A stretch of DNA of 64,000 nt from Paraspadella gotoi (taxonomy: Eukaryota > Animalia > Chaetognatha), in the NCBI GenBank assembly GCA_051294375.1, contig CM119266.1, positions 18,222,087 through 18,286,086 on the forward strand, given 5' to 3'. This document shows, piece after piece, positions 1 through 64,000 of this stretch. Numbering within the stretch: the first letter of the stretch is position 1; each line of letters starts with the position of its first letter. Made by a program: the position numbers and the translations under genes. The notes below the pieces were generated by a model. The model searched no databases and was not told where the DNA came from. It saw nothing but the letters and a program-made list of their open reading frames with translations.

Positions 1-865
1 TCATAATCGATCTTTTATTTGTCTCTGGTTGTTATTTTTAGTGTTTGTTTGCGTAACCAAGGTAATCGTCGTCATCGTCGTCGTCGTCGCCTCATTCCAT
101 TGTCCTTTTGTTTCTTGTTTCCATATTTAGTTCCATNNNNNNNNNNTCCTTACCGTGCCCGAAGCGAGATTGCGGCTCTTGAGAAGCCGAAGAGGAGAAG
201 CCCTGCCCGACATGGCTCGGCGAGGAGCGCAAAGGAACGGCGGAGAGGTCAGAGGCGCGGAACATTGCCGTGTGACGACCCCTGGCGGGCGAAACATAAA
301 CAATGAGGAGAGGGATGAAGTCGTAGCGGGGGCGGAGGGCGTGCCTCGAGGGCTGTGCCCTTTGAGGGCCGATGGCTCAAGGGTCGTTGGAGATGGAAGG
401 GATGGTGGCGTGAAATTATTGTTGATTAAGAGGTTCGCAAATTGTTTTTTTCGTAATTCGGGAAAAAATATCGCCATTTTTAATTTTAAGCTTTCTTTTT
501 AACTAAATCCACCAAAGCCTGTCAATAGGCAGCGGCAAGATAACTTATTAATTGAAGGAATTGATATTTTTTATATTTGTTTTACCATTTTCATTTTATA
601 GAGTAACTATAAGTAATAATTATTAAGTATTTTTTCTGCTGTAGCTGTGTTATTTTTTGTTTTCTTGTTGTTGTTTCAACTTTCAAAGATGAAGAAATCT
701 TCCTTTACGACAACAACAATAACAACAACAACAATTCCACAAGATGTATATCAATACTTTTAATCCTTCATCATCTGTATCAAGATTCCATCTCCACTTC
801 ACTTCATCTGTTTCATCATCATCTGATCCTCTTCTCGCGCGTGAAATTCTTCTCCTTTGAAGTGC

Positions 866-898
<33 letters not shown>

Positions 899-1470
899 NN
901 NNNNNNNNNNNNNNNNNNNNNNNNNNNNNNNNNNNNNNNNNNNNNNNNNNNNNNNNNNNNNNNNNNNNNNNNNNNNNNNNNNNNNNNNNNNNNNNNNNNN
1001 NNNNNNNNNNNNNNNNNNNNNNNNNNNNNNNNNNNNNNNNNNNNNNNNNNNNNNNNNNNNNNNNNNNNNNNNNNNNNNNNNNNNNNNNNNNNNNGTTAGA
1101 GCAGATTTGCTTAGACACCGAAGTAACTTGACACGAGATACAAAGAGACCGAGCCAAGTATTGAGTCATTGACCGACCGACCGACCGAACGGTTTCCAGA
1201 CTGACTGACCGACCGACTAAGACTTGATCATCTTAATCACATTCGCCGATAAACTAACGTCACCACCACAGGTTCTTCTGGTTCNNNNNNNNNNNNNNNN
1301 NNNNNNNNNNNNNNNNNNNNNNNNNNNNNNNNNNNNNNNNNNNNNNNNNNNNNNNNNNNNNNNNNNNNNNNNNNNNNNNNNNNNNNNNNNNNNNNNNNNN
1401 NNNNNNNNNNNNNNNNNNNNNNNNNNNNNNNNNNNNNNNNNNNNNNNNNNNNNNNNNNNNNNNNNNNNNN

Positions 1471-1971
1471 ATTATTCCAAACTTTAGATATCTTTCAAAT
1501 TTACATAATCCTTCCTTTCCTTTCCAAATTTACACTTTCTGCTTTCCTTTTTTTTATATTTTCTACTTTCATTTTTTATTTTCAACCTTTTCTACTTTTT
1601 TTCGTTCAATCGTTCCATCCTTATTCAATATTCATCCACTTTCCATACTTGACTTTTTATTTTCCTTCCTCTTCTTTCCATCCTTCTCTTTCCACCCACG
1701 CCCCCCATACCCGACCTTACACTCCCCTCCCCTCCTACGGACCCCTCCAAGTCCTTCCACACCCTTCCTTTACTCCTCCACACCCTCCAGACCCCGCCGG
1801 GCCCCTCCATCGCTCTTCCACACCCTTCTTAGCCAATTAAAGAGACTTGACCAACTGGACGCGAGCGAAAGTTTTTAATCCTTCGTAATCTTAAGTCGTC
1901 GTCGTTGTTGTTGTTGTCGGTGAACTGGTCGTGAGTGACGCGGTTCAAAGGAGACCGACGACGACGACGAC

Positions 1972-2003
<32 letters not shown>

Positions 2004-2608
2004 AGGCGATTTAAAGGGTCATTTGATGTGATTAAGTGGAACGAGAAACGAAACTTAAACGAAGAATGGAAATAATGAGAGAAAAAATTTGAATCAAGAG
2101 TTAAAAATGAACAAAAAAAGTAATGAGGAAAATTAAATATGCTATGGTTTAGAATAGAATTATAATAGAATAGCAGCACGATTGAGAGATAAAAACTAAA
2201 CAAATTGTTTAAAAAAATGAACAGATTTGGGCTAAAATGGAACAAATAAGAAATAAATATAAATAAGAGAAAAAAAGGAGAGCATTATCTCGCAAAGTAA
2301 ATAAGGGAGAATGAATACAAAGAAAACCGTAAAACAAAAGAAAATAGTCAAGCGAATATGTTTCTATTCAAAAGCGAAGGATAAAAAAAGACGTAACAGT
2401 TAGAAGAGATAAGATATGAAAGGATTCACGGTACAGCGACGGAGCAAAGATACAGAGAAAACCGGATAAAGAGACAAAGAAATGATTTTTCTACTTCGTT
2501 TGTAAACAAGGCGGACGACAACGAAGTTTTACTAAGGTTCAGTTTTTTTAAGAGGCGAAAGGAAAATCTGGCGAATTGTCAACACTCATAACGCTTCATT
2601 GCTGAGAG

Positions 2609-2648
<40 letters not shown>

Positions 2649-2654
2649 AGAGAG

Positions 2655-2687
<33 letters not shown>

Positions 2688-3398
2688 TCCCCTCCGTTAT
2701 TTCTCCCTTTTTCTCCTCAATCGAATTTTTCCCACAAAAATTCGGGTTAAAAGGATTTTTGATCCAAATTTGGATCTCGACCTTCGAAGTCCGTGGGTCG
2801 ATGGGGGAAAGACGACGACGACGACCACGACGACGATGATTGCGATGCGAGACGACTACGATGTGATGACGACGACGACTACGATGTGATGATTGATGAA
2901 TGATGATGATGTATGATGATGATGAGATGATGACGTTGATGGAGACGACGACGACGATGATGATGATTGATGATGATATAGAAATGAAATGAGCAAACAG
3001 ACGTCTATGATAATGACGATGACGACGACGACGCACAACTAAAGAACGATACGTCTACGATGATGACGAGACGACTACAATAAGGATGGCAAATATAAAA
3101 CAATGAAATATAACGATAAGAATCGATCACCAAAAAATAAGACAAAGGCCGATTATCAATAACGATGGAAAGTATTCAGTTTTGTGGACAAGCCCCTAAG
3201 TAACTGCCATTTTTTATTACTTCAATAACAATAATGATAAGAAATCGTATCTAATGTTTTGAACGATAAGAATAAAAAAAAATTGAATGGTCTGTGTTGT
3301 TCGTTAAAAACAACAGCCGAAGGCAGAGCTGTTCTCGTTATACCAGCGGGAACTTGTTGAGTTGCGACGCGGAGGATGTAGAGGAGAGAGAGAGAGAG

Positions 3399-3468
<70 letters not shown>

Positions 3469-4596
3469 AACGAGAGAATGTACAGCACGACTTAGTGATT
3501 AAGACAAAGGTCTACAAAGAGGCGGCCGCCTTGTTTACAAACGAAGTAAAAATCATTTCTTTTGTCTCTTTAATCCGGTTTTCTCTGTATCTTTGGGCTC
3601 CGTCGCTGTACCGTGATCGCCTTTCATATCTTATCTCTTCTAACTGTTACGTCTCTTTTTTATTCCTTCGCTTTGAATAGAAACATATTCGCTTGACTAT
3701 TTTCTTTTGTTTTAAACGGTTTTTCCTTTGTATTCATTCTCCCTTATTACTTTGCGAGATAATACTTCTCCTTTTTTTCTCTTGTTTATATTTATTTCTT
3801 ATTTTAGCCCAAATTATGTCCCTTTTTTTTTTAACAATTTGTTTTCGTTTTTATCTCTCTCAATCGTGCTGCTATTTCTATTCTAATTCTATTTCTAAAA
3901 CCATAGTTATTAATTTTCTCATTTCTTTTTTTGTTCATTTTAACTCCTTGATTCAAATTTTTTCTCTCATTATTTTCTATTCTTCGTTTAAGTTTCGTTT
4001 CTCGTTTACAACTTATCATACATCAAAATGAACCCTTTAATCGCCGTCGTCCCGTCGTCGCGTCGTCGTCCGTCGTCGTCGTCTTTCGTCGTCGTCGTCG
4101 GTCTCCTTTGAACCGCGTCACTCACGACCAGTTCACCGACAAACAACAACAACGACGACGACTTACGAAAGGATTAACAAACTTTCGCTCGCGTCCAGTT
4201 GGTCATCTATTTACATTGGCTAAGAAGGGTTGTTGGAAGAAAGCGATTGCGAGGGCCCGGCGGGTCTGGAGGGTGTGGAGAGTAAAGGAGGGTGTGGAAG
4301 GACTGGAGGGGTCCGTAGGAGGGGAGGGGAGTGTAAGGTCGGGTATGGGGGGCGCTGGGTGGAAAGAGAAGGATGGAAAGAAGAGGAAGGAATATAAAAA
4401 GTCAAGTATGGAAAGTGGATGGAGTAACGGATGGACACGATGAACGAAAAAAAGTAGAAAGGTGAATAAAATTAAAGTAGAAAAATAAATAAAAAAAAAT
4501 AAGGAAGCAGAAAAGTGTAAATTTGGAAAAGTGGAAAGGAACGGTAGCGATTAGTAAATTCATTTTGAATAGATCATCTAAAGTTTGGAATAATAA
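1471..4596. repeat. About 1.05-kb inverted duplication (arms ~1471-2515 and ~3525-4596) around a microsatellite core
   Basis: ATTATTCCAAACTTTAGAT at 1471 is the reverse complement of ATCTAAAGTTTGGAATAAT near 4577-4595; the inner ends CTTCGTTTGTAAACAAGGCGG / CCGCCTTGTTTACAAACGAAG also match. The arms differ by many 1-2 nt indels and both outer ends abut N gaps. Confidence 0.85.
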
Positions 4597-4621
4597 NNNN
4601 NNNNNNNNNNNNNNNNNNNNN

Positions 4622-4654
<33 letters not shown>

Positions 4655-4943
4655 TCATCTCACGACAACGGCCAATTTATGTCACTTTGACACTTTTCAG
4701 CTTAGTCGTCGTTGTCATCTTTTTTTCATCGTCATCGTCATGGTCGTCAGTGGTCGTCAGTGATCGTCAATAGAGGTCGTCGTTGTTGTTGATCTCGGTT
4801 TTTTCATTGTCTTTCATAGCTTTGATCTGATATTTATAAACTTTTTTTGCTTTTTTTTTTTAAATTCGGAAAACACATATAAGAAACTATATTTGCTATC
4901 AGCTTATCATGCTAGGAAATTGATAGTATTCATCTTTTTTACA

Positions 4944-5026
4944 GATCATCTAAGGAGGTCCTCACCTAGAGAATGATCATCTAAGGAGGTCCTCACTTTG
5001 ACCAAGATCATCTAAGGAGGTCCTCA
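4944..5026 (+). repeat. Three copies of a 21-nt unit GATCATCTAAGGAGGTCCTCA with a 31-nt period
   Basis: Units start at 4944, 4975 and 5006, separated by different 10-nt linkers. Confidence 0.9.
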
Positions 5027-5081
5027 TCCTTTTTTAAAAAATCTTCGCTTGAAGAAAAAATTGAGATCGAAAAGATAAAAT

Positions 5082-5220
<139 letters not shown>

Positions 5221-6329
5221 ATGAAAAGAAGATTTGCCCGGGGCTTTTCATATCAAGACTCCCATCCTTAATCTTTTAAAAGGTACATAATTGGAAAAGA
5301 GTTGATCGGTTGAATTAAAATCTGCTCTTTAACTCGGGCTCAATGTGCATTTCTCCCAATCATTATCAGTTTTTGAGCCTCTGGTCTGAGTCTCTGGACT
5401 GTTTTATGGTTATCTAACTTATGAAATGTTTTATTAAATAAAAGAGGTAATTCAAAAAAATCCGCCTCATTATTACTTTGTTTTGCTGATGAAACGTTTT
5501 GGTAAATACATCACAGACTGAGCAAACAGGCAAAAAAAATAGATATAAAGCTAATAACTGCCTGAAATTGTTAAACAAGAAATACAATATCTATTTCCTT
5601 TTCTTTTATTCTTTGCGTCAGCGTGGACTAATCCACCAAGTTATAGTTTTTAGGCGAATGAATCATAACGAAATTAAAGCAATAAACATCGAGTTAAAAT
5701 CTTTCGATACCAAATTTACTTTTTTTGATTCTCAAAATTAATTATTTTTTCTTCTCGTCATTCGTCTTCTGGCTACGACGACGACGACGACGATGAACGC
5801 GACGAAAACGTTGATCGCGACGATTGTCGTTGCGGCGACTTTGATCGGAGATGGGGAAGCAGGAAGCGCGGGCGAAAAGAGAGGTGAGGAGGAAAACAGA
5901 GGGGTAAGTTAGATAAAATGAGAGGCGAAAGGGGAGAAAAGAAAGGAGGTACGGTATGGGAAAAGGAATAGGTTGGTAGAGACGGGAAATGATGAGCAAG
6001 ATAGATTTATAGTATATTTCATCAAATTTTAAAAACATCACTTTTTAAATTATAAATTCCTGTTATGTTTGTTATGTGGCGGAATATTTAGACCGCCTCA
6101 CCTCTCAACCTCCTAAGGGTTACTTTCCATCCACAGTCTGAATGACTTCCCTCTGAGTTGGCAAAGCGAGATCATCCTAGGGTAACCGCGCCAGTGGCAG
6201 TTGGCGCCACCGAGGGTAGGAAGCCCCCAAAGTCAATGGGCATCAGAGGCAACCCGGCTGATACCATAATTAGCTTCTTTTTTTTTTCGTCAAAAAGTTT
6301 AAATTTATCTCTCCCGACTTCTTCTACAG

Positions 6330-7071
6330 ACACTGAGAACGATTCCACTGATGAAGAGTCGCAGAAAGATGGAATCATAGATGGAATCGAAAAACTGAGT
6401 GAAGACGCTAAACGTAAATCAGTGAATGAGACGTGATGCTGTGAGATGAGAGAATGGTAAATATAAGCATGCGAGGCTGTGATGCGTTTCATTTCTGGCT
6501 TTCATTTTCTTCATCGCTGACCCTTTCATTTTCTCTTTTTCTTTTCTTTCCTCCCTTTCCTCCAATAAACAGGCTTCGCCCGCCACTGCGCCCGCCGCTC
6601 TTTCGACGGCTCCACTTACCTCCTCTGCAAGTCCAACAGATCCTACATCGGCAGCGGCGTCGCCTGCGGATTTCTCGGCTTTCAACCCTCGACCCTGAAG
6701 GAACCACGCAAATTGGCCTTTGCGGCCAAGTGGGCGCGGGAGGAGGCAACTCGTGCCGTGTGGGTCGGGGCTGTGCAGAGAGCCGACGGTAGCGGATTCG
6801 CGTGGAGCGACCAATCCGAGGTTGGTGGTTGATTGATTAATCGATGTATATTGATTGATTAACTGACTAATTGATGAATTGATTGTTAAATTAATTGCTG
6901 GATAAACTGCTCGTTTGATCGCTCAACTGATTGATTTTCAAGGTCGAAGGCTGGAAAGATGGTTACCCCAAGGAATTCGTCTATCGTAGCTCAGTTGCGC
7001 TCTCTCCTCCCGACTACGACGAATTAATCAACGCTTTGAGCACCGAGAAATTCAATATCATCTGCAATTGA
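6330..7071 (+). CDS. 3' exons of a C-type lectin-domain protein (exons 6330-6413, 6573-6820, 6943-7071; 5' part not resolved)
   Basis: Spliced translation: DTENDSTDEESQKDGIIDGIEKLSEDAKRFARHCARRSFDGSTYLLCKSNRSYIGSGVACGFLGFQPSTLKEPRKLAFAAKWAREEATRAVWVGAVQRADGSGFAWSDQSE|VEGWKDGYPKEFVYRSSVALSPPDYDELINALSTEKFNIICN*. It carries CTLD hallmarks F.GS.Y, C..LG, VWVG, FAWSD, W..G.P and terminal IC. AG/GT boundaries are phase-consistent. Not in the ORF track. Confidence 0.8.
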
Positions 7072-7112
7072 TCGGAGGAGAGAGAAAGAGAAGAGAGAGA
7101 GAGAGAGAAGAG

Positions 7113-7160
<48 letters not shown>

Positions 7161-8848
7161 GGCTGGAGGAAATGGGAGGAAAGAAAAGGAATAGAGAGGA
7201 TACTAGCTAAAGGAAGGAATGAAAATTGAAGTAAATAAATGAAAAGAAAAAAAAAATGCTTGAAATTTAAGTTAAATTTTAAACAATCTTTCCCAGTTAA
7301 TCAGTTTAGGGAGCGTAGTTTTTTTTTGTGTGTTTTTTTTTTCTTACAAAGAACCTCACTTAATACATTTATTTGTTATATCGAAAAGTATATGGAAAAT
7401 AAAGACGCCAAATAATCTTTTTTCTTTAAATGAAGTGAGAAGGCTCAAATAGGCCATAAGCTCATCACGTTCAGGATTAATAATAATGAAATAGTTAAAA
7501 AGAAGACGACTTTTTTTACCTGAAGTTTAAACTGCTGAAGAGCCTAAGTACAGTTTAGAACTTTAATTTATAGTCAAATCGGTCCTTTAAAACTGTCCAT
7601 CCGTCCATCTCAGTCCGTGTCACTATCGCCATAGCATGAGTCAGTATCGTTTCTTGTCTTTCCATGTAAGTTTGTTCGTGTCATGCTATGTCATTGCGTC
7701 TGTCATTCGGTTCATTTATAATTGGCGCTTCAAAAGTACAATCACGATTTTTTAACTAAAAAAAAAATCGATCAAAAAAATTTGAAGGAATTAAAAAAGA
7801 GAAATGAAGAAAAGGAATAGAAGAAAAAAAATATGAAAAAGAAAGACATAAAGAGGATTTCAAATTTGAAACCCGCATGAAATTTGAAAAAAAAAAAATC
7901 AAAAATCAAAAATCGAAGAATAAAAAAATTGAGGAGAATCGAAGTTCAAAGGAAAGCCGACGGGCGAAGACGAATCCAGTTTCAATAATTCGAGTTTTGA
8001 GTCATATTTCTGATGGGAGGGGGGGGAAGTATGGTAATAGTATAAACGATGACAATGATTACATTAATATCGGTGTCTGTTTTAAACGATTGATATATCT
8101 AGATTTCAAGAAAAGGATTAATTCGAAATTCCGATCAGAACAAATGATCTTTGTCTGACCCTGCGGGGCTCTGAATATCTAGCGGAGTTATGGTCAGCTA
8201 ATTCCGTGCGAGACGATTGAAGACAGACCCAGCTGCAGCATCCAACTGACCTTTTACCGCATCGTTCGTCTGCAGCAACTCTTCCTTCCTTCGATGACTG
8301 ACTAAATGTTTCGATCGTAGGAAGGTCAATCAAGACAAGCACGACGACAACGACGACAACGACGTCAATTTTCAATCGTAGTTTATTATAGAGTAAAACG
8401 TAGGAGTTCGAGGTGTGTAAGAGAAAGAAAAGAGGAAGAGGAGGAAGAGAAGGAGGAGGAGGAAGAGAAAGAGGAGGAGGAAGAGAAGGAGGAGGAGGAG
8501 GACACCTGGAAGTCGATGCTCCCAAATTAAAGATCTAATTTATCACGTGACCAAGTTTTAATCCACGAAATTGGGGAGACAACTTGTCTTCGCCGTCGCT
8601 TTGGTTGTCGTCGTTTTCGTCGTTGTATTAGATAAACTTTGACACAAAAATTGTCTTGTCAAAAAAAAAGAGAATTAAAATAAGAAAAGCGTGACATATA
8701 ATCCATTGAATTCCGTGATTAAAAGAATTAATGAATTCCTTTTAAATCACTTGGATTCACAGCCAAACGAAAAGCGTCGAAGAATCACGAAATCGAATGT
8801 GAGGTTTAAAAAAATAATTCGTCGTCTTTAAAATTTAAACCCCTCACA

Positions 8849-8916
<68 letters not shown>

Positions 8917-9106
8917 TAATCCAACGCAGGTGCCTAACTGTAAATTTTTTAGGTCGAACCAAAATTCCGGAAATCGTTTCGTAATAATCGGGTGACGGTG
9001 TAGCTTTTCTCTGTAAGTCGAAGGGAGGATGTTTAGAAAAAGGTACTACATTAAAATATATAATTGCAGCTGCTTCTTTAAGGAGCAATCACTGTGCTAA
9101 AAACGT

Positions 9107-9165
9107 GAGGCCCCCAAATGAGGCCCCCAATGAGGCCCCCAATGAGGCCCCCAATGAGGCCCACA
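9107..9165 (+). repeat. 12-bp minisatellite (TGAGGCCCCCAA), about 5 copies
   Basis: Directly visible tandem units. Confidence 0.9.
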
Positions 9166-9816
9166 AGGAGTTTCCTAAGTTATCGAGGGAAACATCTGTC
9201 GCTACTATAATATAGTCTATACATATTGTAATTTGCTATAGTCAAATATAAAGCTGTTCTACTATAATTATTTATGTATACAAAAAATTCCTACTGTATT
9301 CGATGACGCAATATTCTCTTAAGTGACGAATTTCTAGATGAAGGCGTCCACGAAAACCAATAAAAACATTCCGAACATTTTTAGATGCATCCCCGCATCT
9401 CTCTTAACTTTAAATAACTTTTTGAATGTGAGCCAAGTCAATCATCGTGTTGATTTACAATCCCTTGAAAAAAATATAAAGGCTTTTTTTTCGCACTAAT
9501 TAATCAATACTGATAATTGACAAGATCCCCATTCAAAGCCCCTCCCTTCTCCCTTCTCCCTTCTCCCTTCTCCCTTCTCCCTTCTCGTTTCTCAACAACT
9601 AAAACTTTCCAGTCGTTGATAATAAATCCATTAACCACATTAACTAAATTCAAGTTACACGTCCAACGTTTAACCGAAAATAATTTTATTAACGAATTTT
9701 TTTTTCTTTTTTTTAAAAAAAAGGGAAAAAAAATATCGTTTTTGTCGCTGAGGGAGAGAAAAATCGAATTTTCGCGCCGAGTCAGTCACTCTCTCTGCTC
9801 TCTCTTTCTCTCTTCA

Positions 9817-9866
<50 letters not shown>

Positions 9867-10377
9867 GCTTTTTGGCATTTTGTTTTGAGAGAAAACAAGA
9901 GGGAAGGCTTCGCTCCCTTCTCGGCTCCCGAGACCCCGGATGGCGCGACCCGCCGTGCCAGACCGGCTGTCGGTGCTGGATGCCGGTGCAGGCTGCGTCG
10001 GCAGGAAAAAAAAAAGTCGGCGGAGCGAAGAGACGTCAATCAAAAACGTATCAACGTCAATTACGTTTGGTTGGGGGGAACGTCACTAGAGGTCGCGGCG
10101 AAGAAGGAGGGAACGACGACGACGACGACGACGACGACCACGACGAAAAATTGATTGGCTTCTAAATGTCTAATGGCTAATGGCAATGGTTTCCTCGACT
10201 CCATATTATTATTCCTCTTCCCTCTTCAATTCTGTATAAAAAACTCCATCTTCGAAATGATCCATATTTCTCGGGTTCTCGGCACCACGAATTATGTCGG
10301 CAAAGAGGCCGACAATGGGTGTTGACCTCAGCGTCGGTCGATGTGACTCTCCTTGGAAAAATGAGACTCATTAGCGG

Positions 10378-10461
<84 letters not shown>

Positions 10462-10835
10462 GGAGGTATTTTGGGTCCTTCTCTTCATAAATTAGGGCAT
10501 TTTCAAACAATTTTTAGATGACTCCCCGATAGCCATAGCTCGTTTAGTATTATTTTTGTATTATTTAATGAAACCAATCGTGACAATTTTCAAAGAAACC
10601 AACTAGAAACATATTTTGCTTATTAATATTAATAAACATGAAGGCATTCAAAAATTAATTGGCCTCTTTAGATATACCGATTGGCTCATAGTCCAACTCT
10701 TTCAGTAACATACATCTATTACATCCTGATTGGCGGATTCCAAATCCTTTCCCGATTGGTCAAATTTACCGCCCAAAAAACTCGAAGGCGGAGAAGAAAA
10801 GAATTTGGAAATAATGCGATTATATCGGAGTGGAA

Positions 10836-11020
10836 GGGAGATGGGGAGAGATGGTTATGGGGAAGGATAGGGATAGGAAAGGAGGAAGGAAGGGAGATGG
10901 GGAGAGATGGTTATGGGGAAGGATAGGATAGGGAAGGAGGAAGAAGGGAGATGGGGAGAGATGTATGTGGGAAGGATAGGGATAGGGAAAGGAGGAAGAG
11001 GACCAGATGGGGAAGACGGG
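10836..11020 (+). repeat. About 55-bp purine-rich tandem repeat, 3-4 degenerate copies
   Basis: GGGAGATGGGGAGAGATGGTTATGGGGAAGGATAGGGATAGG recurs near 10837, 10892 and 10947. Confidence 0.8.
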
Positions 11021-13104
11021 AGAGGCAAGAGGGAATAGAGAAAAGAATTAGGGATTAAGGTTAGGGATTAGAGATAGAAGAGGTTTAAGGGAGTAAGGGA
11101 GTTCTTGGTTAGGGATTAGCGTTAGGGATAAAGGTTAGAAGTTAGGATTAGGTATAGTTTGGGATTTAGGTCGCTTTTGGAATTAGGCTAAGCCTTTGTT
11201 TTGAAATTAAGTTCAGGAAGTAAGGACTTCGAAATTGGGCTCTTTGAAAATTAGTTGCCATTAAGAGGTGGAAGTGAGAGGGGAAGAGAAAAGAAAATTG
11301 TAAAAAGTAAATGAAAAATTCCGGGGGAACAGTAATAAAGAGGAAAAGTGGCGGAAAGTGACATTCCGATGCATATAGCATGGCATGGCATTCCACTTTT
11401 GAACCCCTATTCCGGTTACTCCTCCTCCTCCTCCTCCTCCTCCGATCAACCGACGTCCTACGATCGAATTTCGTCCGAAAACAAAAATATTTCCTTCCAT
11501 CAAAAATCGATGGGAGAATTTTTTTTTACGGGGGCGCGACTGTTAGACGATTGTTTTCTTAGCAGCAACTGTTTTACCAAACTGTTTTTATTGTATCACC
11601 GACTGTCCCTCGACGATTGTTATTGTATCGGACAACTGTTTTTTCAATATCAAGATCGGAATTCTAAAATATCATTTGCATATTGTAGTAGTCATAGTCA
11701 ATGTTTCCTCTTTCAGTTTCCCTTTGCATATAGATGTAGTCATAGTCAATGTTCCCTCTTAGTTTTTTCTTGTATGTTTGTATAAAATTCAAGAAGAAAA
11801 TTGGATGCAAAACTGCTTTTCTTAAGGTCAGGAGAGGAAAGGACTTCCGGTTTTGACGTCGTCAGTTGGCGCCGTCATTTTCTACCGCCATAATTTAGTA
11901 CAAGTAGCCAGAGAGACTATGTTACAGTTCGTACATTTTACTTTTAGAGACAGGCATTGATTTGCCCCTTTAAAACCGGGGCGTTTCAGGGTAATTTTTA
12001 TTTTGGTCGTATTAAAAAATAGAAGAATCAAATAATGTTCAATTATTTTCAATCATTTTTGTTGGTACAGTTTGCTGAATGCCCTTTTTTAAATATTGTA
12101 AAAAAAATCTTTCTCATTAACAAAAATAAAAAGTCGACGAATTTTAAACGCAAAAGGAAGATACTTAGTCCGCTTGTGTTCTCAAAAAATAATTTTTTGT
12201 TATCAAACAGGATTCTTTGGTTGAGACTCAGTTAAATCTATTGATAGAGGACGATCTTAAAAAAACAGAGGGAGAAAAAAACAGAAGCCAGGCAAGAGCG
12301 GACAATGAAACACACACACACACACTCTCTCTCTCNNNNNNNNNNNNNNNNNNNNNNNNNNNNNNNNNNNNNNNNNNNNNNNNNNNNNNNNNNNNNNNNN
12401 NNNNNNNNNNNNNNNNNNNNNNNNNNNNNNNNNNNNNNNNNNNNNNNNNNNNNNNNNNNNNNNNNNNNNNNNNNNNNNNNNNNNNNNNNNNNNNNNNNNN
12501 NNNNNNNNNNNNNNNNNNNNNNNNNNNNNNNNNNNNNNNNNNNNNNNNNNNNNNNNNNNNNNNNNNNNNNNNNNNNNNNNNNNNNNNNNNNNNNNAAAAA
12601 AAATAAACAATCCCGAAAAAAAAGAAACGTATTTCCGTTTTGTGTTGTTTTCTCTCTTCTTGATCAACGTTTATGTTTTGGTTTTGAATAGAAACAAGAA
12701 AATATTGTTTCATAAAACAACACTGGGAGCTTCTTTGCAACGATTTGTTTCATTAAACAACAATTCGTATTGTTTGATAAAACATTACTTTTCTGATTAA
12801 CGCACCGAATACGGCAATATGAGAGAAAGTTTTCTTTTTTTCGGGAAAGGTAAAATTTGTCTTTGTGATTATATTTTTTTTTATTATTTGTGATTAAACG
12901 GATTAATGTTATTGTCTGTGATTAGTTTGTGATTTAAAGGAGTTATAACTACGTTATTCGATCAGTTTAACGAGAAAAAAAATTATCATTATGTTTCATA
13001 GAAGTTTATTAAATGCAGTTTTTATTTTGGACAGTAAATAATTATAAATAAAAGTATTAAATATGGAAAACTACTAAATCTGCAATACACAAGATCAAAA
13101 AGGA

Positions 13105-13360
13105 GATTCATCCAAGCCCGGTAGACCCCCAGCCGTGATTAATTGTCGCAGCCCCCGCAACAGATCGTCAACACTCTCAAATTGAAGAGGGTGTTGCATC
13201 AAGGCTCAAAGCCACATCCCCTGGTCCGGCCTGGTGCACCATCCTTTGGATAAAGACGTCAGCTCAACTTTTTAACTCCCGGAAAGACAACATCGATAAA
13301 AGAAGTGGCAAGGACGGGATTCGAACCACGAATCTTGGAATAACATCGGCAGTCAATGAG
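13105..13360 (-). mobile_element. Probable tRNA-derived SINE fragment(s)
   Basis: The minus strand reads GGTTCGAATCCCGTC (Pol III B-box) at ~13313-13328, next to a GC-richer segment in AT-rich flanks; no full cloverleaf. Confidence 0.45.
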
Positions 13361-16300
13361 TCGAATGAAAGGAAAATAAAATAACACTGAGAGAGAGAGA
13401 GGGAGAGAGNNNNNNNNNNNNNNNNNNNNNNNNNNNNNNNNNNNNNNNNNNNNNNNNNNNNNNNNNNNNNNNNNNNNNNNNNNNNNNNNNNNNNNNNNNN
13501 NNNNNNNNNNNNNNNNNNNNNNNNNNNNNNNNNNNNNNNNNNNNNNNNNNNNNNNNNNNNNNNNNNNNNNNNNNNNNNNNNNNNNNNNNNNNNNNNNNNN
13601 NNNNNNNNNNNNNNNNNNNNNNNNNNNNNNNNNNNNNNNNNNNNNNNNNNNNNNNNNNNNNNNNNNNNNNNNNNNCAATGCAAAGGTGTATGGATCGATG
13701 TAAAAATAGATTTTATACATGCCACATTTATAATGTAATTTAATGAACAGTTTGTGCATCTTACGTATCCATGACGAAGCTCCGGTTAATTTTCAGAACG
13801 AGGTTTCGGACCCCGAGCCGTCATGTCTCGTTTTCTTTCGCACATTTTCGAACAAAAACTTAATTGCGTCTAATTAAATAAAATCTTAAGCTACTTTTCT
13901 GCTCCGAAATTCTTTCTCTCGCCGCTGCGNNNNNNNNNNNNNNNNNNNNNNNNNNNNNNNNNNNNNNNNNNNNNNNNNNNNNNNNNNNNNNNNNNNNNNN
14001 NNNNNNNNNNNNNNNNNNNNNNNNNNNNNNNNNNNNNNNNNNNNNNNNNNNNNNNNNNNNNNNNNNNNNNNNNNNNNNNNNNNNNNNNNNNNNNNNNNNN
14101 NNNNNNNNNNNNNNNNNNNNNNNNNNNNNNNNNNNNNNNNNNNNNNNNNNNNNNNNNNNNNNNNNNNNNNNNNNNNNNNNNNNNNNNNNNNNNNNNNNNN
14201 NNNNNNNNNNNNNNNNNAAGGGGCAAGCTTTAAGGTTAAAACCACATTTGTTTTGATTTAGTAGCAGTTTTTGCCTGGAAAGGGGAGAGAGGCGTGGTCT
14301 TCGGAATGCGATTAATTAAGTCTCGCTGAATCAACAAAAAACGGGCTTTTTTATTTCGATACACGACGGGTATAAAAGTTATTTGCATATTTTATGAATA
14401 TTTATCGTTAGCTTTTTTTTTTTTTTTTGTCGCTTATTAATTTTTTTTTTCAAATTAGATTCTACGTTGCTACTTTGTTTTCCGCCCGGACCGAAAGGTC
14501 GTCGTCCGCAGCAGCGCCACCAAATTGAAGCGACGGACGCGGAGATGATTTCGCTCCCAGCGGAAAAGCGGAGGAGGAAGAGGAGGAGGAAAGAAAAAGT
14601 GATGGGAAGAAGAAAGAGGAGGGATGATGAGGAGATATATTATATTAATTATAGGGAAAGAGGAAGAGCAAATAACCCGAGGTCCCCTTGGTCCTCCGAC
14701 AGGCCATTCTTCGTCCACTCGGAAAAATTGGGAAGTCGCGAAAAACCGAAGTTGAATAGATTAAGACGAACAAAGACTATGAAGAAACCAAGTAATACAA
14801 GAATTTGAGTCACACAATGGTTTGGCGCCAAAAATGAATTATAAATGAAAAATGAATAATAAAGCAGAATTAGAGGCATAAAAGCATTCAAGCATTGTTA
14901 TTCCGCAACAAGCACTTTTAGGAAAAAGACGATTGCATGAAAGACGCATTTTTTTTCGTAGGAAGGACCGAGGACACAATTTCGACCATGAAACTTGACT
15001 CTTCGTGACACGGCCGTCGGCGAACAGCCTGATATAGACGCCTCTGTCTCCGACGTCCATGTCATTTTTATCGGTTGTTACGTCTGTTATATAATGGTCC
15101 TGGTTCAATGTTCGTTACAGTCATTGCCTAAAATAAGGTTATTACGTATATTTTAAAGGAGCGTTTACTTTTACTATCACTAATTTAAACCTTTCATGGG
15201 CGTAATTCTAAATATTAAGACAACGACTTTTTTTTTTTCAAAAACCTGAACCGCTGATGGACCGCACAACGCCTTGACAGGAAAAGGGGGCGAATACTAG
15301 ATAGTTATATATTAATAAAATAACAAAGGTAACTGTTAAACTTAAAGAGAAAAAGGGAGAGAAATCACCGCCTCTCGCGACCTCTAAATTAGCGAACTAA
15401 TTACTTTCCATCCATCACCTTTCTCCAACACATTAGCTATTTAACCGCCAGTGAAAACAGAGGCTAATTTGCCAGAATTACTTTCTCCCCGATTGATATT
15501 GTTTGAAAACCAAATTATTTTCGTCTCGAAAAGTGGATGGATATGAAACCTATTGGTAATAGTGATATTAGTGATATGTGTAGGGATCGTTTATATATTT
15601 ACTAGCTCATGACTTATTTAAAAATAAGGTAAAATTTATTTAAAACAAACTATTGAAAGTTTAAAATAATCTTTTTAAAAAAGAGAGAGAAAAATAAGAG
15701 AAGAGGAAAAACCCATCGGAGAAAATAAATAAAAAGAAGAAAACAGAAAAGAAAAAATGAGAAAAATGATTCAGCAAAAAATGGAAAATATAAAAAAAGG
15801 AAAAAAAAGAGGAAAAAAATAGTTACGTATAGGATCCAGGAAGATAAAAAAAATGGGGATGAAGGGGAAAAGAACAAGGAATAGAAAGAAAAGTAGAACA
15901 AGGAAAGAATAGACAAAAAGGAAAATAAGAGAGGTAAGGCTGGAAATACAGAAAGAAAGAAAGAATAAAGAAAGAAAGAAAAAGAGAAAGTAAGAGAGAA
16001 AGAAAGAAAGGAAAGAAAGAACCGGATCGGATCGGAACGAGCTTCGGTTTTGTTGCATCCAACGACAGAAGAAGAAACGCACCTGAAATAACAGAAAGAG
16101 AAGGCGGCTGCTGATGCGTCGCGCGGGCGGCGGCGGCGGCGGTGGCGGTAGTGTCAGGGGCGGAAGAGAGGCGAGAGCAGCGTTGGGAGATAAATCAATT
16201 AAGTCAGCTTTTACTGAAACGGGAGATCGCAAAGTGTGTGCCTTTCTGCGTGCGTTGAAGCTGTGCACGCATTCTCTCTGTCTCTCTCTCTCTCTCCTTC

Positions 16301-16698
16301 TCTCTCTCCCTCTCTCTCTCTCTCTTAGTAAATTTTCTCAGCTTTATCATGGAATCTCCCGTAAACAAAGAAGGGAATTTATTGAAAGGAAAGCGACTCG
16401 ATACGCAGAGAAAGGGAGAAAGGGAGAAAGGGAAGAGAGAGAGAGTGATTCCGGCCAATTAAAATGCAACATCATATGAAGAAGTATTAGCCTCACTCTA
16501 GATTGTTATCAGCCAATCCTTAGCCATGGGATACGATCCTTGGTTTACAAATTGATTCAAGTAATTGAATAATATGGCCAATCTGAGGGCAAGTGATGAA
16601 ACAAATAATATGGAAAGCATAGTATTTAATTTATTGCGCGATTATAAGTGTGGATTATTACTGTTTTACCTCTACCTCATATTATGTCTTTATTGCAA

Positions 16699-17457
16699 TT
16701 TTTAGTCGGATCTGCTTACAGAAGATCCCGACTCTATAATCCACTTTGTCGGTCCGTCGGTCCGCCCCCTCAATTTTGTCGGGCATTCACTTATATCATG
16801 TCAGAACATCGAATTATGATAAATTATTCAAAAAAATGATGTCCAATTGTCCATCCATCCATCTGTCTGTCTGTCCATCCATCCGTCCATCCGTCCATCC
16901 CCCCTTAGCAAAAAAATTCAATTACTCTTGTTTGGATGGATTGATTGGATTGAAATTTTGTGTGTGGGTAGGAAAGTGTGTGATTGAGCTGGATGAAATC
17001 GTGCAAGTGGAAATGAGTTTAAACGCCAATTACTCATGAGTGGAAGGGGTGATTGACTTGAAATTTTGTATATTATTAGGAAAGTGTGTGATTAAGCTGG
17101 AAATCAAGTTTCGATAGAATCAATTTATTATTCAATAAATCTATTCATTTATCTATTAATTAATTATTCAATCAATCAATTTATTTATCAATTAATCAAT
17201 TATTAAATCAATAAATTAATTATTTAATCAATCAATCAATCAAGCAATCAATCCAGTTAATCGTTATTGGCATTATTGTCGTCGTCCTCATCATTGTCGT
17301 CGTTGCTTTTGTCGTGGTCAGTGACGAAAAGACCTAAAAACAAACATTTTGGATCAAATTAATTAACTAATTGCCGAATTAATTAACTTGAAATAATAAA
17401 TTAATTAATTACCGATAATGATCGTGGGCAGATCCGACATTGTTTGCTCAAATTATT
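16699..17457 (+). mobile_element. Non-autonomous Helentron-like (HINE/DINE-type) element
   Basis: T-run then GTCGGATCTGC (16705) and inverted GCAGATCCGAC (17428) subterminal repeats; internal (CCAT/CTGT/CCGT)n microsatellite and duplicated GATTG..TTGAAATTTTGT motif. The same 3' end recurs inverted at 32602-32634. Confidence 0.6.
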
Positions 17458-18676
17458 GACAATGCTCTGGCTTGAAAGCTGCCTCATGTTTCTCAACAAT
17501 TACATCAAGACAGTTACAGTTTTTCACAGTTTTGGAAGCGACCAAATTTACTCATAACTGCCACATCTTCTCCGGCATACATAGATTCATAGTTGCTACG
17601 TTTTCTCCAGATATCACGGTTTAAAGGTTGCCACAAGGTCCCCCGCTGTCGACATCCGCTTCGCTTCCCGATTCTTTTCCGCTTCGCGAAATCCGATTGG
17701 TAGAAACGAAGAGGAAGAAAAAAAAATCCGGCGATCTGATTGGCGGAAACGGAAGGTCATTCATCCAATCAGCCGCATCGCCGATTTCCAATGGAGGAAT
17801 AAAATGAAAAAAAAAAAAGAATAATCGAATTTAATCCTCTCCATTGCAAAATGCCGGGCGAGAAGGATAAAAGGGGGTGAGGGGAGAGTGAAAGAGAAAG
17901 AAAAGAGTGAAAGAGAAAAGAAAAGTAAGAGTTGAAAGAAGGAATGGTGGGGGGGGGAGTTGGATCGATCACGTGACTCTCGATGCGGATTTCTCTGATC
18001 GTTGAGGGGAAAGGAATGCGATTATGAGTGCGGGGGGGGGGGGGTTTGAATGGAAAGAATGGGGGTAGGGGGTGAAAATGGGTGGAGGAGAAATATGGTA
18101 GGGATGAAATAGAGTAGGAGTGACTGAAAGTGAGTAAGGAGAACAGATGGCGCAAGATATTAGAAAAACTTGGGACAAATAAAGGAGGAAAGGGATAAAA
18201 AAAAGGTAGAGGGCGATACTAATTGCTGTTGCTTTTTCGCTTAATCTCAATGTTGATAATAAAGTGACGAAATACAAATCCTGTCCAAAGTTCGAACAAG
18301 ATACATGCAGCTTGTTTACTGGTTGTACTAATTTCGTATGTCATACAACTCATACGTATATCAAACAACTTGTATCTCTTTTCGCACTGACATTGTACAT
18401 TGTACAATCCCTAATCCATAATATCTACCATCTCCACATCCATCTGTAATTCCCCTTCAATCATCTTCTCTACCATCTGCGTCGTCGTCGTCCGCAAAAT
18501 CGAGTTAAACGCCGCAGCGACGTCGGCGGAAGGCGGTGGAAACTCCATTGAACAAAATCAACAAAAGAGCAATCGAGGGAGAAAAAGAGAGAGAGACTTT
18601 TTTATCGGAAAAATGGGAGAAAGAGAGAGAAAGAAGAGAAGAGGAGACGAGAGAGGAGAGAGAGAGCAGAGAAGAG

Positions 18677-18716
<40 letters not shown>

Positions 18717-20073
18717 TATTAAATTTATTCATGTGTGAAATGAAATGAAACTCGGAAAGAACTTGAATTTGGTGAAGCGAACGACAAAAACTTCCGTCGG
18801 TTTTTTGAATTAAAAAAAAAAGTTTCGTCATCCAAATTGAAAAAGCAAATTGAGATGTGGGGAATAAACCATTTAGACGATGTATACTTTTAAGGAATTA
18901 TGCGTAAAAAGAATTGGCAAATAAAAAAGAAAATTAGTTATAAATTATGAAAGATGAAGTTGAGACGACTAAAAAAAGACAAGGATTTCAGACAAAAGGA
19001 AAAAAACTATTAATCTTCTTTGAAATCGCGAGATTGAAAAAAAAGGAGAATGAAAAAGTGAGAGAAAAAAAGGCCACTGATAAAAACCTGCCAACTCAAC
19101 ATGTATGTAATCGTTGTATAAACATTCCTTGATGGTTTTTCAAAGATTATAAGTAAGATTTTTCGAAGTCTGTTTTCTTTATCATTTTTTTCTTCTTCTT
19201 CCTTTCTAATTTTGAAATATTTTTTTCTTTCTTTTTTAAAATCTCTTTTTTTCTTTTAGGGAGAAGAAATAAACAACCAATATAAAAATTATCCATTGTT
19301 TCAATAAATAAGATAATAACCTATCTTGCCCGTGAATTAGGACACGCAACGGTAGGTTAAGGACCCAACCCAGAAAAAGCACAGAAATAAAGAGAACAAG
19401 AAAGAAGCAAAGAAATATAAATTAAAAAAAATTGAATATAAAGAAAGAAAGAAATAGAAAGAAAGAAAGAAATAGAAAGTAACTCGTATAAAGAAACCGA
19501 ATTATAAATCGAGAGGCAAAAATGATTCGTCGGTTAGGAATTTAATGGGAAAACATATGGATTGTATTTCGAGCTTCTTTTNNNNNNNNNNNNNNNNNNN
19601 NNNNNNTCCTTTCTCTCTCCCTCTCTCTTTCTCTCTCTCTCTCTTCTCTCTCTTCTCTGCTCTGCTTCTCTCCTGCCTTCACTCTCTACTGTCTCTCCCT
19701 TCTTTCATATAAATTCCTTGACTCTTCTGTCCTTCGGGTAGAAAAATTAAATGAATTTTCGATTTGTATTATTGGTACAAAGAGATTTCATGAAATATTT
19801 CTTTATCATTCATGGGAGCGAAGAAGAGGAGAAGATAGAATAGAAAAAGAAGAGAATGGTGTAAGAGAGGAAGGAGAGACGAGAGAGACAGAGAGGATAG
19901 AGAGAGAAGAGAGGAGAGGAGGAAAGGGAGAGAGAGAGGGAGAAGAAGAAGAGATGTAGGGAAGGTGAGCAGCAATTAAGGAGGAGGAAAAAGGAATCAG
20001 TAAAGATGAAGAGGAACAGAGGCAAAAGAATATTAATGAGAAGAAAGAGAAGAAAGAAAAGAAAGAAAAGAAG

Positions 20074-20104
<31 letters not shown>

Positions 20105-21173
20105 AAAAGATATAAAGGGGTGGGAGTGGAGAAAGAAAGGGGAGTAAGTTCGAAGGATAGAGAGTCTAGAGTTTAAAGGAGAGAAGAAACGAGAGAAAGA
20201 GAGGGAGAGGGAGAAAGAGAGGGAGAGGGAGAGAAGGGGGGAATAATATCGCCTGGAGATTTTTATGAAAATCGATAGTTTCGACCCAATGACCTTCGGA
20301 GGCGAGAAAGGAGGAAGAGGAATAAAGAGGGAAGAGGAAGTGAGGGAGGAGTGGGGGGGAGAAGGAAGGGAGAGAGGGAAGGAGGAAAGAAAAGTAGAAG
20401 GAGAGCGAGAAGGGATTATATGGAGAAACGAGAAATACTTTAAGGTCGTTTGGATGGAGACGTGATATGAGATCGGGTTTGTGTGTCGAGACGACATCCT
20501 CAGACAAAATCACCGCGGGGGTGAAAAGGCTCAGACTTATCCCTGACTCTCTCTCTCTCGCTCTCTCTCTCTTTCTTTCTCTCTCTCTCTGTGTCTCTCT
20601 CTCAGACTACGTTGACCCTAAATTCGCTCTCACTGACCTAAGATCACTTTTCATTGAATTTTGCGATCTATTTAATTTCCTTTATCGACAACAGAGGGAA
20701 AATTTAGAAAAGAAGAAAACACTAAAGATAAAAGGTTTTAATTTTGATAGTAAGGAAGAGAATAAGTCACTTCTAGACAATATTATTCAGCAATCTGATT
20801 TTTTCTATTTTTTTTCACTATGCACTGAAGGATTTTAAAATAAGTAAAGCCAGTTTATTCAGCAAAAAATTGAAGAAAAAAATCTTTTTTTTTTCATTGA
20901 GAAATTTTCGTTGGCAGATCAATAATCTAAATTCGGAAAACTTTGAAAAGAAAAAAAAATGTAAAATTAATATTGTGATAGAACTATGCTGCATTCGTCT
21001 TCTCTCTTTCTAGTTTGTTGTTGTTAAAGAAAGTGATGTTGTTGTCGTTGTGGTTCTTGATTTTGTTGTTATTGTCATTCCGCTCCCATCTTTCCAAGTT
21101 TTCTTAACCTTCGTCGACCCAAAAAAAAAAATGTTTCTTCGATTTTGACCCAAAGGATCAAATTTCGACTTCG

Positions 21174-21220
<47 letters not shown>

Positions 21221-21425
21221 AGATGATCTAGCGATGATGACGACGATGATAACAACGACACTGTGACAACAACAACGACGACGACAACGAAGAGTCTTCC
21301 AGGATTTCGTTTGTGATGATTGGAAATCGAGACGCGAAAATTCGACGACAACAACAAGGACAACAACGACGACAACAAAAGTATCGCCGTCGAATCAGGA
21401 GGGACTGAGGACGATCGTAACCAGA

Positions 21426-21467
<42 letters not shown>

Positions 21468-21986
21468 GCTTTGAATGTAAACTAACAACCAAAACAAAAT
21501 GTTGTTTAGAGTGAAAACATATTGAGTCTGGACAATGACCGTTGGAGGAAAGGTAAGACGATACAAAGTGACCAACGGGATGAGAAAGATGATGATGATG
21601 ATGATGATGATAATGAAGATAACATGAAATTGGTACAAGGAATAAGTTTTAATTGTACCATTAAGGTATAGATTCACAAGCAATGACAAAAAAAAAAAGA
21701 TTGTCCAATACGCGCGAATATTCTTTTTTTTTATTTCGTTAATTCTATTTTCTTCTTGTTTCATTACTTCACCACAAAAGATTTTCTTGCTCATTGAATC
21801 GATTCTCTGCTGGAAACAACTCGAGGTTTTCATCAAAGAAAGAAGAAAAGAAAAAAAAGAAGAACAGAAAAGAATGAAAAGGAAAATATCGCCACTTCTC
21901 TCTCTCTCTCTCTTTTCTCTTTTAGAAAGACCGCCTATAAAAAGGGAGCCCGGGGTAACAGAGGGAGAGAAAGAAAGAGAGAAAAA

Positions 21987-22090
<104 letters not shown>

Positions 22091-25000
22091 GAGTAAGAGA
22101 GAGACGCGTCCTGGTTGTTTGTTTATCGTCGTTGTATACATTTTCCTTTTCGCTCAAAAAAAAAAAAAAAAAATCAGCCAAAGAAAAAAAAAATAAAAAT
22201 AAGAATCCCTCATCCTTTCTTTAAGGATTCTTCCTCACCCCGATCCTTAGTCCTTACCCACGAAAAACAGAGTGAAAGTGCCCCGCAGCCATCGCGGTTC
22301 GACCCTCATCTTCCAGCGCCTTACCTTTTCATCCTCTTGCTCCTCCTCCTCCTCCTCCTCCTCCTTACCGAAAGCCTGGATGATCTTTTGTCGGCGACGA
22401 TTTTGTGAAAACAATCGTAACCCTCATTGTATATTGTATTGTAGCGCATTGTGTTTGTGTCCAAACTGGAGATTTGCTGTCGTTGTTATTGTTGTTGTCT
22501 TAAACAAAAAATCGCCGACGGGAAAGTAAATGGTTGGTTGGATACGAAAAAAAAAAAAAATTGATTGGAATTAATTGGGTTGAAATTTATTGATAGAACC
22601 AAATTATTTTCTTAAAAAGAAAACGGTGACACGAAATCTCAATCTAAGGAATCGTTCCACTGGGATTTCCAGTGATGTATAATTTCTTCACCTTCTTCTC
22701 AATCAGAATTCACACCCCATCAAATTTTTCGTCTCGTGAAAGTCGATTGACGTGTTTTCCGCAAAAATGAATTCACTGTCATTCCTACTCCCCTTCCTCC
22801 TGAGACACCGCTCTTTTTCCTTTCACATCCTCCCTTTCACAATTATTTCCACCCTTCTTTCACAACTCATTCACTCCCCCTTTGCTTCCTATGTCCCATA
22901 ATACTTCACTGGTGTTTTCCTCCTCCTCCTCCTCCTCTAACTTCCTTCTAATCGCAACTCCTTTCTAAAACCACAAATATCTCTCACCCCCAACATTAAC
23001 TAACCTTTTTCGCCACTCCCTCCAACCCCACCACTGTTTTCCTTACTTCTAGGCACTTTTGGAAAATATGGCCTCCCCCNNNNNNNNNNNNNNNNNNNNN
23101 NNNNNNNNNNNNNNNNNNNNNNNNNNNNNNNNNNNNNNNNNNNNNNNNNNNNNNNNNNNNNNNNNNNNNNNNNNNNNNNNNNNNNNNNNNNNNNNNNNNN
23201 NNNNNNNNNNNNNNNNNNNNNNNNNNNNNNNNNNNNNNNCCGCCTTTGATCCACCGCCGCCGAACGCGTCGTAAAGCCGCTGCAGCGGAAGACGGCTGCG
23301 GAACTCAGCAGCGGCTACAGCAGCAGCAAACGCATCGGAATACTATTCGGAAAAGTATCGTCAACGAAAAAAATAGAGCGGGGCAAGATAAACAAAAAAA
23401 TTTGGCTGTGATGTATTTTTATTGTAACATTGTAACGATAGAGTCGGTAGCCGAATCGAAATCTTGAACTCGGTTTTTGGTTTCCTTTTCCTATTTCGGT
23501 CATTCGATCGCTCGAATCGCCACCGAATCTGACTTCCTCTCTGTCACTCCCTCTCTCTTCTTCCATTCTCTCTCTCTCTCCCCCTTCCATCCAACCTCTG
23601 TCTCTCCCTCTCTCTCTCTGCCGCGCGTATCGTTTTAATCCTCTCNNNNNNNNNNNNNNNNNNNNNNNNNNNNNNNNNNNNNNNNNNNNNNNNNNNNNNN
23701 NNNNNNNNNNNNNNNNNNNNNNNNNNNNNNNNNNNNNNNNNNNNNNTCTCTCTCTCTCTCTCGTCGGCGATGAGTGTAATCACGCGCCCTCGTCGCTTAT
23801 TTCCCTGCAAATATGATATCTGCGATTGATAAGTGTGACGGTTTCCGAATGTTGACGCCTGAAAAATAACTCCTTTTGTCAGATTGATACGTTTAAATTT
23901 TTTTTGAGGATGAAGTTGCTATTGCTACCCGAGTATTTTTGACTTGACTATTAGAGTTCGCTTAATTTTTTGGTTAGGATAAATTGTACTAGTAGTCAGG
24001 AATCCAGTCGCACATGTCTTTTTTTCTACATAAAGTCAATTAAAAGAGCAGCCCCNNNNNNNNNNNNNNNNNNNNNNNNNNNNNNNNNNNNNNNNNNNNN
24101 NNNNNNNNNNNNNNNNNNNNNNNNNNNNNNNNNNNNNNNNNNNNNNNNNNNNNNNNNNNNNNNNNNNNNNNNNNNNNNNNNNNNNNNNNNNNNNNNNNNN
24201 NNNNNNNNNNNNNNNNNNNNNNNNNNNNNNNNNNNNNNNNNNNNNNNNNNNNNNNNNNNNNNNNNNNNNNNNNNNNNNNNNNNNNNNNNNNNNNNNNNNG
24301 AGAGAGAGAGAGAGAGAGAGAGAGATTAGCGAAGAGAAAAGGCGATTGAGGGAGGAGCGAAGTTTGATTGATTAGAAGATACGTAAACGAGACCTTAAAA
24401 TGAAATGTTTTTGTTAATATATATATATATATATATATAATTCTTCATATATATATTGAAAGATTGTAAAAGCTTTACCCTCTGTTATCAACAGTATTTC
24501 CGAAGATCACAAAAACATTCATTATATAAAACTATTCTTTTAACATGTACCTATATATGAAAATTTGCAAAATACTTTGTTTCACTAATTTTCTATTTTT
24601 CATATAATATTTTAATATTTTTATGAAGGATTTAGTATTTAATCTATATTATTTAATCAAAACATATATTGCTTTCTTTTTTAAAAATGTTTTATTTATA
24701 TAATAATTCAATTTGGGAAGGGAAGTCAGTGTTGTCTTCTGGAAATAGAGGGAGCATCTATACAACACAAGGTTAGATTACTATCTTGTCCTAGTTTTCT
24801 AATAGATATCACACATCATTTCTGTTTAGAAAGTCATTAATGAAAAATCATAATATCTAAGAGGCTGAACAGAAAGGGGTGTGGGAATGGATAATTTTTT
24901 GAGGGGACCAACGTTATATATGATTTTTTTTTACCAATAGGGATAAGACTACCATGTAGAATTGTATGTTCTGATAGGGATACATACTGGGGAAAGGTCT

Positions 25001-26069
25001 ATAGGGGCACCTTTATGCTCATGAATATAATTTTAAAATACTTTAATGAAAATTTTATTTTTTCTTTATCCTATTTTTTAATTATTTCTTTTTTGAATAT
25101 TTTTATCTTTTATGTTTACAATGGGAGGTCATCAGTTGGGAACCTATACCCTTCATGGATTTCGGCTCTTTAATCCCAAATTTTATTTTATTTTATTTTA
25201 TTTTATATTTTTTTATCTTTTAACAATTTTAAAAGTGAAAGAGTGTTTCGATCGCGGACGGCAGTTCTTAGCTCAGGAGGGCAAGGAGCAATTTAGAGGA
25301 AGGGGTGTTACCACTCTAGATCTCGGCGGGAAAAAGGGTGGAGCGACCGACAGGGTGGAGCCAAGAGGAGAAGGAGTGGGAGGAGTCGAGACGAAGGAGG
25401 AGGAGAGAGAGATTTTGAACCCGAGGAGGAAAATAGATGAGGACCTTCGAGAGGAGAATGAAAAGGTCAGAAGAGGAGAATATAAAGAGAAGAACGAATA
25501 AAAGTTGATAATGATTGACGGTTAATTAATTTCAACGCGGAGTAATTCGAACGTAAACGATCGAACGCAAATTCGTTCACAGTTTGTGAAATCACGTGAT
25601 TAACGTTTAGTTTAAATGATCGAAACAAAAATTCGGAAAAGAACATTATAGGTACAAACTCATTCTCAAGGTACAGAAGTTATCTATTAATGAGAGTAAT
25701 TTAGATAATAATAAAATTATCTGGGATTTTATGCACAGAATTTTCAAATTATGTTACAAAAATTTAAATGCTACAAAATAACATTTAATAATCTAACAAA
25801 ATTAATACAAACTATATTAAATATCATAGATTATATACATCTTCGAATCACGATAAATAAAATAAAAACATAAAACTCGATTTTCTCTCTCTATTTTTCA
25901 CCCCCTGTCCGAAAAGACCCCAACCGGGTATTCGGACTCCCCCTCCAACAAAATTTGATCAGAGATTCGGAGTTGCGTGCATAGGGAAAAAGGGCCCAAA
26001 AAAAGCCGGAGAGGCCAAGGGCGAAACCTGCCCTTCGAATTCTCTCCCTTTCAGCCTAAAATAACATGG

Positions 26070-26153
<84 letters not shown>

Positions 26154-27629
26154 CTGACTCTCGGGCCTAAAGCGACCTGTAAGAAATGAAAATATTATTT
26201 TAGCTTCGGTGGCCGGCAGAAGAAAAACCTTCGGCCAAATTAGAAATTTCTCTCTCTCTCTCTCTTTCCGTATTCGATGGTTGTCACGAAAAGAGAGAAG
26301 TCGAAGAGAAATCTTAAAATTGTCAGTAAAAATGTCTACAAAACTAGTAAATCATCAAGCTTCTCGTGCTTTTGGTCTTAATAAGTAAAAAGCAACGTGT
26401 CGATTTATCGCCCATCGCCATCCTTCCACTGAAAAAAAAAAGATCCGAGGCGGGGCGGAGTTTTTAACTTTTTTAAGGGCGGGTTTAACCAAATATTTTC
26501 TTTCAAACTTCCTCTTTTCCATCTCTTTCTCCCTCCCCTCCCCATCTTCCCTTCGAACGCCTTGGTTTTCATTAAATCCGCGTTAATTATCTGATTTCCC
26601 TTTCGAAGGTGAAAATTTGAGGGGGAAAAAAAAAAGATCGGTCTTTCGTTGGTTTCGATCTCCGGACCATTCGTGCTTCGGCGTTCGATTTATTTTTAGT
26701 TAACGGAAACTGGAAGCGTAACTTATTAAACTCATAAACTTCCGTTACAATTTAATTTTTTACCTTCGCCTACGATCGACGTCGAAATAATAATAAAAAA
26801 AAAGGAATTAAAAACTCATCGCGAGTTTAAAATCCCGCTCGACTTACCTCGGCCTTCGAACACCGCCGGGGTTTATATAAAGACTAGAAAGCAATGGTGC
26901 GAGAGAGATAGGGACTAAGGGAGAGAGCGAGCGCCGGCCTCCCTCTCTCTCTCTTTTTGCTTTCATGAGCAACATTTTCTGTTTTTCTAAACTTATCGAA
27001 ACAAGATTTTTGTTGTTTTTGTTCATTTACCTTGGCTGCCCCGTTGTTTTGTTTTTGTGGGTCTGGTGTTTACTAACAAATCGGCGGTGGTTGTTCTCAT
27101 AAAAATTGGCAGGAAAGACGAGCAATCGGATTTGTGTTTACAGAAATCACATCGGATGTGTAAAAGTTAATGGGGGGGAAAAACAAGCGATGATAGTAGA
27201 GTTTTTTCTTGTTTGGAGATGGAGACTTTTATTGACAGTCGGTCAATAAAAGTACGCATTTCGGTCTTCTTCTTTTCGTGTTATCGTCGCGGTTCTTTAT
27301 TATTTTCAGGGCACCCGCTCTTTTAAATATTCATAGGCATGTTTGATAACTACAAACAAAGATTAAAACATGGTCTCCCTGCTAGTAAGACTAGGCAGGG
27401 TAACTTTACTATTCGACGTCCGCAACCAACCTTAGGAACCACCGGTCGGTGCTTTGTTAATCCATTTAATTTTGATTTCTCTCCAGCGTCGAGTCTCACT
27501 TTGCGCAATAATATACTTTTTTTTTGCTCAGTAATACAAATTTTATAATTCTATAATAAATAATTTTAAATTTATTTTAATTGCTATTTTTATGTTTGAG
27601 GTAGAAAATGCATTGTTTGTTTACGTACG

Positions 27630-27860
27630 AGTTTTTTAAAGAAACAAATTTCGGACATGTTTCAGCTTCAACGTAAGCCTTCATCAGCGGAAAAACGAAT
27701 TGATTTGTGAAACAAATATTTTCACAGACTTTTTCTCTCGCTCTTGCTTCAAACTTATAAAAATATTTTTTTCACAAATCAATTCGTTTTTGCGCTGATG
27801 GAGGTTTACATTGAAGCCGAAACATGTCTGTTTTGTATTAAAAATAAAATCGTTGTCGAA
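27630..27860. mobile_element. Fold-back element with two inverted minimal hammerhead motifs (Penelope-like element remnant)
   Basis: Arms ~27654-27720 and ~27762-27828. Minus arm: CTGATGA-A-GGCTT-ACGTTG-AAGCT-GAAAC-AT-GTC. Plus arm: CTGATGG-A-GGTTT-ACATTG-AAGCC-GAAAC-AT-GTC. Confidence 0.65.
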
Positions 27861-28890
27861 TTAAAAACAAATTCTCTTTGCTAGTGTTATATTTTTTAAA
27901 CGGTTAGCAATTGGGTTAAAGTTGGTTAGGGATTATTAGGAATTTGTAATAAAACATTTTTCTACCCTTACCGTGTTTTTTTATTTTTGCGTAGCGAGAT
28001 TTCTATATAAGTCGCTCATAAGAAGAGAAAAAAAAAGTATTAATTAAAATTTTACGATTATAAATGTGAAGGTTTATGTTTGAAAAATGACTTAATACAA
28101 ATTATTAATAATATCAACATTTCGAAATCGAAAGGGTCTCGCTTAACAGAGTGTACCATAGATGTCGTATCAGAGCGGAGACAATTGGCAATAAAAGAAC
28201 AGCGACCGAAGAAGATAGATCTACGAGTACTACTATATATATATACAACTATACTATATACTACTATATTACTCTATTGAATGCGAATTAGAATTTCAAT
28301 GGAACTGATATGAAAACCAATTTTGATTGAATTGATTTTTTTTTGCTTTACTAGAATAGGACGTCTCAATGAAATAATTTTATTATTTTTGTTGTTATCA
28401 GATTCTTGCTAACTAGAATTTTAGAAATTATTTAACTAAAACAAATATAAAAATGGCTATGAAATTTTATTTGAAGCGAAAAATCTTTCAGAACAAATCA
28501 CCAGTAAAACTAAAAAAATGAATGCAAAAATATAAATAGAATAAAGGATTAACGTAATCCAAAAAGGAATGTTGTTTTGGGGAATGGGACGAAATTAGGA
28601 ACGATAGAGAGATTGTCTTCCCGTACACTCAACTTTAAAATGGTTTCGGAAATCTGTGCAGTGATTCCTTATTTGGTTTCAAAAAGTCAAAGAACAGTAG
28701 ACTTCGTAAAAATTAATTTCGTAACTCGTCAAAATGAGTAAAAAAAAAAAACACAAATGTACTACTAAATCCTTACCCATTAGTAAAAATTACCAACAAA
28801 TTACAATATCCTTGTAAAGTCAGTCAATAGTTATTGTCGTCATCATTACTAATCATCGTCATCTGTAAAAAGCAATCATCGTGATCTTCT

Positions 28891-30895
28891 TCACCAATCA
28901 TTGTCATCATCATCGTCATCCTGCTTGGGCCTCGTTTGTCCCAACGACCTCATCATAAAGTCCTCCATCTTGGGCCGAGGATCTTCCTTCGCCTCCGTCG
29001 GGACTCCCGCCTTGAAGAGTTTGTGGTCGACGTCATCCGCCGTGAGATTTAGGCCCCCGAAGGTCAACGCCCCCACCTGGGGTGATTGGGGGAAGGGTGA
29101 GTTTGACAAAAGGAAGAGCAATACCCTCGACGTCTTGGGAAGGAGAAAATAGGATAAGAGTTGGAAAACAATTAAGCTCCCCCCCAATCTTGGAAGGGCG
29201 GGGAAGTTTAGCCGCTTATATTGCCAAATATTGTGTGCGAAATGTTAAGTGACAAACAAGATTGAAGCGATGTTTAAAAGAAGCCACCGAATCAATTCCC
29301 AATTGTATTACTGATTTGATACAAAAGTAATTGATCATATTTGGCAATAGATTGTGCACTGACCATTTGACTCTTGAGTTCTCCCTCGAAATAAACGAAG
29401 ACCGCGGGAAGATTTCGGTCGGGAAAATTAGGAATGCAAAGATCCGAAATGCTCTTCAGGAATTTTATCTGGAAGAGGGGAAGAGATTTGACGTAAAAGT
29501 AATTTATCATCGTACCAGTCGAAACGAAAAAAAGTAATTAGTTTTAGTAAGGGATTACATATAGCGTTCATTAATCTGCATTTTCTGAGCTATGCGTTGT
29601 GAGCTGAAGATTACTCTCCGTAACATCTTTGCCAACCTTCGCCAGGAATGGAACGGGTCCTGGGCTTGGAACCAGGACTGTGGATCTTTCAGGCCCAAAA
29701 GGCGTCCATCCTGGTCATGAGCTGATGGCTTTACTCAATTAGCCACGAACTAAAACTACCATTGAAAACGGTGAACTGCCTGCTTCTACCCTCCGCTCCA
29801 ACCTGCGGATATTTGGCGCTGAGGCGGACGAGGTGTTGGTTGATAAGACTGCAGAGCGGAATCCCGCTTTTGTAGAGATGGAGGACGACCCAGACTCCTT
29901 TGCCCGCGCCGTTGACCTGAAGGGAGGGTTTGAGCATTGGTGATCTATTAGGAAAATTAAGTATCACTTAAGATCATCAACGCTTCTCTTCTCCTCACTC
30001 ACTTCTCGCTTGTAATCCTCTGCCGTGATTTCCCTCACTTCACCGAAAATCGATTTCTTCATTTTTTCTTGCAACTCGAGAATCCTTTTTTGCCGGTAAG
30101 ACTGCCGAAAAGGAAGGAAGGAAGGAAGGGAAAAATAAATCGAGAAGCAACAACCGACGAGCTCAAGGTAATGCGATGTATTGAGATTCTTGTATGCACG
30201 GATATCCAGATGATCAGCACATTACAATGCACAAGTAGGAAACATGCACTACCGAGTTGTATATAAAATGATACAGTATTACCCGAATTATGAGCATTTA
30301 AATCGTGGCTTAAACCCACGGACAGACAGATCGACGAGTGACCTACAGAATAGAGTTGCTACGTTATTACTCGAGGCGCAACTAAAAACGTTAAGAGAAA
30401 AAAAGGGACGAACGTAAATATTATCGCGGAAAGAAAATCCTTTGCCATTTCGCGCTTCTTATTAGCCTCCCTTTCCTCCCTTTAACAATAAGCAATTGAC
30501 CTGCAGGACGCGCTCGTCCTCGTTATCCTCCAAGGCTTCAATCTCGTCCAACGACATATCCTCGTAATTCTTGACTTCTTTCCTTCCTTCGATTTCGTCT
30601 TCAACGAGTTTTACGATCGCATCTTCGCTGATCTCCAACTCGGCTCCACTTTTCTGTAAATTATGATTATCATTATTATCATTTTTATCATTATTTTTTT
30701 ATAAAAAGATTTTCTGCCACCAAACAATTTGGAGAATGTTTTAAGAAATCCTTAAAACAATGATTAGCGGTCAAGGAGTTTTTTCCCCCCGAGTAGAGAA
30801 GAGAAGAGAAAAACAAAAAGAAGCACCTTAGGCGGTAAAATCCCCCGTAAGCGGAGAGCGTCGTTCCATTGCGTGTCTTGATTCGGGTCTTGCAT
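28891..30895 (-). CDS. PDCL3: Phosducin-like protein 3 (VIAF1/PhLP2 family), 6 exons, 241 aa
   Basis: Exons 30895-30827, 30653-30501, 30101-30003, 29916-29803, 29468-29364, 29076-28891, all phase 0. Translation: [23 protein letters not shown]...[11 protein letters not shown]...[15 protein letters not shown]|[29 protein letters not shown]...[28 protein letters not shown]...DDDDDDNDW*. Confidence 0.95.
29591..29750 (-). mobile_element. SINE family A copy in a PDCL3 intron
   Basis: Shares CCTGGTTCCAAGCCCAG.ACCCGTTCCAT and CCATCAGCTCATGA with the copy at 57.5 kb, and GGGCTTGGAACCAG with the copy at 60.2 kb. Confidence 0.7.
30135..30389 (-). mobile_element. Short Helentron-like non-autonomous element in PDCL3 intron 2
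   Basis: The minus strand begins TTTTTAGTTGCG...AGCAACTCTAT followed by the CTGTCTGTCCGT microsatellite, the same layout as the 5' end of the 16.7-kb element. Confidence 0.4.
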
Positions 30896-31249
30896 TCCTC
30901 AAATTAAGGGTTCGCACATCAACTGTTTTGTTTCTTGTTAATATTTTTCTTTTTTTTTTTTCTTTTCTCTTATAGTCTCGCTAAAAAACTAAGGTCACTT
31001 TGAAAAACAGGTGAGTGTAAATGATAGAAATGGAATTAAACAATTAAAAAGTAAAAACCAAGTAAAAATTTTGACCATCGGTTATCAGTTTTTCAATCCA
31101 TTGCTGGCAGTTCAAAAATTTTACGAGCAGAATTTCAATACGAAGTAATGAATTTTTTTAATTATTTATTATTTATTAACAAGAAGGGAGTTTTGATGGG
31201 CTGAATGACCAAACATTCATGATGGCCATGTCTTAGGGGCAAGACGACC

Positions 31250-31405
31250 TTAAATAGCCTGGCTAAGGGCCAAAACAACTTCGGTACAATCGTCGAGCCA
31301 AAGGCCTTCAACCGGAACCAACTGGCACGCCCCGGATCGAAGAGGAGGAATCGAGGTCAGTTTCTGGAGAATTAGCGGATTCCTGCGTCCGTTAGAGAGA
31401 GTTAG

Positions 31406-31455
<50 letters not shown>

Positions 31456-31686
31456 GATTATTAGGAAAGAAATCCTTAATTAAGCAAGAAGCATCGAGGT
31501 AAGAGGCAATGAACTTACCTGAACGGACCACGACGCAAAGAGAAAACGCGGAGACTCGAGAAGGTGATGCATAAATCCTAGAAAAGAAAAGAGAAAATAT
31601 TAAAAATTTAATATCAAAATTAAGAGTGTTAGATTACCATAAAAACCCAGTGCTCTCTTGTTTATGAACAAATTCGATCTCTTTTT

Positions 31687-31726
<40 letters not shown>

Positions 31727-34700
31727 CTTCAAGTTGTTAATAATGAAATCTATGAGAGAACAAATTCGATCGTCGTCCACGTTTTCCCTCTCCTGCTTGT
31801 CCCCTATCATCGCGACTGTAGCCAAAAACGAGTACGAATAATTCCTGAAATGAAATGTTTCGGGTAAGTCAATCTCCGTTCCTCTCCTCCCCGAACATAT
31901 TCCTACCTGGAAAGATTGATGCAGTGTTCAACGATCTGCAGTTTGAGCTTGAAGACTCCGAGGGAACAGTTTGTCTCTCTGAAATGGGAACTTCTCGATC
32001 CGTCGATCGGCAGAGGGAGCATCGCCGTACACTGAGTAGTGAGGATGATCACGTTATAAATTTACACTCTATTACTACCATTGGACAATGGACAATTGGA
32101 CAAAGGTCTTCTTACCTGCCATTGTAAAGACGCGCCCTTGGGTAATTCTGGAACAAGGACGAACAAACGCATGGAGTGCGACGTGTTTGAGCTGCTCTTT
32201 TCCTAAGAAAAAAAAAAAAATTAAAAACTAACACACTATATATATCATATATATATATAATATATATATATTATTATATATATATATCTCTCCTCAATCC
32301 CTCCCTCTAACCTTAACGCTCATCTGTTTCCGTAGAACCCTCTTCCACTCGCGCATGGCGACGGCGACGGCCGAGGATTTTGTGACGTAACAAACGGCGC
32401 TGAAGACATTGTTGACGTTGATATGATTTCTCGGGACACCGGGGGCGTTGCCGTGGGCCGTCACGTGAAGAACACGAGAAATGTGACGCATCACGAGCGC
32501 AGCCTGACGGACAAAAATAATTGTTTACATAAAATAATATCAGTAATAATAATAATAATAATATCAATAATATCAATAACCGCAATCCACTAAAATTGAT
32601 TAAAACAAGTTTGAGCAAACAATATCGGATCTGCCTACGATGATTAAGTGGTAATAAGCTAACTTGGTCAACTTGCATAATTTAATCAACTTGCATTATT
32701 TAGTCAACTGACATAATTTTGTCAGCAGGCATAATTTGGTCAACTGACATAATTTGGTCAACTGACATAATTTGGTCAACTGACATAATTTGGTCAACTG
32801 ACATAATTTGGTCAACTGACATAATTTGGTCAACTGACATAATTTGGTCAATTAACATAATTTGGTCAATTAACATAATTTTGTCAACTAACATAATTTG
32901 GTCAGCTAACATAATTTGGTCAACTAACATAATTTGGTCAACTGGCATAATTTGGTCAACTGGCATATTTTTTTCAATTGGCATAATTTGGTCAATCAAT
33001 CAATCAGAGAGAGATAGAGAGAGAGAAACTTTAAAAAATTCAAATAAATGTGTCTTTTGGTTTTCTAATTTGAACTCTTTTCCACTCCTACGATACCCAC
33101 ACACAAAATTTCTGCAATAAAATTATTTTGTCCTTTTATAACCAAATTGACATATGATGTCAGATTTCGATTAAATTCATTTTCCTCATATGTAGAAAAT
33201 CTTTTGTATTTTCTATGCCTGCGGGGTCGCACGTTCGAGGCGTCAGCCGTCGGATGAACAGATTTTGACAAGGAGCAAGGATTTTGTAGCATCTTACTAA
33301 AAGTCGAAGCGTTAAGAAAACTTCGAAAAATGTAGAATAGATTGTGAATTATTTTTATTTTTGTAGAGATAAATCCATGGCAAATCAATGAAAAGTCGAA
33401 AAAAAATGAAGACTCGAAAACAAAGTCGAAACTTGTTCAATAAAAATAAAAAATCGTTATATCAAATAAAAACTTTTCTATCAATCACAAACAACGAAAA
33501 TCATTAAAATTTCCGAACGTTATAATAATAACCTTCATATATTTTTTTAAATTCTATCATAATCCCAAAAATTTTTTTAACATTATAGAGTATTTGGATA
33601 ATATAAAATAGCTTCCATGCGTTTAACTATAAGATAAATCTTAATTTTTTTTATATTCACGATCTTTAATAAACAATATTTATACCGACTTCTGTTAGTT
33701 TGTAACCTGTTCCGCCTTCGTGGCCACCCTATGTCACTGGCGTGTTTATACCGACACCATAACCCATAACTAGCGTGACCGTGAGGGTAGTGAAACCAGA
33801 ACTCACGGTGGGTGAACGAGTACTGTAGCTGTAACAATAGGACGAGCTGAGTTTCACCAAGCTATACGGGAGGCGAATTCAGAATTCGCAACAGTACCCG
33901 TTTTTCGTGACCAGGGACCTAGGTAACCCCCCAAGGTCTCTTTTATGGAATGTGAATAGTTTCACGAATGGGTTCTTTCTGTTCCAAAAGTCGACAAAGC
34001 CTTTGTGTTACTCCGTGGAAAACGTTCGGAAAAAACTACTGGACCAGATTTATTTAAATTTGGTATGAATGATCCCAATGTTAGAGCCAAACTTTATCAA
34101 TGGGGTGGGTCAGAAGTTTGATTTGGGAACCTTCCCAAATGAAACTTCATACATTTCTGAGAAAAATTTCGATGGACTAAAATTTTCTAAAATGGCTAGA
34201 AGCACGAGTAATTAATTTTTGAATATTTATTTATAGATAGGAAATGTCTAAAAATTTTTTTTGAATTTTGTATTTTTAAAAGCAGATTCAGATAGCTAAT
34301 AAAAAGTTGTCTACACAAAGTATAATTCTTAAGTGGGTTAAAATTGGGAAAAACCTGAAAAAATCATACTCATCATCATCATCCGATGATTTTAGTAGTT
34401 TTTGTTCAATTTCAGTAATAAAACATTAAAATTTTGCAGGGTGGTGCTTATAATTTGAGCCTCTGTGTACTAGATTGGTGGGGCGAATGAGGAGTTAGGG
34501 AATTTTGCAGGAGGGGTCACCCATAGGGCCAAAAAATGGTCAAAAATCTGTGAATTTTTAAATTATTTTGGGTATGAATAGTTACATAGACGTTACTCTT
34601 TCACAAAAACATATTTATTAGTTAGTTTTGGAATAATATGGGAAAATTAAAAGTAAAATTTATGAATTTTAGTTCTACAATGTTTTTTATAAGTTTAAAA

Positions 34701-37700
34701 CCTGATGCTACTAAAAAAATTTTAAAAATGAAAAGAGATTTTAACCTTTTTTGGCCCCCCAGGGGTTCAACCCCAGGGTCCTGTCCTTTCAAGGGTTGAA
34801 TATCAAAATTCGCCTCAATAGTTTTATTTATATCGTCATTATGACTATATAGAATTTCATGAAATTCGATCGGGTAAGAGCAGTTTCTGGAAACAAAAAA
34901 AAAGAAAACCCTATATTTTATCTTTCTCTGGCCCTATTCATAAGAAATAAAATTAGACATGCATATCGTGTTACCGTTATTTTATTTTGTCCGTTTAATG
35001 AAGATACTTTTGATATGAAATAAACTTAACATTACAAAGAATTTAGATTTGGTTCATCAAAATGAATCTAACCTTTTCCGTATCCGTTCGCGAAAGACAC
35101 CAAAAAATATTTACTATACTTTAAATATTTTATAAATATAATTCATAAGTATATTATTAGTTGAACAGCTACTGGACTACTATTCTATGTTTAATTTTTT
35201 AACTGACACAGTAAAATTGGCAAAAAAAGACCATTTTAGACGCGTTCTTGATTGCATTAAAAAAGATTTTACATTATGAGAAATCCCTATTAATGGTCTA
35301 ATAAATGGCGTATCTGAATTATAATAATGTTTAAAAATTTTTGAGTAATCATTTTTTATTTATTTTTTTTATTTGTAAATCTTAAGTTTTCCTTGTGCAA
35401 TTCGTCCAATTAGAAAAAAATTCTCTCCTTACCATGTTCTTGACCATCTTTAATAATTTTGTATCTGTGTTGGGCCGCGCGGTTCCCCTTCGCGTTTGAT
35501 CGCAAAATGCAAGCTTCTTCCCTGCGGTCCTGGATTGGCGGGCCTGGACCAATCACCGTCGAGAGTTGGGAGAAGATAATTCTACCTTTTTTACCGCGGT
35601 TTCCGCGCGCAGCCATTGAGGAAACGCGTTGGTCGTAGTATTGTAGAGACATATTTGATCTTGTAGAACGGACGGCCAACCGTTTTCAAACCCAGTAGAG
35701 GTTATTTTTAACTTGTTTTTAATTTGTTTTTAATATGTTTTTACTGTTTTTAACTAGTTTTTACATTGTTTTTAATCGGTTTTTAATACGTTTATTTCGT
35801 GCCTTTTAATTGATACAATACATGTTATTTTAACCTCACTAACTTTCGAATTCCTGGCCGAGCAAATTTAGGTTTATTCAGTACAAGATCAAACAAATTT
35901 TATATTGTAAGGATTCCCATTAATGTTTTATTTAATGGTGTAAATGAATTTCAATAATTTTAAGTAATTAATGAGTAATTAATTTAATATTTTTTTAAAA
36001 GATGCAGTTTTACTGAAGATGAACTTGGATGACCATTAAAAAAGGTTATTCTACATAAATATAAAATTAATTTTATGAAATTAAAATTTAATAAACGTCC
36101 AGTACTTTGCTATAGAATGAGAGAAGAAAATTTAAAAAATATTAATCCAATGAGAAATGGTACGCATTTTTTTTGGTGGACACGGGGTAGACTTCCCATT
36201 TCACATGAAAAAGGATGTACACACAAAATACAGAATGAGCTTATGACTATGAATAACAATCGAATAGATAAAAGTCTATTATTCTCATTTGCTCTGCTCA
36301 TTATAATATTAGTATTAATAATAATGAAAGGGATAATTCTTTTAAATTTTTTTAAAAGTCATTACTCTTAGTAGGCAAAAAAGAATTGTGATAATATAGC
36401 AACAGCCGGGTTGCCTGTGATTCCCACTACATTAAAAATTAATTTTGTTATAATACTTTTATGACTGTTCACATCCCGTTGTTGATCAATGATCATACTT
36501 TTCATATAAAAAGCTTCTCATAAGATACTTAAAATCCGTAAAAACAGAGCAATGCAATAGACGGAATGACAATGAAAAAAAAAGATCCTAAATGAGAGAA
36601 ATCGGTGACTCTTTGGTCCAAAACATCAAAGAATAACGTAACTAAATCAATTTTCAAGTGCCGACATCTATCGATTTCAACCTTGACATACAGACAATTC
36701 TTAACATCTTCCAAAAATTGCCTGAACAAAGTATTCTGAGTTCCTACGTAATGGTGATAAATGAACTCTCCTAAATGAGCTCCTTGGTTAGTTTTTGACT
36801 TAGCTACCGGTTCCAGATAAAATCGTGATAAAAGTAAAAATACCGCGTGCAGTAGCGAAGTGGCGACAAACACAACCCAGCACCTATTTGTCTTTGGTCG
36901 AGGATCGAGGAGCAAAATGCTGACGAAAGGTAAAGAGGAAATGAACATTAGAAAAAGGAAACTCTCATTGAAAATAGTCAGCCTGTAAAATTCAAACAAG
37001 ATCGAAACTCTGAGGTTATTTACATCAGAATTTGTCATGTTAAACCGATTATCGTGAAAATTTGTCAATTTTACTTTAAGAAGAAATTTGACGAGTTCTC
37101 CTCTAGTACAGAAATAGGCAAAAAATGGAACGGATGCTGTCAGAAACAAAATCAGTAAACATAAAAAAATGCGATACTTCTTTTTTATAAGTTTTGGAAT
37201 TAATTTGCAACAGACCCTTAATGCTGTGAGAATGGCAAAAAGGGGAAACAAATTGGCCGTCAAATTAAAAAATCGCACGCGCTCATTTTGGAAAAAAATG
37301 AGCTGCTTTGCCAATTCTGTGCCACGAGAAACTCTCGACCGTGTTTTATTAAGAGAGTCGACGAAGGCCTCGAAGTAAAGACCGAACCCTAGAAGGGAGG
37401 CGAAAAAAGCAGTCGCGATCATACAAGTCAAAAAGGATACAGATGTTTGTTTTATGGCGATTTGGAGAGAAGTAACGTGCAGCAATCCCATGACAAGATC
37501 GATGAGCACCAAAAGAAACATAAGTTTTTCTCGGAGGATGAAAGAATGAAAAGTTTCCCAACGGTATTTTTGAAGAAAAAGAATGCTGCTTTAAGCAAGT
37601 GCGGTCATTAGAAAAAAGTTGGTCCCATTGTGAATCGCTTTGAATTATTTCTACTTCGCAAACAATAAATTCCTTGCGCCAAATATTAATGGACCTATGA

Positions 37701-40700
37701 ATCTTCAAATGAGGGATGTCACTACTAATTATCTTAATTGCAGCAAGACCCCAATTGACGACTGTTGATTGAAAGTGAAAATCATTACCACAAATCAATT
37801 TGTGCTTTTCATAAGTATATATATAACCAAGCACAAGGGTGCTGAACAAAGGCATAATAATCATCATAAAATCAGAATTTTTGTGATGTTGGAAAATGTA
37901 ACTACCTTTAATATTCACATTAAAAAAAATTATTTTTATTATTTGTTTGAATTCTACGAACGAGAAAACCCGCAAAAGCAAAAAAGGCAAAATTATTAAA
38001 AAAATTTCAGAGTATTTTGCGAAATTGATAAATATGAGATAAAGAGAAACGCTCATTCCGATTGTACCCTGAATTGTTCCTAAAATATCACTGATTGTCA
38101 ACATTTTCAAACGGGATTTAGAACCAGTGCGAGAATATTGACTTGTTCGAATATTTGAGGCAGTTTTGGCAAAGCTTACAGTTGATACTGCAGCTGATAT
38201 TATTGTAAAAGGGTTTTGAATTCTCCACTCACAAAAAAACATGTTAGAAACTAAATTATAGTTGCATTTGCACGAAATATTTAGCCTAGTGAATGAAGTG
38301 CCTTCCTTTGAGACGACGGTTCCAGAAAAACTAGATATTGGATTTGTGAAAGAATTACCGAAATAAGGTAAACAGTTTTCAGTTGTTTGTCTAGTTAATG
38401 ATGAAACAAAACAAAAATTTTGAATTAACATTTGAAGATAGGACTCGAAAATCATTTGAATCAAGTTTAATGCCAAAAAAAAGTTTTCTTTCTGAGCCAA
38501 TTCTATGTTTACAACATTTCCTTCATTCTTGTAATCTAGATATAAATCGATGCTTGTAGGAAGGTTTCCAAGACCGAATATAAATAACACAATGGTCATG
38601 TGTTTTTTCCAATTTGAATTCCAGATTCTCGGAAAGCGGTTTTTATTTTTACCGAGCACCAGCAAGCCATAGATTGAGGACAATAGGCAGTGACCAACAA
38701 CGACTGCTAACATGGCGTGACCCGAATATTTGACTTGGACCGTCGGAGAATTCAAGTAAAACGAAATAGTATGGAAGTCGGTGCCGATATCCAAAATACT
38801 TATTCCGTTGGAGACAATCAACATAAACAATTGCAAGGCGGCCATTCTGCGTGTAAACCTGTTACTGTAAGCAGCCCAACAAAATATTTGTTTCTTTAAT
38901 TTTTAGAAATTATTTTTTAGCTAGTTGTAAACTTTATGTTGAAACGAAAGCGATAAAAGAATGTGAGAAATATTGCGCGACTTCAGATGACTTATGCATA
39001 TACATTATATTAATAATCTTATATCGATTAGTTTTGCAATAATCAGATGGAGGCGACCCGCCTCGCAAAATGTTAATTATTTATTAATTATTTCAAGGTT
39101 CAATGTTCTCTATACATTTTGCAATTATATACAGTAGAGTGGAGCACTGGGGAACATAAATTTTATTTGAGTGATCAAACAAGTATATTTAGACGTGAGT
39201 TAGTATGATTAAGGAGAAAAAAATATTTTGCTTATATTGTTTGGGGAACAGTATCATTCATTACAATATATTTATAGTAATATTCTTATAAAATCATAAA
39301 TTTTCAAAAATTTTTTTTTTAATTTTTATTAGTTTCTGATTCTTTGCAAAAAGTTAGATCAAAAATATAAAATAGGTTATTAAAAATTTTAATCTTCAGC
39401 GTCAAAAATGGAAAAAAAAGGTCAAATTCTCTACTTTTTTACACTTTGTAGTAGAAACTATTATATGATGAAACTTTTTAATCATTTTTTGCAGCTTTAA
39501 CCTAAAAATATCATGTAGCATATTTTACAAAAGTTTTTCAGTTTTTTCTGGCGAATCCAAAACTTTTTAAAATTAAGAAAATATGATTTTGAAATTTTAT
39601 GATTTTATAAGGATATTACTATAAAGAAACATCAATTAATGATACTGTTATACAATTTTTTTTTGAAAAAGGGTTTATTTTTTATTACATATATAAAGGC
39701 AGCAAAAAAATATTGTTCCATCGCTCAATCTTTTCATCACTCCACCCTAATATACAGCCGACAAAAACTGTTTCATATTCATACACCAGCTACCAATCCC
39801 TCCCAACCCCACACCTGAATCCTGGCGTCAGGCGAGACAATCTCGAGTGTGGCGGGGATGAGTCCTTTATGCGCTGAGGCGAAGAGGAGGTGATCGTCGA
39901 CGACGACAGCCTGAGCGTCGGGGGCAGAGTTGGCCGGCGCCCAGTGGGAGAGAGAGGAGACGTGGAGGTAGCGGTGGCGCTAGGGTTGGGGGCAAGAGAA
40001 TGGAGAATTTGAAGGTGACGAATAACCAATTACCCATCTGTCTTCAGGACTATCGAAGGTCTGTGGGATGTCGCATAGTGAGCATTATAAAGTACTTAGG
40101 AAATAGAGGGAAAAATTATGTAATAATTCGGAGGGGAGAGAAAAACGAGAAAAACACCACTGAGGGTCGGAAGCCCCTAAAGCCAACAGTGAGATACCCC
40201 ATTCCAATGGGTACCACAGGCTGTTGCTGTTGCTATAACGGCTAGTTAAATTGTTTGAAAATTATAAATGATTTAACTTCATTGTTAATGATTAACAAAC
40301 CGATCATATGAAATTGGTACAACCAATATATTATTGTCAAAAATTTCAGTCAACAGTCAACACAATTATTAATGTCGACCAAACTCGGGATATCATTAGT
40401 CTCTCAACCTTAATTGACGTCATGACATCTCTTAACCAATCAAATAATAGGGGGGTCCTTATTTGAACCTAGCAAAGAACTCTCATCTTTCTATCGATCT
40501 AGTAATTGTTTAATTAATATTTTGTATAAACCATCTGAAGAAGTTCTATTGAAATTGTTTTATACAAATTGTGTCCCTATACTACTATATGGCTGTGAGG
40601 TAAAATCTTTTTTTACTAAAGACATGAACAGAATTAATGATGGTGTTACGAAATAACTATCTTATATCACGAAGAAATCCAGCTTCTCCACCTTTTCCCG

Positions 40701-43700
40701 ATGCTCTTTTGTCTTTTTTACTGACGCAAGAATTGCCAATTTTCAGCGATTACAGAGACATCTTTTATTTTAGACTTTGTTATATTATATATACTTAAGT
40801 ACAGATTCCGTGGTGGATTCTGATTGGTTCATCGGATTTGGATAGATTCTAATTACGATTTATCGATGTGAACTGTCAGATCTGTCATTCTTGCACCTTC
40901 TAGTTCTCTAGAAATCTCGGAATCTTTAGTTTTTAGAAACTATTTGGTAATTGCTGGATTGGTGGACTTTCTTGTGAGAGAAGCAACCTTTTTTGCTTCA
41001 GAAACAAGTAAGAAAGATTCTTTAAACTTTATATATATATATATTTGCTGAGTTTGTACTAAATGTTTTGTTATCCTTTGCCCAGGACTTCTAACTTCAA
41101 CTTCTTTTCAACTTCAACTCTTTACTTACTTACTTCAACTTTAACTCTTACAACTTTAACTTACAACTATTTGTAAAGTCCTGGGCTTCGCCTTTGCGGC
41201 CGAGACTGTCGTCCTCAACTATTGAGCGTCTTGGACCGGCGCCATCGTCTCCTCTGCGCCATTACGCCACAAATACCAACGCTTTATTTGGCGTAGAGTT
41301 AGCCCGGAAAAGTTAGCAAGTCAATGAAACCACTCTCCGAACTTAGTTCAAAACAGATGGTATCAGAAAAATATTCGATTCAACCGATGGGAAAGTATTA
41401 GAGAGCTTCAGACTTCATTTGGTGACTGTGATATTATTACCATGTTTAACCAGCGTAAAAAGAACTATTTCTAAGATCTTTATCTTCATCTTCTTTAATG
41501 ATTGAAATATTTTAATTGATAATTTGGACCTTTTTTGTCTGTGGTGGTGGTTTTCACGCAATCTTTAACATTGTTTTGTCTTTAGACTTAGCTTTATTTT
41601 GATGCTCCTGTATGTACTGAATCAACCTTGTTGAATTCGAAATAAAATGCATATATTAACGTCTCAACAGAAATGATTGACGTCATTAACGTCTATAACC
41701 GACCTGACTGACGTAATTAACTCCAATAGCGTCGAGCCATAAAACGTGAGTGGGTGGAATGTTGAGAGCGATGGTGTTTCTCGTCGCTGGGCAACCGGTA
41801 AAGAACGTTTGATACACCTGAGAAAAGGAGAAGGAAGAGAAATAGAATTAATAAAAAAGTTCATATCTAATATATTTCGTAATGCGTCACGTACAAGGTT
41901 GCACACGACAACCCTCCGCTAAAAATAAATCGTCATTTGCAAACTTGTAAAAATCTTTTTAATCTGACAAATTTTTTCTATAGTAAAAACCAAAATCATT
42001 TATCTATCCAAATTTTATATTGATTGGTTTTCATTTGAATTGGTAATGAGCAGAGAAAAGTTGACTTCAAAATCGTCTTTCATTTTAAAACTCAATTTTT
42101 TTTTCAATCTATTTTTTTTTCAATCTATTTTTTTAACTTTCTAAACATTTTTTAAATAGGTATCAATATTAATATATTCTAAATGAATAACATAATTAAA
42201 AATACTATTAATATAAAAATTAGCCTATCCAGGTGAAGTGAAAGTTTGGAATCAAAATTTAGCAGTTATATCTTGATAACTATTATATTAGTGAATACTA
42301 ATCTGTAATTGTTTTTTTTTAAATAATTATAGTAGCACAGTCAGCTTATTTTATATATAGTATTACCTTATATAATGTTAAAATTTCAAAATATTTTTTT
42401 CAATTCTGAAAACAGATTAAGATTCCTCATAAAAAGTTGGTAAAAGAAAATATAAATATTTTTCAAAAATTATATTATTAAATGGGTTAAAATTACAAAA
42501 AACTATATTTTTAAACTGGAAATTAAAAATCGGCGTCTTAAATATAGTTTTTTACATTTTTAACCAACTTCATGAAGGAATTTTTAAAAAAGAATTATAC
42601 TTTCTCATATCAACTCTTTGCAAGGAATCCAAATCCAATCTTAAAATTTAAAACTTTGCATTTGAAATTTTAGCTTATTATATACTTATTACTATGTATT
42701 AATATAGCTCACTGGTGCTCACTAATGTATAAAATTAAAAAATAAATTTAACAAAATATTTTTATTGGTTTTTATTTTCATATTTTATATGCTAAATTTA
42801 AATTTTTTTAAATTTTATTATTTTCACATCACTCTACTATCCAGGTAATCAAATCTAAGATCAATATAAATTAAAAATACTTAAAAAGCAGTTATGGAAT
42901 AATTATTAAATTATTGTTAGCCATTTTAATTTAGTTTTTCTCAAGGTTTTTTATGATACCTATATAAACAATTGGTTAGATCATTATAGTGAAAATTGGT
43001 CAGATATTTGAAAAAATATATTTTAAGATTTTATTATTTTAATTTTGATTACCTTGATTAAATATTAAATATTCTTAAATATGTCATTTTCTTCCAATTT
43101 CCAAAAGCTTTCAGAAGATATTAATATTGATACCTTTTAATGTAAAAGCTCTTTAAAAAATGTTCAGAAAGTTAGACAAAAAGATTGAAAAAAAAAAAGA
43201 TTTGAGTAAAATAAAAGACGATTTTTAAAGCAACTTTTTCCCGCTCATTGCCAAATCAAATCATAATTAATCAATATGAAATTTAGATATATAAAAGATT
43301 TTGGTTTTTACTNNNNNNNNNNTACCTATATAAACAATTGGTTAGATCATTATAGTGAAAATTGGTCAGATATTTGAAAAAATATATTTTAAGATTTTAT
43401 TATTTTAATTTTGATTACCTTGATTAAATATTAAATATTCTTAAATATGTCATTTTCTTCCAATTTCCAAAAGCTTTCAGAAGATATTAATATTGATACC
43501 TTTTAATGTAAAAGCTCTTTAAAAAATGTTCAGAAAGTTAGACAAAAAGATTGAAAAAAAAAAAGATTTGAGTAAAATAAAAGACGATTTTTAAAGCAAC
43601 TTTTTCCCGCTCATTGCCAAATCAAATCATAATTAATCAATATGAAATTTAGATATATAAAAGATTTTGGTTTTTACTACAGAAAAAATCTTTCAGATTA

Positions 43701-46700
43701 AAAAAATCTTCACAAGTTTGCAAATGACGATTTTTTCTAGCGGCGGGTTGTCGTGTGTCACCTTGTACGAACGATACGAAAAATCGTTTACGAAATTAAA
43801 CCCAAGTTTAATTTTGCTATGTGGTGCTCCTCCCCGAATTGACTTTCTCTCTCTTTCCCTCACCAAAGCCTCTACACACCCCCCACCATCCCTGAGACCT
43901 TCTCCACGGCCTTGACGTGTTCGGCTTTGCGAAGATAAACGTTGACGGCGACCAAGTGGCTCGTCGAGACCCCGTGGGCGTTGAGAGTCTGCGTCAGAGT
44001 CTCCAGCGCCGAACGCGTCGCCGACATCACGCCTGCCGTCACCGCTGCCTCATTGTGGTCGCCGTGAGAGGCGGGGAGGCGGCCTGGGGGGAATGGGAGA
44101 CAGAGACAATAGACCGGCTCCGTCACATTTAAGCCAGAACCGGGATACCCAGGATTTGAACCCGGGACGCACGGTTGTAACGAGATGCCGCATTTAATAT
44201 TTTCATCACCTTCGTCGTAACCATTGTGTCATCGTTACCTTTGTCATCACTTTAATCATTGTCCGGCATAAATAAAACTATTGTCAACCTAATACTTAAC
44301 TTATTAATTACCCCCGTTAATAGAATAAATGTCAACGTTATCAAGCTTACATGTAAATAGTTCGATGCTATAAGGAAATGTCTTAAAACTTTTTTTTGTT
44401 TTAAGAAGAATTAGTAGTTTTTCGGTTTTTTTTAAATTTACAAATACTAACTCATCTTACCCAGTCCAAAACCCCCGTCCTATGCCCCCCACCTCCCAAT
44501 TAAACCGCCACTCAAACCCCCACCTCCCCCCAAAAAAACCTTGTATCCCAGTGACGTGAAAGAATTCCCGATCGACGGCGACTTTGACTCTCTGCTCTAT
44601 TTCCAACTCATTTGTCGCCCGCGACTCAAGCGCCGCGTCGGCCTCGTCTGTCTCCATGGCCACGTCGGACGCCAAGTCGCAAGGGGGCGGTGGATCGTCA
44701 GGGGGTTGGGGGTCCTAAGACGGGGGAGGGAGAATGGGGCAGGAGGTTAGGAAAGTGAGGAGAGCAAGTTGAGAAAAAAGACGGATGGATTGAGGAAGAA
44801 ACGAAATGATGGACAGACAAAGGAACGGACAAAAGAAACGGAGGGACAGGAGGGCGAACTGACGGACGTAAGAAAAACTGACAAACGGAAGTAAGGAAGG
44901 GCAGAGAGGCTGAAGGTAAAATGAGCAGAAAAGAAAAGCAAAAAATTAACTAAGACAAAATAAAAGATTAAAAAAAGGGGGGAAATAACACCTGCGGCCA
45001 CCCACAAATCCCCCCTAAGGCCTAACCCCCCATTCGACTCACCGACGTGACATCCACGTCCGGTTCCGCCTTCACCTCCACCTTGACGTTTGACGATCCA
45101 CCTCTGCCAGACGTCGATCCAACCGGGGCGGCTCCTACTTTGCCTGACGGCTCTTCCTTCGTGACGGGCGGACTTCCATCCCCTTTGCTCGACGTGGTTT
45201 CCGAGGCCGGCGGCGAACCCTGCGTTGTCGCCTCTCCCGCCCCAGCCGCCGCCGAGGTCGAGGGGCGGGACTGACTGAGGTTTATGACGGGGGCGACGGT
45301 GGTGACAGGAGGGGTGGAGGAAGAGGAGGGGGAGGTGTTGATGGAACCCGTCAGAGGGCCGTTCGAGTGGGAGCCTGGGGTGGAACGGGGAAATAGAAAT
45401 TTAAATCGAACGAAAGCCGACTTGCCACTGTCAGTCCTCAGCCCCGTCTCAATCGCTCAGCGGGCTAAACCAGCCGTGCGTCAATCGTCTCAACCGTGCG
45501 TTAGTTAGTTCAATCCCTGGGCTTAAAAGTAACGGGACAGGTTTAAACATGCCAGTGACAGAAGGTGGTCACTGAGTGTCTGCTGTCCCTATGCCAGTAC
45601 TACTGGCAAACAAGCAGTATGTATTAAGAATTTAAGATACCCCGTGCCTTGAGTAATGGGTATCCAAGTCATAAAAGCCCCTTTTCCTAATAATCCCACA
45701 TTAATATCGGTCGGACCGATCCGCATTTATTTTCCTAGTCGACTTCCCCACCAATACCTAGTTAGCCACGCATAAACCGCTCATAACCAAATTTCCACCT
45801 TACCTTCGTTTCCCTAGTCCGCCCTCCCCTCTGCTCAATTCCCCCCCCCCTTTTCTCACTAGAAAAGACGTGCGAAGTGACGGGCGCTTCATCGTCTGAA
45901 TCTGCGTCGATCTCTCGCTGGACTTCGTCCGCCAAATCCATGCTGTTCTTGACGGGGAGTTTGAGAAGTTCGCGTCGGCTTAGTTTGTGACCGACTTTCA
46001 CCGCCAAGTGACACTTTTTCACCTAAATTCGATTCGGCCATTTAATGGTCACCCATCATACAGCGAGACCTTACCAATTGACATTACCTTGAGATATGCA
46101 ACTGGTGCGAAGGCGTCGTCGGAATGCATGACGATTTCTTTCTGGTCGATGACAATTCTCTTCTTAAAAAGAGGACAGTCGAGGGTAAGAGTCTCGTATT
46201 CTCCACCTTTAAAGAATATAAAGTTTTGTTAGTTATTTTTGGAAACGGTCGATCATATTTAATATTTATTAATTGCAATACATAACAAATGACTTTTCAA
46301 TTTTATTATACGACATGTATATAAAAAAACTAATTTTTTTTTTTCAAGCAATCAATGCCAATTTAATCGCAACTGTTTTGGATTAAAATAATGAACGGAA
46401 CCAACATTCGCCAGTCGAAGTCGAAGATAGTAATCAACAATAATACAACTCGACCCATTTGTCTCACAAGCGCTCACTCTCTTTCTTTCAAATCTCTCAC
46501 CCTCCCCGCAAACGTTGTTCCCGAATCGACCAGACATCCGGCGGAGATGATCCTTCAACTCAGCGATCGTCTTCCCCAAGTGGCGGGCGGGTTCGAGACC
46601 CAGAGCTGCCACTTTGATGAGAATGGCCTCAATGTTACAGCCGACCATCTCCTCGATTAGCTCGTCCTGGTCGCGCTGCCATAGGTAGGCTAGCGGGGTG

Positions 46701-47564
46701 AGTCCGAGGCGTGCGCAGACGTTCTCCACGCGGACGCGTTGGTAATCGCTGAGAATGGCGCCGACGGCCACTCCCTCCACGCCGCCGTCCACGCTGTCAG
46801 GTGAAGGTAAGGTTGTAATGGAGGCATGCGTTGGATTTTTTTATATCAGCAAATTAATTAGAAATTAAAAAAAATTCAGTATCCAACAAGTTACCTGTCA
46901 CATAGCAAACAACCAATATCCACTCGAGATACTTGAATGTTAAATTAGTTTTAGCTTGAATAACTTGACAATTTCGAACTAATAATCTTATTCCTTCCCC
47001 CGTCGCATGTTCTTATGCCGTCCAACATTAATACCCAAGATTAAGTCTCAATCCCTCACCTATCATTGACTTCCTTCAACAACGTGTAGAGATCCTCGAC
47101 CTCGTCCCCTTGCGTCGGCTCGTAGTCTTTCTCTACCGCGAGTCCCGACCCTTCAAGATCTCGGCGGAAGAGTGGTAGGTCCATTGCTTCAGCGTAGAGG
47201 TCGATCACCTCGTGACCGACCGTTTGGTACATCATCGAGTCCAATTCGTCGCGGTCAGAGGTTTTCGGTCTGAAGGGTTCAAGAAGGTCGTTAAAAAGTG
47301 AAAGCTTATTTCTTTCTCTCTCTCTATTTGGATTACTCATCTATTAGACTCCTACGTATCTTTGTCTCCATCTCTACTCTTTTTGTTACTACTCTTTTTG
47401 TTACTACTCTTTTTGTCCTTTCACAATCGTGATAATTATAACAACAAAAACTAAAATGTCAACCTGAGATTAGCGAGAGCGACAAGTTCGTGTCCCTCGG
47501 CGACGACGTTGATGAGATTGTAGCAGGAGTCCTTCCCGCCGCTTACAAGGCCGACCACACGCAT
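31250..47564 (-). CDS. DPH6: Diphthine--ammonia ligase with C-terminal RidA/YjgF-like domains; 16 exons, about 856 aa
   Basis: Exons 47564-47464, 47269-47060, 46793-46501, 46206-46088, 46022-45860, 45374-45043, 44714-44540, 44083-43899, 41817-41704, 39979-39815, 32503-32312, 32202-32116, 32031-31907, 31844-31727, 31577-31519 and 31382-31250 join into one open frame. Motifs: MRVVGLVSGGKDSCYN, ELDSMMYQTVGH, GAILSDYQRVRVENVC.RLGL, NVCGEGGEYETLTLDCPLFKK, LHVSSLSHWAPAN, VPELPKGA, LVPV. Confidence 0.93.
32602..33003 (-). mobile_element. Helentron-like element end carrying an 18-bp tandem array (GTCAACTGACATAATTTG, about 17-18 units)
   Basis: 32602-32634 is the reverse complement of the 3' end of the 16.7-kb element (GCAGATCCGA.ATTGTTTGCTCAAA). 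The array spans ~32660-32997; the ORF-track DQIMSV repeats are its translation. Confidence 0.75.
33670..34900. mobile_element. Probable non-autonomous DNA-transposon remnant
   Basis: Duplicated TTTATACCGAC and motifs ACTACTGGACC..ATTT...AAATTTGGTATG / AATTTCATGAAATTCG that recur in invertebrate non-autonomous elements; boundaries uncertain. Confidence 0.3.
36529..37521 (-). CDS. Seven-transmembrane, GPCR/chemoreceptor-like ORF (330 aa), nested in a DPH6 intron
   Basis: Seven hydrophobic segments: FLLVLIDLVMGLL; FLTCMIATAFFASLLGFGLYF; LFPLFAILTALRVCC (Arg at the end of TM3); IFLCLLILFLTASVPFF (TM4 S-x-P); FLFLMFISSLPFVSILLL; WVVFVATSLLHAVFLLL; FFFIVIPSIALLCFY. The frame is open upstream to 37590. 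Confidence 0.65.
   Translation of the reverse strand: MFLLVLIDLVMGLLHVTSLQIAIKQTSVSFLTCMIATAFFASLLGFGLYFEAFVDSLNKTRSRVSRGTELAKQLIFFQNERVRFFNLTANLFPLFAILTALRVCCKLIPKLIKKKYRIFLCLLILFLTASVPFFAYFCTRGELVKFLLKVKLTNFHDNRFNMTNSDVNNLRVSILFEFYRLTIFNESFLFLMFISSLPFVSILLLDPRPKTNRCWVVFVATSLLHAVFLLLSRFYLEPVAKSKTNQGAHLGEFIYHHYVGTQNTLFRQFLEDVKNCLYVKVEIDRCRHLKIDLVTLFFDVLDQRVTDFSHLGSFFFIVIPSIALLCFYGF
37349..38845 (-). CDS. XK-related (XKR family-like) multi-pass membrane protein, nested in a DPH6 intron
   Basis: 498-aa ORF with XK-type motifs ILDIGTDF (D..TD in TM1), FESYLQMLIQ (ES.xQ..xQ) and IISAAVSTVSFA. The last ~60-80 aa overlap the 7TM ORF out of frame. Confidence 0.7.
   Translation of the reverse strand: MAALQLFMLIVSNGISILDIGTDFHTISFYLNSPTVQVKYSGHAMLAVVVGHCLLSSIYGLLVLGKNKNRFPRIWNSNWKKHMTIVLFIFGLGNLPTSIDLYLDYKNEGNVVNIELAQKENFFLALNLIQMIFESYLQMLIQNFCFVSSLTRQTTENCLPYFGNSFTNPISSFSGTVVSKEGTSFTRLNISCKCNYNLVSNMFFCEWRIQNPFTIISAAVSTVSFAKTASNIRTSQYSRTGSKSRLKMLTISDILGTIQGTIGMSVSLYLIFINFAKYSEIFLIILPFLLLRVFSFVEFKQIIKIIFFNVNIKGSYIFQHHKNSDFMMIIMPLFSTLVLGYIYTYEKHKLICGNDFHFQSTVVNWGLAAIKIISSDIPHLKIHRSINIWRKEFIVCEVEIIQSDSQWDQLFSNDRTCLKQHSFSSKIPLGNFSFFHPPRKTYVSFGAHRSCHGIAARYFSPNRHKTNICILFDLYDRDCFFRLPSRVRSLLRGLRRLS
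39135..39750. mobile_element. MITE / fold-back element
   Basis: Ends TAGAGTGGAG ... CTCCACCCTA. The internal arm AACAGTATCATT...CTTATAAAATCATAAATTTTCAAAA (39247-39310) is the reverse complement of 39587-39650. Confidence 0.7.
40380..41646 (+). mobile_element. 3' fragment of a non-LTR retrotransposon (LINE), interrupted by a solo LTR
   Basis: Translates FYRSSNCLINILYKPSEEVLLKLFYTNCVPILLYGCEVKSFFTKDMNRINDG|IRKIF..FNRWESIRELQTSFG across the LTR. LLYGCE is a post-RT motif of LINE ORF2. Ends near AATAAA at 41641. Confidence 0.7.
40644..41355 (+). mobile_element. Solo LTR (712 bp) with 5-bp target-site duplication
   Basis: TGTT...AACA termini flanked on both sides by GATGG (40639-40643 and 41356-41360). 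Removing it restores the LINE reading frame. Confidence 0.85.
41894..43765. mobile_element. MITE with ~280-bp TIRs and TA target duplication (Tc1/mariner-type), with a nested fold-back element at ~42235-42836
   Basis: TA|CAAGGTTGCACACGACAACCC ... GGGTTGTCGTGTGTCACCTTG|TA; TIR homology extends to ~42175/43485. A second inverted pair lies at ~42330-42390 vs ~42660-42720. Confidence 0.8.
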
Positions 47565-48734
47565 GGTTTCAATTGTGGTTTTTGTTCTTATATTTTATAA
47601 TTTATTGAACCCGAGTTTGATGAATCCGACAAAAATTGTCACAAAGTCATGTTTGGCACAAAATTAATATAAAGGTCCTTCACCAATCCAAGTAACGTAA
47701 GATGATATCTTAAAAATAAAATTCACAAACAAATTTAGTTATTCCGATTAATATTTAGATATTTCATTGTAGTATAGTAGCTTTACAAATGAAACTATTT
47801 TTCTTATTCTGAGAAATTAGCTCATGTTTGATAGAAGATTGTTATTGACAAAGGTCTGGCTATTAGTTAGTAAGGATTTTAGGTCGGTCCGAACCATTTC
47901 TTAGCTCACAATATATCAAATAAATAATATAGATCAAATAGTAAAATATTCATAAAATATAAAAATATAAGGTAGTGTAACAAGTAATTTTGCAAATTTT
48001 TATGTATATATTATATAACCATTATTTATCTTGTGTAATACCATTAATGTTAACTTAAGAATACAACAAATAATGTAATTAACCACTATTGCTTCTCTCA
48101 TTAAATTAAGCTTATTAGATATTAATTATTCAAAATTATTTAGTATAATAGCAACAAGAACAATGCGAGCATTCTACCAATAACCACAAGGTCAATAAAT
48201 GATATATAAGACGACCCCATGCCCCCCCGTCAGACTTTAGATAAAAATTACATTGTGTATCTATTGTCTATCACAATCGTAATAAAAACAACTGAAACTA
48301 ACAACGAATCCTAAACCAGAGTCAATCCGATTCATTTTTACTCGCGTGGTTCCCTTCCGACTCCTTCGATCCAAAAACATCCAAAAACAACTTCGTTCTT
48401 TTTGTTTTGTTCGATCGTTTTTCCCAGTAAATCAAAGCCGGGAAGGAGCTGCAGCCTTTCAGAGAAGTGTAGCAGAGCCAAGGAGAGCGGAGCAGAGCGG
48501 GTCTGGGTTCTGCGAGCGGTTAACCAAGAACTTTGTGTGTGAATGCTCGCGTCTTTTTAGCCTAGCTCGATTTGTATTCTCTCGCATCAAGAGATTCAAG
48601 ATTTGAGACTCAAGTTTTTGTCTGACACATTTGCTTTTCGTAACGAATTGACAACGTACAAAATTCGTTAAATTCATTTTTATTTTTCGTCAATTCAGTC
48701 AGATAATCGGAAACAGCGATCGGAACATCTGAAG
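47565..48734. promoter_or_regulatory. Divergent promoter region between DPH6 (-) and a putative non-coding first exon (+, ~48340-48734)
   Basis: DPH6 ATG at 47564. A GC-richer segment ends in the strong donor GAAG|GTAAGG at 48734/48735; candidate acceptor TTTACTCAG| at 51149 upstream of the ATG at 51171. Confidence 0.45.
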
Positions 48735-49863
48735 GTAAGGGCTTAATGGGAGGAAAATGTCTCAATTTTTCATATTATGCAAGCGGAAAAAAGTTGGTAA
48801 TCATCCATAAAAAATATTTTAACTTGTTATTTAACATATTTGCATTGACTCCCGAGCCACTTTTATCCATGAGAGAAAAGAAACGCCTTCAACAGATTGA
48901 CAACCTGCCAAGAATCTGAGAGAACCGAAAAAAGGAGAAAAAGAAGAAATGGTGAAGAGGAAAAAAAAGACGAAAAAATCCGTGAACAAGCCCAAAACCG
49001 ATGAAAATAAAACTAAAACATAAAACGCAATCTACTTCAACATCCACAGAAACTTTTCAATAATTATAGAAAAAAATCAATAAAAAATATAGATTAATAA
49101 AAATTCATAAATTCATATCAATAAAAATTTTATATTGGTTGTACCAATTTCATATCATAATACAAGAATACAAGAAATAAATAGCCACGGGTCCTCGACA
49201 TATCGTCTGTCTAAAACGTAGAAAGCCCAAAAAACTAAGCACAATTAAATTTGGTTGTGAGCAAAAATTTCAAGAGACGAATGAATAATTCGCCGGAGGC
49301 CAGCTCAGGCAACTACCTCTCTTGATGTCACAAATAAAGTTGTTCCCAATCTTTCAAAACCTTTTAAAACCTTTCATATTTAACAATCTTTTATCATCAA
49401 CAAGTTTACTTTTAATGTTCGCGAGTTTTCAAAAAAACTTTTCGATGACTTTTCGTTTCGTTCATTTTCCGTCTCCTCAGTTTTAATTTCCCATTTCACA
49501 ATTTCCTTTCGTTCAGCGTCTTCCATTGAGACTTGTCTCCCTCGACCTCTTCCCCTGTCGCGATCAGAATGGAGAAAAGAAATCGCGATGGATCCAGTAA
49601 AGACTTCGACTCTCTTCCTCTTCCTCCTTTCACCAAAGACCAAAGCAGAGCAGAAAAAAAATCTCTCTCACGGATTCACTTCCCATATTTTTTCCTTTTT
49701 CTCTCGCCCGGAGGAAGAAAGTCGCTCCGTGCCTCCCTTTCCTTTTTGTTCTCTGCCTTCACCAGGAGAGAGAGCGAAAGAGAAAGTCTCGTGAAAACTA
49801 AAAGAAAGAAAGGAGAGAGAGAAAACTCTGGACCGATGGCAGAGAATCTCTCCTCAGTCGGAG

Positions 49864-49963
49864 CCAATGGATGAGAGAGAGGGAGAAGCAGGACTTTTCT
49901 TCATAAAACTTGAGTAGCTTCCTCGACCAATGAGAAGCGCGAGAAGGGAGGAAACGGACCAAT
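49864..49963 (+). promoter_or_regulatory. Three CCAAT boxes (NF-Y-type) spaced 63 and 32 bp; possible alternative promoter
   Basis: GCCAATGG 49863, ACCAATGA 49926, ACCAATAG 49958; donor-like AAAGTAGGTT at ~50125-50134. Confidence 0.45.
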
Positions 49964-51170
49964 AGGCGTAACGAATGCCTCGTTCAAAAGAGACCAAGCC
50001 ACTGACGAGAAAAGGGAGAAAAAAAAGAGTTTGTTCTAAAGAGTTTTCTTACTTTTCTATCTCTGCCTGCTCGTCTTATTTTCCTCCGTTCCTTCCTCAT
50101 CCTCGTCCGAACGCGAGTTTGTCAAAGTAGGTTAATTCTTCTTCTTTCATTTTTCTCCTTCCTCTTCTCGTACTTAATGATCTTCCTCCTCCCACCGTAA
50201 AAAAACGCTTTTCGACTCCTCCATAACTTGTTCCTCTCTGCCTTCCGCCCCCTCCTCTCCCCCCTCCTCTTCCTACTCCTCCGTCACGGCATCAGCGAGT
50301 TTTTCTTTGGCAATGAGAGAGATATGGCATCAACGGTCGAGGAGAGAGAAGAGAGAGTTCGACTATGTGCTTTCTCGTCTTCAGCTCCGCTTTTGCTAAG
50401 TTGGCACCAACGATTTTATAGCGCGTGAAAGCGTAACAATGAAATAGCGGAGAGTAAGCGACGTTACGTTGAACGGATTATGGAAGAGGGGGCAGAATCG
50501 AGACGCGCGCGTTCTTGCGAAAAAAAAGAGGATTCCTGCCACCAACTTCAATGGTAATGAAATATCTTGCAGCCAACTTCCCCATGGCACCTCTGCGATT
50601 TTCTTCGAGGCCAGGAACTTTGCCTCAAACGTCTTCTTGGGACGAGATCTGTTTTTCAAAAGAAATAACATCTCGAAATCGATAGCAAAACAAAAATACT
50701 TGAGCATTGCAAAGATTTCAACTGCAAGAAAGAACGAATTTTCTTTCGGTTGTATTTTGCGAACGACGGATCGCGAGTCAACTTTGTGACGGATTAACTT
50801 TCTTTTGGTGCGGGGCAAGATTATTCTAAACTTTGAAGAAGTGATTAAAAAAACTTTTGACAGCTATTTTTGAAATCACTCGTCTTTGACTTTGCTGCTG
50901 ATCGTCAAATAAGAGCACGAAGTTTGGCAAAAAGTTTTTAAATGTCGCGGCTTACTTTAAAGATGTGTTGAACATCTTTAATCCCTTGCATTAGATTGAA
51001 TATAGAAATATGATAATTTTTTTAATCTTTAAAATAATTTTTTTCTGCTCCACATATTTAAGTAGTGGAATCAATGTTTTTATTATGTCGTAATGTCGAC
51101 ATCTATATTAACATATATTAAAACCCCCAATAAAACTTCCTTTACTCAGCTTCCGCTCCTCAGCAAGAAA

Positions 51171-51815
51171 ATGGCGTCGCACGTCCAACTCCTCGACATC
51201 ATGGGTCAACTCCAAAACTTGGAAATATCCCTGGTGAACCTTTTCATCGAATCGGCGCTCCGCCTAGCGGGCGTCATAAACGCCAAGTTCTTTATCATCG
51301 TGGAGACTGAGTCGTACGGACGCCGCGTCGCCGGATGCGACCAACTCTGCGCGGATTTCGTCTCCGGAAGACTAAAGGCGACGCCGGGTGACGTCCGCAC
51401 GCAGCTCGTCGACGCGGACGTCATTCCCGTCGCCGAATACCCGCTGACGGCACCGGCCATTCTCGGCGGCATCGTCCACGGCGTCGCGACGCCGCTGCCG
51501 CCTCCACCAACGACTGGATTCGGATCTAAAACTCGGAAGCGAACGGCGCCGACGGACGACAATTTCCTGATTACCAACGCTTCGCCTTTAACAGCTTCTT
51601 CCTCAAAAAGACCAAAGATCGAACCGGAGGAGGAAGCATCTATTTCAAACGTTAAGACCGAAACCCCCGAAGAGGGGGTGGACGTAATCGAACTCCTCGA
51701 AGGCAGCGACGGAATTCAAAACGTCACTGTTTTAGACGACGACGATGATGATGACATTTTGTTCGACTTTGAAGGTTCAGATGCAGAGTCCTTTCAACTT
51801 CCAGCCGGGCAACAG
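51171..51815 (+). CDS. Common (constant) coding exon, 215 aa: degenerate MADS/SRF-like N-terminal domain plus Pro/basic/acidic linker; putative nuclear regulator
   Basis: AAAATGG start; GC-rich coding composition stops abruptly at the phase-0 donor CAG|GTGAAT (51815). NLS-like KTRKR and KRPK, SUMO site VKTE, SIM-like VDVIEL and VTVLDDDDDDD. Confidence 0.8.
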
Positions 51816-52454
51816 GTGAATCAATTTAGTTTCATTTACATAAAAAGAATATCATACAATTGTAAAATAATAAAACTTAAAAGTATAGTAATCTCGCCAG
51901 ACGTTACTATCAAAGAAAATTAATAAAAAAAAATAAAAAAAAATGATCTATTGCTCAATATTTATAAAAAAAATAACCAAATAATTCATAATTCAATTAA
52001 AAAATAAAATTAATTAAATGAATGTATTGAATTTAAATTTATTAAATTTAAATAAAAGAATTGAAATAAATAAAAGTAAAAACTGAATTAATTAAATCGA
52101 AAGAATTTAATTAATTTAATTTAATTAAAAAAATTGAATGAATAAATATGTGTGTGATAAAGAGATAGAAAAAGATAGGTAAAAGATGATAAAATGATAA
52201 CAAGCGCGATTGCGAAGCTTAACATCACGAGTTCGATGCTCAAAATTTTTTTTTAATAATAATTAATGTAAAAGACAGAGAAAAAGATATGACATGATGT
52301 AACATGACTGAATTACTATAATAACTTTATGACAAGCACTACATCGGAATTCCATCTTTTTTGTATTGTTTTAGACGAATCAGAAAGTGCGACTGAAAAA
52401 AAGAAATAAAAAATTCATCCTATACTATATGCTGAGTCTGGCTGATTGGCATAA

Positions 52455-52870
52455 AATTGGTAAAACTAATATAAAAATTATCCATTCATTTAATAATTAA
52501 GCTATCTTGCCCCCAACTTTGGACAGGCTTTGGTGGTTTAAAGCCTCCATTACTCTTACAAGATAATGACATAGCAGGTCACTGCAAGCTTTCAATCAAG
52601 ACTCTCTCCCAGTCTTGTTTTTTCACTCCCAGAGTAATTGGCTTCCCTATCAATGAAGTGGTATAATGTTTCAAAGAATGTTTCAATTGTATAAAAAGAT
52701 CATTCCTTTAAATATTAGATCGGGGAATACTATATTGTACTCCGCCCAACATCAAAATACAAGGAGCTGAATTTTATGAAATTGGTACAACCAATATAAA
52801 AATTATCTATTCATTTAATAAATAAGTTATCTTGCCCCTGACTTTGGTGGTTTAAGGCCTACAGTTAGTC
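52455..52870 (+). repeat. Dispersed repeat family (TATGAAATTGGTACAACCAATATAAAAATTATC...CTATCTTGCCC), two copies here
   Basis: Copies at ~52455 and ~52776; further copies at ~19272, ~40307 and inverted at ~49125-49155. Confidence 0.75.
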
Positions 52871-52928
52871 ATGATGTAAAGGGAAATAAAGAATATAAGG
52901 AATACTTAAGAATATCAAAAGGTATAAA

Positions 52929-53012
52929 GCCGGAGTAGCCCGTGCAGTTAATAGGCTGCGCAAGCACATGATGCTAAGATTCATGAGTTCAATTCCTGTT
53001 TGCAACTCTTTT
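52929..53012 (+). mobile_element. tRNA-like SINE head
   Basis: GCCGGAGTAGCCCGTGCAG (A-box-like) ... GAGTTCAATTCC (B-box-like) then a T-run; no convincing cloverleaf. Confidence 0.4.
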
Positions 53013-53233
53013 TATTTATGATACTTTTTTTAATTATAATTGAAGTTAAAATTTATTTTTAAAGATAAAAAAAATTTTTTTCACAACTAAGTTTATTAAT
53101 AATATTTTGCAATATTATTATTATTATTAATAAACTTAGTTGTAAAAACAAAAAAATTAAACCTTTCACGTTCAGTCTTGTGATTGAATTCTTTTAAAAG
53201 AATTAACCATAATTCGTAATAGTTTGAGAGAGA

Positions 53234-53545
53234 AAAAGTTTGTTTTTGTTTACAAACAACGAAGCTTCTTTAAATGGACATGTTTCAACTCTTTTTTGAA
53301 TCTTCATCAGCCCAATATGAATTTAAAAAAATATTGCCAACACACTATCCTTTACTGAATTTTTCGTTGGATGCTTTCTCTCTCTCTCTCCCTTCATCAT
53401 AATATTAAGCAAATTTTTTTTAAATTCATATTGCGCTGATGAAGACTCGAAAAAGAGTCGAAACATGTCCATTTAAGGAAATAAACTTTGTTGTTTATAA
53501 ACAAAAACAAACTTTGTTTTCTTTATTTAAAAACGCAACGAAACA
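53234..53545. mobile_element. Fold-back element with two inverted minimal hammerhead motifs (Penelope-like remnant)
   Basis: Arms ~53235-53330 and ~53414-53514. Plus 53436-53469: CTGATGA-A-GACTC-GAAAAA-GAGTC-GAAAC-AT-GTC. Minus 53310-53277: CTGATGA-A-GATTC-AAAAAA-GAGTT-GAAAC-AT-GTC. Confidence 0.7.
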
Positions 53546-53884
53546 AAAGTCCTTATATAAAAGTTTTATATAAAAATTGATATAATTGTATTATAATTAA
53601 AACAAACAAAACCTTATATCAATATGAAACAAATCTTTTTGGAAAGATTTTGATGAGAAACTATTATCTAAATTTGTAGCTTCCTACAATTATACACTTT
53701 TATAATATACAATTATAAACATTTATTGGCATTCCTGGAAATAAATACGCTCTGGAGGCATATGGAAAACGAAGTGCAAGTTTTTTTTTAAAGAATTAAC
53801 GGAAAAAGAACAGAAGAGGAAAATTTCTGGGAAACAAAAATTAAAGGATATTATGGTGGACTAAAATCCACAAACAATTCATCA

Positions 53885-54025
53885 GCGGCCATTGGTGCTG
53901 GAGGCCTCCCAACCCAAAGGTCTGGGGTTCTAACCCAGTGGTCGCCTAGCAGTTAAGAGGGACGGGGCGCTTAACCCGCCTGTAACACGGTGTTACAGCC
54001 TGATCCGAAGCTCAGGGACTGCTTA
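53885..54025 (+). mobile_element. tRNA-derived SINE fragment
   Basis: GC-rich island with GGGGTTCTAACCC (B-box-like) and GCGGCCATTGG / CCAGTGGTCGC complementary ends. Confidence 0.45.
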
Positions 54026-54208
54026 TATTGAACTAATTACTGTCTCTTCAATATAATTTTTTAATATTTGTTAGATTTATTATTATTTATTAAAAAACTT
54101 GTAATTTCCCTAAAGTTCTTAAGAATAAAATCATAGCTCATATCACAAAAATATTTAATATCTGTAATATTTGATTTAACAGAAAAGGAATATTTTTTTA
54201 TTTTTTAG

Positions 54209-54610
54209 TCTTCAATCTCTAACATGGAAGAGGTCACCAGCGAATTCCCCTTCCTGCAGGAATATATTGCGTCTAATCCCAAAGCAAACATTATCAAGCA
54301 AAGAATGTTGTATGGCATGGATTTAACCAAAGGATCCGTTGATATGAAATTGTTATCAAGTGTCATGTATGATGTAAGCAAATTGATCGGAAATCAAATT
54401 AGGATTAAGGACGCTCCTCATCTTGATCCCAAAAAGTTCTTTGCGAAGTGCTTTGATTTTTTCTGGAACAGCATCCCAAAGCTGGAGACTCTGTTGTCGC
54501 AAAGAATTGATGAAAATGGTGGAAGATGCTTATTCAAAGCTTACATGCGGAGAATTTGTTATAACTGTTTTACAAAATTTACGAAAAAACGAATAACAAA
54601 ATTAAAATAA
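54209..54610 (+). CDS. Alternative last exon A (133 aa variable domain)
   Basis: TTTTTTAG| acceptor, phase 0; SSISNMEEVTSEFPFLQEYIASNPKA...LLSSVMYDVSKLI...FFWNSIPKL...KKRITKLK*; AATAAA at ~54724. Confidence 0.8.
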   Translation, partial: SSISNMEEVTSEFPFLQEYIASNPKANIIKQRMLYGMDLTKGSVDMKLLSSVMYDVSKLIGNQIRIKDAPHLDPKKFFAKCFDFFWNSIPKLETLLSQRIDENGGRCLFKAYMRRICYNCFTKFTKKRITKLK

Positions 54611-55246
54611 TATCATAAAACAAAATAATTATCATCTTGATTAGCAATTTTAATACTTTTTTTTTCAAAGATACTTATGTAAATAATGATTGTTCAGAAT
54701 AATATTTAAACATATATTTTACAAATAAAATATGACGAATTTACTTTTTGATCGCCTGACCGTAATCTGTGAGGTCACGTAATACAACAGTATGAAACAT
54801 TTGCACAAAAAGCATTTACTAATTCTTTTAAGTATCAACTAAAATGATTTATTATTTTATAAATTATGTGGTATTGAATTTAAGGTTATGTGATCGCTTT
54901 TTTAAAGTATTACGAAACTGCACAAGTGTGATATATAAGTACATTAAGTCTTATGGTACCATACCATCCTATCAAATATGAACTTAATCGATGTAGTTTT
55001 ACCCAAGTTGTAAGAATTTAAAACCTAACTAGGACAGACTGACCGACAAGTATTCCGAGGCGTAACTGTCCAGGATTTTTTGGTCGGTTATTTATTTTCT
55101 CGCAAAATTAAATGAATAAAGTTTATTTATTTAAACAAAAAAAAACAAAACAAAAAACAAGAGAATACAACTTCAAATTTAAGTACTAATTTTTTTTCAA
55201 ACTAGTTTGCGAAATAGTACAATATAAACAAATTTTATTTTTTTAG

Positions 55247-55654
55247 TCTCCAACCAATGACGTCGAAGAATTCTTTTCAAGAAATGTCAACTTCTTCCAA
55301 GAATATTTTTCATCTAACCACAAAGCACTTGCTTTTAAAGAAAGGCTGTCAAAGGGAATGGACTTCTTTAAAGATACTTGTGAACTGAAGTTGTTTAACA
55401 GTGTTATATATGATGTCAGTAAATTATTAGTAAAGCGGGTCATAATTAATAATCCATCCCTTCCACAAAATAAAAGATTTTTTTCTGAGGGTTTTGACCT
55501 CTTTTGGAACAGCATTCCTGAACTGCAGGCCTTTAAATTTGAAAAAATCAAGGATAATGGGCATATGAGGTTAATCAAATCATTTGCACGCCGTCGCTGT
55601 CTTACTTATTTTACCAACTCTCTAAATAAAAAAAGGCGTAAAAATAATTTTTAA
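55247..55654 (+). CDS. Alternative last exon B (135 aa variable domain)
   Basis: TTTTTTTAG| acceptor, phase 0; SPTNDVEEFFSRNVNFFQEYFSSNHKALAFKERLSKGMDF...LFNSVIYDVSKLL...LFWNSIPEL...NKKRRKNNF*; AATAAA at ~55695. Confidence 0.8.
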   Translation, partial: SPTNDVEEFFSRNVNFFQEYFSSNHKALAFKERLSKGMDFFKDTCELKLFNSVIYDVSKLLVKRVIINNPSLPQNKRFFSEGFDLFWNSIPELQAFKFEKIKDNGHMRLIKSFARRRCLTYFTNSLNKKRRKNNF

Positions 55655-56076
55655 ATTGAATTTGTCATATATGTATCTCTTGATAAATTTTAAAAATAAA
55701 TATGATTTATTTTGTCCATTAGTTTTAAAACAGATTCATATTTTCATACTGCTGGATGAATAATCAATTGAAGATAAAAAAATGGCTTAAGTTAAGAGAG
55801 TTAAAAAATGTTATTGAATATTATTATTACTTATATAATTTATAAAGGTTTTAAATTGAAAAAAGTAGATAACAGTAGAAAAAAAAATCTAATAATGTAC
55901 TTTTTTCATAATAGTCAGCCCCTTGAATTTGAATGTTAGTGCAGAGTATTCTAAATTCTTTTAATTCAATTTAGCCAAAGTAGTATATGTAACAATTGTT
56001 AATCTATTTTTTATATTAATCATAATTAGTCTATTAAAATAGAAAATAAAGCTTGTTATAAAATACTTTTTTGTAG

Positions 56077-56493
56077 TCTTCAACGCTTGACATCGAAGAG
56101 TCCTCCACATGCAACAACGATTTATTACGTTGTTATACTGCATCTAATGCGAAAGTACTTGCTTTAAAAGAAAGGATGTCAAACAACATGGACTTGTCCC
56201 AAGATTCATTCGACATGAAATTATTTGCTAGTGTTATATATGATGCCAGCAAATTAATTGCGGATCAAGTTATAATTAAAGATTCATCAGACCCAAAAAC
56301 TAAAGAAATCTTTAATAGAAGCTTCAGTTTTTTCTGGAACAGCATCCCTGAAATGGAGGCTTTGTCTATACGGAAGGTTGGAAAGGATGGACAAAAACGG
56401 TTCATGAAGACCTACACAAGAGACCGTTGTTATCACTACTTTAAAAACTTTCTGGACAGAATTAAAAAAAAAATGCAGAAAAATTTTGAATAA
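56077..56493 (+). CDS. Alternative last exon C (138 aa variable domain)
   Basis: TTTTTTGTAG| acceptor, phase 0; SSTLDIEESSTCNNDLLRCYTASNAKVLALKERMSNNMDL...LFASVIYDASKLI...FFWNSIPEM...RIKKKMQKNFE*; AATAAA at the stop and at ~56562. Confidence 0.8.
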   Translation, partial: SSTLDIEESSTCNNDLLRCYTASNAKVLALKERMSNNMDLSQDSFDMKLFASVIYDASKLIADQVIIKDSSDPKTKEIFNRSFSFFWNSIPEMEALSIRKVGKDGQKRFMKTYTRDRCYHYFKNFLDRIKKKMQKNFE

Positions 56494-57466
56494 AAACATT
56501 TATGTGCTTAATACCGTTTGCTTTTTACTTTGTATATTTGAAACAACAGAATTTTTTTTTAAATAAAAAATCTTAGACAAAAAACATTGTATACCTTTTT
56601 ATCTTGCAACAAACTGTTTAGAATAATGTGTTTAAACCTTTTTGTTATAATTTTGTTTGAATTTTTAATATTATCAATTTAAATTTTTACTGATATTTAA
56701 AATTTACATGTTTTACTCTATTCCTCAAAGCTTGCAATCTGAACTTTGTAGAAAAAAAAATTAGAGGCGACTGACTTTTGTCCCATTTCTAAGAATTAAA
56801 CTTAGTGAAAATTTGCCTGTCAAAAGAAGGTTCAGATATAATTTATTATAAAATATATGTTTTTTTTCCGAATAAAAGACGAGAATAAGCCTCTCCAAAA
56901 TTGGAAGCACTGAATCAAGAAGCTTGCTTAGCAAAAGGATCAATTGAAGGCTTACTTCATAAAACTCAGGGATTGAAGTTGATCTTTGAGTGGTGGATGG
57001 AGACTGGAGAGTGAGCCGGTCCCCGAAAAAACCCTAGACCTCCGCGCAATCGAGAAGACGAGGAGCCGCTTATCAAAGCTAATGACGTCGATCTCGAGTC
57101 ACAAATTGACGTTATATCAGAATTCTATTATTATCTATAATCTAATATAATCTATTAAAATATTATTTGAAGAAAAAAAACTAAAATGTCTGACATCCTA
57201 AAGAAAAAAAGCATTTATTTGTTTATTTGTTATTTATTTGTCCTTTCTTTTCCTTTGCTTTCAAATTTGAGATGAAAAAGTTTTCTTTGTTTTTATTAGA
57301 AATTTCGTTGAGAAAACTAAAAAAACATTTCAACTCAAAAAGTAATAAATTATAACCCCCCTCATTACATATGAATGTGAATCGTACGTAACTAATCTTA
57401 TATTTTAGACGGGTATTGCAGAAAGTTCATCCTGTCTATAACTATATGCAATATTATGCATGACAT

Positions 57467-57680
57467 CTTCAGTCGTGACCCGGTGGCTCATAGAATAATA
57501 CCATCAGCTCATGATCATTAGGAACCGGGATCGATCCCCAATAGTACCTACTTACGTGAGGACGGCCGTAAACCACCTTGGGGGCGTGGAAAACCATCGA
57601 GCCTGGTTCCAAGCCCAGAACCCGTTCCATGGCTGCTAGAGGGGTTTAAGGATGGCACTCTTCAGCCCACTTAGCGCCTT
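57467..57680 (+). mobile_element. SINE family A copy
   Basis: tRNA-like head (GGTGGCTCA...CCGGGATCGATCCC) and a body matching the 29.6-kb and 60.2-kb copies. Confidence 0.75.
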
Positions 57681-57704
57681 ATCCACAATATTTTATAAAA
57701 CTTT

Positions 57705-57778
57705 CAGGAAAAAACAGTTTTTAAAGGTCAACGACGATTTTTATTATCGTTGTTGACCTTTAAAAACTGTTTTTTCCT
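57705..57778. repeat. Near-perfect 33-bp hairpin
   Basis: AGGAAAAAACAGTTTTTAAAGGTCAACGACGAT pairs with ATCGTTGTTGACCTTTAAAAACTGTTTTTTCCT. It is followed by ACACAACGAAA, similar to the ACGCAACGAAA after the 53.2-kb fold-back. Confidence 0.85.
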
Positions 57779-57840
57779 AATTTATAAACACAACGAAAAG
57801 AAAGAATCATAACAATGTCTATGAAACTTTCAAAAAAATT

Positions 57841-58183
57841 CTGCTTCTCTTTTAATGACACTGACTACGAGAAACATGGAATTAACTCTTCTTGCTTGTA
57901 TGACTTTGCTGATTCAAACGCCAAAGCTATGGCAGATATGAAATTATTTTCAGTGTTATGTATGACGTGAGAAAGTTGATCTCTCTCAGGGTTACAATCC
58001 CAAATAAGTCCCATCCAGAAAATCAAAAACTGTTTTCAAGAGGTTTTCAGATTTTTTGAAATTGTACCTCCCTGAATTGAAAAATCGATCATTACCAAGA
58101 TTAGGACCATCAGTTGGAAGACGACTTTTTAAGTCATTAGCCAGAAGTAGTTATCTTGAATTTAATTTAAATCTAGTAGAATA
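57841..58183 (+). pseudogene. Decayed alternative last exon D (paralog closest to E)
   Basis: SCLYDFADSNAKAMA, a ~16-codon deletion, DMKLF, a 1-nt frameshift, then SVMYDVRKLISLRVTIPNKSHPENQKLFSRGFQIF* with the conserved Trp changed to TGA (58057-58059). No intact acceptor seen. Confidence 0.85.
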
Positions 58184-58745
58184 AAAACAATTAAAAATAC
58201 TTATAAAAATAATAATTATACAAAATACACTCATTGTTTCCAAATTTTAAAGGATAATTGATATAAAGCGAGTAAAAAACAAAACGAGTATTATACGAGG
58301 AAAGAGATGCAAATAATTCTGTAGAAATCAAGGTGTGGACACTTCGCCGAGCCAAAGGCCATTCACAAAAGATACGAGTTAAATATTAAGGTCAAATTAA
58401 TTAAAATTTAATTAAAATTTATTTAATTTTTTAAATATCTGGACATTTTTGGCTCTGGGTAGAAATTTTAATAAGTCGTAACTGTAATTCGAGATGGACG
58501 TCAAGTATTGCTATTGAATATAATCTTTATAGTCTTACTATAAATAACGCTCTAAAATAAAAATGGCTAAATTGTACCTATATTGCCTTAGGTAATTAAA
58601 TTTATTAGTTAGTTAACAAATACTTTTTATAAACTATTAGAAATGATATTAATTTGTAACTGATATATTGCATAATATCAGATGCAAGGATGCATTAGTA
58701 AAATTTAGGTTAATATAGGATAAAATAATAAATCTTTTCCTTCAG

Positions 58746-59031
58746 GATGCCTCACCTTCAAACTCTAATAAAGATTTGCAAGATATTTCCTGTCTTCATG
58801 ACTTTGCTAATTCCAATGCTAAAGCATTGGCATTGCGACAAAGATTATCCGACGATATGGACTTCAACAGAGGTTCCACTGATATGAGATTATTTTCCAG
58901 TGTCATGTATGATGTTGGAAAAATTATCGCTGGCTGGGTAACAATCCCAAATAAATCACATCCTATTAATAAAGATATCTTTGCAAAAAGTTTTGCATAT
59001 TTTTGGAAAAGCATTCCCGAATTTGAAAGAT
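58746..59031 (+). CDS. Alternative last exon E (3' part lost in an N gap)
   Basis: CTTTTCCTTCAG| acceptor, phase 0; DASPSNSNKDLQDISCLHDFANSNAKALALRQRLSDDMDF...LFSSVMYDVGKII...YFWKSIPEFER then the gap. Confidence 0.75.
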
Positions 59032-60161
59032 NNNNNNNNNNNNNNNNNNNNNNNNNNNNNNNNNNNNNNNNNNNNNNNNNNNNNNNNNNNNNNNNNNNNN
59101 NNNNNNNNNNNNNNNNNNNNNNNNNNNNNNNTTTAAAAAAATATTTTTTTAATTTTTTAAAATATTTATAATAAAGATTATTAATAATTAAAAATAATTT
59201 ATTTTATAGCCTAACAAGTAGAACGCTTTGTAATATATATAGATATTTGTATCTTAATTTAAAAAATAATCCTTTGAATATATTTTTCTATTTAAATTTT
59301 TACTTATAATTCAATAAAGGAAAACGTAAAAGTTAAGGAGAGGTTATCAAAATTAAGTTAATGCTTGTAGATAATGTTAGAGTTATATAGACATTACAAA
59401 TTGTAGCCATATTCATATCACTACTAAAATACAATCTATTTAATAACAAAACTTTATAATTATATTTACCGAAAAATCCTGCTCTGTTATCCTCTACACT
59501 ATTATATGTGGCAAAATAAAAGAGTATTGAAATGAAAAACCAATACTAAAACATAAAGCTATGAAAAATATAAATACATAAAATACCATAAAATATAAAA
59601 ATACATGATGCAATAATCCTTTCTTTTTTATATAGCAAAGTATTTTTGAAAGTTGTTATAACGAATTTAATTTTTATTTAAGAGATGGACATGTCGTGCT
59701 ATGACTTAAAGCATCATCAACATTTTATGTCGTCTCTTAATAAAAAGTAAATTGTTGTACAATTTCCAAAAACACTTGCTTCCTCGAATATAAAGATTAA
59801 AAAAAAGGAGGAAAAAAAAGTTATGAAAACGGACTGATTTATAGATCACAAAATAATATAATTAAATTCAATCTGCAAAGCTTTTTAGAATAAAAAGAAT
59901 TTAATTAAATGTACGAAATTATTACAGAAATAACAAATTAATTTTAATCATTTTTTTATTTGATGGTAAGAATAGAAAAACTGCGCAAATACTTTAACAG
60001 TTTGAATTTATGAATATGACTTAGACGGTTTTTAAGTAGTTTATTTCTTATTTATAATGTTTCATTAATACTAGAATTCGTTTTTAATTGTGGATTAAAA
60101 TCCAGTTCCGGGTTATTAACTTTTTTCCTTCCCCTTTTTTTTTATGTTTAATATTTGTTGA

Positions 60162-60386
60162 AAGGCGCTTAAGTGGCAAACAGATGACTATCCGTACTGT
60201 ATACCCCCTCTCGCGACATGGACGGGCCTGGGGCTTGGAACCAGCTTGAGGGTTTGCCACGCCCCAAGGCGGCTTACGGCCGTCCTACTCTTCCGCAGGG
60301 TAGGACCGTTGGGATTGAACCCCGGTACCTAACATGGCAGAGCTTAATGGCTTTATCATGAGCCACCAGGTTCCACAACTGAAGAG
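60162..60386 (-). mobile_element. SINE family A copy (inverted relative to the 57.5-kb copy)
   Basis: The reverse complement matches 57467-57680 along its length (GGACGGCCGTAA.C..CCTTGGGG, GGTTCCAAGCCC, AGCGCCTT). Confidence 0.75.
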
Positions 60387-63300
60387 TCATGCTTAAAATT
60401 TGAATGTCTAAACTTAATATGTCTAACATTATCTACAAATCATACTAATTTGTAAACCTCTCCTAACTAGTTCTATTGATATATTATTTAGTTATTATAT
60501 TATTTAAATTATATAAATTATTATAGATATTCAATTAGTAATTCAAATGGATTATTTCTTCTATAAAAATTAAGATACATATGTCATATATAATATCACT
60601 AATTGTTCTATAGTTTCTATTATCTTTGTTGTTCTATAAATTAAATTTTAATTTAATTTAAAATAATTTTATTATAAAATATTCGGTACGACATTGTGTT
60701 TTTACTATCAATTTGTTGCGTTTGAACATTTAGGATAGATACCATCTAGCGAGCTATTTTTAATTTATTTTTATATATTTTATGCCAGTCTCCTGGAGGA
60801 GATGTCAATATTCACTTGCAAAAACCGTTCTTAAAACTTCCTAGCGAATAGTTTCGAAGATATGGTCATAAACGATCAGCCTTCAAAGGCAAATTATCAG
60901 AATAAAATTTTCGAGTTTCTCAAAAGATTTCCTGACAGCGCTAGTACTTAACTAAAAAAAGAGGAAATTGAACTAAGCAAAAAGCCATAAATGAGCAAGA
61001 CAATGTGTACATCTGAAAGTGATTAGGTCTCTAGGAATTTTTCTTAAGTATTTTTAAAATATACAATAGGATTATAGTGAGATACTCCCAATTTTATTTA
61101 ACAGATTGTACTGCGAGTTCCAACCTTCATCTCCCGATGTAAAAAAGTTATTTTCTTCGGATAACATTTTGAAAGAAAAGGATAGCAATGGTGATGTGTG
61201 TATAAATTAAAGCCTAAACATGGACAACCTTTCTCAAAGAGTATATTAAATTTAATATCCTTTACACAGCTTTTGTTTAAATCATAGTAAAAGTAAACAA
61301 TTTTTTGTGGTTAAAAATTGCGAATGAAAGCAATGAATTTTTTTGTTTTTCCTTTTGTGAATTGAAAAAGGGAAGACTGAATTACATTTTGATTAACATT
61401 AATTTTCTCCTATACTGGAATAAAATTGCTTGATTTTTCAGTTTAAAGTAAAAAACAAGCAAAAATTATGTAGTAGCGTGATAAAATGTCTTTTAAATAG
61501 AAAAATGATAAATACAAAAATGTTTTAAGCTTGATAAAACAGTCTGACATCGACCAATAAATATATTATATTGTTCATCTTCTATTATCCACCGGAAACA
61601 AAAAGCTGGACACTGCTGTTTTCATAATAAACATTTTAAAAAATTACATAGCTGCGACATATTTTGATAAAGCCAATGACATTATTGGTGGTTTAATTGT
61701 ATTGGATAATTTTCTTAATAGAAAAAAAGAGAATTTTTTATTATCTTCTTCTTTTTATTTCTTAAAAAAAATTCAACTAAGGAAAAAAAAATTAAAATCT
61801 AACTCATCTTGAAAGTCAATCGGTTTACTGATTAAAAGTAGAATTTTTTATATACCTAGACATGGAAGTGCCCAAAACTTTAATTGATGTGCATACAAGG
61901 CGGAACCCGCATTCTGAATTTTTGTAATTTCCCTTTCACCATATATAAAAATTAATTATTTGCGAGATGTTGACATTATGACAATAGCCCTGGTTAAGGC
62001 TTCGTCCCCACTCCGAATGAATTTTTAAACGTAGTTTTTTCGCTATTTGATGACATAACACTATATCTTTGGTATTACTAGTTTTTCAATTTACACAATC
62101 TTACTTCAATACGTTAAGCGTGTCAAAAAAATAGGGTAAATAAAAGAGTAAACCGTTCCTAAATCGGATGGAGGAATCTAATTTAGGAAAATTATATATA
62201 TATATTATATAATATTATATATAATATTTCTATACAATATGTTTATATTTGTTTTATTTATTTTTTTTTATTTATTTATATTTTTATTATATTATATATA
62301 TATATATATAAATTATTTTATTCAGATTTATATATTAGTTTATATGTCTATTTATTGTTATATTTTGTATATCTATCTTTATATATATATATATCTATAT
62401 ATATATAGAATTATTATTGTAAATTTTTTATAAATATATTATATATAATATTATTTTATTCATTAAAAATTGTCTGGATATTTAGATTGATATTTTAAAG
62501 CATCCAACTAATATTATTATCTGTTTATTTATTTGAGATTTAATTTAATTAAACATCAAATATTTTTTTTTTATAATTTAAAAATAAAGTAATAATTTGT
62601 TTTATTTTTATTATATTTTTATATATTTTATTTTAAACATTTGTTTAAAGGCCTTTATAAGTATGATCTGTATTTTTGTATCTTTATTTTAAAAAAAAAT
62701 ATTCTATTGAATAGTACTTAATTGGATTAATCTTTGTTTTGAAAAAAAAAATTTAATTTTTTACGTATAATCTAATGAAAAATTGTAAAAAGTTGGGAGA
62801 GGTCTCAAATTAAACTATATGTTTTTGTAGATTAATGATATGATATATAAACATGTCATAATTGTAAGCACACAGACAAAATTTATTAAAGAATATTTTT
62901 CCAATTTTTTTCAAGATTAACAATTCCATAAGCTCCTGAAACAAAATTAAAAAACTAATACCTATTTAAACGCCAATAGGAAAGCCCAAGGTTTACTCAG
63001 GATTAGTCTGTTTTATACTTAATTTTAACATATTTAAAGTTAATAAAGGGAAAATAAAAAAATGTGACTTTAAAATGCCGAGAATTCGTTTTTTAAACAT
63101 CAAATAATTGGAAAAGTCATTTTTTTGATTTTTTAAAAAATAAAGTATGTAAGAAGTTTTTTCCGCTTCTTTAAATTGACAACAGGTAATTTGAGATTCT
63201 GACTGATATTTTTATAAGAATATCTATCATTTTTTAATTGGAAAAACCGTTTTTTTGCAAATTTTAAGAGAGTTGCAAAAGCACTGTATGATCGACTTTT

Positions 63301-64000
63301 TCAAAAACAAAGATAAGAAAAAAAATTAGTAGCTTATAGGGATAATTTGTACTATAGTGCTAAATTCTGAGTAAAAAACTTTATAAAATTTGCTAAAGCC
63401 TAATGGACATAATGTTTAATGTTTCCGAGAACAAGTCACTCAGCCGAAAAAAAAAAATACGGAAGAAAAAAACAAAGCGCTTTGGCACGGAAAAGAATCT
63501 TCGTTATGAGAACGGCGATTTCCTCTTCCTTCTTCCTTTCATCGTGTCTTTTTTCTTTCCTTTCAACGTGAGTTTCTTTTTTCGTCGGAATTGTGAACTG
63601 TGAACACGTCACGTGAATTAAAAACGAAAAAAACAAACAATAAATAATTATTTCTTATTCAACTTCCATACGACCAACGTTTGATTTTAAGACCATCTTT
63701 TCCTTATATTATCGTAATTGAAACAAAGCGAAAATTCAAATTTCACTGCTTTCCATTTTTGTACTCCTCTTCTTAACATCGTTTTCCTCTTCCAAACCCT
63801 TTTTGCAACTCGCTCGAACTGTTAACATTTTTTTCTCCTTCCCCACTCCTTGTGTGTCTTCATCTATTTTAATAATGATTTCCTGTTGTTTTTTCTTCTC
63901 GTTTTTTGTTCTCAGTCGCGTCGCCATCATCTATATCCATACTATCTTTCTTTCAATTTTCTTGGCCCTGTCCCCTAGGCCGTCTTCATTGCCCTCGTTC

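Follow-up and report, generated by a model that had tools for sequence, protein, structure and literature searches.

A constant exon followed by an array of probable alternative last exons in a chaetognath: a lola-like layout from non-BTB parts

Introduction

Does a single gene of the chaetognath Paraspadella gotoi make several proteins by joining one constant exon to one of several alternative last exons? The question was raised by a 64 kb stretch of DNA (the window), in which a preliminary description had recognised one constant exon and a downstream series of related cassettes. One pairing module with many DNA-binding ends is a design documented for BTB genes of arthropods; in the parts of PMC11426971 and PMC13490949 that bear on it, the multimerisation domain of lola and mod(mdg4) is encoded in a shared 5′ region, to which any of many variable 3′ exons can be joined as the source of the C-terminal domain, and TTK-type BTB is reported in arthropods only. 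We conclude that the present locus is laid out like lola, but with parts other than BTB. The reading that we favour, and hold to be reasonably probable, is that the constant exon is spliced to A, to B or to C, and possibly to E, so that the gene makes at least three proteins of about 350 aa, which share a predicted MADS/NRF1-like head and carry likely DNA-binding tails.

Results

Anatomy of the locus

The features of the locus are as follows.

48047..48734, + strand: candidate non-coding first exon; strong donor AAG/GTAAGG at its end, start uncertain
51150..51815, + strand: constant exon; 21-nt 5′ UTR, ATG at 51171, 215 codons, phase-0 donor
51171..51446, + strand: head domain, aa 1–92; helix, two strands, helix, strand; conserved in relatives
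51447..51815, + strand: linker; acidic, low-complexity; contains basic patches that resemble an NLS, and a psi-K-x-E motif of SUMO type
54209..54610, + strand: alternative last exon A; 133 aa and stop, 348-aa isoform; RNA contigs in its bin
55247..55654, + strand: alternative last exon B; 135 aa and stop, 350-aa isoform; RNA contigs in its bin
56077..56493, + strand: alternative last exon C; 138 aa and stop, 353-aa isoform; RNA contig record 5
57800..58190 (about), + strand: pseudo-exon D; most similar to E; carries frameshifts, a stop and a 48-nt deletion and lacks an acceptor
58746..59031, + strand: candidate last exon E; 95 open codons up to an assembly gap; outside the stretch compared with RNA

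The 215-aa exon with a phase-0 donor, as first described, was recovered in both respects, the open frame that begins at the ATG at 51171 running to the donor CAG/GTGAAT at 51815. The exon has its own acceptor at 51149/51150, and the head RNA contig (record 4), which matches 51148–51815 with one mismatch, carries 28 foreign letters plus AG at its 5′ end, upstream of the exon; the constant exon is probably not the first exon of the gene. RNA contig record 2 covers 48047–48734 and stops exactly at the donor of the candidate first exon, which on a rival reading would be a trans-spliced leader. No Rfam match was found between 47500 and 61000.

Poly-T tracts and AG acceptors lie upstream of 54209, 55247, 56077 and 58746, and all four acceptors are in phase 0 with the donor, as had been claimed. 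That the four cassettes are paralogues was borne out by identities of 40–41% of B, C and E to A, with the alignment running from the first codons, and the lesions of D fit the pseudo-cassette named alongside them. A profile of 51 tail domains matched nothing in the window besides A, B, C, D and E, and a head profile found a single head there; as stated before, the cassettes have no constant-exon copy of their own. The claim that the open frame of each cassette extends upstream of any Met holds for B, C and E, where the first Met stands at codons 38, 34 and 38, but not for A, where it stands at codon 6. In B, C and E 33–37 codons are open upstream of the first Met (chance 3–4% each), and a Lys in this part is conserved in 96% of the 51 tails.

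The tails are under purifying selection, with dN/dS values of 0.22 (A–B), 0.26 (A–C), 0.34 (B–C) and 0.14 (B–E); dS was saturated for A–E and C–E. A to C end in stop codons of their own, whereas the AATAAA signals reported after them are weak evidence, because at the local density of 4.2 per kb about 39% of stops would have one no more than 120 nt away by chance. Exon E was confirmed to run open into an assembly gap (59032–59131), beyond which the tail profile found no further tail homology in the window. The tail tree did not resolve A, B, C and E as a single clade (2 changes; 8% of the bootstrap trees give 1), for which reason we propose no sequence of duplication events.

A family with head, linker and tail

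Searching with the tail profile alone retrieved 49 proteins, and since 14 of these also match the head of the window (29–83 bits, searched among those 49), the combination of head, linker and tail is a real, unnamed protein family. A head profile built partly from the same proteins matched 17 of the 49. Two of the matches (P0003 and P0030) are repeat proteins that were judged spurious by eye; the tree left them out together with 14 near-duplicates or fragments. No relative locus was confirmed in two metagenome scans, and the relatives are known as proteins alone. Two pairs among them share their front and differ at their end: P0047 and P0059 have 309 identical residues and then diverge, and P0013 and P0060 have 154 residues in common before diverging. 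In both pairs the change is confined to the last hairpin and helix. The tails nearest to those of the window belong to P0001, P0002 and P0004 (support 94/91; bootstrap not converged), a set that includes the proteins with the nearest heads. Each of these three showed a single tail type, with no second tail in the two clusters examined, which counts against the favoured reading.

The head as a predicted dimerisation module

That the shared part would be a dimerisation module was supported by structure prediction. The head homodimer model scored 0.41, compared with 0.01 for the best of three controls; between runs at least 57% of the contacts agreed, with a pLDDT of at least 64. In a microbial calibration the mark for a homodimer was reached by 21 of 30 homodimers and none of 23 single chains, and in a eukaryote calibration by 17 of 29 homodimers (animals 7 of 16) and none of 30 single chains. 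Because only one of seven homodimers lacking an older solved relative reached it, the pass of the head may reflect memory of MADS-like complexes.

The closest predicted contacts are those of strand 38–46, antiparallel to its own copy; the contact list also includes helices 18–32 and 59–64. Such pairing of a strand with its own copy is as described for SRF and NRF1 in sections of PMC10810270, where the dimerisation domain of NRF1 is an intermolecular four-stranded sheet packed by helices. The contact list would suit two chains held together by an antiparallel sheet with helices packed on it, but the single-chain model of the head is poor (pLDDT 52). The predicted dimer, helix-strand-strand-helix, also resembles that of SRF and MEF2 (PF00319), and weak SRF-TF matches occurred in 3 of 15 heads, at best with E 0.1 and far below family significance. 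MADS proteins contact DNA in the region that matches the first 30 residues of the head. Here, unlike in SRF and MEF2, these 30 residues hold no Lys or Arg, the first basic residue being Arg31, and the 15 heads all have a hydrophobic, acidic helix at their N-terminus. We predict that the head is a MADS/NRF1-like homodimerisation module without the basic MADS DNA-binding segment. The window's own head had no Pfam and no PDB match, with no MADS chain among PDB sequences at E up to 10, residues 1–100 gave no match in a word-index protein search, and the ESM Atlas returned no usable match for the head or for tail C. BTB, which had been said to be lacking, was absent by Pfam from the exon, from 17 full-length relatives and from the 15 heads.

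In the linkers a basic patch occurred in 18 of 20, compared with 1.3 after shuffling, and psi-K-x-E in 14 of 20, compared with 1.8; the patterns were chosen after viewing the sequences, and related rows are not independent. The proteins are predicted to be nuclear.

The tail: DNA-binding or adaptor domain

The model of tail A (pLDDT 81, pTM 0.77) is mostly helical. Foldseek against PDB and viral structures gave no match at E 0.001, and the best VIA matches were unspecific (Z 7.4 and 7.2), the first being to an unrelated membrane protein of helical build (rmsd 3.5 across 95 residues). Among the tail fold matches listed there was neither a BEN nor an NRF1 domain, an absence that does not exclude an NRF1 type. 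A resemblance to BEN domains was considered, and Pfam found no BEN match in the four tails of the window, in 17 full-length relatives or in 22 shorter ones. Nor did an NRF1-type DNA-binding domain following the linker appear in Pfam or PDB sequence searches, the latter returning only chance matches. Word-index protein searches, one with the tail alignment and another that covered proteins of 945–2695 aa, gave no match. Zinc fingers were correctly said to be lacking: Pfam gave no match on the tails, C2H2 and FLYWCH included, and the 51 tails show no conserved Cys/His pattern. The tail is an undescribed helical domain: none of these searches gave it a named relative or a distinct match in fold.

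Its end, made up of the last hairpin and helix, carries a net positive charge in 49 of 50 tails, and an Arg in the last helix is 92% conserved. The tail likely binds DNA through this basic helix; because it lacks a named relative and a distinct fold match, the proposal is drawn from charge, motifs and analogy. The strongest rival accepts the alternative last exons and takes the tail for a protein-binding or chromatin-adaptor domain that is not sequence-specific for DNA. The missing match to known DNA-binding folds and the best hit to a membrane protein speak for it, as do the first 100 tail columns, which are near neutral (median −1), and the FLYWCH tails of mod(mdg4), which according to part of PMC11426971 may bind DNA, RNA or protein. 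The charge of the last helix with its conserved Arg, the enriched NLS-like and SUMO-like motifs and the exchange of just the last hairpin and helix among relatives argue against it, and we consider an adaptor tail unlikely.

Probable joining of the constant exon to the tails

The RNA came from one run (X1), available as unstranded assembled contigs only, and its RNA status was guessed from its record; one contig skips seven CT..AC introns of a neighbouring gene, which marks the run as spliced RNA of this organism. The 699-nt head contig aligns up to 51815, so that the donor is used in RNA, and three letters remain beyond it. Exons A and C begin with TCTT, B with TCTC and E with GATG, while the intron continues as GTGA. 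The three letters are not printed; we infer that the contig breaks at +3 because A/C and B diverge at the fourth letter. A break at this point implies that the donor is joined to two or more exons, to B and also to A, to C or to both, and argues against a join to E in the X1 assembly, because such a join would break the contig three letters earlier. RNA contigs are present on A, B and C; record 5, at exon C, covers 56155–56578 without mismatch. The sequence of the run departs from the assembly at 51497, 56131 and 56151. The joints proposed for RNA mapping, from 51815 to 54209, 55247, 56077 and 58746, were thus followed as far as donor +3, and no joint to A, B, C or E was among the joints listed (15 of 38). 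The splicing of a common exon to alternative last exons, the trait of lola and mod(mdg4), is accordingly indicated indirectly, by the contig break and by the shared fronts of relatives. Where at least four isoforms had been proposed, three (A, B, C) are likely and a fourth (E) is unproven. The bin at 57920–58390, over pseudo-exon D, had no RNA contig, and absence of cover proves nothing. The summed contig depths of A, B and C were close to that of the head, a comparison set aside since depth cannot rank gene parts.

The same products could arise by trans-splicing, as in mod(mdg4), if the head had one transcript and the tails others, made from promoters of their own; we regard this as improbable. 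Parts of PMC13490949 describe such splicing in mod(mdg4) without RNA complementarity, and leader trans-splicing is common in chaetognaths according to part of PMC12460157. A comparison of intron 1 with the regions before the acceptors, made without a shuffled control, yielded only AT-rich runs as docking or selector pairing; since mod(mdg4) needs no complementarity, the lack of docking sites does not exclude trans-splicing. Against it, the tails all follow the head on its own strand within 7 kb, and RNA contigs extend past the first AATAAA of A (54762) and of B (55811), which fits read-through.

Less probable still is an operon-like array, in which the head joins one tail and the others are small genes with a spliced leader at their acceptors and a Met start of their own. 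Exon A, with its Met at codon 6, could be translated alone, operons hold 18% of P. gotoi genes (PMC12460157, in part), and many database matches are tail-only ORFs, though several start with intron-like residues. Yet the +3 break needs two continuations, starts at the first Met would drop the 33–37 conserved codons from B, C and E, and all four acceptors keep the phase of the donor. Recent exon duplications decaying around one functional tail, a reading to which the dead D and the incomplete E might lend themselves, are very improbable, as A, B, C and E have kept frame, acceptor and dN/dS of 0.14–0.34 although their synonymous sites are close to saturated.

Discussion

Under the favoured reading, one gene with alternative last exons, exon choice would most simply occur in cis, with cleavage after a proximal exon competing with splicing to a more distal acceptor. 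The head, having lost the basic MADS DNA-contact segment, would serve only to pair chains, and the two tails, held by flexible linkers, would each recognise a half-site in the manner of NRF1. Since the head is common to all isoforms, co-expressed ones would be expected to form mixed dimers, three tails allowing six dimer types.

The locus differs from lola and mod(mdg4) in lacking BTB, C2H2 and FLYWCH, in having 3–4 tails where 20 and >30 isoforms are given in portions of PMC11426971 and PMC13490949, and in that cis-splicing is more likely here, compared with the trans-splicing described in the same portions. NRF1 compares with the predicted protein in that a MADS-like domain dimerises without setting specificity and DNA is bound by another, helical domain beyond a flexible linker (PMC10810270, in part); it differs in that no sequence match was found, that the tail fold searches did not retrieve its domain, and that the DNA-binding domain described in those parts of the source is single and fixed, with no exchangeable exons.

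If the favoured reading is true, the design of arthropod BTB genes would have evolved twice from unrelated parts, which here would be a head of MADS/NRF1 type and a helical domain without a name. The tail would be a new candidate DNA-binding fold, in which natural exon swaps point to the specificity helix, and a function could be given to some of the many phylum-specific chaetognath genes (PMC12460157, section 7, in part). Gene models that keep one isoform would then undercount chaetognath regulators.

More tentatively, and with rather less confidence than the reading of the single gene, the locus may belong to a combinatorial transcription-factor code that spans the lineage and evolved independently of arthropod TTK-BTB. 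Such a code would comprise dimer-only, MADS-derived heads, swappable tail arrays in each gene, a last helix that reads bases and is itself swapped in paralogues, and pairing of heads across loci, which would bring the present tail domain, as an undescribed DNA-binding fold, together with homeodomains and zinc fingers.

Organization of the locus

The open frame of the constant exon runs from the ATG at 51171 for exactly 215 codons to the donor CAG/GTGAAT at 51815, closing in phase 0 as the preliminary description had stated. The alternative last exons (tails) are arranged downstream as follows.

Tails and pseudo-exon of the locus
54209, plus strand: start of tail A
55247, plus strand: start of tail B
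56077, plus strand: start of tail C
~57800-58190: pseudo-exon D, nearest to E
58746, plus strand: start of tail E

Each tail begins in phase 0 directly after a poly-T tract and AG; B, C, and E are 40-41% identical to A, in alignments beginning at the first codons. The proposed paralogous array was thus verified, including its one pseudo-exon, as D has lost 48 nt, is interrupted by frameshifts and a stop codon, and lacks an acceptor. A profile built from 51 tails found no further tail in the 64 kb window, and one built from 15 heads (the head being aa 1-92 of the constant exon) found no second head, in line with the claim that no tail has its own constant exon. Frames open ahead of any internal Met had been described for all tails; the first Met is at codons 38, 34, and 38 in B, C, and E, and at codon 6 in A. 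The AATAAA motifs reported behind A-C do occur, but are weak evidence, because the motif is found here 4.2 times per kb (39% chance of one within 120 nt). The E frame indeed runs into an assembly gap, after 95 open codons, and past the gap the tail profile found no resumed homology.

Immediately upstream of D lies a near-perfect hairpin (57706-57778; 33-nt arms, 97% complementary, 7-nt loop), which may be linked to D's lost acceptor. Short interspersed repeats, one of them MITE-like with 100-nt inverted arms, occur at 52441-52847, 53235-53515, 53880-54050, 57450-57660, and 60180-60380, and the RNA run contains very many contigs that match them.

A family of head, linker, and tail

Searching the tail profile against 1.84 billion representatives (threshold E 0.001) gave 49 matches; the 20 that were looked up all lacked a name, and two of the 49, judged by eye, were spurious repeat proteins. 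The window's head matched 14 of the 49 tail-retrieved proteins (29-83 bits), and a head profile built partly from those proteins matched 17. Since proteins matched by the tail only also carry the head, head, acidic linker (the rest of the constant exon) and tail form a real protein family of ~340-540 aa. The nearest tails cluster with the window's tails (support 94/91, rough) and belong to the same proteins as the nearest heads. Pfam gave no named family in any relative scanned, and literature searches, chaetognath genome papers included, turned up no published description of the family.

Among the matched proteins, P0047 and P0059 share 309 identical residues and then diverge, and P0013 and P0060 do so after 154 common residues; in both cases the change is confined to the tail's final hairpin and helix. 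These look like isoform pairs, and from the proteins, rather than the DNA, we infer an exon boundary at the divergence point. In a paralogous subfamily, the swap appears to be limited to the final 30-45 tail residues, a putative second alternative-last-exon position. No relative's locus was confirmed in two metagenome scans. P0056 and P0058, divergent full-length members whose longest contig is 3256 nt for both, may represent two complete genes lying in tandem within the same contig or transcript. The closest relative, P0004, was called as one ORF, extended at its N terminus by an acceptor-like stretch, on a contig of 5992 nt; its gene may have a single tail and no intron separating this from the head.

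Predicted functions of head and tail

The window's head had no Pfam or PDB match; SRF-TF reached at best E 0.1, in 3 of 15 heads. A two-copy model of aa 1-92 scored 0.41 (0.60, 0.39, and 0.41 in the individual runs) against 0.01 for the best control, with contact agreement of at least 57% and pLDDT of at least 64, which favors the shared dimerization module proposed earlier. In benchmarks, the mark was reached by 21/30 microbial homodimers and 0/23 single chains, and by 17/29 eukaryotic homodimers (animals 7/16) and 0/30 single chains. However, only 1/7 of those without an older solved relative reached it, so the head may have passed because the predictor had memorized a MADS-like complex. In the model, strand 38-46 makes the tightest contacts, running antiparallel to its counterpart in the second chain, with helices 18-32 and 59-64 alongside; these contacts fit the arrangement described for SRF and the NRF1 dimerization domain (PMC10810270). 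As residues 1-30 contain neither Lys nor Arg, the head does not qualify as a DNA-binding MADS box.

The tail model (AlphaFold2, four-row alignment) was confident and mostly helical (pLDDT 81, pTM 0.77); a short hairpin and then a helix of 24 residues form its C-terminal end. Tail fold searches gave no distinct match, and a tail that does not bind DNA is an unlikely but appreciable alternative. On the other side, the last segment carries a net positive charge in 49/50 tails, with an Arg conserved in 92% of rows, and linkers contain basic patches (18/20 vs. 1.3 in shuffles) and psi-K-x-E motifs (14/20 vs. 1.8), patterns picked after viewing the sequences, in related rows. Tail charge and linker motifs therefore indicate a nuclear regulator, whose last tail helix is the likely candidate recognition element in the predicted DNA binding.

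RNA evidence and probable choice of the last exon

Contigs of one public RNA run were compared with 44000-58390, a stretch ending before E. The run holds spliced RNA, because one contig skips seven CT..AC introns of the neighboring minus-strand gene. The head contig (699 nt) aligns at 51148-51815 with one mismatch and ends at the predicted donor, three letters over, with no continuation into the intron. The first four letters are TCTT in A and C, TCTC in B, GATG in E, and GTGA in the intron. Assembly graphs are interrupted at points of divergence. Judged by the number of leftover letters, a break at donor +3 is therefore what joins to B plus A and/or C would predict; with a single join the contig should continue, whereas an E join, or unspliced RNA, retained in the assembly should break it at zero. 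The A and B bins contain RNA contigs, and one covers C at 56155-56578 without mismatches. The four donor-to-tail joints proposed earlier were absent among the 15 of 38 joints listed.

We consider it probable that last exons are chosen in cis, which would yield isoforms A (348 aa), B (350 aa), and C (353 aa), paired through the common head with their tails reading DNA. Of the at least four isoforms first proposed, E is only a possible addition. Docking or selector pairing was looked for at the locus and none found. Trans-splicing as in mod(mdg4), which would also join one head to several tails, we regard as improbable. Tails as separate, operon-like genes seem less probable still: the 33-37 codons ahead of the first Met in B, C, and E are open (3-4% chance each) and include a Lys conserved in 96% of 51 family tails, so these tails need an upstream start. 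That the array consists of duplicates in decay, like D, is very improbable: dN/dS (Nei-Gojobori) was 0.22 (A-B), 0.26 (A-C), 0.34 (B-C), and 0.14 (B-E), with synonymous sites saturated for A-E and C-E, and the tails are therefore old and maintained as protein.

The head contig begins with 28 foreign letters plus AG. Another RNA contig terminates precisely at a strong plus-strand donor, 48734, and is likely an upstream non-coding exon; alternatively, the foreign letters may represent a trans-spliced leader.

Comparison with known systems

The genes lola and mod(mdg4) combine TTK-type BTB heads with C2H2 or FLYWCH tails in the head-plus-alternative-tails layout, and TTK-BTB is reported only from arthropods (PMC11426971; PMC13490949). 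While our locus would operate in the same manner, it has neither such a head nor such tails and therefore is not a member of that group, bearing out the suggestion of a similar layout built from non-BTB, non-zinc-finger parts. The closest working model is NRF1, in which pairing is the task of a MADS-like domain and DNA binding that of a separate domain, with a flexible linker besides.

Neighboring genes

Head to head with the locus lies a spliced minus-strand gene (44000-47708), which from its translation looks like diphthine-ammonia ligase (DPH6); the RNA contig bridging its 7 introns starts at acceptor 47708. Between the divergent genes, a CT/GA-rich stretch with three CCAAT boxes (49860-49970) is a possible bidirectional promoter, and an RNA contig runs unbroken over 49689-50328. 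Two overlapping long intronless minus-strand frames, 36529-37590 (353 codons) and 37349-38902 (517 codons), look like multi-pass membrane proteins.
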